From NCBI RefSeq assembly GCF_036588685.1, contig NC_086376.1, positions 8,184,001 to 8,248,000 of the forward strand: 64,000 nucleotides of DNA, given 5' to 3'. The translations under genes were made by a program, and so were the position numbers. The first letter of the stretch is position 1, and each line of letters begins with the position of its first letter. The notes under the pieces were generated by a model. That model did no database searches. It was not told the DNA's origin and worked only from the letters and a program-made list of their open reading frames with translations. This DNA is from Mytilus trossulus. Taxonomy: Eukaryota. This document shows positions 1 to 64,000 of the stretch, piece after piece.

Positions 1-493
1 AATGTCAAATGTTTTAAATTCATCTTTTTAAACTCTGCTAGTGTAAAGAAGGTATGAAATACATTAAATATTTCAAAAACAAATTATAGGAGTTTCACTT
101 GATACACATGTAAAAATGGTGTAGGGTTGTGATAGGTGGGAAAATGGAGAATTTATTTTACTACAAAATATGTCAATAAACCATTATTCACATTATTCAT
201 ACGGAAATAAAGAAACGGAACTATTCATTTTGACTTTACATTTAATGAAAATTCAAATGATGCTTGGATAAAGTGGATCATCAAAGGATGTCATTTATAT
301 TAACTGATGCTTATGTTTATCTACATATAGCAGAACAAAAGTATTTCTCTTCATGTAAGCAAGGAGAGTGTCTGAGCTACCCATGTTCTACAATTGGTTA
401 AATGTACAAAGCTATAATCCCTAATGAAGCATTCAGGAACTATTTTCTGTTTAGTTTTGAGTTCTTAAATTCACAACCACAATCTTTTAGCTA

Positions 494-601
494 TCATCGA
501 CCCTGAGGAATTGTTCTACTAGCTGGACTCCAAGCTGGTCTTTCTTCAATACTTTCTGTAGAAGTGTACCTTATCTTCTTATCAACAACTTTCTGTTTGT
601 C
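494..601 (-). CDS. MAP9: MAP9-like terminal coding exon (DKQK...RPAWSPASRTIPQGR*)
   Basis: TTTTAG acceptor, TGA stop at 496-494. Confidence 0.88.
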   Translation of the reverse strand, partial: DKQKVVDKKIRYTSTESIEERPAWSPASRTIPQGR

Positions 602-3600
602 CTAAAATATAAATATAATACTCAAAATCAAGTCATAACAATTAATAAAAAATAAAATAAAAAAGAACAAGATATCAGTTCTTTTAAAAGCAAGACCACA
701 ACAACTGAAAGTAAATTTTGTCCTTTGCAGGTCAACCAACTAATAGAAACTGAACTTGAGGAAAATAAAAATCAAAATCAAATTTAGAGGTCATCTTTCA
801 AGCATGTCTTTGCTTAGATATAACCGAGTTGCAAATATCTTGCAAATAGAAAGCCTAACTTGAAATGACACAACATTCCTAAATATGTGTCAATACATAT
901 GCCATGCTTTTTTGCTTTGAAAGTTTAATATGGAAACATATTACAGCAGATTGCATTGAGTGTGTAGGTAAAAGTAAGTCTTTGGTTAGCTAGCTTGCTA
1001 GCTGAACTGTCAAGTCATTATGAAGTTAAGTAAACTCTCCTCCTTTAAGAGTAGACTAGTCTGACAGATAACCAGTCTATTTGTCTGTAGCACTAGGCTA
1101 CTTGGAAAGGAGGGTAGTATACCTTACGTATACAAGACCCTTTTTGTCTTTGCATGGGATATTATATATATCATGGAAGGACCTACCTTTCTTGACAGCC
1201 ATTTCTCATATTTTTCTCTGGCTTCTTCTTCCTGTCTTCGTTTTTCTTCATCCATATATCTCTTAGTTTGTTTCATTTTATCTTTTTCTTCTTTGGTTTT
1301 TTCCTTAATAACGTCTTCTTTTTTTTCTTTCCTGTAAAATAGGTTCATTATACATTAATTGTGTACTACTTTAATATCAAAAGCTTGCTATGACTAATGA
1401 AGAGCTAAACAAATTCATTATATTATTCAGCAATTCCTAGTTTTTTTTTATTTTTTCTTTCTTTTTATATTTTCTTTTCACAATGAAATTGGTTGATGAC
1501 AGTTACTGGTATTTTTGCATAAAATTTTAAACAATACAACCAAAGTACTTGTGTTGAATGAAAACTGAAAATCAGGCATGTAACTAGTGCTCTTCTAAAC
1601 CTGGTGTTGTTTTTTTTTATCTTGTATTCAAGTTGGGTAACATTATTGCTGTTCACAGTTTTATAAGTTACTTTGGTCTCAATTCAATAATAATCCATAA
1701 AAGTAATTAATTTGTTGAAAATTTTATAGTATTTTTTAGTTATGTATATAAATTTTATTAGATACATAAAGAACCTTGTTTTGGAAGGTTACTACTGTAG
1801 AGTGAAAAAGACAGTAAAGTACAATCTTTCTTGGTATATAATACCTACCAGACTCTGAGAGCACTTTCATTATCTTTTACTCGTTCTCTTTGTTTTCTTT
1901 TTTCTTCTTCCTCTTTTCTTCTCTCAGCTCGTTTCTTTTCTTTCTGCTGTTCAACTAACTTTTCATCATTTAATTCTTTCCATTTCTTGAATTCCTATAA
2001 AAAATAACAATTTTTACATTTAAGAAAGTATTACTAAAGGTGCATTTACTTGCTTTTTTCTTGGTATTGAATTATAATGCAATGTTTAGTATGGCAGCGA
2101 TTCACTTTTTATTTATGAAAGAAAATTTCTTGGGTATTTGGATTTTCAAGTAAATATTTTTAGGGTAGGGTGAAGGTTGGTGCCTATTAAAATGTAAATC
2201 CTGATGCATTTGTTAACACATGTCCTAAGTTGAAACCTGATGTTCAGTTGTTGTCATTTGATGATGTGGATCATAAATAAACTCATCACAGATACCCAGA
2301 CCAAATTTAGAATATACACCAAACGATCGTTTCATCTATCTACAAAGACGCTCGAATCCAAAAAAGTTAAAAAGGCTAAATAAAGTACGAAGTTGGAGAG
2401 CATTGAGGACCTAAATTCCTAAAAGTTTTGCCAAAGACAGCTAAGGTAATGTATGCCTGAGGCAGAAAAGCCTTAGTATTTCTAAAAATATCCAAAATAT
2501 AAGTTTCTCATTTCTCATTTTTTATATAGATTAGACCATTGGTTTTCCTATTTGAATGGTTTTATACTAGTCATTTTTGGGGCCTTTATAGGGTTGTCTC
2601 GTTGGCAATCATACAGTACTACATCTTCTTATATCTATCATAGGTCCTGTAAAAGCATCAATACAAAGGATTTTGTTGTCATGGACTCAGAATTATAGGT
2701 TCTGCTATATAAATGACAAGTCCCACACCTCTAGCCCCTGGCATGAATTAATTATTAACAGGGGCAATAATGAGATATGGAAATTAAAACAATAAACATA
2801 CCTTTTCTGCATCTTTCTTTTTCTTTAATTTTTCCTCTTCTTCTAATTTCTTTTTCTTTTCTTCTTTATGTTTTTCCTTCATTTTATCTTTAATGACTGG
2901 TTCTCTCTGTTCTTTCCAAGTTCTATATGCTGCCTCATTCTCTAGTTTTTTGTTTACTAAATCCTTTGAAAAATGAAAATAAATCTGTTTATGCAAATAC
3001 TTCTAATATCAAACTAAATCAACCGACTTTTATCATACCCATAGCTAGGGGGGTTTGGACGAACCTTCCCCCCTTGAAAACAAATAAGCACTGTTAAAGT
3101 CAATGTTCTGTTCGAATTGTGACTGTTAAAGTCGAGTTTGTGAGTCCAACGAACCCCCATTTGGAAATTCCTGGCTACAGGCCTGTTTATATGTACATAA
3201 TAATTTTACAACATTAACAAACAATTAATTATGTTTTTGTCTAGCTAAAAAATTAACAAGAAATAGATATACATTGTATATGCAAAGAGATTTTTTTATA
3301 TCAATTTCCAATCTATCTAACTATCACCTGTTTATTGCTAGTTTTCTTCTCAACAGATGCTCATAGCATGATCAAGACAGACAGGGGTATACTGATCATT
3401 AATATGCTGTTATCTGTTTCAATGTGCATATAAAGATTCAGAAAGGGGGTTTGCGGGGCTAAATCAAATTTTTTCCTTAATGTAGGATTTCGCATTTTTT
3501 TTTATGAATGAACTTTAAAATCATATACATAATAGACAAATAAAATAAAGAAATAGGGTCACCATCTGGTTACACTCCCAATCTGCCTTGGAAAGAAGCA

Positions 3601-6600
3601 TACATTTTTGTAAAAGTACTTTTTTCTGTTGACTTAATAGGAGAAAAAGAGGTAAAATCAAAATAGAAAAAAACTAATTTACAGAAATCACTTAAATTTT
3701 ACAATAGTTTAGTTTAAGTACAGCTTATTTGAAAATAATAATATAGGGTTATTGCATGAATATTGGGGAATATTGTTCCGAGTAGAAATTTATATTGCAC
3801 GAGCTTGCGAGTGCAATATATGTTCTACGAGGGACAATATTCCCCAATATTCATGCAATAACCCTTTTATTGTATAGCTATATAATATTTGAAAGTAAAA
3901 ATTGGTTTAAACTATGATTTGAACGTTGATGACGTCATGAATTTCGAAGATTTATTGCACTAGTGCAATATTAGAATTTATTGCACGCTAACTTTTGGTT
4001 ACGTTCTGTGGGAAATATTATATTGCCATACAATAATATAAAATATACTGATGAGTTAAAAAGATATTTCAATTGCATTTTTTTCTTCAAAGGGAGATAG
4101 TTTGGAGCTTTTTCAATGATACATACATTTTAAAAGTCATCTTGGGCAAAAACGAATCAATTTACTTCAATGATTTTTGTACCATATGATAAAGTATAAA
4201 GAACTAATAAAATAATAAATAATTGCATGAATAATTAATATAACACATGTAAAACTGGTAGTACTGTCTCCTTACAATTCTTGCATGTATTATGACAATG
4301 GACTACTACCAAAAAAGCACACAAATTAACAAAAAAAAAAAAAGCAGACAAAACAGTAAGGCTGAAATTCACAAATAACCTGATGGACATAATAAATGAT
4401 TTTAAGGCATTACTATGTACAAAATATAAAAAATACGGTCAGAAAATAAAACCATCACTTGACCCCATTTTTATAAATACTGGGGATTAATTTACTTTTG
4501 AGGGTATCAATTTTTCGTGGTTAAAGGAGAAAAGGCATTTTCATCAATATTCATTTTTTTGTGGTTTTGCCAATCTTGTTAAACATTTGAGTTCATAGGT
4601 CGCCCACATCCACGAAAACCTCAAAAATTGGTATGCAATGAATAATAATGAATGCACAGTATAGCAAATGTGCAATTCTGCAATCAAAATATACCACATC
4701 TCTCATTTTATTTAAATTACAACATATACAATACCTGTTTTTTTTTCTTTTCCTCTTCTTCTTTTTTCTTTTTTTCTTCAGATTGTTTTTGTCTTGCAGA
4801 ATTCAATCTTTGGGTTTTCCAGTCATTAAAGATAGCTTCCCTCAAAGATTTGGTATCATTAAAATCTGTCTCAGACAGGGTTAAAGAAGGAGTAGGGGTA
4901 CCAGGTAGGGAATGTCGAGGTTTGGGTTTCACAATTTTACTGCTTGTGGTTGTTCTGAAATAAAAAGAGAAAATCCTATGGCTTTTCAATATCACATGGA
5001 ACACCAATATAATCCTATATATATATAAAGGCAGAATTGCAGAGTTAAAAAGAACAGACATCAGCAAACACACTACCTTTGTATTGTAATAAACGAATAA
5101 AACTCGATAGGTATAAAGTAACGTCATAAACATCATAAACATAAGACATAAATACGGGAAACATAGCGTTAACTTTTATGCTCAAAATCTATATTGAAGG
5201 CCCACATACAGGTACAAAGTAATATCATAAACATAAGACGTAAATACGGGAAACATAATGTTAACATTATATTCTCAACAATCTTCAATGGATCTTGAGG
5301 CAAACAGAGGAAAGTTTTTTTTTATTGCTGATCAGTCAAACAAAGATTTAAACTTTAGAAGTTGATATCTAGCGGTACACAGATCTTTCTCCAAAGCATT
5401 TTTTAAACTTTGTTTATGTTTAATTCAACCTACTTTTTAGAACTATTCGGGCGTTCTATTGGTTTCATTTGTTGAGTTCTTTGTTGTCCTGCCACCATAT
5501 CTATTGCATCTTCAGCTTGCTGTTTGTCTGACCTCTGTTTGTTGTATGACCTTTAAATATAATTCAATGTAGATAAAATTTTAGTGCAAAGCAACTTTTT
5601 CTTATTAGATTATATTTTTATTAGAATTGATCACTTGTATAGTAGTTTGCACTGATTCAATATTTTGTTTTTAAATTTTGTTGGATTTAATTAATTTTGG
5701 AATTACATTAAACAGTTTTCTTTAAATTGTATTCAAAATTCATTTTATATAGAGGATTCTTCTAGACAGCAAAAATTGAATACAGAGAAATTATATAAAT
5801 GACATAAAGTGTTGATAATACATGAATAAACTTTTGACCCTGAGGTATATCTCATACGTGTGACAGAAATTGATACAACTGATGAAACTGCTGAGGCCAG
5901 AACATGCAGATGGAAGTCCTGTATCCACAGCATTTGTCACATGCAAGACAAAAATGACAAAAATAAAGGCCCTTTTCGCATTTTATAACTACAAAAATAC
6001 TCAGATTTTCTTTGGTTAGTTTAATTATGTTTTTTACCTGAGTGATTGGCTCTGTTCCATATGCAAATCTGTAGTTTTTTTCAGACCTGGTTCAAATTCA
6101 TATTCTTCACAGACAGAACTTTCATCTGCTTGAGGTTTCCTTCCTTTTTGATAACTTTTCTTCGCTAAAAGAGCTTGAAAACTGTCAACCTCTGGCTCTT
6201 CCTCCTTTTGAACTTCATGTTGAGGTCGTCTAGGTTTGACTTTTTGTTTTCTTGTTTCTTCCTCATCACTATCATCATCATCAAAAAGTTTACTTTTTCC
6301 TTTTTTTGGTGTTTCCTTTTCAGTAACATCACCAGTTAAAAAGTCCATTAAACTTGGTTCCTGTTTTCTTTCACTTTTTTCTTTAGTTTTTTCATTTTCT
6401 TCTTTTTCTGATTTTTTGCCAAATGTTGGAGTTTTACGACCTGTGAATCTATCTTTTTCTGTTGGTGTTTTACGACCACCAAATCTATCTTTTTCAGTGG
6501 GTGTTTTTCTTCCAGTAGTTCTATCACTCTCAGTGGGAGTTTTCCTACCAAAAAGTTTTTCACTTTCAGTTTGATTTTTCTGTCCTGCACTAGAAAATCT

Positions 6601-9600
6601 TGACTTTCTAGGTTTTGGTGTAGGATCTTCATCTAGGGTAGCATCCATAGCTGAGGAGCTTCCGAAAACATCAGTCTTAAGTTTTGGTCGTGGTGAGGCA
6701 CCTTTTACAGACATCAAAGGATCATCTAGGTTCAAAGCCCTGTAAATTAGTGAAAATTATCTTAAAATTACCTTTTAACAGAAATCTTTTTTTAGCTTAA
6801 TGCATTTCATTAACAATAATGTGTCCATCTGCACTTTCATTTTCCATGTTCAGTGGTCCCTGGAAATGGGGTAAAATCTTACAGACGCACAGACCAAAAA
6901 ACATAATGGCCACATAAATGGGGCATAAAAAATAAGTGTTCGATGAACCTTGTCTATTTTCATTGTAAATGTATGTTGAACAAATGTCAACAATGATAAA
7001 TGAAAGATATACCAATGCAGTAATGTAATCTACTGTATAGCAACAAAATATCAGAAACTAACCAAACATTAGCGTGAAATAAAATCATCATATTGCACGA
7101 TTGCAAATTAAGGCTTCAAATTAGTGACCTCATTTGTTACAAACTCATGTAAATTGTTTTCAAGTTTTGTTATACAATGTAGGAATAATTTCATGATTAT
7201 TGATGAGTACATGTATAATATAATATAAGCTCGTAGAATGTATACAGAATTTACAATCTTGGCAACATAATAATCTATTCTGACAGGACAATATTTACGC
7301 TATAATCATATTTTATCGTATGAAGGAACAAGGACAAAGGTAATTTTTCTTAAAAAAATATTTTTGTCAGTGTTTATAAAAATTAAATTAACTTTAAATC
7401 CCTGTAGAAATTGATAGATTTCATAAGTTTAAGAAAAAGAAAATACATGTTTATAACTAGTGATTTTTTTTGAGTGAAGAAACTATGAATAACAGCTGCT
7501 TGTTTCCTATATTATGTAAATATTCATGAAAATTTGGTAGATGTAAACAATTACTAGTAAACACATACTTGGGTGATTTTCTATCTGTGCTAGGACTTCT
7601 TCTATCTAAACCAGGACTTTTTCTATCTAAACCAGGACTTCTTCTATCTAAACCAGGACTTTTCCTGTCTAAACCAGGACTTTTCCTGTCTAAACCAGGA
7701 CTTTTCCTGTCTAAACCAGGACTTTTCCTGTCTAAACCAGGACTTTTTCTGTCTAAACCAGGACTTTTTCTGTCTAATTTAGGACTTTTTCTATCCAATC
7801 CTGGCATGGAAGGCATCTTTTTGTCAGAATTGGGACTCTGTTTCCTGTACCTAGGAGATGGCGTTTCACTGATAGATTCAAGTAGTGGGTCTTGTGGAGT
7901 TTTTCTTCCTCTCATTAATCCTGAAATATTTGGAAAAGTTAATTGAGTGCTGCTAATTAATCCAAAATGTATTCATGTATTTTTTGTATCATTTAGTTAA
8001 GTTTGAATATGAAGCAGGTGTCACCTTTGACATGTTTGAAGAAGGATATAATCAATATTTTCATGGTTAATCTTTCTGTTGTACACACTTGTCGCTGGTT
8101 TATATATTTCAATAATCTTCATAGTCTTTTGTGGCCATTCTATAATCCTCATGTAATTGATGTGCAAACTGCACTAAAGAAGTTATTTTGGGATGTCAGA
8201 TTTACCCATCACTGGGGTAAATGTGATCTCCTTAATTGCAGTTATGTATATCCTAAGATGGCGGACAATGTTTCTTTTGTAAATTTTGTAATAATAATGT
8301 ATTATTCTTCGGTATTTCGTGTCTTTTTCAACGTACTACTAAATTTGAAACTGAAATATTAAGTCTTTCTTTCTTAATTCAACTGCTAAATGGAGAAAAC
8401 AGCCATCTAAAATATTGTGATCGTATGGGTAACTGAAGTAAATAAATTGTCAATGATATATATGTAACTGGAAATATTGATATCCGTAACTGATTTCATT
8501 TTTAATCAATTCAGTTTGAAATGAAATAAATGTCTCCTGTATGACAGTTGTTATCAATTCATTTGCTAAAGGACATTGTCTGTTCTCATTTTACTGATAT
8601 ATTTATTCGTTAATAATCTACCAAATCTCCATCCTCTGGCTCTACCTCTTTATGTATGCTGCTGAGATATACAGAATTAGTAGCCTGATCAATATCTAAT
8701 AAAATTTTGATTCATATTTATTACACTTTTAATGAATCAAAAGCATATGTATGAATACTGAGCAACCCCAAAAAAATATCATCAAACAGTAACATAGAGT
8801 AAAGGTTAGCAATATACAAAGACAAACATACATCAAATGATAATCAACAAGTATCTAAAACACTAGATTTCAAGACCCCCGTTGGTCTACTTCCCCTAAT
8901 TCCATAGCCAAAGTGGGGAGTCTGTTTTGCTGCATGGGATGCACAAGTAAGCATCCACGTCCAGTCAGAATGGGGAAGTTAAATCAAATGCCTCATGTAG
9001 AGAGAATTCATAAGTGAATAACTCTTGTAACAACTCTTTGAGGGGTCCATATATGACCTGCGGCACTGACTGTGTCATTATAAATCTGATATATACCTGA
9101 ACTTGCACTGTCGCCTATGTCATCTTCTGGTGTTGCACTAACTTTTCTGTAGGATGGAGGCTGCCATGGTTTGGAAGTGTCAACAGGGCTTTGTCTTCTG
9201 TAAAATTGTTGTTATGAAAATCATAATACTTAAAAATATATATATTGCTCTTGATGGATGGTTATTACAATCTTATATTTATATTTCATTTACTTGCAAG
9301 TATTTTCTATCCGATTTATAGAAACTTACTAAGTTCAATATTTTAATATATCATGTATATAGATAAATGAGCAAGTGACATACTTAAATTTGAGACATAA
9401 TAGTTTTGAGAATGGAGAAAAATAATGCCAAAATAAATGATTTAATCTTATAAATGACAAGTGAACTTTTGTCAATCAATGGCAATGCATTAAATCTAAT
9501 TAGCAAGGAAATGAGTTCATGAAATTTGACACTATATTTTTTAATTATATTTTCACTCAATACGTTCTATTAATTAATACAAATTTATGTCAGTGTACAT

Positions 9601-11437
9601 GTAAAATACCTAAAGATTTAGAATTGATACTTGTCTAAATACTGATATTTAATGAAAGTGTTAATCTAAGCAGTACCATATATATACATATATAATAAGT
9701 TAAATATACTGTTCCAAGACTTGAGTAACTTAAAAGTCTTTATTTCAAAATAAAATTTAATGGATGTTGCAAAATATATTTTTTTAATAATAGCTATATA
9801 TATAGAATTATTCATTTACACACAGTGATTTAAATGTTTTTCTTCAAATACAGATTGTGTTGTAGTAGAAAAAAATCCATTTTAAATATTGAAAAATTTT
9901 CATCTTGGTGAATTTCATTGCTTTTTAATTTAAAGTAAAATTTAATAAAGATTTATGATGCATGTCCATATTATGATATTTACAAATTATTATTTTTGCT
10001 TTTTTTTCCATCAATTTAACTAAATAATGTTAAGCAACAACTGATTCAACTATAGTTCAACTCTGTAGGAATATTTCCTCTCTCATCTTGGGAGGGAAGC
10101 ACTCTGTGATAGTTACCTACGTGTACATGTATTGCAATAAAAAAAAAATCTATCATCAAATATTGCTTTTTTTATTTAATATTTCTATAAAATAGGATTT
10201 AATTTCAGAGGACTTGATAAGACTATATGCTTCCTAAGGTGGACCAGAAGAAATATTAATGAACTGATTTTTTTTTAGATGTTCATGTGATGTGATTGCA
10301 AGTGAAACAACTCGTCACAAGAAACCAAATTAATGACACAGAAATTAACAGCTATGGGTTACTGTTCACCTTCAACAATGAGCAAAGCCCATGTTAACTT
10401 CAGCTATAGTTCCAATTAAATATTCAATCATTCCAACCCCACTTACTGCTGTAGATCTTTGGTTGGAGTTTTTCTATTCATGATGATAGCTTCTTTCTGT
10501 TCATATGACATACTGTCAGAGAGCAAACTTTGTTTATCTTTTGGAGACTGTTTTGGTGAAGCAATTGATGGCATGTCTGATTTACGTTGAGATTTCATGA
10601 ATCGGTTACCCTGTCCTGGCCTTAGTGTGTCACCTAATGAAATTCCACTATCATAGGCACCAGTTGATACAGGGGACCTCCTTTTTGCTGAACTAGGACG
10701 ATCAGTTCTCCTGTGGCTACTGGACTCTATTCTATATTGGTTCAAGATATCTAGAAAAAATAACACAATTGTTAATGACTATTTTTGTTATGATCTAACA
10801 AACTCTTGACCCCAATCTTTCTCCGTTTGTCACCCATTCTGGATTTTCCCTTTTGCATTGCAGCCTAATGTTTCCAATAGATTATGAAGACTTTATGTCA
10901 ACTTATAGATGTCTTGTGCTGTTGGTATTTCTACTTCATGTTTTTTTTTTTATTGTGAGAGTTTGATTTGTTATGCATCTTGTCATTTTGGGTTCTATTA
11001 TAGTTTCCTTTTTAAATGTTGAGAACTTGAGAACAACAAAATATCAAGTTTTTATGATATGAACATGCAGTATTTTAAAACCTGTCGGCTGCACACTCTT
11101 GGCAAGAAGCTTTCTATTCTGACCAGCAACAGATATTTCACAGTGTTATTATGCAAAAAAAATTGTAAAACATTTTTTGTACAATGAGTGAGAGTTTAAA
11201 ATATCCTAGTATTAAAATAATAGTAACCAAAGATAAAATGTATTAATTAAGCATGTTAAGCAGAAACAAACCATCTTCACTATCTCCATCATCATTGTCC
11301 TCCAGAACATCACTGTCACTCAAATCATGGGTCAGTCCTAACTTTTTTCTCTCTCGTAGTTTGGCCTGCAGTTCTGACACATGGGGATCAGATCTCTTTT
11401 TCATGGACCCTAAAGGGCCATCAAGTACATCAGTCAT
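494..11437 (-). CDS. MAP9: Microtubule-associated protein 9 (ASAP)-like gene, 11 coding exons, ~840 aa
   Basis: Hand-assembled exons 11437-11272, 10750-10447, 9197-9097, 7920-7569, 6739-6038, 5550-5434, 4954-4735, 2963-2802, 1994-1849, 1331-1187, 601-494 (2523 nt). All introns are GT-AG with matching phases, and an in-frame TAG lies upstream of ATG 11437. The K/E-rich helical C-terminal half has periodic W (EAIFNDWK, AAYRTWK, FKKWK, LRVWK, KYEKWL) and ends PAWSPASRT, resembling the vertebrate MAP9 C-terminal PPWSPPSRT motif (recalled family knowledge). Confidence 0.88.
956..1073. mobile_element. Half copy of the palindromic MITE seen at 42727-42973
   Basis: GCTTGCTAGCTGAAC and TAAGAGTAGACTAGTCTGACAGATAAC match the reverse complement of 42854-42965. 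Confidence 0.65.
1187..1331 (-). CDS. MAP9: MAP9-like coding exon 10
   Basis: TTTTACAG acceptor, AAG|GTAGGT donor; AREKYEKWLSRK. Confidence 0.88.
1849..1994 (-). CDS. MAP9: MAP9-like coding exon 9 (EFKKWKELNDEK...ALRVW), missed by the ORF track
   Basis: TTATAG acceptor, TG|GTAGGT donor. Confidence 0.88.
2277..2498 (-). mobile_element. Degenerate retrozyme copy (hammerhead core deleted), nested in another short repeat in a MAP9 intron
   Basis: GAGCATTGAGGAC, CAGCTAAGGTAAT and CCTTAGTATTT match the retrozyme body; the TCATCAG core is missing. Confidence 0.6.
2802..2963 (-). CDS. MAP9: MAP9-like coding exon 8
   Basis: TTCAAAG acceptor, AAG|GTATGT donor; ENEAAYRTWKEQ. Confidence 0.88.
3745..4036. 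mobile_element. Double-hairpin non-autonomous element
   Basis: Near-perfect hairpin 3745-3865 (AGGGTTATTGCATGAATATTGGGGAATATTGT...ACAATATTCCCCAATATTCATGCAATAACCCT), followed by a second inverted repeat 3867-4036. Confidence 0.75.
4478..4661. mobile_element. TA-flanked MITE (same family as 25764-25969)
   Basis: Ends TACTG...CACAGTA; shared internal GGGTATCAATTTT and AAAATTGGTAT. Confidence 0.7.
4735..4954 (-). CDS. MAP9: MAP9-like coding exon 7
   Basis: TTTCAG acceptor, CAG|GTATTG donor; LREAIFNDWK. Confidence 0.88.
5434..5550 (-). CDS. MAP9: MAP9-like coding exon 6 (SYNKQRSDKQQAEDAID...), missed by the ORF track
   Basis: AAAG acceptor, AA|GTAGGT donor, 117 nt, phase 2-2. Confidence 0.75.
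6038..6739 (-). CDS. MAP9: MAP9-like coding exon 5 (GRKTP repeats)
   Basis: TTACAG acceptor, AG|GTAAAA donor, overlaps ORF 6034..6735. Confidence 0.88.
7569..7920 (-). CDS. MAP9: MAP9-like coding exon 4 with PGLDRKS repeats
   Basis: TTTCAG acceptor, AA|GTATGT donor, overlaps ORF 7457..7915. Confidence 0.85.
7574..7804 (-). repeat. Coding 21-bp tandem repeat, 11 units (PGLDR[K/R]S)
   Basis: Plus-strand unit ACCAGGACTTTTYCTRTCTAA repeated in tandem. Confidence 0.95.
9097..9197 (-). CDS. MAP9: MAP9-like coding exon 3 (RQSPVDTSKPWQPPSY...), missed by the ORF track
   Basis: TTTTACAG acceptor, G|GTATAT donor, phase bridges exons 2 and 4. Confidence 0.8.
10447..10750 (-). CDS. MAP9: MAP9-like coding exon 2
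   Basis: TTTTTCTAG acceptor, CA|GTAAGT donor, open frame DILNQY...KDLQ. Confidence 0.85.
11272..11437 (-). CDS. MAP9: MAP9-like coding exon 1 (MTDVLDG...DSED); exon acceptor at 11486
   Basis: ATG at 11437, donor G|GTTTGT after 11272, acceptor TTTTAG before 11486. Confidence 0.75.
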
Positions 11438-12389
11438 GCTGGTGAAAAATGTTGTCTGCTAACAGGTGAAGAATGTTTTATCTTATCTAAAAAAAAAATA
11501 CCATTTTTATCAAACATGTTATACAACTTCATTCGAATATTTCATAAAGTACAAAATGATAATTTTATTGTTCAGTTTAAACCTAACAGACTTTCAAGGA
11601 TAAGGATTATTTTTGATCATGATGATAAAAATTGGACTGATAAGGAAACCAATTTAAACTTTTTTTTGCTGAATATGGTTAATTACTGAAGCTGATAAGG
11701 GCCGTTATAAAAAATAAATTATATCGTTTTAGACATTGCTTTGTCGTAATTTCAACATAACATGACGATATAACAACATCGCTATGTCATAATTTTGATA
11801 TCACATGTTGTAATGACAACATGGCTATTTACGCCATCACTATGTCCTTATAACGTCATTGATATGTTGTACCTGTGCTATTGGATATTTTTCATCTTCT
11901 CGAACCTTCATGACCTTTGTATAGAGATTTTTTTGGTACCGCCCATTATCAGGTTTATGTGGAATAATCACACTTTGCTTTTCCCAGAGATTTACACTTT
12001 TACTGGGTTTTATATTATATAATTGAAAACTCATAAAAAGTAACATTGCCGTTTCCTCTTTAAAAAAGAAGCTATTCCAGCAGCCCATCCCTGATTTTTC
12101 TCATTGGCACTTATCATGCTTATACCTCATCTTCTTCTATCTATTTTATCAATTGTTCTAGAATTGATTAAATGATATTTGTACAGTTTACTTACAAAAA
12201 AATAGATAATATATCGCTTATATATTTCATCTTGTCGCTAATTGGTGAGGCAATAATAATAAAAATAATATTTTATTTAATAAAATATCAAGCATATCAA
12301 TAATTACAATACACAATACATAAAGACAATACTACTTTAACACATATATGGTAAAATATATTGTCATTTTATGAGTGCAGTATCCTTAA

Positions 12390-13010
12390 CATGACGGTAC
12401 ACAAATTGCACCTATATTCTGACAGTTTTTTCAACTACATTTTTTTATGATCAAGACAAACATTTCCATTTTGTGTTTATTTTGTAGCCATATCCTTCTT
12501 TATTATATAGGTACACTAATTAGATTTTCAATTCATATAGAATCATAGAAAAATTGGTCTGAACTTACCTCCAAACCATCAATGATTCTGTAATGAGAAG
12601 TACCCAAATTGCATCTATGCTTAAATTTGCGTCGTCAAAAGTCGAATAACAGAGCTTTTGTTTATTTTTTTCAAATATTTTGAACAATTGGATATTTGTC
12701 CATGCTTACTCTTCTTTTGTTAAGAAATGAATACTTGAAACATATTGTATTTGCTAATTTTTAAAAGATGACGTTTTGATGACGTCGCATGGCGACGTTT
12801 CAGTGCATTTTGCCTTTTTCAGTAAACACTTCATGTGTTGATAAATACTGTAAATGTTTTGTGTATATCTAAATATATTTACCTATGTTGAAAGGCGTGC
12901 ATACTGGTGAATCATCAAAATACAACTTCAATGTTAAGCCTCTAGGAAATCTTGTTGTAAGATTTCCATTGCTATTTTTGCCAAATAGGTGCAATTTGGG
13001 TACTGTTACG
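12390..13010. mobile_element. MITE with ~27-bp TIRs and TTAA flanks (piggyBac-like)
   Basis: TTAA|CATGACGGTACACAAATTGCACCTAT ... ATAGGTGCAATTTGGGTACTGTTACG|TTAA, 4 mismatches between TIRs. Confidence 0.75.
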
Positions 13011-13083
13011 TTAAGTGCATTGAACTGAAAAATTGCTGAATTATTTGTTTTGTTTTACATGTTTACCAAAGATGCCAAAGAAC

Positions 13084-13676
13084 GAATCCTGGTCCGTTCG
13101 CGCCCATTCACGTTCGCACCCACTCATGTTCGCCCCCTTTCATTTTCGCACCCAACATGTTCGCGCCCAATTTTAATTGGTTTTGTGTTTAATAACTTTG
13201 TAATCAAGTTTTGGCAAGTAGTATTCTTAAAAGTATAATTGATTTCATTGTCTCAAAATAAATCGAGACAGCATTTTTTATGTGTTGAATAAATCTTAAT
13301 CATGTTTTTGCAGGAATACTTCGTTTTTTTTGTGTGCGTTGAATGAATTTTATCATGTTTTGGTTTATATTATAGTGTATTGCTATATTTTATTATTTAA
13401 TTGTTTCGGATCAAAGGGACCAAGCTGTTAAAAACAATTATCTTTTGTGTTTTTCATTTAAAATATTTTATCTTTTACTCATACCAAGCTATAAATACAT
13501 TCAGTATTTACATCAAAGCAATTAAAACAAAAATCATGATTTTCCAATTATTCAACTGGAATTTGAATTAAAATTGGGCGCGAACGTGTAGAGTGCGAAA
13601 AGACCTTGGGTGCGAACGTGCGAGGTGCGAACGTGTAGGGTGCGAAAGTATATTGGGCGCGAACGGACCTGATACC
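13084..13676. mobile_element. MULE/Mutator-like MITE with 9-bp TSD and subterminal GTTCGCRCC repeats
   Basis: TSD CCAAAGAAC at 13075-13083 and 13677-13685; G...C termini; inverted arrays of TTCGCRCC / GGYGCGAA. Confidence 0.85.
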
Positions 13677-15001
13677 CCAAAGAACCACTAGGAAGGATAC
13701 TTCTTGAATACAGTTAACATCATTGTGCAAATGTTCAGCACAGAACTGTTAAAAATTGGTGTAACAATTTAAAGTGCATTAACTGGGATAAAAAAGAAAA
13801 TGTAAGGGGAGGTAAGACATGATTTTGTTTAGACTCTCTGCACATATTGTTTTGGTTTCAACCGTTTTGTTTTCAGGAAATGATAAATTTACAAGTTTCA
13901 GATTGAACATTTTCCTAGACGAAAAGAATCATTTGCCATTTTAAAATGTAAATCCAATTATTCGGACCATCAATATCTTATAAGTTAATCTCGTTTGTAA
14001 ATACTTAAAACATGTCTGTGCAAATTTAAAAGTAAACAACGTATAAAATTAGTGAGAAAACGTTGTAAATCTCCAATGAACACATGATTTTCTACAAATT
14101 GAACAATAAATTTCAACAAATTGAACTTCTATACCTACATATGATTCTAAAATATTTGAAAGTTGATTAAATTTGAAGTATCAAATATCGAGAAAATATC
14201 TATCCGACTCCATTTCGTACGTTACTAAGGTCAATCAACTTTTTAAGAAAACGAACTTATGTTAAAAATTGTTTACCAGAAAGCTATTCGTACCTCGATG
14301 CATGAGTTGTATATTTTATTGATCATGTTGATATAAATTTAAAATATGTTTAGGTTGATTTACTCACCTGACCCACTATAGAACCATACCCATTGCTAAT
14401 TTAAATTCGCTTTCTAAAAAGGATTTGACAGGTGCTTTTTATCTGGTATCCCGATCATGAAAGAATAGGAATGAGCTAGCCAAACAGGGACTGTGTAATT
14501 TCCCGGTAATTTCCCATTCTTTTCCCACCAAATCTTTTTCTGTTTAAGCTATTATAAATCATGTTCTTTGTTATGTGTCTGTTGAAGAGATTAAGTTATT
14601 AAAAAAAAATCATTTTAGGATGTCAATGTAAAGAAAACTTCATTGAATCAAGACGGGCCCAACGTTTTTAACGAGCTAAGTTCAAATTTCTTTAATTTTT
14701 TTTTTGCACAAAATTATTTTTGATTTATTATTGATTTTTGCAGTTTTAAAATTGTTATCTTTTTAATTAGTGTCTGTTTGCGGTGCGCCAACGTATAGTC
14801 ATCAATGTGCTGGTGGATAATAATAATAAAAACTCCGATTGTCGTACGATGTAGATATTATAAAAGGGACCGCATTTTAATACAATCATGCAAATATTTT
14901 ATTAGCACAAACCCTTCAACAATAAATGGTTATGGCTCATGGTATATCAATTAAATAGTTGGTCAAACATAATAAGTATCGCAAATAATGACTATATTAA
15001 T

Positions 15002-15370
15002 TTAATAAGTAATATTTGGAATGAACATGATGAAAGAGAAAGTCAATTTTAGGATTGTAGATGAATTATTATTTAATAAAAAGATTATATTATTTTCATG
15101 TTTTTGAAATTTTGTAGGATCAACGATTATATTTGAAACTTTTTGGTAAAATATGGCCCTTTTAATTGAGTATTTTTCACAATGTAAAAGAAAATGTTTT
15201 TCATTTTCAATTTGACCAGAATTACATACAGAGCAGTATCTCTCATTTCTGGGAATAGTTAGATGTCTCCCTTTTTCAATCATCAGTATATGAGCGCTCA
15301 TACGGATCTTACATATTGCAGCTCTGTCACTTCTGTTTTTCAATATATCAACATAGGGTGGTCTTTTGCC
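15002..15370 (-). mobile_element. 3' fragment of a non-LTR retrotransposon ORF2 (C-terminal CCHC knuckle)
   Basis: KIRMSAHILMIEKGRH..PRNERYCSVC...IENEKHFLLHC..Y is a typical LINE ORF2 C-terminus. Confidence 0.8.
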
Positions 15371-16495
15371 CATTACATGCATTATGTAGACACTTGAAAA
15401 GTCTAACTTTTGTGATTCAAATATATTTGCATTTTGAACTTGCAAACATTGGTAATTAATTATTTGTTTAATAGAATTGAAATTACCTTTAACATAATTA
15501 AAGTTATCGATGATATAAGACAAAGTTTATAAATTGTGACTTGGATAGAGAGTCGCTCATTGGCACTCATACCCCATCTTCTCATATCTATCAGATTTCT
15601 TTATTTTTCTAAAACGTCATATTTCTCGGTTTAAAATTTATTCAAATTGATTTTAGCAATGATATAGGACTAATATTAGTCACTGCTCGGAATAGCCTAG
15701 TCTTGCTAATATATATACTGTCATACAAGTGAGAGTTTTCGCGAGGTATTAAACCAGGTTTGAAACTAGATTTAAAACCAGGTTTACTCCACCTCTTCTA
15801 TTTTAGGCAGTAAACTGGAGAATGGAAATAAGGAATGTATCAAGAGACAAATATCAGACCGAAGACTACAAAAAACAACCGAAGGCCACCAATCATGGGG
15901 TCTTCAACAGTTACACAGCGAGAAAATCCAGCACCCGGAGACGGTCTTCAGCTGGCCCCTTAACAAAAATGTAAACGGCTAGTTCAGAGAAAATGCCTGT
16001 ACCAAGTCAGGAATATATATGACAGTTGTTTTTCATTCGTTTTCAAGAAATGTCGAGCTTTTGATATTACAATTTGTTAACGGACGATCCGTTTTGAAAT
16101 TTCCTTAGAGTTCGGTACTTTTGTTATTCCAGTATGCGGTCATTTATTGAACAATCACTATAACGTTATTATAGCATATATACTTATAAGAATATCCATG
16201 ACTATAATATTTTATGACACATTTGTAAATTGAATGATGAATGCATTAACCGTTCGTTACCTTTATCGTGACAGCCATTTTGTATCGATGGAGGAAGACA
16301 ATGTCCGTTAATTAGAACCAGCGAACTTCGACAGAAAAAACTGACAATTGTAGTCAATAAATTAGATTGGAGTCAAATGCACATTGCCTTATGAGGGATT
16401 TGAACTCTCAACCTCTTTGTTGACAGGCTATTTGTTTGCCATATCAATAGCCTGTCAGCAAAAAAACAACAACAACAACAACAAAAAACAAAACC

Positions 16496-17045
16496 CAAAA
16501 AACCAATACCGTATTGCATGCTATAAAAAGCCAACAGGTACTTGTCTCTGAAAAGTAAATTATCTTTATATACTTTAAAATAAAATTCAGGGACAATTGC
16601 CTGTGAAAAAGCCCTTGGATGACGAAATGTGAAACCTTTTATAAAAAGAAAAACATGGCCTGATTTATACTATGATTATAAAAGCAAACCGAACAGGTCA
16701 ATTAACCACAACCACTTCAAACAGGTTAACTTTATGGCAGATGAGATGCTTATAGTTAGCTATAAAACCAGGTTTAATCCACCATTTTCTAAAAAAAAAG
16801 TAACTCAAAAAACCAATACAGAATAGTATGCTATAAAGAGCCAAATGGCACTTTTTCTGAATATTTAGTTACCTTAGTCCTATGTACTTTCTATTTTTTT
16901 TTAGAGACAAATGCCTATGAAAAAGCCTTTGGTGACGAAATGTGAAACCTTTCATAAACAAAAAGTATAGCCTGATTTATTTTATTATTATTAACGCAAA
17001 ACGATCAGTTTGATAATAACCACTACCACTCAAACAGATTTATGG
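16496..17045. repeat. Diverged local tandem duplication, period ~310 bp
   Basis: CAAAAAACCAATAC, ATGCTATAAA, GACGAAATGTGAAACCTTT and GCCTGATTTAT each occur twice. Confidence 0.75.
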
Positions 17046-19015
17046 CTTAGAACAGGCAAATAGATAATTGACGGGATATTAAACATGACTATGGGATTTT
17101 AGTCCACCCCTTACTTGTGACAGTAGTGTTGTCGCTTTGACACATTCCCCATTTCAATTCTCAATTTTATTGTATACAAAAATGTAAAACAAAAAAAAAC
17201 AAGCCAAACGGACTTGACTGATCAGATAGGCACGCCGTTATGTATATTTAACACTAGTTAGCTGATTTTTTTTGTAATATATATGAGAATTTCGGTGTTT
17301 ATCAAAGTGGTGATATTTCTATTTAATTGCATAATAAAAGTAAGTACTTCTACAGTAATCTGTTTTATGTTCAGTCCGATTGTTGACTGCTGTATCCCAA
17401 CTTTTGACATTTTTACCAATTGTGTCTGTTTGTTTTGTTCGCACATAGTTGTTAATATGGTAGAATTTTACGCGACTGTTATACAAGTGAGAGGTTTAGC
17501 TAGCTATAAAAACAGGTTTTATCCACCATTTTGTGGTTCAGAGAATTTGCTTTTTGCATATTATTAGAGACTTTTTTTCCGTATTGAATTTCCTCGGAGT
17601 TCAGTATTGTGATTCTACTTTTTCGTGACATGTATGAAGGCTTTAAACGTATTTATAAAATTTATGTTCCTATAAAACAATCACTATCTGCACAAAATAT
17701 TCAGTAGTTGAATATAAGCAAAAAGGATGAAATATGAATTCAAATAACGAATAACTTTACAGACAGCTAATTTAGTTTGAAATCTAGGATAAAAAAATAC
17801 ATGAATGTATATGAAAAACGCACTTTCCGAACTAATCAACCTAAAAGATTGCACAATTTATTAAATTTATGCCGGTTTTGACGTCATAATAGTCACGATA
17901 GTTTACTTTTTTATAATGTCTAGCATATTACTAATTTTACAATAATGCACCGCTTAATTTGTCTGAAATTATAATAAAACTGTAATTTTATATGCTTGTT
18001 TACTTAATTGAATTTCAAAGCCAGAACCTTCGGAGTAACCACTAAGACATATTCAATGATAAATGTCAAAGGATTTCATAAATGGCGCCTTAAATTACAA
18101 AGAGCTTATCGAAGGAAACAGGGAAAGCCGTGACATTGTATTCAAACGATATCTAAGGTTATATCAATTGATCAAATTCTCCAGAAAGTATTTAAAGATC
18201 CTAGCATAAACCAAATACTAGACTTGACTTTCCTTAATTTTCATTAAATTGTTCATTACTTGTGCATGGCATGATCAGTCACTGTGTCATGCCAAAAGAG
18301 AGTACACACAGTGCAGCTCAAAGGTTTCATAACGAGTAAGAATTATATATTGCTTGATATCAATATTGCCGCTTAAACACAGTCCCTTTTATTGGTCTCT
18401 ATCCCCCTCCCATCCCCACCTAAAAAACCCAAACATACTTACTTGCATCTAACCTTATATTTTTCTTTTTTTTTTAAATTGTTGTTAGGAATATATTTGA
18501 ATTTCATGTAATGCATAGAACTTTTTACACGAGATAATTATATATAACGGTATAAACTTCAAATGCTGCTATTTCTAGACATGTACGTACACTAATAATC
18601 ATTTGAGTGAATGTGTCGTATATGGTAAGATTTAAATAGCAAGATGAAGATAACACATGTTTAAATGAAATGCAGACAAATATCCGCTGATCTCTTTAAA
18701 GCGGTCTCTGATTCAATAATAAAGAAACGCGTTTCTGATGTGCAGAATTATAAGCCTGCTTTCTTTGAAGAGTTTATTTATACTACAAATAAAACTGTTG
18801 GTAGACCATAATCTATTTTTGTGTTTACATATATAGACTATAGACACTCAAAAAGACCAGCTACAAGGCAAAGCTTTTTCATATCTAATGTAAACGGATA
18901 TAAGCCAGAATTATTGTCAAATTGGTCTAATCCGTACAGGGTGTTGTTTTTTTCATAACCATTGATTAAAGCGAAATTACTTGATTATAAAAAAATAATT
19001 GTTTACCAAACTTAA

Positions 19016-19262
19016 GGTGGTACCTAACACCTTAACTAAAATTAATTTGGCTCGTTTAATTTTTTTTAAATTTTTGACAAAGTATTTACTTTGACTCTTG
19101 GACAAAAATATAAAAAAATAAAAAAACCTTGAACCAACCGTTTAATCAGAAAAATTACATATTTTGATCATCGAGAAGCTTAATATTCCATTAACAACAC
19201 AGCGACATTTAAACGTTCTGCTGATTTTACAGAGTTATCTCCCTGTAATGTTAGGTACCACC
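19016..19262. mobile_element. Kolobok-like MITE (TTAA TSD)
   Basis: TTAA|GGTGGTACCTAACA ... TGTTAGGTACCACC|TTAA. Confidence 0.85.
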
Positions 19263-19508
19263 TTAAAAAAACAGGATCCAAACTTTAATACAACACATTG
19301 CCTTTTCATTTATAATACGAAAGGGCACAACCGTAACATATTGCCCAGATGGTCTTTTTACTTGTTGTTTCTGTTTATCAAAGCAATTGATCTGACGTTT
19401 AACATTACTTTATTTCAAAATCGGAGATCAAAATCTTAAAACATGTTTTGATTAGAATTTAAAAGCCTTGGCAGTAAAGTCTTCGAAATATTGTGCATAT
19501 TTTTATAA

Positions 19509-19666
19509 AATTATAATCCTCATACCTTTGATAACTATTTACACTACTCCACTGGGTCGATGCCACTGCCGGAGGACGTTTCGTCCCCGAGGGTATCACC
19601 AGCCCAGTAGTCAGCACTTCGGTGTTGACATAAATATCAATTGTATGACAATTTTTATAGGCTTTC
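19509..19666 (+). mobile_element. Retrozyme copy, 5' part (interrupted by the RT element)
   Basis: Matches 34921-35075 (CCACTGGGTCGATGCC...GTCAGCACTTCGGTGTTGAC) and resumes at 22100. Confidence 0.9.
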
Positions 19667-20190
19667 TTTTTCGCTTTGGGGATTCCGTATATCGTCAGAT
19701 TATCGGAATTCCAATGGGGACTAACTGTGCACCACTTATTGCGGACCTCTTTTTGTATTGTTACGAGTTACAATTTATGACAAAAATAAGCAAAGACCCA
19801 TCAAAACAACATCTGATAAACAAATCTAATAATACTTTTAGATATTTGGATGATATTTTGGCTCTCAATAATGACGACTTCAGTATGTATATTAATGAAA
19901 TTTATCCTGGTGAACTTACTTTAAATAAAGCTAATACTAACAATGACCACTGCCCTTTCCTCGATCTTGATATCTATATCACTAACGGAAAGCTGAATAC
20001 TAAAATTTATGATAAAAGGGATGATTTTTCATTTCCTATCGTTAATTATCCGTTTTTAGATGGTGACGTTCCCTTGTCACCATCTTACGGTGTTTATATA
20101 TCTCAACTTGTACGATTCGCTCGTGTATGTAACAATGTTTTAGATTTTAACGAGAGAAATTTATGTATTACTGAAAAATTATTACACCAG

Positions 20191-21083
20191 GGGCCGTGTC
20201 AATGAAAGTATCCTAGGATATGTCCTAAGATAGGTCTTAGGACATTATTTAGGATGGTCTTAGGACGTGTCTGAGACATGTCTTAGGATGTAAAACAAAG
20301 CTGTCTTAGGACAGTCCTAACTACGATGGTCCTAGGACCATCCTAACACATTTATTTAATTGAAAAGATATGTAGAGATTTGTAATACATAGATTAAATT
20401 GTATTTTAGAACCTATATGTAAAGAGAGGGAGGATGACTCTTATATAGAAAACAATTAACGCAAAATAAAAGTTAGTTTTTACGGAATACTAATAAATAC
20501 GTTTTCTAAATATGATAAAAGATATAAATGAATTTAATACGAAAACAAAGGTAAATGGTCACAAAAATTTGTGATATTCGTGCTGCAATTTTAGTACATA
20601 AACTAGTTTTGTCCTTAGGTCCACTCGATTTCATTACATGTATCGAATCATAATTAGGTATTAAAAAAAGAAGTAAACTTTTCCCCATATTTACATTATT
20701 TAAAATATCAGTGTTGCTTATGCTGATAGTAATGTTTAGGCTTCAAAAAAGGCACCACGAAATAATTTATTATAATACAATTTAATCTTTAACAAACATT
20801 CAACAACATTTTTTGTTATTAATTTTATCTAATGATAGTTTAATATTGTATTAGTATTTTTAGTATTGAGTTTATGCCATATTTGTTGTTTTTATTACGT
20901 TTTAGGACGATGTAACCCTTAGGACTATCCTAAGACACCTAATTGTATATCCTAACTTTAGGACCAAACTTAGGACGCATCTTATTTTAGGAGACTTTCA
21001 TTAACCCGACTTAGGACTAAGACGTGTCCTAAGACCATCCTAAGACATGTCTTAGTCCTAGGACAGCTTCGTTGACACTGGCC
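20191..21083. mobile_element. PIF/Harbinger-like MITE inserted in the RT ORF
   Basis: CAG|GGGCCGTGTCAA ... TTGACACTGGCC|CTG; dense subterminal TAGGAC/GTCCTA repeats; removal restores LLHQGFRY. Confidence 0.85.
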
Positions 21084-21486
21084 CTGGGTTTTCGATATCA
21101 CAAACTAGTCAAAACATTTACTAAATTTTATCATCGGTATAAAGACATCATTCGTAAATATAGCTCAACATGCAGACTTTTTATACGTTCAGGTATTTCA
21201 CATCCAATTTTTTATGGAAATATTCTTTATAAAGCACAAAGGTGTCAGTATTCACCTCATAAACTTACAAAACCATTGAATAGACTTATTAAGAAGGGAT
21301 ATAATTACGATACTGTTGTCAAATCATTAAAGATTGCATATTTTGCCAGAATTATACCAGAATTATAATCCTGGTACTTTTGATAACTATTGGCGTTAAT
21401 ATTGAGTCACTGATAAGGTCTTTGCGTCGGAACTAAACACATTTATTCTAAAAACAGTTGTTGGCATGACACGGGTTATGTTCTTC

Positions 21487-21553
21487 TCATATATGTTATG
21501 ATGGTATGATACTAAACCCCTTACGGGAAGGATTGTGCATGATGTTCATATGA
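21487..21553 (+). promoter_or_regulatory. Candidate type II SECIS element in the retroelement 3' UTR
   Basis: Helix 1 TCATAT/ATATGA; core ATGAT (21498)...TGAT (21540); 11-nt helix 2 GGTATGATACT/AGGATTGTGCA; AAA at 21514-21516; apical mini-stem CCC/GGG. Confidence 0.75.
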
Positions 21554-21748
21554 TGAAATCATAATCTTTCAGTCAGTTTAATTGAAGTCTGGAGCTGGCA
21601 TGTCAGTTAACTGCTAGTAGTCTGTTGTTATTTATGTATTATTGTCATTTTGTTTATTTTCTTTGGTTACATCTTCTGACATCAGACTCGGACTTCTCTT
21701 GAACTGAATTTTAATGTGCGTATTGTTATGCTTTTACTTTTCTACACT

Positions 21749-21839
21749 GGTTAGAGGTATAGGGGGAGGGTTGAGATCTCACAAACATGTTTAACCCCGC
21801 CGCATTTTTGCGCCTGTCCCAAGTCAGGAGCCTCTGGCC
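21749..21839 (+). ncRNA. Candidate conserved four-helix RNA motif (function unknown)
   Basis: P1 GGTTAGAGG/CCTCTGGCC, P2 GGGTTGAG/TTTAACCC, P3 CGCA/TGCG, P4 CCTG-TCCCAAGT-CAGG; covarying copies at 28398-28495(-) and 57907-58004(-). Confidence 0.55.
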
Positions 21840-22099
21840 TTTGTTAGTCTTGTATTATTTAAATTTTAGTTTCTTGTGTACAATTTGGAAATTAGTATGG
21901 CGTTCATTATCACTGAACTAGTATATATTTGTTTAGGAGCCAGCTGAAGGACGCCTCCGGGTGCGGGAATTTCTCGCTACATTAAAGACCTGTTGGTGAC
22001 CTTCTGCTGTTGTGTTTTTTTTTTTGTTTTTTTTTATTTTGGTCGGGTTGTTGTCTCTTTGACACATTCCCCATTCCCCATTTCCATTCTCAATTTTAT

Positions 22100-22335
22100 T
22101 TCTGTTACAAAACTTTGAATTTTTCGAAAGACTAAGGATATTCTTATCCCAGGAATAGATTGCCTAAGCCATTTTTGGCACAACCTTTTTGGAGTTTTGG
22201 GTCCTCAGTGCTCTTCGTCTTTGTACTTGCTTGGCTTTGTAGCTGTTTTGGTCTGAGCGTCACTGTTGGGTCTTATATAGACGAAACGCGCGTCTGGCGT
22301 GTTATATTATAATCCTGGTACCTCCGATAACTATT
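22100..22335 (+). mobile_element. Retrozyme copy, 3' part, with inactivated hammerhead (CTGTTGG core) and many A>G changes
   Basis: Aligns to 35075-35307; hammerhead remnant at 22257-22300. Confidence 0.9.
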
Positions 22336-23149
22336 GTCATCATTTTCCGCAAAATAAAATTGACCGCTTTTTCAATAATACCTAGGGCCTTCTGATAATG
22401 ATACTATCGATATACTTGTTAGCCTTACAAAACAAATTCCTTGCCGAGTTTGTTTTAGCTTATACTAGAAATTAACCTGGTATTTTTTTTTAAATGTTTC
22501 AGTCAGGAATATGACAGTGTTTTTGTAGCAGTTCATGCAGTGTTTCTAATTTAGCGTTTTGTTTCCTCTTTTAGTTGATGTGTTTTTCTCAATTTTGTAA
22601 TATTGTGACCCGTATTTGTTTCAGTTTAATCGATTCATGACTATTGAACAGCGGTATACTACTGCGGCCTTCATGCATTCGAGTATCAACTATTAAAGAT
22701 GATTGTTTTTTTTATACGAAGTCATTACGAAGTGAGTAGTTGATGATGTTACGACATTCGTTCAACTTAAATTATTGTCAGTGGACGATAGTTAGGTATT
22801 TGTTTTAAGAGATGATTTCAACTCTCGATGTTTGACCATGTCCAGGTTTCCTGTTATAACGTAGCAGCTGGGGTTATGATACATGTATTTTGAATAACTG
22901 CAAGTTCATCACCTCGCTATAATCAAAAAAATATTTCCGGGTAGATTGATTGAATACATTTCAAATAAGGAGGGAGCTCAGAATCATGAAAATCAAATTT
23001 GTTATTTTACAGCATGATCTTTAAGAATACCAGCAATATTTGACATATTTGATCAAATATCAAAACAAGTATGGTTAATCTCTGGAAACAGTTTAGAATA
23101 ACAGTATGTAATACCAATAAACTACTAAGTACTTAATATGTAAATAAAA

Positions 23150-23532
23150 AAAAAAGCACATTACAAATTTCGTGCGTACGAATTCCTTTTTTGGACTCAT
23201 TACTTTCATCTAGAAACCTCAATTCCGAATATATGAAAGCCAAGGATGTGCAAGAACCGCAACAGTTGAAGACCTATATAATAATTAAATGACTTTAAAG
23301 CAGCTAAATCAATTTTAAGTCAACATTGCCTGAGGGAGTTGAAATCGTTTCTTTTGTAATAGACAATTGTAGAAAAGTTTGTCATAAATAAAGCCAGTAC
23401 CGGAGTACTTACTACTGAACTGATGATGAGTTGAAAGCAGAGGAATCGATCCAGTTCTGTTACAATTAAAATGGTGACAACACGTTATAAATTTCTTGCG
23501 TCCTTACTGGATTTACCTTCATTAGAAACGCT
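23150..23532 (-). mobile_element. Highly degenerate retrozyme-like copy
   Basis: GCCAGTACCGGAGTACT and AGCAGAGGAATCGATCCAGT match the reverse complement of the retrozyme body; hammerhead cores decayed. Confidence 0.45.
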
Positions 23533-23744
23533 GTAGACTTATTATGGATTATTGATATTTGGAAACTGCTAGAAATGCAAAACATAAATTAAAACAATAT
23601 ACATCAGACAAAATGTCTTACTTTTAATAAAGATTACATCTTAATAAACTCAACAAACACATCAATTTTTTTCTCTTCCTAACTTTTGACTATTGTATCC
23701 TAAAAGCAAATATTTTATTCAAAAAGTACATTTTAAGTTTGATT

Positions 23745-24003
23745 GTTACTAGTATCAAAGGTACCAGGATTATATAATTAATTACGCCGACGAGCATTTC
23801 GTCTACATAAGACTCATCAGTGACGCTCATATCAAAATATTTATAAAGCCGAACAAGTACAAAGTTGAAGAGCATTGATGACCCAAAATTCCCATAAGTT
23901 GTGTCGAATACGGCTACGGTTATCTATGCCTGGGGTAAAAAAAATTCCTTAGTATTTCGAATAATTAATACTTTTGCAATCATTTGATATTCATGTCAAC
24001 ACT
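23745..24003 (-). mobile_element. 5'-truncated retrozyme copy
   Basis: Reverse complement of the retrozyme 3' part, ending at the shared GGTACCTTTGATA terminus. Confidence 0.85.
23784..23826 (-). ncRNA. Minimal type I hammerhead ribozyme (core intact, stem III/I mutated)
   Basis: GCGTCA CTGATGA GTCT-TATGT-AGAC GAAA TGCTCG TC GGCGT. Confidence 0.7.
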
Positions 24004-24685
24004 ATTTCATGGTTTTAGCGTCTTTATTGTAAGGATTCATACAAAATGTTTGACATGATATCATATATATATGGGAATGTATTAACTATAATGCATTTTA
24101 ACAAATAAGGAATGATAAACTTAACTACGGATTTTAGAACAAATGAACAAAATGTAGATGGAACAAACATTCATTGACATTCATAATATATTGGATGTGA
24201 GTTAAATAAAATTCCTCATTTAACTTCATATAAAATCAAGAGTTTACGTATACGAGTTGTTATTGACGTCATTATAATATATGTTTTAGCAATAAGATTT
24301 TCGTTAATGAATGCCCTTGATTATAACTGACAATTAATTAATGTATTTATCTGATTGTCATATAATTCGACATACGCATGGTGATGTTAATTATAATGCA
24401 TTTATTGACCTGTTATATACTGGAATCCGCAAGCATGTAAAACGTATTCGTCACTCGTTACTTACTTAAGATTAATTGTGATTTAAATCATCTTGATTGG
24501 TTGGACTAAGACAGTTGCTCATATAGACATCATGCAAATTCATCAACGTTTATATATTATTACGTCAATGGGATATCATAGTTGATAATTCAACTACTAG
24601 TATATATTTAAGAACAAGATATAATATTCATCTCAAATGACTTTCTGTTGATACTTTTCCTTTTTTATCCTTCCTTTAATCATTT

Positions 24686-25358
24686 AAGTCGGCCCCATAC
24701 CTTGACTTACATATAGAAATGACAATGAGGGTTAGATGAAAACAAAACTTTACGACAACATTGATGATTTCAGCTTCCCAATTGTGAACTTTCCATTTCT
24801 AAGCAGCAACATTCCAGCAGCAGCTGCATACTGGGTATATATCTCCCAATCGATACGATATTCCCGTGCTTTTCCTATTATGATTTTCTTGATAGAGGGT
24901 TGCTGCTTACAAGGAAGCTATTAAACAAAGAGTTCCAAATGGTAAAGTTGAAATCATCCCTTCGTAAATTTTACGGACGCCACCACCAGTTGGTTGTCCG
25001 TTATGGAAAAACCGTTTCACTAATGATATCGGGTATGTTCAGTACGTCGTAACTACAATGCCTTTCCCTTTCATGATTGTGACCTACCGAATTAGACTAT
25101 TTACCGGATTCGTTATAACATAAGCAACACGACGGGTGCCATATGTGGAGCAGGATCTGCCTACCCTTCTGAAGCACCTGAGATCACCCCTAGTTTTTGG
25201 TGGGGTTCGTGTTGCTTACTAGTATTCTTTAGTTTTATATGTTGTGTCATGTGTTCTATTGTTTGTCTGTTTGTCTTTTAGATTTTTAGCCAGACGTTGT
25301 CAGTTTGTTTTCGATTTATGAGTTTGGCTGTGCCTCTGGTATATTTCGTTTGTCTTTT
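24686..25358 (+). mobile_element. 5'-truncated Penelope-like (Naiad-type, family 2) RT element, frameshifted
   Basis: KTKLYD..DDFSFPIVNFPFLSSNIPAA.AY.VYISQ.IRYSRA; shares its 3' UTR and 3' end with the 33481, 37245 and 60396 copies. Confidence 0.85.
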
Positions 25359-25763
25359 AATCAATATTCATATAAGTTACAATTTATGATTCGCACATGT
25401 TTTTTTATGATGTCTCACCAAATACATATTGGACAACACTTTCCATGAAAGAGAGTCGGAAGATTCAAAATGATATTCAAAATTATAAGACGACAATAAA
25501 CTAACAACACCGTGATAAAAAAAAAACAGAGACGGGCTACGCATGAATTATGCTCGTTTCATTATTGAAAAGAAAAGAATGTCAAAATTGAATGTAAAAC
25601 AAAAATGAATGATTTGTTTGCCTGATTCAATCAATAAAAACTCAATCTTATACAGGTAAAGACGATGAATGACATATATTTTAAACTTTAATTTAAAATT
25701 AAAAAGACGAAGAAAATTCCAATTGTACGAATTTGCTATTTATTTATATATATTTGTATCGCT

Positions 25764-25969
25764 TACTGTGGATTCATTTATTTTCGTGGGTATCAATTTT
25801 CGCTAAAAACTTGCATATTTGTGGATATTTGATTTCGTGGTTATGACAATTTCTGTATATTAAGCCTATTATAAATATGTATTTCGTTGCACATTTGATT
25901 TCGTGGTTAACCCATACCCACGAAACCCACGAAAATTGGTATCCAACGAATAATAATGAATCCACAGTA
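25764..25969. mobile_element. TA-flanked MITE with long TIRs
   Basis: TACTGTGGATTCATT ... AATGAATCCACAGTA. Confidence 0.85.
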
Positions 25970-26591
25970 TACGACCGGCGGTAGTATTTAGAGGTCAACT
26001 CGTTCATTTTGTCGTAAGTTAGGTAATTATATGGCGTCTAGATTAAAATACACACAAAAAGATGATACAGATTTTCTAGCCCGTGCCTTTTTTATCGTTT
26101 ATTTTTTTTATTATATTTTCATAATTTGAATATACGATTTGGTATATTATAAATCAAATTTGAGTATTGGAGTCAAATCAGTGCACAATAATTTGACATC
26201 TGATGCTCCTTTAAAAGGATTTCATGTTTTGTGTGTTTGGTTTTTATGTTATAATAATGTTTCATACATATTATACATGTGTTTTATTTACATAAATTAC
26301 CGATACCTTATTCCGGTCTAGTTAATTATGATATTAATACCGTTCATATCATTATCATTATGTTTTGAAAAGAAAGGCGAATAACACCAGAGGAACATTC
26401 GAACTCGTAGATTGAAAATAAATTGAGAACGCCATAGCTAAAAATAAAAAAAAACCAGACAAATGATAGTTCATAAGACACAACATAGAGCATGATAGTA
26501 CAACATATACAATCAGGCGAGCGAGCGATTTGAAAAAATAAATAAATAATAATTTGCAAATTTTTGAGGCTGATCTTCAAAAGTAAAGGCA

Positions 26592-27482
26592 AGCGATTAT
26601 AATTGTTTTTGTAAACATACACAATAATATCTTTTTACAGTATTGACCAAAACAAGATGTTTTAAAATTTTATTCACCACTTTGTCTTTGACATTTCTTT
26701 AATTTATCAACTGCTTATGTGTGTTTTCCCTCTGTTCACCAAGAACTAATTGAATGATAATTTCAACTGCTTTAAATTATCTCCATTGAAGTCATAGAAA
26801 TCTTTCTTCCTTCACCGCATATGACTTATAACTAGCAACAAGGTAGCTGTCTTGCAAGAAGCAAGAACTGTTCATCCTTCCAGAACACCAGTGTTCAACT
26901 CCATTTTTCGAGGTTCGAGCTGTTCGTTGATGTGTGCACATTTCAGTTTTTGTTTTCTAATTGGTTATCTGTGTCTCTGTCGTTTTAGTGTTCTCATTTT
27001 TTCTTTGTCTTCTTGATATTTTGTATATAAATAAATGGAGCGATTATAATTGTTTTTGTAAACCTATACAATAATATCTTTTTACAGTATTGACCAAAAC
27101 AAGATGTTATAAAATTTTATTTACCACTTTGTCTTTGACATTTCTTTAATTTATCACTGCTTATGTGTGTTTTCCCTCTGTTCACCAAGAACTAATTGAA
27201 TGATTATTTCAACTGCTTTAAATTATCTCCATTGAAGTCATGGAAATCTTTCCTCCTTCACCGCATATGACTAATAACTAGAAACAAGGTAGCTGTCTTG
27301 CAAGAAGCAAGAACTGTTCATCCTTCCAGAACACCAGTGTTAAACTCCAGCTTTTCGAGGTTCGAGCTGTTCGTTGATGTGTGCACGTTTCAGTTTTTGT
27401 TTTCTAATTGGTTATCTGTGTCTCTGTCGTTTTAGTGTTCTCATTTTTGTTCTTTGTCTTTTTGGTATTTTGTATACAAATA
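26592..27482. repeat. Recent tandem duplication, 2 x 447 bp
   Basis: AGCGATTATAATTGTTTTTGTAAAC at 26592 and 27039; copies nearly identical. Confidence 0.95.
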
Positions 27483-27758
27483 CGATGTGCCAATGATACA
27501 ATTCTCCACCATAGTCATAATCAGGATGGAACCAACCCTTAATGTAATAACTACCCCTTTCATGAGGGGTACATTTCAAGTTATATAAAGTATATTTACG
27601 TATAAAGGGCACGTATTAATTTTATTTGAAGAACATTTTCCTACTGAACTATACATCTTTCTGATATTATATGATCAACACATGTTCAAGAATTTTGTCA
27701 TATTTCTCACCTTGAATATAACTTCTTTATTATTAAAAACAGTGGAATCCTCTTTTAG

Positions 27759-27760
<2 letters not shown>

Positions 27761-27804
<44 letters not shown>
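27761..27804. repeat. Poly-T homopolymer (44 nt)
   Basis: Directly visible. Confidence 0.9.
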
Positions 27805-27808
<4 letters not shown>

Positions 27809-28049
27809 AAGAAGAATTTTCTCCCCTTTTAAGTAAAAAGTGATTTTTTCTGTTCTACAACAGTAGAACATGTAAATGAAACCCCTTGTCTGAGGAACAG
27901 TCCCTTATGTAATGAATTATGTATTTGGAGGGTTTTTCCCAACGTGATAATGTATTTAAAATTCGGCCTTTAACACACGTCTTTTTTTCTTTAACCAATT
28001 TATTAATGTTGTCTTATTTTGTTCACATTTCTTTTTTCAAATAAATAAA

Positions 28050-28667
28050 TCAATTTACTGATGCACGATAAATAAAGACAACAGTAGTATACCGCTGTTC
28101 AAAACTCATAAATCCATGGACAAAAAACAAAATCGGGGCAACAAACCAAAACCGAGGGAAACGCATTAAATATAAGAGGAGAACAACGACAAAACACCGA
28201 AACGCAACAGCACACAGAAACGGACCAAGCAACAGACAATACACCACGAGAATAACAAATATAACATCAAAACCAAATACATAAATATGGGATAGACAAG
28301 TACCATGCCACGTCTTATCTCAAAATTAAGAGAAAACAGAAACGACTCAACGTTAAAATGCAACACACACACAGAAACGAACAATATTATAACAATGACC
28401 ATCTTCCTGACTTGGTACATGACACTTTTAAAGGGGAATAAAAGTGGTGGGTTGAACCTGGTTTTAAGGCATGCCAAACCTCGCACTTTAATGGCACAAT
28501 TAAATATAACATTGAAATGAAAACAAAATATTACAGGACTACAATACAAATAAAAAGCAGAAGATATTAGACAAAGAAAAACATGATTAATAGATAACAA
28601 AAAGCATCAGGTTTAAAATTCAATACGCCAAAAACGCGTCTAGTCCACACGAGACTCACCAGTGACG
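28050..28667 (-). mobile_element. Short retroposon-like repeat with the four-helix motif, preceded on its 5' side by a degenerate hammerhead/retrozyme end (28591-28667)
   Basis: Reverse complement reads CGTCACTGGTGAGTCT...TGGCGTA...CCTGATGCTTTTTGTTATCTA, then later AACCAGGTTCAACCCACC...TGTACCAAGTCAGGAA. Confidence 0.6.
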
Positions 28668-31100
28668 AAACAAAAAGTGATATTTGATAGGATAAATGAT
28701 TTGACTCATATTGTCTTTCTTTGTTACTGTTAAGTTGTTTTTAATCCAATCGTTAATTTCTTTATTCTAATATTTCGTATTGTCGTTACAGTTGAATTTT
28801 AAATAGTAGTAACTGTAGTTTTTTATCCAGTCTAAACTAAATGCCAAATAACCTTAATTAACTGTCTGTGCATTTTATATCATCATCTTATATGATCGAA
28901 AAATTAAATTATTTTTTGGTTTGGAAAAATCGCATTGCCTATTTTCCTTTAACTTTGTATACCATTTTCTATCGGTATCTTCCTTTTCATTCAATGACAA
29001 TATTTCTCCTTGAAAACACAGGTTGTCGTTCTTTAAGCAGAAGTTACCTAGCTGTAGAAAAAAAACCCACAAAAAAACCCACAAAACATGATCTAATAAG
29101 TCAATCACAAACGTACCATCATCTATAAGGATTATTGAAATGTTAAGCATGTGGTTTTGTTATATGAATTGTTATGTGATGTTTTAATTGGTTTAAAAAC
29201 AAATTATCATAAAGAATATATTTCTTTTTCTAATTCTTAAACAACGAATCCTTTTCCTGACCCGTTGATTATTTCCATTTCATCTCAGTTCTTCATTGTT
29301 TAACATTCGTTGTGACGTCAATTGTTTTGTTGCTTTTATCTGCATTTCCTTCGTTTCTCTGAACGTCATGAAAAAAACGTTACAATGTCTGGTGAGTTAT
29401 ATAGAAAGAAAACCAATTTTATTTGCTAATTTTAAAGAAGCGGATTAAAATAATTTAAGACAGCAGGGAAGATTAAACCAAGTGAGTGGGTTCCTTTTAC
29501 TTCTTATTGGTCAATGATCTTGCGGGGTCAGCACAAGTTTACGTGCCATGTGTGCACTTCCTTTTATCATTAACTTTCGTCTTGATAACTTGTGATTCTA
29601 AAACATTGAGTGAAATTTAAATTTTGAATAAATGACTTTTTTTCGTCAATCTTGTTTTTATAGATATAGCAAAAGAAGCACAAACTCTGCCTGACATGTT
29701 TATATATCAATAAGATTATGGTATCTGTCTTTCTGTCTTAAAAGATCATTCGGAAGGAAATATTTAATTGGTCTGCATATCGATCAAAATTCGTTAGAGA
29801 AACATATTCCATCACCAGCCGGCCGGTTTATACTATTTTATGTCAAAAGAAATATTATTTCTTCCAAAATGAATTCATTTCTCATGAATTCACAACACAA
29901 TTCCAACAACATTTGAATTACTTATATGCATAAAAATAACAAGGCAACAAATTGGGTTTAATGATAGGTAATAACATTTAGGTACTTTCATTTATCGCAA
30001 AAAGAGACAAGAATAGTTGGCTACAAGGTTATCAGTACATATTAATTCTTAAAGACAATGTCTATTCTTAAACACTTAATATGGAATGTTGCCATTACTT
30101 TAAGATAAATGTATTTTAACGCAGTTGTATTAATTGAAACTGCATTATTAAATGAGCTGAAATTTACCTGGTTTCAATCAAAATTTGAGAGATATTTCAT
30201 CTTTTGAAAATGTGTTATTTTAATAGAAGTTAGCTTCAATATTTAAACTAAATTACAAGTTCTAAAGAATAAAAACAACTTCAGAAAATAAACCATAGTT
30301 CTACGTATAACAATGCAACAGGTTTTCCGATGGTTACATTTGTTTTCGCCACCTTTATTGACAAACCAATTTGGTTTGCCGTTGCAGTTGTAAAGCCAAA
30401 ATCAAGTACAAAATTGAATCGTCGTAGAAATAAATAGTGTTTAAAATTATTTCAACATTTTATAGACAGTAAATTAACAGAAAAGAAATATATCAATGTT
30501 ATTTCAGAACAAAAGTGATGACTACTTGGTTGGTTGAACTCTCGGAAACTAATTATCAATCCTTTTTTCTTCAAAAAGACTGTGTATAAAGAAACTTGGT
30601 AAAAAACGTTAACAACGCGTTATACATTATAGTGGTCTGATGCGTTTTGTTTGGAGTTACTTGCATCAGGAACATTTATGTCGAATAATTTAAAGCCAGG
30701 GATGAAAAAGTACATAAACAGTTAAAACGCGGTATAAACAAAAAGGATATAAAATCAAAATAGCAAAATCTATAAAATATAAGCGAATTGCCGGTGGACA
30801 GGATTATCACACGAAGTCACAATAAATTAAGAAACTGGATACCCGTTTATGTATATTTTGACGACCATTCATTCAATTTTTTATTATTATTTTTTTTCAA
30901 AGATTGAAGCAACCAATGCATCTTTTCAAACCCCTCTTAGTAATTTCGTACTGTAAATTATACCGGAAATAAAGCGTTTCCAAAATCGAAAAAATCGAAC
31001 GAAACTACAGATTAAATAGAAGATGTTTTGAATAAGAAAAAAATGAGACCTTGTGCAAATTCTTGATGAAATTGGTGGAGAATTTCAAATTAGAAAAAAC

Positions 31101-31401
31101 CGTTTCGTCCCCGAGGGTATCACCAGCGCAGTAGTCAACATTTCGGTGTTCATTTTGTGGTCATTTTAAAAAGAATTCCTGTTTACAATACTTAGAATTT
31201 TTCGAAAAACTCTTATTCCAGGCATAGATAACCTTTGCAATATTTGGCGCAACTTTTTGGACTTTTGGATTCACAATGCTCTTCAACTTTGTACTTGTTT
31301 GGCTTTATAAATATTTAGATTTGAACGTCACTGATGAGTCTTATGTAGACGAAACATGGGTCAGGCGTTCTAAATTATAATCCTGATACTTTGGATAACT
31401 A
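31101..31401 (+). mobile_element. 5'-truncated retrozyme copy
   Basis: CGTTTCGTCCCCGAGGGTATCACC ... GATAACTA. Confidence 0.85.
31325..31368 (+). ncRNA. Minimal type I hammerhead ribozyme (core intact)
   Basis: ACGTCA CTGATGA GTCT-TATGT-AGAC GAAA CATGGG TC AGGCGT. Confidence 0.7.
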
Positions 31402-31907
31402 CTTCAACGTTTCATATAACTAAAAAAGACCAAAACAGTTATGATATTAGTTTCCCAAAATAAGTCATTATTCTTGACAGTAGATTTATAAACAAATTAA
31501 TGTAAGTATCTATATTGAGTATCTTCTTTTGGCCTACAGTTTTCAGTAAGAAGAAATAACTCTCCTTAAAATTTGAGAAATCTTTGCAATAATCTTCTTT
31601 ATAGATATGTTTGATAAGAAGGAGCAGAAGGATCATACCAATAATGTGGTAGAAAAGTTGTTCCGTTGTCCAAATTTTCTTCTATGATTACCCATGAATG
31701 GCGAAAGATACTAAAGTGAAACTCAGATTCATAACTGACGCCATGGCAAAAACGTAAAACGATTAACAGACAAACACAGTATACAAAGCACAACATAGAA
31801 AACTAAAGTTCTATGAACTTTCTAATTAGTAGTCATACCAACTTGCACCAGATGCAATATTCTATATCAAACGTATCTTCAGTGATGCTCGGTACCACTC
31901 ATTTATA

Positions 31908-32360
31908 AATCTAAGCATAACGAAAGCATTAAAGAGCTGATAGAACCCAATCTAAGCATAACGAAAGCATTAAAGAGCTTATAGAACCCAATCTAAGCAT
32001 AACGAAAGCTTAAAGAGCTGATAGAACCCAATCTAAGCATAACGAAAGCATAAAAGAGCTTATAGAACCCAATCTAAGCATAACGAAAGCATTCAAGAGC
32101 TGATAGAACCCAATCTAAGCATAACGAAAGCATTAAAGAGCTGATAGAACCCAATCTAAGCATAACGAAAGCATAAAAGAGCTGATAGAACCCAATCTAA
32201 GCATAACGAAATCATTAAAGAGCTGATAGAACCCAATCTAAGCATTACGAAAGCATTAAAGAGCTGATAGAACCCAATCTAAGCATAACGAAAGCATTAA
32301 AGACCTGATAGAACCCAATCTTAGCATAACGAAAGCATTAAAGAGCTGATAGAAGCCATA
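31908..32360. repeat. 41-bp minisatellite, ~11 copies
   Basis: Unit AATCTAAGCATAACGAAAGCATTAAAGAGCTGATAGAACCC. Confidence 0.95.
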
Positions 32361-33480
32361 GTAAATTGAAGCCTGGACAAGAAATCAGACCAAACCAACA
32401 ACAAGATGACAAAAAGACAGTTTATAGTATATTTTAAAAGACAAATGTCTGTAGTAACTATAGTATCCCCCTCCCCGGAAAAAAAGAAAGATGTTCAACT
32501 TAATTTTGAAAATTCAATGCATTTCAGTCAAATCTTCGGATGTTCACCTCAGCTGGTCGTTTTGTTTGGTTTCTGGTTATTATTAGTTACCTAGATAACT
32601 AGTTCGAATTGTAAAACAAAAAAAACACACAAACTGATAAAAATTCAAAGTGGTTATCACCCGTTGAGTTGACTTAGTTCAATTTTTTTCTAAACAAATT
32701 GTATAAGAGAAAATTCATTCATACATACAACTAAGAAAACTAGAAAGAAACCAATCACTGCATGGACAGCCCATATATGGCAAATCAACAGATATATCAA
32801 TGAAAAGAATATTTACTTAATAACTATTCTTTCTTATAATAAATTAATTGGAATAAGACGGAAATCAAATATTAAAAAACCACATATAAACCAATATAAC
32901 AAGATTATTACACCACAGGGTTTTTTGGTCTTATTTTCAACTACGCAAAAACCGTTCATTGACTATCCGCCTATTCAAATAAGGATAAAATTACAATTAT
33001 TTTATATAAATCAAAATCAGTCCTTAAGCGTCAACTAAACGTTAACTTGACATCCAATATTTAGAGCCGATCCCATTAATAACAAGCTAAATCCTACGCT
33101 GCTCTCTTTCTGTTTCTTGTTTAATGGCCTTGTGACAAGTAAAAGAAGTATACAGTTACAGGTAAATAGCATAAAAGAAGAAGTATGCGTTAAATATATC
33201 TTTAGTAAAAGCCGCGAGTGTTTGTTATATCACAAAAGTTTTATCTAAATCTCATGAACCTTATAACCGAGATAGAAGTATGCTCCGTTCAACACGTTTT
33301 AATTTCAAACTAAAGGTGGGAGGGGAGTTTAATAAACCAAACGAAATCGATTATGCCATACTTTTTTTTCACCGAAAATATAGTTTACATTGTGTCCCTA
33401 GCTTGTTTATATAGTGCTTTCATAAAAAATAGTATAGTTGTACTAGCTGGGTTAATCGTTAATGCAAAATTATAATTTAT

Positions 33481-33840
33481 TTGACCGTTATGGAAGAACC
33501 GTTTCACAAATGATATCGGATATGTTCCTTACGTCGTAACTACAATCCCCTTCCCTTTCATGAATTTGACCTACCAAATTAGACTATTTTCCGGATTTGT
33601 AATCACATAAGCAACACGACGGGTGCCGCATGTGGAGCAGGATCTGCTTACCCTTCCGGAGCACCTGAGATCACCCCTAGTTTTTGGTGGGGTTCGTGTT
33701 GTTTATTCTTTATTTTTCTATGTTGTGTCATGTGTACTATTATTTTTCTGTTTGTCTTTTTCATTTTTAGCCATGGCGTTGTCAGTTTGTTTTAGATTTA
33801 TGAGTTTGACTGTCCCTTTGGTATCTTTTGTCCCTCTTTT
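33481..33840 (+). mobile_element. Penelope-like family 2, 3' fragment
   Basis: Near-identical to the reverse complement of 60396-60755. Confidence 0.85.
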
Positions 33841-34876
33841 ATAGATGGAAAAATAATAGATAATACAGTTCTATGTTAAAAAACGAGCAAATAAGACGTT
33901 GTATAGCGCTTAAATAAGAAAAAAGGAATACTTGAATTCGTTTCTTTTTTCATGCGTTAACCAACCAGCAATCAATTAATTATTCGATAAAACATGACAA
34001 GAAGTAAAGATTTGAAAACAAATTTCTCAAAATCATACGACCTAATTTGTTTTATAGATGACGACGGATTTGCTTCATTTGTCGTCACCACAATTCTGTT
34101 CTATTGTCATATGATATGACATACTGAACTAAATACTTATCGCCGAGAGTGTATTTTCATGAGCATTATCCCAAGTTTTACTTTTTGTGTTGCTCTGTCT
34201 AGTTTTGAACTGATTTAAAATAAAACAAGTTACGAATAACGAATTGACAGACATGAACTAACGACAACCACTGAACTACAGGTGCTTGATATTTTTACAT
34301 TCTGACTTTGTATTAATGAAGACTTCATATGTTTTTGTTTTCAGACGTTCGAGACTATTTCCATTATGGTTCTCGGTTTACAAAGATATGACAAACATAT
34401 CCCCGTTTCTATGATATGTTATCGTTTTCTCAAATAAGAAGTCATTTAGTTAATTAAGTTTTTGAAATTTAATCGTTGACATCCACCTTGCAAATGTTAA
34501 GAATAAGTTTACAAAAATGACACCAAATAAGTACAGAATATTTCACATTCGACAGTCTTCAATTAGTGAAGACATTTTGAAACATTCAGTTTTCATGAAA
34601 AAAAGTCAACCATAACTGCAAAAGCGTGACCAAGAGGCTTGATTAGAAACCAGATACTACTTTACACATACAAGTACATAAACAGAACATGATAAAATGG
34701 GTATTAATAGATTTTTTTCTTTGAAAATTCTTATTTGAATGACAACTTGTAAGATACATATATTTCAGCTGTATACAAATGTATTCTCACCAATAAATAA
34801 TCGACATTATTTAATGCAAGGACTGACAGGTATTCATGTAGTTTATGGCTCGGAGACCCTTTTGGTAATCTATTAA

Positions 34877-35307
34877 TCACTGATGAGTCTTATGTAGACG
34901 TAACGCGCGTCTGGCATACTAAATTATAATCCTGGTACCTTTTGATAACTATTTACACCACTGGGTCGATGCCACTGCTGGTAGACGATTCGTCCCCGAG
35001 GGTATCACAAGCCCAGTAGTCAACACTTCGGTGTTGACTTGAATATCAATAATGTGGTCATTTTATAAATTTCCTGTATACAAAACTTTGAACTTTTTGA
35101 AAAACTAAGGATTTTTTTATCCCAGGCATAGTTACCTTAGCCGTATTTGGCACAACTTTATGGAATGTTGGATCCTCAATGCTCTTCAACTTTGTATTAG
35201 TTTGGCTTTATAACTATTTTGATATGAGCGTCACTGATGAGTCTTATGCAGACGAAACGCGCGTCTGGCGTACTAAATTATAATCCTGGTACCTTTTGAT
35301 TACTATT
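34877..35307 (+). mobile_element. Retrozyme, ~1.2 units (unit 354 nt), two hammerhead motifs
   Basis: CTGATGA at 34880 and 35234; the first motif has GTAA instead of GAAA, the second is intact; internal GTCAACAC-TTCG-GTGTTGAC hairpin. Confidence 0.92.
35228..35271 (+). ncRNA. Minimal type I hammerhead ribozyme, intact; predicted cleavage after C35265
   Basis: Stem I GCGTCA/TGGCGT, CTGATGA, stem II GTCT/AGAC, GAAA, palindromic stem III ACGCGCGT, GTC triplet. Confidence 0.9.
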
Positions 35308-35374
35308 GGTAGGGAAGAGGCTGCAGATCTTAAAAAGAAACTGTATTTGACAGAGCAATTGGATTCATGTCAAT

Positions 35375-35672
35375 TGTTCAATAATTTAATTTTGGATGTA
35401 ACATGTCTTCTGATTGACTGACGTTATTTTGTTATCAGCCCATATCCATAATTTAGTCGTGTGACCGTGACGTCATCAACGTTTTTTCATGGTTTTCTAC
35501 GATTAGAAATGAAATATAGAATTAAATTAAAAGAAATAGTTTTTCGGTCTATCGAAATAACATAAAAAATGTGAGCCACACTGTTAAATATCCCACTACG
35601 CGCGTTATTCAGTGTGCACCACATATTTTATGTTATTTCTTCCTAGACAGAAAAAATATTACAGTCATTCCT
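35375..35672. mobile_element. Hairpin-type non-autonomous element
   Basis: Inverted repeat GAAATAACATAAAAAATGTG...CACATATTTTATGTTATTTC around a CG-rich loop. Confidence 0.55.
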
Positions 35673-37244
35673 TGATTCAAATATTCCAATTATACTGTAT
35701 TCGGGGACTACATTTTAAAGCTATGGTATTGTTTTAATACATAAAGATAAGATTTGAAAACCCCGATCAAGTTAATCTGCCTTATATAATATTTAATACA
35801 AATTGTCGAATTTGAATTTATATCAATTTAACTTAGTATTGATGTGCTACAGTAGTTATATATACTTTGACTAGACCTGTCTTTAATTTACCTGTTCGTT
35901 ATAAAAACAAATACAACAAATAGCAACCACGATGGATAAAATATTATAATAACAAAAATAATTATAAAGAATGACAGATGTGCAAACGGTTTTATTTGAA
36001 TATTCATAACAATATTTAAAAAAAAATCCATTTGAATGCTTTGAATATCTAACGATAATTCAAACATAAGGTTTGATCGGTTTTTCTTAAATATCTTGTA
36101 ATTCTCTTTGTTTTTGAAATAGTATGAGATATGATGTAACCGTAAGTAAGAAGTGAAACACGTGACGTCATTTGATGCAAAGGATTTACTTAAAACTTGA
36201 AATAGTAAAAAAATCCAATGCTATTGGCTTTTAACGGATTCAAAGTATCAAAAAATAGGCTCCATAATCTTGTGTCTACTTAGTGTTATTTCCGCGTGGT
36301 CATAAATAAACATATCGTTCCAATTATTCTCCAAATAATTATTTGACCTATCTATAAACATTCGTAAATAGTACTGATTATTGAAGAAACTCAGCAAGCC
36401 ATTCCACGTATGGTCTTATCTTTTACTATAAAAATAAATTGTCGGCAGATAATACTAAAGACTTGATTGTACGGATTAATTACAACGTAGGGGCAGTTAC
36501 CACGTGCTATTTTCTCAAAGCTGGCCAGGACTGTATATAGAAAGCAATTTGACGATGGCAGAATACAAAATCGCTTTATAACAACTTATTGACCAAGTTT
36601 TACCTCCTACTACCAATTACTATTAAATTATTTACTTCCAATCTCTGTTATGTTTCTTAGATTCTATGAAAACAATGATTTCTATGCAGAGCACGTTGTG
36701 TTCCCACTTTTGGTCACCTTAACAAATCTTTCTTCTTGATAAAGGTATGTCTACCAGATGACATTACAAAACTGTAAGTCATAGTCTCTTATCTAGCTTG
36801 ATTGGTATTCTAGTAAAAATAGACGCAGAAGATATCAAGGTGATATTCAAATGATAATGGTTCTGTTACATATGTTTCAAATATTTTAAATTAAGTGATT
36901 GCAGTTATTTACGTACATCTACTCGGTACAAATATCAAATTAAAAAAGATGGAATATGCGTTTCAAAAAATTACGAAATTAAAACTGCATTTCGGGTATA
37001 AAACTATACTACCTACGTAATATGAATATATAAAAATGAACGAAATTAGATAGAATAATCAAAGTTAGTATGCATATATTCAGTGAGCCAGTATAACTCA
37101 TTTATCTGGCAATTGTTTCTTAAATTTGGAGAATAAAACAAAAATGTTGTGACTTGGTACAGAAATTTTCTTATGTAGAACATGGTGGTTTGAACCTGGT
37201 TTTATAGCTAGCATAACCTCTCTTTGTATAACAGTCGTGTAACA

Positions 37245-37578
37245 GACGCCATCACGAGTTGGTTAACCGTTATGAAAGTTTCACAAATGATATCGGATAG
37301 GTTCCTTAAGTTGTGACTGCAAACCTCTTTCCTTTTCACGAATGTGACCTACCGATTAAAACTCTTAACTGTTTTTGTAATAACACGAGCAACTCGACGG
37401 TTGCCACATGTGGAACAGGATCTGCTTACCCTTCTACTGGAGCACCTGAGATCACACCCAGTTTTGGGGTTCGTGATGCTAAGACTTTAATTTTCTACGT
37501 TGTGTTTTAAGTACTATTATGTGTCTGTTTTTTCTATCTATGAGTTTGACTGTCCCTCAGGTATCTTTCGCCCCTTTC
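37245..37578 (+). mobile_element. Penelope-like family 2, diverged 3' fragment
   Basis: GACGCCATCACGAGTTGG...GGATCTGCTTACCCTT...GGTATCTTTCGCCCCT. Confidence 0.8.
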
Positions 37579-38914
37579 GTATAGTTTGTTCATGATTAAA
37601 CATGACTACTAATTAACGATATTTGTATGCCATACCAACATCGCATATTTCAATGTTTTTATGCACAGCACGTCTATGGTAAAGTATTATAACCGATGTC
37701 ATCATATCCGTATTTGTTCAAGTTTTTATTTGCTTTGTTTTCACTTATTTGTTATACACAAGAATGGCAAATCAAAATACCGATCTTTTGACGTAATTCG
37801 TTTAATCACTACAAATTAGATTTAGATAAGTGTTGCTTCCGGTTATATTTTAATAGTGATTTGTAATAAAAAAAAATATACCCATACATAAGAATTTAAA
37901 AAATAATCAATTTGATAAATGATAAACCAGGATTGACAAATATTAGGATACTGAAATATCCAATATGACAGTTTACAATTGATTATATTATTTGAAATGT
38001 GCCTGTGAAATTTAGTAGATAAGGGGAGAAAAGTCATGCAGTGTATATACAAGGCAATACCAATATATCACAGGAAGCACGCTTTGATTTCTGTTTTCAT
38101 TAGGATCGTTAAGATTCATTAGCATTTATATTTGTATATAGATGAATGCAGATACAATTCGACTCAACCATGTTTATCCAGTACTTCCGTCCTGTATATG
38201 CGAATTAAGCTGAGCTGTTGTCATACAAACATCCAACTTAGATGCCATCGAGAACATCGTGTCGTCTGGAATAACAAGATGATGATCTAAATGTGTAGTA
38301 GTCAGCACATTTTCACATTGAGATTGTCATCCCAAGGACAACAATAACAATAATGCCTCGGCTCGCTTCCGTGTTCTGTTTAGTACTATTATGTCAAATT
38401 CTATTCTGAACTACATTGCAATATTTCCATGTGTGAAATAAACAGCTCGATAAAATTTACAGCAATGATAAGAGAGAGGCGAAGGATACCGAAGTGACAT
38501 TCAAACGCACACATCGAAATTAAACCAACGTTTTTGGTGGGGTTCGTGTAACTTAGTCTCTAATTTTCTATATTGTCTTTTGTGTACTATTACACTAACT
38601 ATCTACATTAAAGAAACACAAGTGGGGGACTTCTAACCAGAATTTATATGACAAACGTGAAATGTTCAACATTCTAATTGTCGACTACTCATTTATTAGC
38701 AGTAACATCCCCTATGCTCACTCTCACGTTTCTGTATACTCGTTTGATCTGTGTGTTAAGCGAGTGTGTCCTTATCTTCATTTAACCTTTTACCTGAGTC
38801 AATTTACGAGTTTTGAACATCAGTCACGTAATGTCGCCTTAATTCGCAGTGTAAAAAGTAAATCACATAAAAAATTTACTCCGAAGAAAATTCATAAGGG
38901 AAAGTCTGTAGATT

Positions 38915-39241
38915 AGTTTATTTACAGCCACCGGGTAGATGCCACTGCTGGTGGAGTTTTTATTAACCGAGGGTATCACCAGCCCAGAAGTCATCACCTC
39001 TGTGTTGGCCTGAATTATCATTGATATGGTTGTGATTAACAATTAACTGTTAACAAAACTTTGAATTTTTGAAAAACTAAGGCTTTTCTACCTCAGAAGT
39101 AGATTAAGTTAGCTGTATTTGGCAAACATTTATGATTTGTGGTCTTCAGGGCTCTTCATCGTCGTACTTTATTTGGCTTCACTATTTTTGTATTCGAGCG
39201 TCACGGTGATTCTCCCGTAGACGAAACGCGCGTCAGGGCGT
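38915..39241 (+). mobile_element. Diverged retrozyme copy with mutated hammerhead core
   Basis: GATGCCACTGCTGGTGG...GAGGGTATCACCAGCCCAG...GAGCGTCA CGGTGA ...AGACGAAACGCGCGTC. Confidence 0.8.
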
Positions 39242-42200
39242 CCCTAAAAAGGGAATAATTAAAATATCAAACACTTCAAATGAATGGACAACAAATTTCA
39301 TATTCCTGATTTCGTTCAGGCATTTTCTTACGTAGAAAAAGCAGAATACATTTTTCCGTCCGTTTGATATGATTGAATTTTGATTTTGACATTTGTTTAG
39401 TGACTTTGCGTTTTGGCGTTTTCCTGCAGTTCTGTTTTTTTCTGCTTATTATAATTTTGCTTGCTCAGGATCTACACGTTTGATTTTTGTCAAGTTTTTG
39501 TCAAACTTGTCAAACACATGGAATTCCATTTTATTTTTGGCTTGGCTCCATAAAACAACAGTTGATTGTAGGCCGTTATCTTCTAAAAGTACTTGATAAA
39601 ATCAGTTTACACATTTTCGAGTAGTAAAATTGCAGTAGCAACTCCCGAAGCAAACATTCCGCCAGACATACAAGTACATTTAAATGTGTTTATGAATATA
39701 TGGTTGTTTTTATTACGAAAAATACAATTTAAAATACTAATAAGGCCAACCCCGATAAATTTCACTTATTAAATCCTACATCTCAAATCACAGTCAACTT
39801 GAATAGTTCGGAATTAAAAGATGTCACACTTCTGTACTCAAGCTAGAAAAGACCAATTTCTTTCACAAAGAGCTGTCAGCTTAAGTACTGTTCCGAATAT
39901 ATTTTACTGTGGTCAATTTCTTAACCATGATACACAGATTGCAATATTTGCGACAACTTTGGTGGCCTTCGGCTGTTGTCCGCTCTATGATCGGGTTGTT
40001 GTCGCTTTGACACACTCCCCATTTTCTTTCTCAATTTTATTTTATTAACTAAACAAGTTTATAGTAGAGACATTGACGAAGGCTTTTTTGTGAGTAGGAG
40101 TGTCATGCATGCTGACCTAAAAGTTTAAATCAATAAAAAGTTCCTTCGAACAGTTTATTGTGAAAATTTGGCGGATTTATAAAGAATACACAATTGGATA
40201 AACATTTTGACATATTTTTACTAGGACAAAAAATTACCTAAACCCAATTATAAACAGTCCATCGCTAACATTATCATGTTTAATCGAAAGTTCTAAAATA
40301 GTTTACTGATAAAAGGAACGGGAACATTACATATATAGCTAGATTTGCCGTTTCACATGTTAGGTGCGTGAAGAAGTTCAGTGCCACGTTTTTAGTTATT
40401 TGTATTTGTATTTTTTAAAGAGTAAGTTTATGTAAATGGCAGATCAGTCTCGTGTTTATCAAACTCCGAAACAGCGGTGACGTCGCTTTGCTAAACTGGC
40501 AACGTAGCGTAGCAGAGATGACGTTACCACTGTTAATCTTTTATAATTTTATTTTGATGACATTGTGGTTGCTATCTAATTAAGTTTAACCCTTCTTCCC
40601 TTTCAATAAATAAACTCGTTTCGACAAGCAAAAGTCATATACACCATGCTTTAACTTAACAAACGAGTAAACTCTTTGGAATTTATAATTTGTTTATACC
40701 AAATAATTTTTGATCGAATATACACTCCTGTTTAGATTTTTGAAATGTATATATACGGTGTTGGTTATCTATCGCACATATAAATTGATGATTTTAATAT
40801 TCAATCACGAAATAGTCCAATCCCTAAGTTATAAACACGAAACATGTCCATTAATGAATTAATGTATCCACGTCCTTACATTTGTGGGAAATTCAATCAA
40901 TTAGCATATGAACGACGTAGACAGTAAAAAAAATGACAAAGCGTTAAAATATATTTCATTAATGAAAATTATGAATGGATGAATTTATTTCAATTTACAA
41001 ACATCTGATTAAGTTATACGTAATGTCAATGACAAATTGATTATTTTTTTGTGTTTACTTTTTCCTATTAAAACTAACCCTGATGTTGACTAATGATGCA
41101 AAATCTTCATTACATCCCGATATAAATCTGCAGATTTATAAATATAACCACCAAGAGAGTTTCATCGTTCCGCACGCTGTCTCATTTTGATAGTCTCTAT
41201 TCTTATTTCCGTTAAGTGTAATTATTCATAGTTATTACATGTGTATCCCTATTGCAAATAAAGGCTACAACTGTTTAATCAGAACGTGCCTTTTGACATC
41301 AAAAGTCAAGTTTATGTGAAAAGTAACCCACGCTGTTTGTTAATGTCTGACATGGAAGTTTTGTACATGTTACATGGGAGCTAAGACATGCATTTGATAT
41401 GTAGGTACTGTGAGATGATTGATAAAATTATACTATGTCAGTACTTTAAGGATGCTAATTATCATTCGAACAATTTCCTACATTAAACATTAATGGAAAT
41501 TTGTCTCTTTTTATACGTTAAACGGTTTCAACATGCCATTCCACGAATCATTACCTAAGATTTAACTCATTAGCATTTTTGGGCCAAATATAGCAATGGC
41601 TAAAATAAAAAGTTAAAAAAGAAGTCTTCAATTAAAATTCAATCATAAAAATTGTGATTTTTGTTGAATAAACAACAATATTTACTTTCTTCGAATTACG
41701 TTGTAAACAATGTAGCATATTATTCGACCATCCTCAAATCAACATTAAATTTGGCACTTTACATATAATGTATACAGTCTAAATAAAGCATCATCAACTT
41801 ATTTTGATTTTGAACGAGAAAGGTAACCCAGGTGCAGAGGACCAGCTTCGTGATCAATGAATGAACTAACTTCACATTACGAATTGTCCCCCTTTAAGCT
41901 GCTTATAGAATCCGTTGAAATGTCAAAAAACAGAACAAAACTATTTTTATTTACCTGTGAACGTTGTTTTGTTTCGCGGCATTTTGTGCAAGTTTATGGT
42001 TGTCTTTCTGATAGTGTTTACATCTAACCTCCTTAATTACATAATTTTGTATTTACATTTTGTCATAAATCACATTTATTCGTTCAGGGTATATTTTATT
42101 TGTTGAGTCTTGTCCCATTAACACGTTTTTCTATATGTGCCCTGATGAAATGCCTGTGCCAATTAAGGAATATGTCAGTTGTTTTCCATTCGTTTGATAT

Positions 42201-42726
42201 GTTTGAGCTTTTGATTACGGGCTTTCCATTTTGAATTTCCCTCGGCGTTCGTTATTTTTGTTAATTTTCTTTTTGTGAACTAAATAAAACAATACAGAAA
42301 AGGCCAACTACACTCAAATTGTTTAGCATTGGACGAAAGCTCGTTCAACGACCAAAACCGGTCAGACATTCTTTCTGGTGCAAATCAGTATCGTTACCAG
42401 GGCTATACGTTATCGGTGCGAAGTGCTTATCTTTTTCTTCATAGTTCTGCTTTCTTCGGAGATATTCTGGACGTAGCTTTGATCTCAAATATTATGTTAT
42501 TGATTGATACTACTCAAGACTCGTAGAGATTTTAACTTTTTTGTGACCACTTTGCTGATTCTAATTTGACATGACGAGATAGTTTACTAAACACTTTGCC
42601 AATTCTGGTTTTATAAGCAAAAAACTTACAAACTCTGAGCTCATTCTTGTTTTAATAAGCCAAGATGAAAAACATAATCTCTTTGCTCATTAAACATAAA
42701 CTCTTTGCTTATTTTATTTTACAGCA

Positions 42727-42973
42727 AAATGACTTGAGTGTGCATATTAAGGTAATATACTTGGCTTGCTTGCTAGCAGAACCGTGAATCGTTGTTATGT
42801 TAAGTATAATACCTTCATTTATGAGTAGTCGAGTCATATCGACAGATAGATGAGTTATCTGTCGGACTAGTCTACTCTTAAAATAGGATAGTATTATCTA
42901 ACTTATATTAATTTCATGGTTCAGCTAGCAAGCAAGCAAAAAAAATACATTTACCAACACAGTCAAGTCGTTT
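42727..42973. mobile_element. Fully palindromic MITE (~245 bp)
   Basis: Ends GACTTGAGTGTG / CACAGTCAAGTC; internal GCTTGCTTGCTAGC / GCTAGCAAGCAAGC and GACAGATA / TATCTGTC. Confidence 0.75.
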
Positions 42974-42985
42974 GGGTTTTATTGA

Positions 42986-43255
42986 ACCGAGACAACCTAC
43001 TTCACTCATTGTTCATGCTAATGTAATAAGCCAAGATAACCTACTTAACTCTTTGTTCATGCTAATGTAATACGTCAAGATAACCAAAGTAACTCTTTGT
43101 TTATTCCAATGTTATGGGCCAAGTTATCTTATGTAACTCATTCTAATGTAGTAAGCCAAGATAACATAATTAACCCTTGGTTCATTCTAATGTTATAAAC
43201 CAAGATAACCTACTTTTCTCAATTTTGATACCAATGGAATAAGCCAAGATAACTT
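42986..43255. repeat. 44-bp minisatellite, ~6 diverged copies
   Basis: AAGCCAAGATAACCTACTTAACTCTTTGTTCAT-type unit. Confidence 0.85.
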
Positions 43256-43262
43256 AGCAAAT

Positions 43263-45315
43263 CCGTATGACAGATAGGTGCTACAGCTGATATATATAGT
43301 CAGACTGTATGATAGATAGATGCAACAGCTGGTATGTGTAGCCAGCCCGTATGACAGATAGGTGCTACAGCTGATATGTGTAGCCAGCCCGTATGACAGA
43401 TAAGTGCTACAGCTGTTATGTATAGCCAGACTATATGATAGATAGGTGCTACAGCTGGTATGTATAGCCAGACTGTATGATAGATAGGTGCTACAGCTGG
43501 TATGTATAGCCAGACTGTATGATAGATAGGTGCTACAGCTGGTATGTATAGCCAGCATGTATAGATAGGTGCTACAGCTGGTATGTATAGCCAGACTGTA
43601 TGATAGATAGGTGCTACAGCTGGTATGTATAGCCAGACTGTATGATAGATAGGTGCTACAGCTGGTATGTATAGCCAGACTATATGATAGATAGGTGCTA
43701 CAGCTGGTATGTATAGCCAGACTGTATGATATATAGGTGCTACAGCTGGTATGTATAGCCAGACTATATGATAGATAGGTGCTACAGCTGGTATGTATAG
43801 CCAGACTGTATGATAGATAGGTGCTACAGCTGGTATGTATAGCCAGCCCGTATAGATAGGTGCTACAGCTGGTATGTATAGCCAGACTGTATGATAGATA
43901 GGTGCTACAGCTGGTATGTATAGCCAGACTGTATGATAGATAGGTGCTACAGCTGGTAAGTATAGCCAGACTATATGATAGATAGGTCCTACAGCTGGTA
44001 TGTATAGCCAGACTGTATGATAGATAGGTGCTACAGCTGGTATGTATAGCCAGACTGTATGATAGATAGGTGCTACAGCTGGTATGTATAGCAAGACTGT
44101 ATGATAGATAGGTGCTTCAGCTGGTATGTATAGCCAGACTGTATGATAGATAGGTGCTACAGCTGGTATGTATAGCCAGACTATATGATAGATAGGTGCT
44201 ACAGCTGGTATGTATAGCCAGACTGTATGATAGATAGGTGCTACAGCTGGTATGTATAGCCAGACTGTATGATAGATAGGTGCTACAGCTGGTATGTATA
44301 GCCAGACTTTATGGTAGATAGGTGCTACAGCTGGTATGTATAGCCAGACTGTATGATAGATAGGTGCTACAGCTGGTATGTATAGCCATCCCGTATAGAT
44401 AGGTGCTACAGCTGGTATGTATAGCCAGACTGTATGATAGATAGGTGCTACAGCTGGTATGTATAGCCAGCCCGTATAGATAGGTGCTACAGCTGGTATG
44501 TATAGCCAGACTGTATGATAGATAGGTGCTACAGCTGGTATGTATAGCCAGACTGTATGATAGATAGGTGCTACAGCTGGTATGTATAGCCAGACTATAT
44601 GATAGATATGTGCTACAGCTGGTATGTATAGCCAGACTGTATGGTAGATAGGTGCTACAGCTGGTATGTATAGCCAGACTGTATGATAGATAGGTGCTAC
44701 AGCTGATATGTATAGCCAGACTGTATGAAAGATAGGTGCTACAGCTGGTATGTATAGCCAGACTGTATGATAGATAGGTACTACAGCTGGTATGTATAGC
44801 CAGACTGTATGATAGATAGGTGCTACAGCTGGTATGTATAGCCAGACTGTATGATAGATAGGTACTATAGCTGGTATGTATAGCCAGACTGTATGATAGA
44901 TAGGTGCTACAGCTGGTATGTATAGCCAGACTGTATGATAGATAGGTGCTACAGCTGGTATGTATAGCCAGCCCGTATAGATAGGTGATACAGCTGGTAT
45001 GTATAGCCAGACTGTATGATAGATAGGTGCTACAGCTGGTATGTATAGCCAGACTGTATGATAGATAGGTACTACAGCTGGTATGTATAGCCAGACTGTA
45101 TGATAGATAGGTGCTACAGCTGGTATGTATAGCCAGACTGTATGATAGATAGGTGCTACAGCTGGTATGTATAGCCAGCCCGTATGATAGATAGGTGCTA
45201 CAGCTGGTATGTATAGCCAGCCCGTATGATAGATAGGTGCTACAGCTGGTATGTATAGCCAGACTGTATGATAGATAGGTACTACAGCTGGTATGTATAG
45301 CCAGCCCGTATGACA
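43263..45315. repeat. 42-bp minisatellite, ~49 copies (some 39-bp variants)
   Basis: Unit GTATGATAGATAGGTGCTACAGCTGGTATGTATAGCCAGACT. Confidence 0.97.
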
Positions 45316-47556
45316 GAAAGTAGATACAACAGGTCCGTATTGAAATACGTATTAACCAGATTAAACAGTCGTATTAAAAGAATGGTTAATATGAGGTGGA
45401 CGTTTGAATTATATCTTAGTCATGTTTTTTTTTATCATAACAATTCCAATTTAAACATATTATTTAATATTATTATACGTCGTGATAAAATGCCATATTT
45501 TAATTGGCTAATATAATAAGATGGAGATAATTTACTCTATCCCATGGCTGAGCGGGATCCATTTTTTAATGTTACTCTCGTCCAGACCAATCAAAAATAG
45601 ATAATTCAAAGGACAATGAATTTAATTTAGATTAAGTTATTAAAGACTATTATGATTAAGTTCTACGTTTTGGCTCAGATTTTATAATTCAACTTTCAAA
45701 ATAAAAACTAGAGGCTCTAAAGAGCCTGTGTCGCTCACCTTGGTCTATGTTAATATTAAACATTGTACACAGATGGATTCATGACAAAATTGTGTTTTAG
45801 TGATGGTGATGTGTTTGCAGATCTTACTTTACTAAACAATTTTGCTGCTTACAATTATCTCTATCTGTAACAGTAGTTTCTGTGGAAAATGTTGGTGAAC
45901 ATCTACAAATTTTGTGAAAATTGTTAAAAATTGACTATGAAGGTCAATAACTCCTTTGGGGGTCAATTGACTATTTTGGTCATGTTGACTTATTTTTAGT
46001 TCTTACTTTGTTGTACATTATTGCTGTTTACAGTTTATCTCTATCTATAATAATATTCAAGATAATAACAGAAAAACAGCAAAATTTCCTCAAAATTACC
46101 AATTCAGGGGCAGCAACCTAACAACCGATGATCCAATTCATCTAAAAATTGCAGGGTAGATAGATCTTGACCTAATTAACAATTTTACTTCCGATCAGAT
46201 TTGCTCTTAATGCTTTGGTTTTTGAGTTATAAGCCAAAAACTGCATTTTACCCCATGTTCTATTTTTAGCCATGGTGGCCATCTTGGTTTGATTGCCAGG
46301 TCATTGGACACAATTTATAAACTAGATACCCCAATGATGATTGTGGCCAAGTTTCAATTAATTTGGCTCAGTAGTTTCAGAGGAGAAGATTTTTGTAAAA
46401 AATTACTAAGATTTACGAAAAATGGTTAAAAATTGACTTTAAAGGGCAATAACTCCTAAAGTGGTCAACTGACCATTTTGGTCATTTTGACTTATTTGTA
46501 GATCTTACTTTGCTGAACATCATTGCTGTTTACAGTTTATCTCTATCTTAAATAATATTCAAGATAATAACCAAAAACAGCAAAAATTCCTTAAAATTAC
46601 CAATTCAGGGGCAGCAACCTAACAAGGGAATGTCAAATTCATCTGAAAATTTCAGGGCAGATAGAACTTGACCTGATAAACAATTTTACCCAATGTCAGA
46701 TTGCTCTAAATGCTTTGGTTTTTGGGTTATTAGCCAAAAACTGTATTTTACCCCTATGTTCTATTTTTAGCCATGGCGGCCATCTTGGTTGGTTGGCCGG
46801 GTCACCGGACACAATTTTTAAACTAGATACCCCAATGATGATTGTGGCCAAGTTTGGTTAAATTTGGCCCAGTAGTTTCAGAGGAGAAGATTTTTGTAAA
46901 AGTTAACGCCGGACGCAGGACGACGACGACGACGACGGACGACGGACGACGGACGCCAAGTGATGAGAAAAGCTCACTTGACCCTTTGGGCCAGGTGAGC
47001 TAAAAATCAACATATAGCTTCACTTCTGTTCATTTTTCCAATACCCTTAGAGTTGTTCTGTACATGACGGACATTCAGTATAATAAGTTAAATAACACAT
47101 AGCTGATAGGGTGATAGAGCAGATTGATACCTCTCCAAAAAGTATTGTCTAGCTTAGCTTCTCCGCGGTTGATAATGTTTTCTCGGGGTAACAATTTGCT
47201 TTACCCCCCTCTCAACTATGTGTTATTCATATTATGATGATTATTATCTATTTGAATGAATGACCCTGTATCAACAAAAAGTTCTTCTTTTTCTGACAAA
47301 GGCCAGTCATCTTAATTTTGCAACCTTCAGAAATATAATCAAGTCAAGGTTACGATAGATAAACTAGTTTGATATTCTCACTTTCATTATCTTTCGGAAT
47401 ATAACACTTATAAGGAACAAAACATTATCATCACCTTGTTAATATATTGTACAAAAAGAAGAGTTCAACGTATAGAATTACGACAAGTGTGTTAATATCT
47501 ATTAGATATGATTACTCTTCATTTCGTATAGTATCAATATCTTGAACCTTATTGTA
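45316..47556. repeat. Left arm of a large inverted duplication (unique part, interrupted by a HINE)
   Basis: 45316-45706 and 47006-47556 are reverse complements of 49680-50080 and 49073-49680. Confidence 0.92.
45708..47005 (-). mobile_element. Non-autonomous Helentron (HINE/DINE-1/pearl-like) with ~502-bp internal tandem repeat
   Basis: Reverse complement starts TTTTTAGCTCACCTGGCCCAAAGGGTCAAGTGAGCT, then a GTC/GTCC microsatellite, ~2.2 copies of a 502-bp unit and a 3' hairpin AGGCTCTTTAGAGCCT; inserted in a T-run without TSD. Confidence 0.88.
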
Positions 47557-47576
47557 TGAAATTTGAGTTTTATAAA

Positions 47577-48743
47577 ACCGAGATAACCTACTTGACTCTT
47601 AGTTCATTTTAATGTAATAAGCCAAGATAACCTACTTTACTCTTTGTTCATTTAAATGCAATAATCCAAGATAATCTACTTAACTCTTTGTTCATTCTAA
47701 TGCAATAAGCCAAGATAACCTTCTTAACTCTTTGTTCATTTAAATGCAATAATCCAAGATAATCTACTTAACTCTTTGTTCATTCTAATGAAATAAGCCA
47801 AGATAACCTTCTTTACTTTTTGTTCATTTAAATGCAATAATTCAAGATAACCTACTTAACTTTTTGTTCATTCCAATCTCATAAGCCAAGATAACCTTCT
47901 TTACTTTTTGTTCATTTTAATGCAATAATTCAAGAGAACCTACTTAACTCTTTGTTCATTTTAATGCAATAATTCAAGAGAACCTACTTTACTCTTTGTT
48001 CATTTAAATGCAATAATTCAAGATAACCTACTTAACTTTTTGTTCATTCCAATCTCATAAGCCAAGATAACCTTCTTTACTTTTTGTTCATTTTAATGCA
48101 ATAATTCAAGAGAACCTACTTAACTCTTTGTTCATTTTAATGCAATAATTCAAGAGAACCTACTTAACTCTTTGTTCATTTTAATGCAATAATTCAAGAG
48201 AACCTACTTAACTCTTTGTTCATTCCAATGTAATAAGCCAAGATAACCTTCTTTACTTTTTGTTCATTTAAATGCAATAATTCAAGATAACCTACTTAAC
48301 TTTTTGTTCATTCCAATCTCATAAGCCAAGATAACCTTCTTTACTTTTTGTTCATTTTAATGCAATAATTCAAGAGAACCTACTTAACTCTTTGTTCATT
48401 TTAATGCAATAAGCCAAGATAACCTTCTTTACTTTTTGTTCATTTTAATGCAATAATTCAAGAGAACCTACTTAACTCTTTGTTCATTCCAATGTAATAA
48501 GCCAAGATAACCTTCTTTACTTTTTGTTCATTTAAATGCAATAATTCAAGATAACCTACTTAACTTTTTGTTCATTCCAATCTCATAAGCCAAGATAACC
48601 TTCTTTACTTTTTGTTCATTTTAATGCAATAATTCAAGAGAACCTACTTAACTCTTTGTTCATTCTAATGCAATAAGCCAAGATAACCTACTTAATTCTT
48701 TGTTCATTCTAATGCAATAAGCCAAGATAACCTTCTTAACTCT
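47577..48743. repeat. 44-bp minisatellite, ~26 copies
   Basis: Unit AAGCCAAGATAACCTACTTAACTCTTTGTTCATTCTAATGCAAT with recurrent variant blocks. Confidence 0.97.
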
Positions 48744-49072
48744 TATAAATTTGATCTATGACACGTTTTAATTTCAACCGGTTTTTTTTGGTTTATGACT
48801 GTGTTGTTCTCATCTCATTATTATACAAGAAGATGTCTTATGATGACTTTTTAGACAACTCTCCATACAATTTACAATTTGTAAAAAGTAAACCACTATA
48901 GGTCGAAGTACGGCCTTCAATCATATATAGATATATGATAAAAATCAAAACAAACATATAGTGTTATCTATATATAGACATTACTAACAGCTTCTGTTGA
49001 GAGTTGGTTACATATAATTGGATACTGACCTATTGTAATATTAATAACAACATAAGGACATCTTTTGTTTGC

Positions 49073-50512
49073 TACAAAAAGGTTCAAGATATTGATACTA
49101 TACGAAATGAAGAGTAATCATATCTAATAGATATTAACAAACTTATCGTAATTCTAAACGTTGAACTCTTCTCTATGTACGATATATTAACAAGGTGATG
49201 ATAATGTTTTGTTCCTTATAAGTGTTATGTCCGAAAGATAATGAAAGTGAGAATATTAAACTAGTGTATCTATCGTAACCTTGACTTGATTATATTATTG
49301 AAGGTTGCGAAATTAAGATGACTGGTCTTTGTCAGAAAAAGAAGACGTTTTGTTAATACAGGGTCATACATTTAACTAAATATAAAATCATCATTATATG
49401 AATAACACATAGTTGAGAGGGTGATAAAGCAGATTGTTACCCCGAGAAAACATTGTCAACCGCGGAGAAGCAAAGGTTGTCAATATTTTTTGGAGAGGTA
49501 CCAATCTGCTCTATCACTCTCTCAGCTATGTGTTATTTAACTTATTATACTGAATGTCCTATTATTTTTTTTCTTTTACAGACAAATTTTATTTAAAAGC
49601 ATTTTCTATGACGTCATGTACATAATAACGTTAAGGGTATTAGAAAAATGAACAGAAGTGAAGCAAGATGTTTTATTTTTTTTATTTTGAAAGTCAAATT
49701 ATTAAATCTGAGCCAAAACGTAGAACTTATCATAATAGTCTATAATTGCTTAATCGAAATTCAATTCATTGTCCTTTGAATTATCATTTTTTGATTGGTC
49801 TGGACGAGAGAATAACATTTAAAAAAAGGATCCCTCTCAGCCATTGGATAGAGTAAATTATCTCCATCTTATTATATTAGCCATTTAAAATATGGCATTT
49901 TAAGATGACGTATAATAATATTAAATAATATGTTTAAATTGGACTTATTATGATAAAAAAAATCCAACATGACTAAGATATAATTCAAACGTCCACCTCA
50001 TTTTAACCATTCTTTAAATAGGGCTGTTTAATCTGGTTTATATGTATTTCAATATGGACCTGTTGTATTTACCTACAGTTATACGGGCTGGCTACACATA
50101 TCAGCTGTAGTACCTATCTGTCATACAAATTGGCTATACATACCAACTGTAGCTTCTATCTGTCATGCGGACTGGCTACACATATCAGCTGTAGCACATA
50201 TCTTTCATACAGATTGGCTATACATACCAGCTGTAGCTTCTATCTGTTATACAGGCTGGCTACACATATCAGCTGTAGCACCTATCTGTCATACGGATTG
50301 ACTATACATACCAGCTGTAGCTTCTATCTTTCATATGGGCTGGCTACACATATCAGCTGTAGCACCTATCTGTCATACGGATTGGCTATACACACCAGCT
50401 GTAGCTTCTTTCTATCATACGGGCTGGCTACACATATCAGCTGTAGCACCTATCTGTCATACAGATTGGCTATACATACCAGCTGTAGCTTCTATCTATC
50501 ATAAAGACTGGA
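49073..50512. repeat. Right arm of the inverted duplication, including ~10 inverted 42-bp units (50080-50512)
   Basis: For example GGTTCAAGATATTGATACTATACGAAATGAAGAGTAAT (49081) is the reverse complement of 47511-47548. Confidence 0.92.
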
Positions 50513-51564
50513 TACAGACAGACCTGCCACATGGACTGTTTTGAAGTTTTTATTCTGTATTGATTCTTGGTCAGCTGTATTGTTCCTCGGCCCTATGTCA
50601 CTCTGGACCAATACAGTTAAACTTGAATCAATACATGGGCTGATATAGAATCTGCAAATAATTAACACTATATATTATAAAACATTGCTGTAAATGTTAT
50701 TGAATATAAAAGTATCATCACAAGTGCTTTTACCTATAAAATGTTGCAAGTTATTGTAGGAAAATGTAGGTATTGATATTTTGAAATTTGCATACATATT
50801 ATATCATTATTCATCCTGCTATAATTCCATCATTATACCAATAACAGGTTGTCAGTACCTGTTGCACAATCTCATTAAGAATCAAACCATTTTCCTCATC
50901 AAAATAAATTTAAAAAGAAATTGTTATATTTCTATAGACTTAACTCTTGTTCTTGTTCTTGTTTTCAATCTATGCTGAGCGAACGGTATTTATGATGATT
51001 TCGTGTTAAAATACTTCATGTAGGGTCATCTTAGCGGTCCGCGTTTAAAATATGTTGTATATTAAGATATTACCCATACTATTGATAGTGCCTCAAAATA
51101 TATACTTGTAGTTGTGATCATTTAAATTATAGTAAAAATTTACTGACTTTAAGAAAAGGATATCCTGGTATGTAATATTTTCATGTGAAACTGGCCTACC
51201 CTTTAAGTTATATCAAAGTTCACTTAGTATAAGATTCTCGTTCAGCAAATTGAATTACGACTAACAAAATACTTTTCCTTGTGCAAAAATAAATAGAAGT
51301 AATATTATAAAAGAAATGAAACAAATGTTAGCGAATATTTTGTATCTGTTATCCGGTATCAAATGGTATAACCGTATAATAGAAAATACAAACTTCACAA
51401 AACAATACAGACAACTAATGATTGAAAATCGCGTACACTCCATGAAAAAAAAAAAAAAAGTAAATAATGTGTTCAGGGAGGACAAACCTAAACTAATTTA
51501 ACAGAGATGATTGAATATCATAAAACATCATGAAAAAGGAAGTTAGTTGATTACTATTTATAAA

Positions 51565-52560
51565 AACTAACGCAGTTCTGAGATATCAGCTACTTAAAAC
51601 AACTAACGCAGTTCTGAGATATCAGTTATTAATAACAACTTACGCAGTTCTGATATATCAGTTATTAATAACAACTTACGCAGTTCTGATGTATCAGTTA
51701 TTAATAACAACTTATGCAGATCTAAGATATCAGTTTTTAATAACAACTTACGCAGTTCTGATGTATCAGTTATTAATAACAATTTATGCAGTTCTGATGT
51801 ATCAGTTATTGATAACAACTTATGCAGTTCTGATATATCAGTTATTAATAACAACTTATGCAGTTCTGAGATATCAGTTATTAATAACAACTTATGCAGT
51901 TCTGATATATCAGTTATTAATAACAACATATGCAGTTCTGATGTATCAGTTATTAATAACAACTTATGCAGTTCTGAGATATCAGTTATTAATAACGACT
52001 TATGCAGTTCTGATATATCAGTTATTAATAACAACTTACGCAGTTCTGATGTATCAGTTATTAATAACAACTTACGCAGTTCTGATGTATCAGTTATTAA
52101 TAACAACTTACGCAGTTCTGATGTATCAGTTATTAATACCAACTTATGCAGTCCTGATGTATCAGTTATTAATAACAACTAACGCAGTTCTGAGATATCA
52201 GCTAGTTATAGCAACTAACGCAGTTCTGAGATATCAGCTATTTATAACAACTAACGTAGTTCTGAGATATCAGCTATTTATAACAACTAACGCAGTTCTG
52301 AGATATCAGTTATTTATAACAACTAACGCAGTTCTGAGATATCAGCTATCTATAACAACTAACGCAGTTCTGAGATAACAGCTATTTATAGCAACTAACG
52401 CAGTTCTGAGATATCATTTATTTATAACAACAAACGCAGTTCTGAGATATCAGCTATCTATAACAACTAACGCAGTTCTGAGATATCAGCTACTATCTAT
52501 AACAACTACACTGTAGTTAGATAACAAATATTATAACAACCAACTCAGTTCTAAGATAAA
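51565..52560. repeat. 36-bp minisatellite, ~27 copies
   Basis: Unit AACAACTTAYGCAGTTCTGATRTATCAGTTATTAAT. Confidence 0.95.
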
Positions 52561-53562
52561 AGCTAACACAGTGAAATGGTCGTAGAGTTTAAACTACTTT
52601 TATGAGTACTCGACCCTTTGAACTAATTACCTTGATCTGTGGATAAATACAATAAATACCAAAAGAAGAAAACACTTCACTTCATAACATTTAATTTAGT
52701 ACGACATGAAATGCAAAACTAGATAATTTATTATATTGAACAGAATTAAATGCAGGTTAAAAAAACATCTTTGTTTGCGTAGATAAAAAAAAGTTGTGTA
52801 CCTCTACAGTAATCCTCAAGTGTCATCACTGAGTGTTTTATTGCTTCTTCTACAGAATACCTGTAAAAGAGGTCGAATTTCATATCGTTTGCTCTTCATC
52901 AGAATGTACAGAAGAGAGCAATACACCACGCCAAAAGATTTCAAGTTCCTATGCCAAAAGTCGATGGTTTTGTAAGAATTTCCATCAATAACAAACGGGT
53001 CGCAATGACAAAGCGTAGTGTGCTGACAGTGGCGTTGAACATTAACTACCAATCAATCAATCAAATGAGCAAGGTGCAATTTTTTGCCTCTACAATTTAG
53101 CGACTGCCCCTCCATTTTCAATGGACATGCATGTGCGTAGTATTCAGGTGATAAAACTCATACGACAATTATTTTTTAACACATTTGTTATGATTTATAT
53201 CAATTGCAATCTAGTTTCTAATAGCTTAATGTATTTGTTAGCAGACAAAACATGATGACCTCAGCAATTATTACATAATCGAAATTCAATAATTCTGATT
53301 TATCCACCCAATTTAGTAATGAAGCGGAAAATCAAATTAAATAAGTCATTATCGGAATGAGAAAGATCCGGTTAACATTTAACGTGACATGATATCATAT
53401 ATACCTTCTGTGATGTCATGTTATTTTTACTGTTGATGATGATAGTGCGTGTCATGTGATGAACAATATGATAAAATAATGAACAAGGAGAGTTGTTAGG
53501 AATATTATTAATTATTTTTATTAAATATTTTGGACTATTCAAAACAAATGAATAAATATTAA

Positions 53563-53641
53563 TGTGTGTGTGTATGTGTGTGTGATTGATTGATTGAGAG
53601 AGAGAGAGAGAGAGAGACAGGCAGACAGACAGAGCGAGAGA
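53563..53641. repeat. Compound microsatellite (TG)n(GATT)n(GA)n(GACA)n
   Basis: Directly visible. Confidence 0.85.
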
Positions 53642-54067
53642 ACACATTAAAAAAAACCTCAAATTATCATTAAAATTCAAGCAGAAAATGTAATGAGAGG
53701 CACGATTCGCACTGCATGAATTAAAAAAAAAAACAGTATAGTTTCAATCATTTTGATTTTAGATGAGTAGTGATTAGGAATTTTCATTTGTACCAAAAAT
53801 CTGATATGAACGTATCATTGTTTACATAACTCATCAACCGACTCATGTCTCAATCTAAGTGCGTAAAGCAATTGTTAGTGCAAAATATAGCATTTTATTT
53901 TTTCTCTCTCTCCTTACGTACACTCCCTATTAACTACTATCAGTGCGTATACCGCAAATACATGAGGATATGTGTATTGGTTGCTGTAAGGGAGCTAAAG
54001 TTCGTATTTTAGGGGTGGGACTAGCTTATTAGTTTTCACTCTTTTCGGTCCTACCTTTTGTTCTGAC

Positions 54068-54345
54068 TTTTGTATGCCCCACCTACGATAGTAGAGGGGC
54101 ATTATGTTTTCTGGTCTGTGCGTCCTTTCGTCCGTTCGTGCGTTCGTCCGTCCGTCCGTCCGTCCGTCTGTCCCGCTTCAGGTTAAAGTTTTTGGTCAAG
54201 GTAGTTTTTGATGAAGTTGAAGTCCAATCGACCTCAAACTTTGTACACATGTTTCCTCTGATATGATCTTTCAAATTTTAATGCAAAAAATAGAAAATGA
54301 TAGTGCGAGTGGGGCATTCGTGTACTGAGGACACATTCTTGTTTT
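54068..54345 (+). mobile_element. Short non-autonomous Helentron (HINE)
   Basis: 5' T-run, subTIR ATGCCCCAC / GTGGGGCAT, (GTCC)n microsatellite, 3' hairpin followed by TTCTTGTTT. Confidence 0.8.
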
Positions 54346-55199
54346 TACATAAACTGTCATCCTGTTTTTTTTCATCTCAAAACTCCTATCCTGCCTTTTT
54401 ATTTCAAATTCATCATTACCCCCTTTTCTCCCCCGCCGCACCCCTATCTCCTGAAAATCAAATGGTAGCTCTTTAAATACAAAAACTCAACTGATTTGAC
54501 TACCGTGTAAATCATACTTCTTTCTGTGCTTTCGATTTTACAATCGTGTACACGAAATTTTGATCGGTTTTAATCTATAGTCGATAAAAGGATGTGAAAT
54601 ATTATAAGATAGGAATATAATTGACCTTCGCACTAAGAATGAAGAGCGGTTAGTTAAACACGAGAACGTCTCTTTCTTTCATTTCTTTAAAAATTTCCTC
54701 AACAAAGCAATTAATTATTTCTTAATATGCTTGCAGACAATCGAAATATGATAACTAGATATAAGATGTAGTATGAGTGCCAATGAGACAACTCTCCATC
54801 CAAGTCACAATTTTGTTTTTTTTTATTATAGTTCAAAGTACGGCCTTTAACACGGAGCCTCGGATCACACTGAACAGCAAGCTATAACCCCCCCTCCCCC
54901 CCCCCCCCCCAAAAAAAAAAAAAATACTAGTGTAAAAATATACAAACAGGGAAACCAACGATATAGTCTATATAAAAAGCGACAAGTTATCATGCAAGAA
55001 ATTTGAAAGTTTAAACACTTTTAACATCGGCAAAAATTGTTTACTGATGTTAAAAAAAGTTTCATTCATTTAACGTGAAATCAATTAGAAATGTGATGAT
55101 TCAAAGAAGGTTACTCGTAAAATTAATTATTTACCAAATTTCAGCATGTAAAATGTATATCTTAGGATTATAATCTTTGGTTACTAATCTCTATCAATA

Positions 55200-56925
55200 A
55201 TTCCTTCTAACAATATATAGTATTTCAGTTACTATTTTCAAATTACTATTTGTTTTACACACAACCGTTCGACAATGTACACAAACATTAATGCGTAAAA
55301 ATAGAGGTGATGTATTAGGTGGGTAGAGCGGATAATGCTATAATCTTGTATTTCATTCATAAAAAAGTTTAAAAACAGTTGACGGTGTAACATGATTCGC
55401 CGCGCAGTTAAAAAAAATCAGTAGTAGAGATCATTTGTATAAATTTAGCATCTACTTAAGTATAACAAGTGAAAAACAAATGTGACAATTTATAGTAAAG
55501 GATAAATAGGATTAAAGTATTAGTTCTATGTTACACACGCTAAACAATTTCCCGCGCCATTTATTACAATTATTTTACCGTCTACGTTTTTGTCACCGTC
55601 CAGTCGAAAACGTATGACGGTTAACTACTGAGTTTCAGTAAAACACTGATACATGTATATGTATACGTTCTGAGCGAAACGATCACTGAAACTATCACAA
55701 TGTCGGTTAAAGATACCAAAGAAATATTCAAAGTTGAAAGTATTTTGTTCAGTGTTTATCGTTTGTTGTTGTGGTTCTCGTTCTTCATATAGATTAAACC
55801 GTTTGTTTTCCTGTTTGTATTGTTTTACACTAGTCATTATTTGACCCTTTATATCCTGCTGTTCCCTGTAAGTCAAAGGTCCGTATTTAAGGCCGTACTT
55901 TGCCCTATAATTGTTAGGCTTTTTAAAAATTGTGACTTGAATGAAGAGTTGTCTCATTGTTACTTATACCACATCTTCTTATTTATACTATAAACAGGAA
56001 AAAACCTGACAATATAAGGGGAAAAAACAAACTGGACTAAACGACAGACAACAGTACGCAAAATAAAGCTTAAAAACACGAACCCAATCAAAAACCTGGG
56101 GGATTTCAGGTGTCCCGCAAGGGTAAGCATGTCCTTTTCAACATGTAGTACCCATCGTGTTCTCATATATTTACATGAAGTATTTTCATGGAAATATATA
56201 CCTATTAAGATTCAATATTTTGTAATTTTAACATGTTTGTTTTAATACAACTATAAGGACATCTTCAATGCCAAGATAAACTTTGATATTTGAATACACG
56301 TTGGCGCTCGGGGTGAGTGCATGGTATATATGCACAATGTCTATAATCTTCTAACAATATATAGTATTTCAGTTACTATTTTCAAATTACTATTTTGTTA
56401 ACACACAACCGTTCGACAATGAACACAAACGTAAAAATAGAAGTGATTTACTAGATAGGAAGAGACTGGATAATGCTATAATCTTTTATTCCATTCATAA
56501 ATATGTTTGAATACAGTTGACGGCGTAACATGATTCGTCGCGCATTAAGAAAAATCGGTGATATACATCATTTTTATTAATTTAGCATCTACTTAAGTAT
56601 AACAAGTGAAACAAAAAAGAGAAAAAAATAAGGTGACATTTATAGTAAAGGATAAATGGGATTAAAGTATTAGTTCTATGTTACACACGCTAAAAAAAAT
56701 TCCCACGCCATTTATTAAAATTATTTTACCGTCTCCGTTTTTGTCACCTTCCAGTCGAAAACGTATGACGGTTAACTACTGAGTTTCAGTAAAACACTGA
56801 TACCTGTATCTGGTTAAGTTCTGAGCGAGTTCATTCAATGCCAAGATAAACTTTGATATTTGAACACACGTTGGCGCTCGGGTTGAGTGCATGGTATATA
56901 TGCACAATGTTTCTAATCTTGTACA
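55200..56925. repeat. Tandem duplication of a ~570-bp unit; the first copy is split by ~580 bp of inserted repeats
   Basis: 55205-55676 matches 56349-56828; 56264-56345 matches 56834-56915. Confidence 0.88.
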
Positions 56926-57401
56926 ATACAGTACGGTTGAATAACTCCCTCGACAGTGTCTAGTTGCAAATTTAGGAAGAACAAATTTCCCCAGTATTCA
57001 TCTCACAAGCAAAGTCATATTTGTAAATCATTTGAAAAACAGAAGGTTTTGTACCATTAAAACGTTTAATCCCGCTGCAGTTGTTTTCACCTGTTATAAG
57101 TCAGGAATCTGATGTTGAGTGGTTGTCATCTGTTTATGTGGTTCATTAGCGTTTCTGGTTTCTGGTTTTTATATAGATTAGACCGTTGGTTTTCCCATTT
57201 GAATGGTTTTACACTTGTAATGTTTAGCCCCCTTATAGCTTGCTAATTGGTACGCGCCAATGCTCCGTGCTGAAGGCCGTACTTTGACCTACATGTATAA
57301 TGGTTTACAATCAAAAATTGTTACTTGGATGGTGAGTTGTCTCATTGGCACTTATACCATATCTTCCTATATAGAAAAAGTAAAATCACAAAAATACTGA
57401 A

Positions 57402-57820
57402 TATAGTTATCAAAGGTACCAGGATTATAATTTAATACGCCAGACGCACGTTTCGTCTACATAAGACTCATCAGTGACGCTCAGATCAAAATAGTTGTAA
57501 AGCCAAATAAATACAAAGTTGAAGAGCATTGAAGACCCAAAATTCCAAAAAAGTTGTGACAAATACGACTAAAGTAATCTATTCCTGGGATAAGAAAATC
57601 CGTTTTTCCAAAAAATCAAAGTTTTGTAACAGGAAATTTAAATAAATTACCACATAATTAATTTTCATGTCAACATCGAAGTGCTGACTACTGGGCTGGT
57701 GATACCCTCGTGGACGAAACGTCCACCAGCAGTGGCATCGACCCATTGGTGTAAATAGTTATCAAAGGTACCAGGATTATAATTTAATACGCCAGACGCG
57801 CGTTTCGTCTACACAAGACT
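57402..57820 (-). mobile_element. Retrozyme, ~1.2 units (unit 352 nt), inserted into another repeat with ACTGAA target duplication
   Basis: TTTCGTCT at 57451 and 57803; ACTGAA at 57396-57401 and 57818-57823. Confidence 0.92.
57437..57480 (-). ncRNA. Minimal type I hammerhead ribozyme, intact core
   Basis: GCGTCA CTGATGA GTCT-TATGT-AGAC GAAA CGTGCG TC TGGCGT. Confidence 0.88.
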
Positions 57821-60395
57821 GAACTTAGAGGAAAATCCAATTCGGCAAGTCCATAATCACATGGCAAAATCAAATAACAAAACGTATCAAAAAAGAATGA
57901 ACAAGAACTGTCATATTCCTGACTTGGTACAGGCATTTTCAAATGTAGAAAATGGTGGATTAAACCTGGTTCTATAGCGCTAACCCTCTCATTTTAATGA
58001 CAGTCTCATCAAATTCCGTTATATTTACATTGATGCGTTAAATAAACAGACACAATAAAAGAATAGTCAAAATATGAGTACATCAGTCATCATCGTATAA
58101 CAATTATCAGATCATTTATCGTGGTATTCCTCCGCATGATAACACAACTTTCGGTATTCATGATTTTTTGCTGATATAATTAAAACATTTTATTATTGTT
58201 TATCTATGTTCTTAAAAAATATTTTCATTAGTATTAATTGAAGAAACGAACTTACAACCATCAATAAGGAATGTTATTTTGCACTAGATAATATCTGCGT
58301 ATTTTTACAGAATACGATCGGCTGTCAGTCAAAAGCGTAAAATAATCTGCGGCAACATATTACCGTCATGACCTCTCAAAAAAAATAAATATCAAAATTA
58401 AATTAAATGATCTACTGAAAGTGAACGAAGGTATTATCTTTGAATTACATAGATGTATTGATTGATGATATTGTGTCCTTGATGCAGAATTAATCTTACC
58501 ACCAAAAAGTTTAATATTCTGATCAGCAAAGTATATTCACATTTAAAGAAATGTTATTAAAATTTTAAACATAATTTGTAGACTATTTTATACATTCAAA
58601 TAACACATCTTACCCATACTGACCATGTGATAGCATTTCACACATATATGGTAAATTGGTCACACCTCTTGGTTTGTGCGCACACTTTTGAGCATCGGTT
58701 GTCAGTTTCGGTGGTTTACCCCGTGCACTACAACGCAGCGTCTTCCTCCAAATAAAAAAATAGTCAATATTAACTTATATAGTTTAAGTCAAGGAAAGCC
58801 AATATCACAAAGCAAAACATTCATTAAAATATATTAACAAATTGAGCATCGTTATATTCAATTTACGATAAGTGTTAAAAGAGATGATACAATGGAAAGG
58901 AAATATTTCTTATTTTTACCAATACATGTACTTATTTATGGTAGAAGCTGCTCAAAAAGAGGTAAATAAGTACCAATACTTAATAGATAAGTAGTATAAA
59001 AAAAGTCATCTTGACAAGATATTTCGGTCAGAATGACTGGTGTGGGTAGAATTATGACGTCATAAATCTTCCGGTTTCGGTGATGATCTGTGATGTGAAT
59101 CGTTGTTTCAGACAGTTATAGTGCCAACATTTCCCATTAAGTTATATTATTCAACTTAAGATAGTACCAAAGCGTCTATTAGCCTTGAAATCTAAAAAAA
59201 AAATCCGAAACTATCATCACTCAGTGCATAAATGAACACGTCTGACTTCTATATTTATTAATTACATGTCAGGCTGTTTTTTCTCAATCATACTCCCTCA
59301 AATATATGCAAATCTAAGTACATAAAAATCGCACAATTATGTGCCATTAAGTACTATTTTTAGATAATTAGTCTATCAGGTACTAACTCAAACTAATCAG
59401 ATTCGAAGTATATTGAAATCTGTATCGGAAATAAGTATTGCTTTACGTCCTATCTAAATAAGTGGTAATTTTTATGACAGAACCGAACTTGATTTCCGTG
59501 TTGTAGTATTGAGCAAACAGTTATATTCGTCTTAGCTTTAAATCATTTATATTCCTAATTTAATGTATGCATTCCAGGCAGAAATCCTTGAACTTAAAAT
59601 CGTGATCCTTCAAAAGATGATTTACGACTTAGAATGTTAATGTGGAAAGATTATTAATTTTAAAGTATCTCTGTGATTATTTTTAGTTGGAAATATTTTG
59701 TGAATTCCCCTGCCGATTTGAAAGTAAGAAGTAAGAAATGAGCAATCAGAATAAAACAGTGTATGATAAATTTCAACAAACATTCCATCCATTTGCCAAT
59801 ATTTGTTTTAATGCAAAGTTATTTATTTATATTGTAAGATACAAGAAACAGTGATAGTCTTAAATTTACCAGAAACACTATTGATGTTTCCATAAATACT
59901 AGTAATTTTGGCATTTACATGAACCTAACGAATCACCCCATAGTCACCTTATAGTAAGTCTGTACCAACGGCCTGATTTAAGCTGCTTCAACAAATGCAC
60001 CAATAATAAATATCACTGAAAGCAAGCAACGACAACCACAGTGCACTTCATGACAGGCTTGTTTCTTGGAACACGTATATACAAATATTGAGGTGAACAT
60101 TACGTTGTCAGTGCCAAACATTCCCCAAACATGGAATTGTGGAGGAACAAAACAGCATACCTTGCTATAGTAATCTCAGTTGGAAAGTTCGACTCATTTG
60201 AACGACACGAAGAACTAAAAACAAAACACAGTTGTTAATTTCTGTGTCATTTGGTTCTTGTGGAGAGTTGTCTCTTTGGCAATCATATCAAATCTTCTCT
60301 TTTTTTTTTAAAATTTATACACATAAACTGATAACTGATATTAGAACTTGAAGTGACTGAAAAACCAATTCAAACTAAAAGATGTGGAATTATAT

Positions 60396-61021
60396 AAGAG
60401 GGACGAAAGATACCAAAGGGACAGTCAAACTCATAAATCTAAAACAAACTGACAACGCTATGGCTAAAAATGAAAAAGACAAACAGAAAAACAATAGTAC
60501 ACATGACACAGCATAGAAAACTAAGGAATAAACAACACGAACCCCACCAAAAACTAGGGGTGATCTCAGATGCTCCGGAAGGATAAGCAGATCCTGCTCC
60601 ACATGTGGCACCCGTCGTGTTGCTTATGTGTTTAAAAATCCGGTAAATTTTCTAATTCGGTAGGTCACATGCATGAAAGGAGAGGGGATTGTAGTTACGA
60701 CGTAAGGAACATATCCGATATCATTTGTGAAAAGGTTATTCCATAACGGTCAACCAACTCGTGATGGCTTCCGTAAAGTTTACGAAGGGATGATTTCAAC
60801 TTCACCATTTGGAACTCTTGGTTTAATAGCTTTCTTGTGAGCAGTAACCCTCTATCATGAAAATCATGATAGGAAATGCAAGCCTTGGAATATCGTATCA
60901 ATTGGGAGATATATACCCGTATGCAGGTGCTGCTAGAATGTTGCTACTTAGGAATGGAAAGTTCACAATTGGAAAGCTGAAATCATCTCTGTTGTCGTAA
61001 AGTTTTGTTTTCAACCGACCT
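60396..61021 (-). mobile_element. 5'-truncated Penelope-like family 2 element (RT C-terminus plus 3' UTR)
   Basis: IRYSKACISYHDFHDRGLLLTRKLLNQEFQMVKLKSSLRK; matches 24730-25358. Confidence 0.88.
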
Positions 61022-61879
61022 TATAGGTGTTCATAACTTTCAGGATTTTCTCGCTGTGATAAAAGACATATTTTGTAGCCTTTTAATGTTTTTTTACTCG
61101 TTTGGTCGAGCTGTTGTATCTTTGACACATACCTCTTCCACTCTCCATTCTAAAAAGCAAATGTAAACTAACGGCCCACTGCATATCTGCGTCAGATGTA
61201 TAATTGTATATATAATTTTGTTTTGATGTGTTGACCTATTTTAAAATGTATGTATAAATTGTAGTTATTTGTGTATTTTCATATCCGGATTGTTCAAAAA
61301 CGACAATGCTATAACTCTTATCAAACTTTGGATTACATTTTGACCGCTTTATCTATTTGTGGTTTTTATGTGTAATTTAACATCTGGAACATCAAAGAGA
61401 TTTTGATTTAAATGACATTTTATGACAATCATTTTAAGATATTTTTATATTTTTGGGTAAAAATACTCAATAAACAACAGTGAAAATCCGATATTTTTAC
61501 AGTAGAAATCAACCTAAAAGTTACTTCCTAAATAGGTTTAAAATGACAAAAATGTTTAAAATAACATTCTTAACCTTAAAAGTTTAACAAGGTATAATAC
61601 AATATAGAGAGCTGTTTAAGTTTATTTGATGCACTAAATATGCCTTACAAACTTTATTAGTTATAAATAATTGATTGATTGACGCTCACTTAACACCAAA
61701 TGTCAAATATTTTATACCTATGATATAAAGCACGAAAACATTCAAAAACAATTGTTGCGAATTAACAGTTAAGAATATAATAAAAAAAATACAGTTATGT
61801 TTTTTCAGATTTCTGTATGAATTTTTCCATTTGATCTTTTTATCATTCAAATCTTCATCGAAAATCCTCAATTTATATT

Positions 61880-62265
61880 CGCATCTGGTGCAAAAAAAAT
61901 GGTACCGTTAATTTTATTACTACCACTGGGTCGATGCCTCTGCTGGTGGACTATTAGTACCCGAGGATAACACCACCTCAGTAGCAAGTACTTCGGTACT
62001 GGCATAAAAATACGGATTTTTGTGTTATTAAAATTTGCTGTTACAAAATGATAAAAAATATTATAAATTAAGGAATGTATCTCCCTCATACAAAGCTCTG
62101 ATTCCTTTCACGGATTTGGCTATACTTTTTGGACCTTTTGGATTATAGCTCTTCATCTTTTATATAAGCGTTGGATTTCAAATATTTTGGCCACGAGCAG
62201 CACTGAAGAGACATGTATTGTCGAAATGCGCATCTGGTGCAAGAAAATTGGTACCGTTAATTTTA
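61880..62265 (+). mobile_element. Retrozyme of a second subfamily, ~1.1 units (unit 349 nt)
   Basis: GCATCTGGTGCAA...GGTACCGTTAATTTTA occurs at 61881 and 62230; body homologous to the 354-nt family. Confidence 0.88.
62197..62240 (+). ncRNA. Minimal type I hammerhead ribozyme, subfamily B; predicted cleavage after C62234
   Basis: GCAGCA CTGAAGA GACA-TGTAT-TGTC GAAA TGCGCA TC TGGTGC. Confidence 0.85.
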
Positions 62266-62628
62266 AAATCCTTGGTTTTAATAAGACGCGTTATCTATAC
62301 AGCTGCTGCTATTAAGCTCTTTGCGAGGTCTGCGTTCGTAGTATAAATAATGGATAGCTATTCAGTTAAAGTTGTCATTTGAGCCGAAGACAGTAGACCA
62401 AACAGACCAGACAGGTAGGAAAGTAAAAAATATATATGGTAAGCAGTAGAAGTAGTTGAATAAAGTGAGGTGTATGAGAAAGGTTGAAACAGTTGGTTCT
62501 GTACTTTCCAAACAGGTCTTGCGTTACATATTTCTCACTATTGCAGTGAGTGTTTGCTGATAACCCATTCCTTAGTGCTACCATGTTGTTTCGACAGTTA
62601 TAGACATATTTTTCGAATAAGGTTTCAT

Positions 62629-63088
62629 AGGTGTCAGACCACCAATTAAAACTCCCTATCTGTTCAACCAATATTTGCAATTTTCATAGCTTTCTAAATA
62701 TTTTACCTTAAGTTAAACTTCATAGAAACCAGGTATATCCTTAATTGTACATGTATCAGGTTTCTACATGCCAATTTTCGCCATACCTTTAAAGCCTTCT
62801 GACAAAATAACTGACATCAAATAGAGGTACTCCAAAACAAATTCTGGATATCTAAAATTAGTATACTATGGAGCGCATTAATCCTCAATTTTTAATGCAA
62901 ACTCTTAGACAAGTAAATTGTGGCTCAACATGATCTAGATATGTTTCTCTTTCACCAAAAGTTTCATTTCTGCAAATTTGTTGGTTAGTTCAAGTAAACA
63001 AGGACATCAAAAGGACTATTTTGTGTCAGAGTAGGGCTACTTTTACATACTTTCTAACTTGGAGAGAGTAATTGATGGTCTGACACCT
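62629..63088. mobile_element. MITE with ~20-bp TIRs and 4-bp TCAT TSD (superfamily uncertain)
   Basis: TCAT|AGGTGTCAGACCACCAATTA ... TAATTGATGGTCTGACACCT|TCAT. Confidence 0.75.
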
Positions 63089-63559
63089 TCATACGACAGT
63101 TAACATATATAGTTCAAATTTGTTTCATACATTAGTTTTCTGATAGGCTCCTTACATTTAGGATTCAGCACCGTTTCATACATTTAGCAAGTCCAGTTCC
63201 AAACAGTTAGTTTTAACAAGTATCAGACTGAAAGGATTATAAACAGTTTTAATTTATCAGTTTCGAGTTGATTGGTTAGTATAGAAATTCAATTTATGCA
63301 GTATTTGTTTTATATTTAGCAGTATGATGTAGCGTAAATGGTTTGACTTTTTGCGGTGCTCTCCAAATCCTACGAAACCGGTTAGAATCCGTTGATAAAA
63401 CTATCAAAATGTACCTGCCCGTTTACACGTATGTTCTGAAAGATAAATTGACAAGAATGAATAGCGGGAAATTCGGACTGCACATGGGTCACTGTGATTT
63501 GTTGGGTAAATGCTGATATTTGTAAAGAAATATAGCTCGGCACTCGCGCTATACGGATA

Positions 63560-63830
63560 TATAAAAAGAAGATGTGGTATGATTTTTCCAATGAGACAAC
63601 TATCCACTAGAGACTGAAATGACACATAAATTAACAACTATAGAATACCGTAAGGCCTTCAATTATGAGCAAAGCCCATACCGTATAGTCAGCTATAAAC
63701 GTCCTCAAAATGACAATGTAAAACGATACAAACGAGAAAAACTAACGACTTAATTTATGTACAAAAAAATAAACGAAAAACAAATATGTAACTCGCTATC
63801 ATTCGACAACCAATGAATTACAGGCTCTTT
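63560..63830. mobile_element. Abundant dispersed short repeat; related copies near 2215, 10280, 15525, 48825, 54760, 55750, 57050 and 60230
   Basis: Shared GATGTGGTAT...CCAATGAGACAACT...GGCCTTCAA...CAGCTATAAA. Confidence 0.7.
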
Positions 63831-63844
63831 GACACCATTGGCGA

Positions 63845-64000
63845 GTATGGTCTTAAGGAAACGATGACAGTCCGTCGGAAGGGGACGATAAATGGCTGAC
63901 CCGTGTTAAGAGAGCCATATCTCTTGCACGTTTAAGACACCCTTGTAGATTTCGAAAAAGAGTAGGCTATTGCTGCTACAAGGCAGCACTCGCACCCGCA
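63845..64000 (+). mobile_element. SINE-like repeat running off the window end
   Basis: GC-richer stretch GGGGACGATAAAT...GCACGTTTAAGACACCC, with weak similarity to 8960-9050. Confidence 0.4.

What the first reader, a model, noticed from the sequence alone, without database searches (positions are those of the whole stretch)
34877..35307. Hammerhead retrozymes: longer-than-unit copies with a fixed 3' end suggest reverse transcription of a circular RNA
Seen: a ~350-nt repeat with a minimal type I hammerhead (palindromic stem III ACGCGCGU, suited to dimeric folding) occurs about ten times. Copies 34877-35307 (354+~76 nt), 57402-57820 (352+~66) and 61880-62265 (349+~36) exceed one unit. The 3' ends coincide at GGTACCTTTGATAACTA, ~35 nt downstream of the GUC cleavage site (also at 21390, 22333, 23745, 28591, 31401), while the 5' ends vary. 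Known: non-LTR retrozymes of metazoans, including mussels, self-cleave into monomers that circularise. Inference: cDNA synthesis starts at one defined site that is not the ribozyme cut and runs past the ligation junction, i.e. rolling-circle reverse transcription of a circRNA (or of a multimer) by a borrowed RT.
Basis: partly seen in the sequence, partly recalled or inferred. Interest (0 to 1): 0.82.

Follow-up and report, generated by a model that had tools for sequence, protein, structure and literature searches.

The report
Mussel hammerhead retrozyme: fixed-end retro-insertions
These repeats are copies of an already published mussel "retrozyme", a non-coding mobile element with a self-cutting RNA motif. 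Thousands of copies end at exactly the same base but start at variable points, which fits the published idea that its circular RNA is copied back into DNA.

Summary
The window carries about nine insertions of a 354-356-nt repeat with one type I hammerhead per unit. Seven or eight end at the same base (...TGGTACCTTTGATAACTATT), 41 nt past the GUC cut site. Their 5' ends vary, and four exceed one unit.

Genome-wide, about 3,570 of roughly 6,700 perfectly conserved 25-nt tails are followed by non-repeat DNA. In a positional sample, insert lengths ran from 30 to 1,341 nt.

One window copy sits in a Penelope-like element tail whose uninterrupted form is known, which gives a 5-bp target duplication.

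Units within an array share one family haplotype and differ only by private changes. Unit junctions at the cut site show no indels or extra bases. So each insertion was copied from one continuous multi-unit or circular template, starting at a fixed internal site.

None of this separates a circle from an uncleaved multimer.

The family is the published Mytilus retrozyme, a sister subfamily of clone Mg353. The mechanism is that paper's own tentative model.

I could not identify the reverse transcriptase. Five Penelope-like 3' ends do not share the tail. A ribozyme-less repeat does share the TGGTAYCTTT box 10 nt from its end.

Other windows of this genome gave the scan similar findings before.

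The parts
34877..35307 (+). 1.22-unit retrozyme insertion. 34877-34953 is the last 77 nt of a unit, with a truncated and mutated hammerhead. 34954-35307 is a full unit.
   Evidence: the two overlapping 77-nt parts are 94.8% identical
35228..35271 (+). Type I hammerhead ribozyme motif with an intact core. The predicted cut lies between 35265 and 35266.
   Evidence: Rfam RF00163 33.0 bits, E 2.2e-6 on the 601-nt scan, gathering 34
35287..35307 (+). 3' terminal module: the TGGTACCTTT box, then 10-11 nt, then the end of the element.
   Evidence: The same box sits at the same distance from the end in a second repeat family.
57403..57820 (-). 1.18-unit retrozyme insertion inside the 3' tail of a Naiad-type Penelope-like element. 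TTCAG is duplicated at about 57819-57823 and 57397-57401. The 5' edge is ambiguous by 2 nt.
   Evidence: The uninterrupted target is seen in four other copies of that element.
57437..57480 (-). Hammerhead motif of that copy.
   Evidence: RF00163 30.3 bits
61880..62265 (+). About 1.1-unit copy of a diverged subfamily. It begins 6-9 nt upstream of the cut site and ends at the homologous tail position (TGGTACCGTT then 7-10 nt).
19508..19641 (+). 5' half of an old 1.09-unit copy (last 33 nt of a unit plus r1-97), interrupted by a Penelope-like element.
22099..22335 (+). 3' half of the same copy (r118-354), ending at the common 3' end. Its hammerhead is decayed.
23744..23976 (-). 5'-truncated copy of 233 nt ending at the common 3' end.
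31101..31404 (+). 5'-truncated copy of 304 nt ending at the common 3' end.
2275..2487 (-). 5'-truncated, decayed copy of the sister subfamily (the one published as Mg353). It ends at the homologous point (...GAGTTTATTT).
38919..39200 (+). Sister-subfamily copy starting near the unit boundary. The 3' part beyond the cut site is diverged or lost.

Best explanation
The repeat is a subfamily of the known mussel non-LTR retrozyme. It is a non-coding unit of about 356 nt, 39% G+C, with one type I hammerhead.

**How new copies are made (inferred).**
- New genomic copies arise by target-primed reverse transcription.
- cDNA synthesis starts at one fixed internal site of the RNA. That site is 41 nt downstream of the ribozyme cut and 10 nt after a conserved UGGUAYCUUU box. 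The RNA's terminal UU often pairs with a TT-starting target.
- Synthesis then runs a variable distance along one continuous template. In most events it stops within one unit, giving a 5'-truncated copy that is dead on arrival.
- In roughly a quarter of events it passes the cut/ligation site and the start point again, giving 1.1-unit to many-unit arrays. Only inserts of about 1.25 units or more carry two complete hammerheads, so only those could release a new monomer.

**Shown versus inferred.**
- Shown: the fixed 3' end, the variable 5' end, single-event insertion of a >1-unit copy with a short target duplication, one template haplotype per array, and abundant sense-strand RNA that runs uninterrupted across the cut site.
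- Inferred: that the template is most probably the circular monomer that dominates mussel retrozyme RNA, and that the enzyme comes from an autonomous retroelement.
For: **Fixed 3' end.**
- Every array in three samples ends at ...GATAACTA(TT).
- The perfect 25-nt tail is followed by A 1,558 times, by C or G 1,090 times, and by T plus non-A 924 times. It is followed by the next unit 3,117 times. Reversed-pattern controls give 0.
- The tail 22-mer with up to 2 mismatches occurs 37,878 times.

**Variable 5' end.** 46 mapped insertions start all over the unit. In the positional sample (27 usable insertions) lengths run 30-1,341 nt, 6 exceed one unit and 3 reach 443 nt or more.

**Single-event insertion.** The copy at 57403-57820 interrupts a Penelope-like tail whose intact form is seen in four other copies, giving a TTCAG duplication. 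Junction repeats of 5 nt or more occur in 25.5% of 47 insertions, against 9.7% (sd 3.6%) for permuted flank pairs. Most begin with TT overlapping the element end.

**One template per array.**
- At 14 common family-polymorphic columns, units of one array differ at 0.58 sites, against 5.38 between arrays. At the other columns the figures are 7.4 and 9.3.
- A 26-unit array has 26 identical units.
- The 5' partial unit is closer to its neighbouring unit than to the mean of other loci in 17 of 19 cases.

**Cut-site junctions.** 36 of 44 units keep GTC|TGG. All 26 units of that array are identical, so its junctions carry no scars.

**RNA.** Depth is about 1,000-1,700 in two raw RNA runs and zero in the flanks. 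Sense reads outnumber antisense 4-6 fold. No pile-up of ends appears at 35265|35266.

**Literature.** Mussel retrozyme RNA is mostly circular, the hammerhead self-cleaves, and RtcB circularises the monomer (PMC7229834).
Against: - No autonomous element with the same 3' end was found among five Penelope-like families examined.
- Target duplications are detectable in only about a quarter of insertions.
- Short reads cannot show circularity.
- The 354-nt monomer does not fold better than shuffles (z -0.4).
- Very large arrays exist, and one shows a three-unit periodic variant. So DNA-level amplification also shapes arrays.
- The genome samples are small, and two of the three were chosen through conserved copies.
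- A perfectly identical 26-unit array could owe something to assembly polishing.
Confidence: 0.55

Rival explanations
1. The template is a linear, uncleaved multimeric transcript of an existing genomic array. The same RT copies it from the same internal site, and no circle is involved.
For: - This hammerhead cleaves slowly (kobs about 0.1 per min, PMC7229834), so uncleaved multimers must exist.
- Arrays of 2 to more than 100 units are available as sources.
- A homogeneous parent array would also give one haplotype per daughter array.
- RNA reads cross the cut site without a break.
Against: - With pervasive 5' truncation (most inserts are under one unit), array length could only shrink from one generation to the next.
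- A 26-unit daughter needs a parent of at least 26 units.
- Published northern blots show mainly circles and few longer linear forms.
Confidence: 0.2
2. This is Penelope-type pseudo-LTR formation. The RT reaches the 5' end of one cleaved linear monomer and jumps to the 3' end of another RNA molecule, joining separate molecules head to tail.
For: - Partial tandems are the standard product of Penelope-like elements and their non-autonomous relatives (PMC8557442).
- Five of 46 insertions, plus the subfamily copy at 61880, begin 0-9 nt upstream of the cut site (binomial p 0.014, window chosen after seeing the data).
Against: - A cleaved monomer offers only 41 nt between the start site and its 5' end, yet no excess of 41-nt copies is seen.
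- Internal cut-site junctions show no added or missing bases.
- Units of one array share one haplotype although the RNA pool is mixed: several sites read about 50:50 in RNA reads.
Confidence: 0.08
3. Copies went in at one unit or less, and the extra length arose later in the DNA by tandem duplication, slippage or unequal crossing-over.
For: A roughly 38-kb array at G000:C1:269,604-307,902 carries a variant tail spaced by multiples of about 355 nt, three units in several cases. This points to DNA-level amplification. Identical units are also what recent duplication gives.
Against: - Short >1-unit copies (1.1-1.5 units) keep the canonical 3' end and have an arbitrary 5' start, with the target duplication outside the whole block.
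- Duplication of an insert shorter than one unit cannot create the missing part of the unit.
- Lengths in the positional sample show no gap at one unit.
Confidence: 0.1
4. These are not retro-insertions. They are fragments of a satellite, or cargo of a DNA transposon or Helitron-type element with one fixed end.
For: Bivalve satellites are often carried by such elements (general knowledge, not tested here). There is no poly(A) tail.
Against: - Flanks of different copies are unrelated.
- Thousands of dispersed copies share one end and are truncated only at the other.
- There are short AT-rich target duplications and a TT overlap at the 3' junction.
- Sense-strand RNA is abundant.
Confidence: 0.03

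Closest known systems
Mytilus galloprovincialis non-LTR retrozyme (Cervera and de la Pena 2020, clone Mg353, hammerhead families A and B)
   Same: - The hammerhead is the same (GAGCGTCACTGATGAGTCTT.TGTAGACGAAACGCGCGTC|TGGCGT), apart from loop 2.
- The body shares blocks such as CCACTGGGTCGATGCCACTGCTGGTGGA and GAGGGTATCACCAGCCCAGTAGTCA.
- Unit size is 350-390 nt, G+C is low, and RNA is abundant.
   Different: - The tail after the cut site differs: ...AATCCTGGTACCTTTGATAACTATT here, ...AGTCCTGGTATCTATGATGAGTTTATT in the clone.
- The main text, discussion and held supplement of that paper mention tandem repeats and occasional target duplications. They do not mention a fixed 3' end or 5' truncation.
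- Copy number in this assembly (tens of thousands of tails) is far above the roughly 5,000 motifs reported from the 2016 draft.
Non-autonomous elements of Penelope-like retrotransposons (pseudo-LTR-forming, e.g. MRC1 of Chlamydomonas; vertebrate retrozymes related to PLE pseudo-LTRs, bioRxiv 10.64898/2026.07.22.740005)
   Same: Fixed 3' end, heavy 5' truncation, head-to-tail partial tandems and multi-copy insertions, no poly(A), and co-occurrence with many intact Penelope-like elements in the genome.
   Different: Those elements share their 3' ends with an autonomous family. Here none of five Penelope-like 3' ends examined matches, and no adjacent inverted copy was seen.
SINE/LINE partnerships with a shared 3' tail (stringent-type LINEs, R2-type precise internal initiation)
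   Same: A short conserved 3' module at a fixed distance from the end. A second, unrelated non-coding family in the same genome carries the same module.
   Different: No tRNA-, 5S- or 7SL-derived head was found (Rfam scan). There is no terminal microsatellite or poly(A), and the template can be longer than the unit.
Plant LTR retrozymes
   Same: Hammerhead-bounded unit, circular RNA intermediate, non-autonomous.
   Different: Plant elements have type III hammerheads, LTRs, a primer-binding site, a polypurine tract and 4-bp duplications, and they are mobilised by Gypsy elements. None of that is present here.

Membership tests
Metazoan non-LTR retrozyme | One canonical type I hammerhead per unit, with an intact catalytic core | tested here: met
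   RF00163 scores 33.0 and 30.3 bits for the two intact window copies, just under gathering 34. CUGAUGAG...GAAAC is intact in 41 of 44 sampled genomic units.
Metazoan non-LTR retrozyme | Short head-to-tail units of 150-450 bp, from dimers to large multimers | tested here: met
   The unit is 354-356 nt. Arrays range from 1.1 to 26 units, and one spans about 38 kb.
Metazoan non-LTR retrozyme | Low G+C, no coding capacity, no LTR, PBS or PPT | tested here: met
   G+C is 38.8%. The longest open frame in a trimer is 86 codons. No terminal repeats occur beyond the unit itself.
Metazoan non-LTR retrozyme | Sequence homology to the published mussel retrozyme | tested here: met
   The hammerhead and several body blocks are shared with clone Mg353 and the cloned circRNA consensus, read from the paper's supplement. 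This was compared by eye, not by a computed alignment.
Metazoan non-LTR retrozyme | Expressed as a monomeric circular RNA | tested here: inconclusive
   Sense RNA is abundant, continuous across the cut site, and shows no pile-up of ends. Short reads cannot show circularity. Circles are shown for the sister subfamily in PMC7229834.
Metazoan non-LTR retrozyme | Self-cleavage of the hammerhead | not testable with these tools
   Shown in vitro for Mg353, whose hammerhead differs only in loop 2.
Penelope-like-element-mobilised non-autonomous element | Fixed 3' end, 5' truncation, partial head-to-tail tandems | tested here: met
Penelope-like-element-mobilised non-autonomous element | 3' end shared with an autonomous Penelope-like family of the same genome | tested here: not met
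   Five 3' ends do not match: the Naiad-type 965/1056-aa family, the window element (...CCATTCTCAATTTTA), the 911-aa and 901-aa C-terminal-endonuclease families ending at (TA)n, and the L051 family.
Penelope-like-element-mobilised non-autonomous element | Adjacent inverted 5'-truncated copy or a 30-40-bp tail extension | not tested
   Not looked for systematically. None was noticed in about 55 junction pairs.
SINE | Head derived from tRNA, 5S or 7SL with an internal pol III promoter | tested here: not met
   The permissive Rfam scan of 34800-35400 gives only hammerhead matches and two chance-level hits (E above 6) to unrelated families.

The most novel reading that the evidence does not exclude
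The retrozyme circle is copied by target-primed reverse transcription that needs no RNA 3' end. The enzyme recognises a UGGUAYCUUU box and starts exactly 10 nt downstream of it on a closed circle. A ribozyme-less repeat family that carries the same box uses the same enzyme. The box would then be a portable 'start here' signal, and it identifies the still unknown autonomous partner.
Probability: 0.3. Interest if true: 0.6.

Novelty: already known. Interest (0 to 1): 0.38.

Why it matters
How animal retrozymes move is still a hypothesis in the literature. This genome gives the model a concrete footprint:
- a single-base-precise start site for cDNA synthesis that is not the ribozyme cut;
- short TT-starting target duplications;
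- one template haplotype per array;
- a conserved 10-nt box at a fixed distance from the end, shared with an unrelated non-coding repeat.

These features make the model testable. One can scan autonomous elements for the box, test circular against linear RNA in vitro, and mutate the box. They also explain why most genomic copies are dead: they hold fewer than two complete ribozymes. None of this changes what the element is, and other windows of the same genome yielded similar findings earlier in this scan.

Tried and rejected
1. **A false 5'-end peak.** The first genome search showed an apparent peak of 5' ends at unit position about 305. The tool scores only about 50 nt beyond each candidate. 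A fresh BLAST on the fetched loci moved those ends to positions 170-265.

2. **Tail sharing with a Naiad-type Penelope-like element.** A 27-30-nt match to the retrozyme tail lies in that family's 3' UTR and at the end of the window element's reading frame. It sits about 416 nt upstream of the true 3' end of the Naiad family. It is absent from the two neighbouring copies of the UTR's internal repeat. I read it as a severely 5'-truncated retrozyme mini-insertion; 30-32-nt insertions are common.

3. **A match to the 911-aa Penelope-like element.** Its terminal 20-mer resembles an internal retrozyme segment at 16 of 20 positions. Local alignment of the whole 3' UTR scores no better than shuffles, so I treat it as chance.

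4. **A genome-wide coverage 'sawtooth' from k-mer counts.** I abandoned it because the hammerhead k-mer is shared with sister subfamilies: 46,043 hits against 37,878 for the tail.

5. **A chimeric retrozyme-PLE-retrozyme cDNA at 19508-22335.** I rejected this in favour of a nested insertion, because the two retrozyme pieces end and resume only 20 nt apart in the unit.

6. **A rod-like fold of the monomer.** Not supported (z -0.4).

7. **More genome loci.** I did not try to read further sequence by other means.

8. **The large protein search.** No protein here was left unexplained.

Full report
**What is in the window**

BLAST of the 354-nt unit against the window gives 15 pieces. Read with their flanks, they make about nine insertions.

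I number the unit r1-r354 as window 34954-35307, so that r354 is the shared end. On that numbering:
- 34877-35307 is r278-354 plus a full unit.
- 57403-57820 (- strand) is r287-354 plus a full unit.
- 22099-22335, 23744-23976 (- strand) and 31101-31404 are 5'-truncated copies that all stop at r354.
- 61880-62265 is a diverged subfamily copy. Its ends are repeated over 38-40 nt at 38/40 identity, and it stops at the homologous tail position.
- 2275-2487 (- strand) and 38919-39200 belong to the sister subfamily.
- 19508-19641 (r322-354 plus r1-97) and 22099-22335 (r118-354) are two halves of one 1.09-unit copy. A 2.46-kb 5'-truncated Penelope-like element splits them. Its reverse-transcriptase fragment is the open frame 19468-20205, which carries GIPMG and YLDD motifs. 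Pfam at E <= 0.01 gave no hit for this frame.

Nothing is present at 28591. The stretch 21361-21391 is only a 30-nt tail-like piece inside that Penelope-like element.

**The ribozyme**

At Rfam's gathering threshold the window has no hit. A permissive scan finds Hammerhead_1 at 35228-35271 (33.0 bits against a gathering score of 34, E 2e-6 locally) and at 57437-57480 (30.3 bits). It also finds three weaker, decayed motifs.

Stem III, ACGCGCGU, is the consensus of the Rfam type I model itself.

In the diverged copy at 62210-62250 stem III reads AUGCGCAU. It is still a palindrome, reached through a C-G to U-A change on both sides. Stem I changes one G-C pair to A-U (read directly).

The upstream partial motifs of the two main longer-than-unit copies are incomplete. 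34877 starts inside stem I and has GUAA in place of GAAA. 57820 starts after the CUGAUGA box. Neither locus could release a monomer.

**Identity**

The supplement of Cervera and de la Pena 2020 (PMC7229834) prints the cloned M. galloprovincialis genomic retrozyme and the consensus of the cloned circular RNAs. The hammerhead is the same apart from loop 2, and long body blocks are shared. The 41 nt after the cut site differ.

So this is a sister subfamily of a published element. RNA reads that hang off the window copy carry the published tail (TATACAAAATTTAGTCCTGGTATCTATGAT). Both subfamilies are therefore expressed.

**The 3' end, genome-wide**

The window lies in a 1.30-Gb assembly with 14 large sequences. 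All 40 best-scoring arrays end at ...GATAACTA or ...GATAACTATT, whatever their number of units.

Exact pattern counts are whole-genome, and the reversed-pattern control gives 0. For the perfect 25-nt tail:

| Followed by | Count |
|---|---|
| A | 1,558 |
| C or G | 1,090 |
| T then a non-A base | 924 |
| The start of the next unit (TACAC) | 3,117 |

So about half of the perfectly conserved tails are true ends. They are dispersed along the chromosomes. This is an upper bound, because some variant internal junctions are included.

The 22-nt tail with up to two mismatches occurs 37,878 times. In the consensus the end lies 41 nt after GUC|.

**The 5' end**

The first search suggested a sharp peak of 5' ends about 50 nt before the end. 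That was an artefact of the tool's scoring window.

The sample taken in genome order, conditioned only on a perfect tail, gives 27 usable insertions:
- lengths range from 30 to 1,341 nt;
- 21 are shorter than a unit;
- 6 are longer than a unit;
- 3 are long enough (443 nt or more) to hold two complete hammerheads.

Over all 46 mapped insertions the starts are spread across the unit. Five fall 0-7 nt upstream of the cut site (binomial p 0.014, window chosen after seeing the data). The subfamily copy at 61880 does the same. This may reflect stalling in the GC-rich stem III and needs a larger sample.

**Single-event insertion and target sites**

The copy at 57403-57820 lies in the last 300 nt of a Naiad-type Penelope-like element (57375-58105, - strand). 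Four other copies of that element show the uninterrupted sequence ...GAGTTCAGTATTTTTG.... The insertion is flanked by TTCAG on both sides, so the 1.18-unit block went in as one piece.

Across 47 insertions, junction repeats of 5 nt or more occur in 25.5%, against 9.7% (sd 3.6%, maximum 22%) for permuted flank pairs. The clear ones are TTAACTAA, TTATATA, TTAAAT, TTAGTT and TTTAA. They start with the TT that also ends the element. That pattern is what annealing of the RNA end to the nicked target would give.

**One template per array**

A 26-unit array at C14:37,002,637-37,011,940 has 26 identical units plus a 48-nt partial unit.

In nine other arrays I compared differences between units at two classes of alignment column:

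| Columns compared | Within one array | Between arrays |
|---|---|---|
| 14 common family-polymorphic columns | 0.58 | 5.38 |
| All other columns | 7.4 | 9.3 |

The units of an array therefore began as copies of one sequence and then mutated in place.

The 5' partial unit is closer to its neighbouring unit than to the mean of other loci in 17 of 19 cases.

Internal cut-site junctions show no added or missing bases.

The RNA pool is mixed: several sites read about 50:50 in RNA reads. Joining of separate RNA molecules therefore looks unlikely.

**RNA**

Two raw RNA-seq runs labelled with the same species as the best DNA holder cover the unit at about 1,000-1,700 fold, from only 6% of each run. 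Sense reads outnumber antisense 4-6 fold, taking the usual convention for stranded libraries. Depth in the unique flanks is zero.

No excess of molecule ends appears at the cut site. Most RNA is therefore uncleaved or religated, which agrees with the published predominance of circles. Short reads cannot prove circularity.

**What this does and does not show**

The data fit target-primed reverse transcription that starts at a fixed internal site and runs along one continuous template holding more than one unit. A cleaved linear monomer would allow only 41 nt of cDNA, so it is not the main template.

A circle and an uncleaved multimer predict the same DNA. I favour the circle for two reasons:
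- truncation would otherwise shorten arrays with every generation;
- circles dominate the RNA.

Partial tandems are also the usual product of Penelope-like elements (PMC8557442). The longer-than-unit copies alone are therefore not diagnostic. Giant arrays with a periodic variant show that DNA-level amplification also happens.

**The partner**

The genome holds hundreds of GIY-YIG-bearing Penelope-like copies, many with intact frames of 900-1,056 codons. I examined the 3' ends of five families. None shares the retrozyme tail.

The 27-30-nt tail-like pieces inside two of them are best read as mini-insertions.

A lead came from an earlier first-reader note of this scan (s1-823717). I checked it on my own data, and part of it holds. 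A second, ribozyme-less repeat of about 450 nt ends in TGGTATCTTT plus 10 nt. It occurs at window 24903-25359, 33481-33843, 37263-37584 and 60391-60845 (- strand), and in many fetched loci. The box sits at exactly the same distance from the end as TGGTACCTTT in the retrozyme.

I did not find the box at the end of any autonomous element.

**Standing**

The element and the proposed mechanism are published. A 2026 preprint ties vertebrate retrozymes to Penelope-like pseudo-LTRs but did not look at invertebrates.

Earlier follow-ups of this scan reached similar conclusions on other windows of the same genome.

What this window adds is a quantified footprint, not a new kind of element.

Noticed in passing
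window 24903-25359 (+), 33481-33843 (+), 37263-37584 (+), 60391-60845 (-); also L001, L028, L031, L073, L077, L079, L090, L099: A second abundant non-coding repeat of about 450 nt, with a fixed 3' end and variable 5' truncation. It has no tRNA and no Rfam match. It ends ...TGGTATCTTT plus CGTCCCTCTT, so it carries the same 10-nt box at the same distance from the end as the retrozyme. The two may share a mobilising enzyme.
   Followed up: partly
L031 around 600-640 and L077 around the tail junction: Two tail-to-tail junctions: a retrozyme 3' end abuts the 3' end of an inverted, very short copy of the second repeat family. This suggests repeated use of the same target site in both orientations.
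   Followed up: no
window 19642-22098 (+): A 5'-truncated Penelope-like element nested in an old retrozyme copy. It has an RT fragment with GIPMG and YLDD motifs in frame 19468-20205 and ends ...CCATTTCCATTCTCAATTTTA. Its last open frame (21072-21368) stops inside a 30-nt retrozyme-tail-like segment. An unrelated element in L073 carries the same 23-nt terminal motif and directly abuts another retrozyme copy.
   Followed up: partly
window 57375-58105 (-), and fragments at 15989-16128, 17381-17623, 28400-28492, 37150-37236, 39257-39339, 42148-42274: Many short 3'-terminal fragments of a Naiad-type Penelope-like element (N-terminal GIY-YIG, 965-1,056-codon frames elsewhere in the genome). Its 3' UTR holds about 270-nt internal tandem repeats.
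   Followed up: partly
G000:C14:37,002,637-37,011,940 (L003-L028): A 26-unit retrozyme array in which all 26 units are 100% identical. It starts 7 nt upstream of the cut site and ends at the canonical tail. It is either a very young insertion or partly an effect of assembly polishing.
   Followed up: partly
G000:C1:269,604-307,902: A roughly 38-kb retrozyme array in which a variant tail (...ACTATTC) recurs at multiples of about 355 nt, in several cases three units. This is a higher-order pattern pointing to DNA-level amplification. It is inferred from pattern-hit coordinates only.
   Followed up: no
5' ends of A26, L031, L034, L082, L084 and window 61880: Insertion 5' ends cluster 0-9 nt upstream of the hammerhead cut site, inside stem III: 5 of 46, binomial p 0.014, with the window chosen after seeing the data. 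This could be RT stalling in the GC-rich helix.
   Followed up: partly
window 35375-35500: The stretch just downstream of the retrozyme copy is itself covered several hundred fold in the RNA runs, with the opposite strand bias. It is another expressed repeat and was not identified.
   Followed up: no
Genome search output: In DNA mode the tool scores only about 50 nt beyond each candidate. Partial units next to a full match are therefore reported as about 49-nt pieces, which produced a spurious peak of 5' ends.
   Followed up: yes
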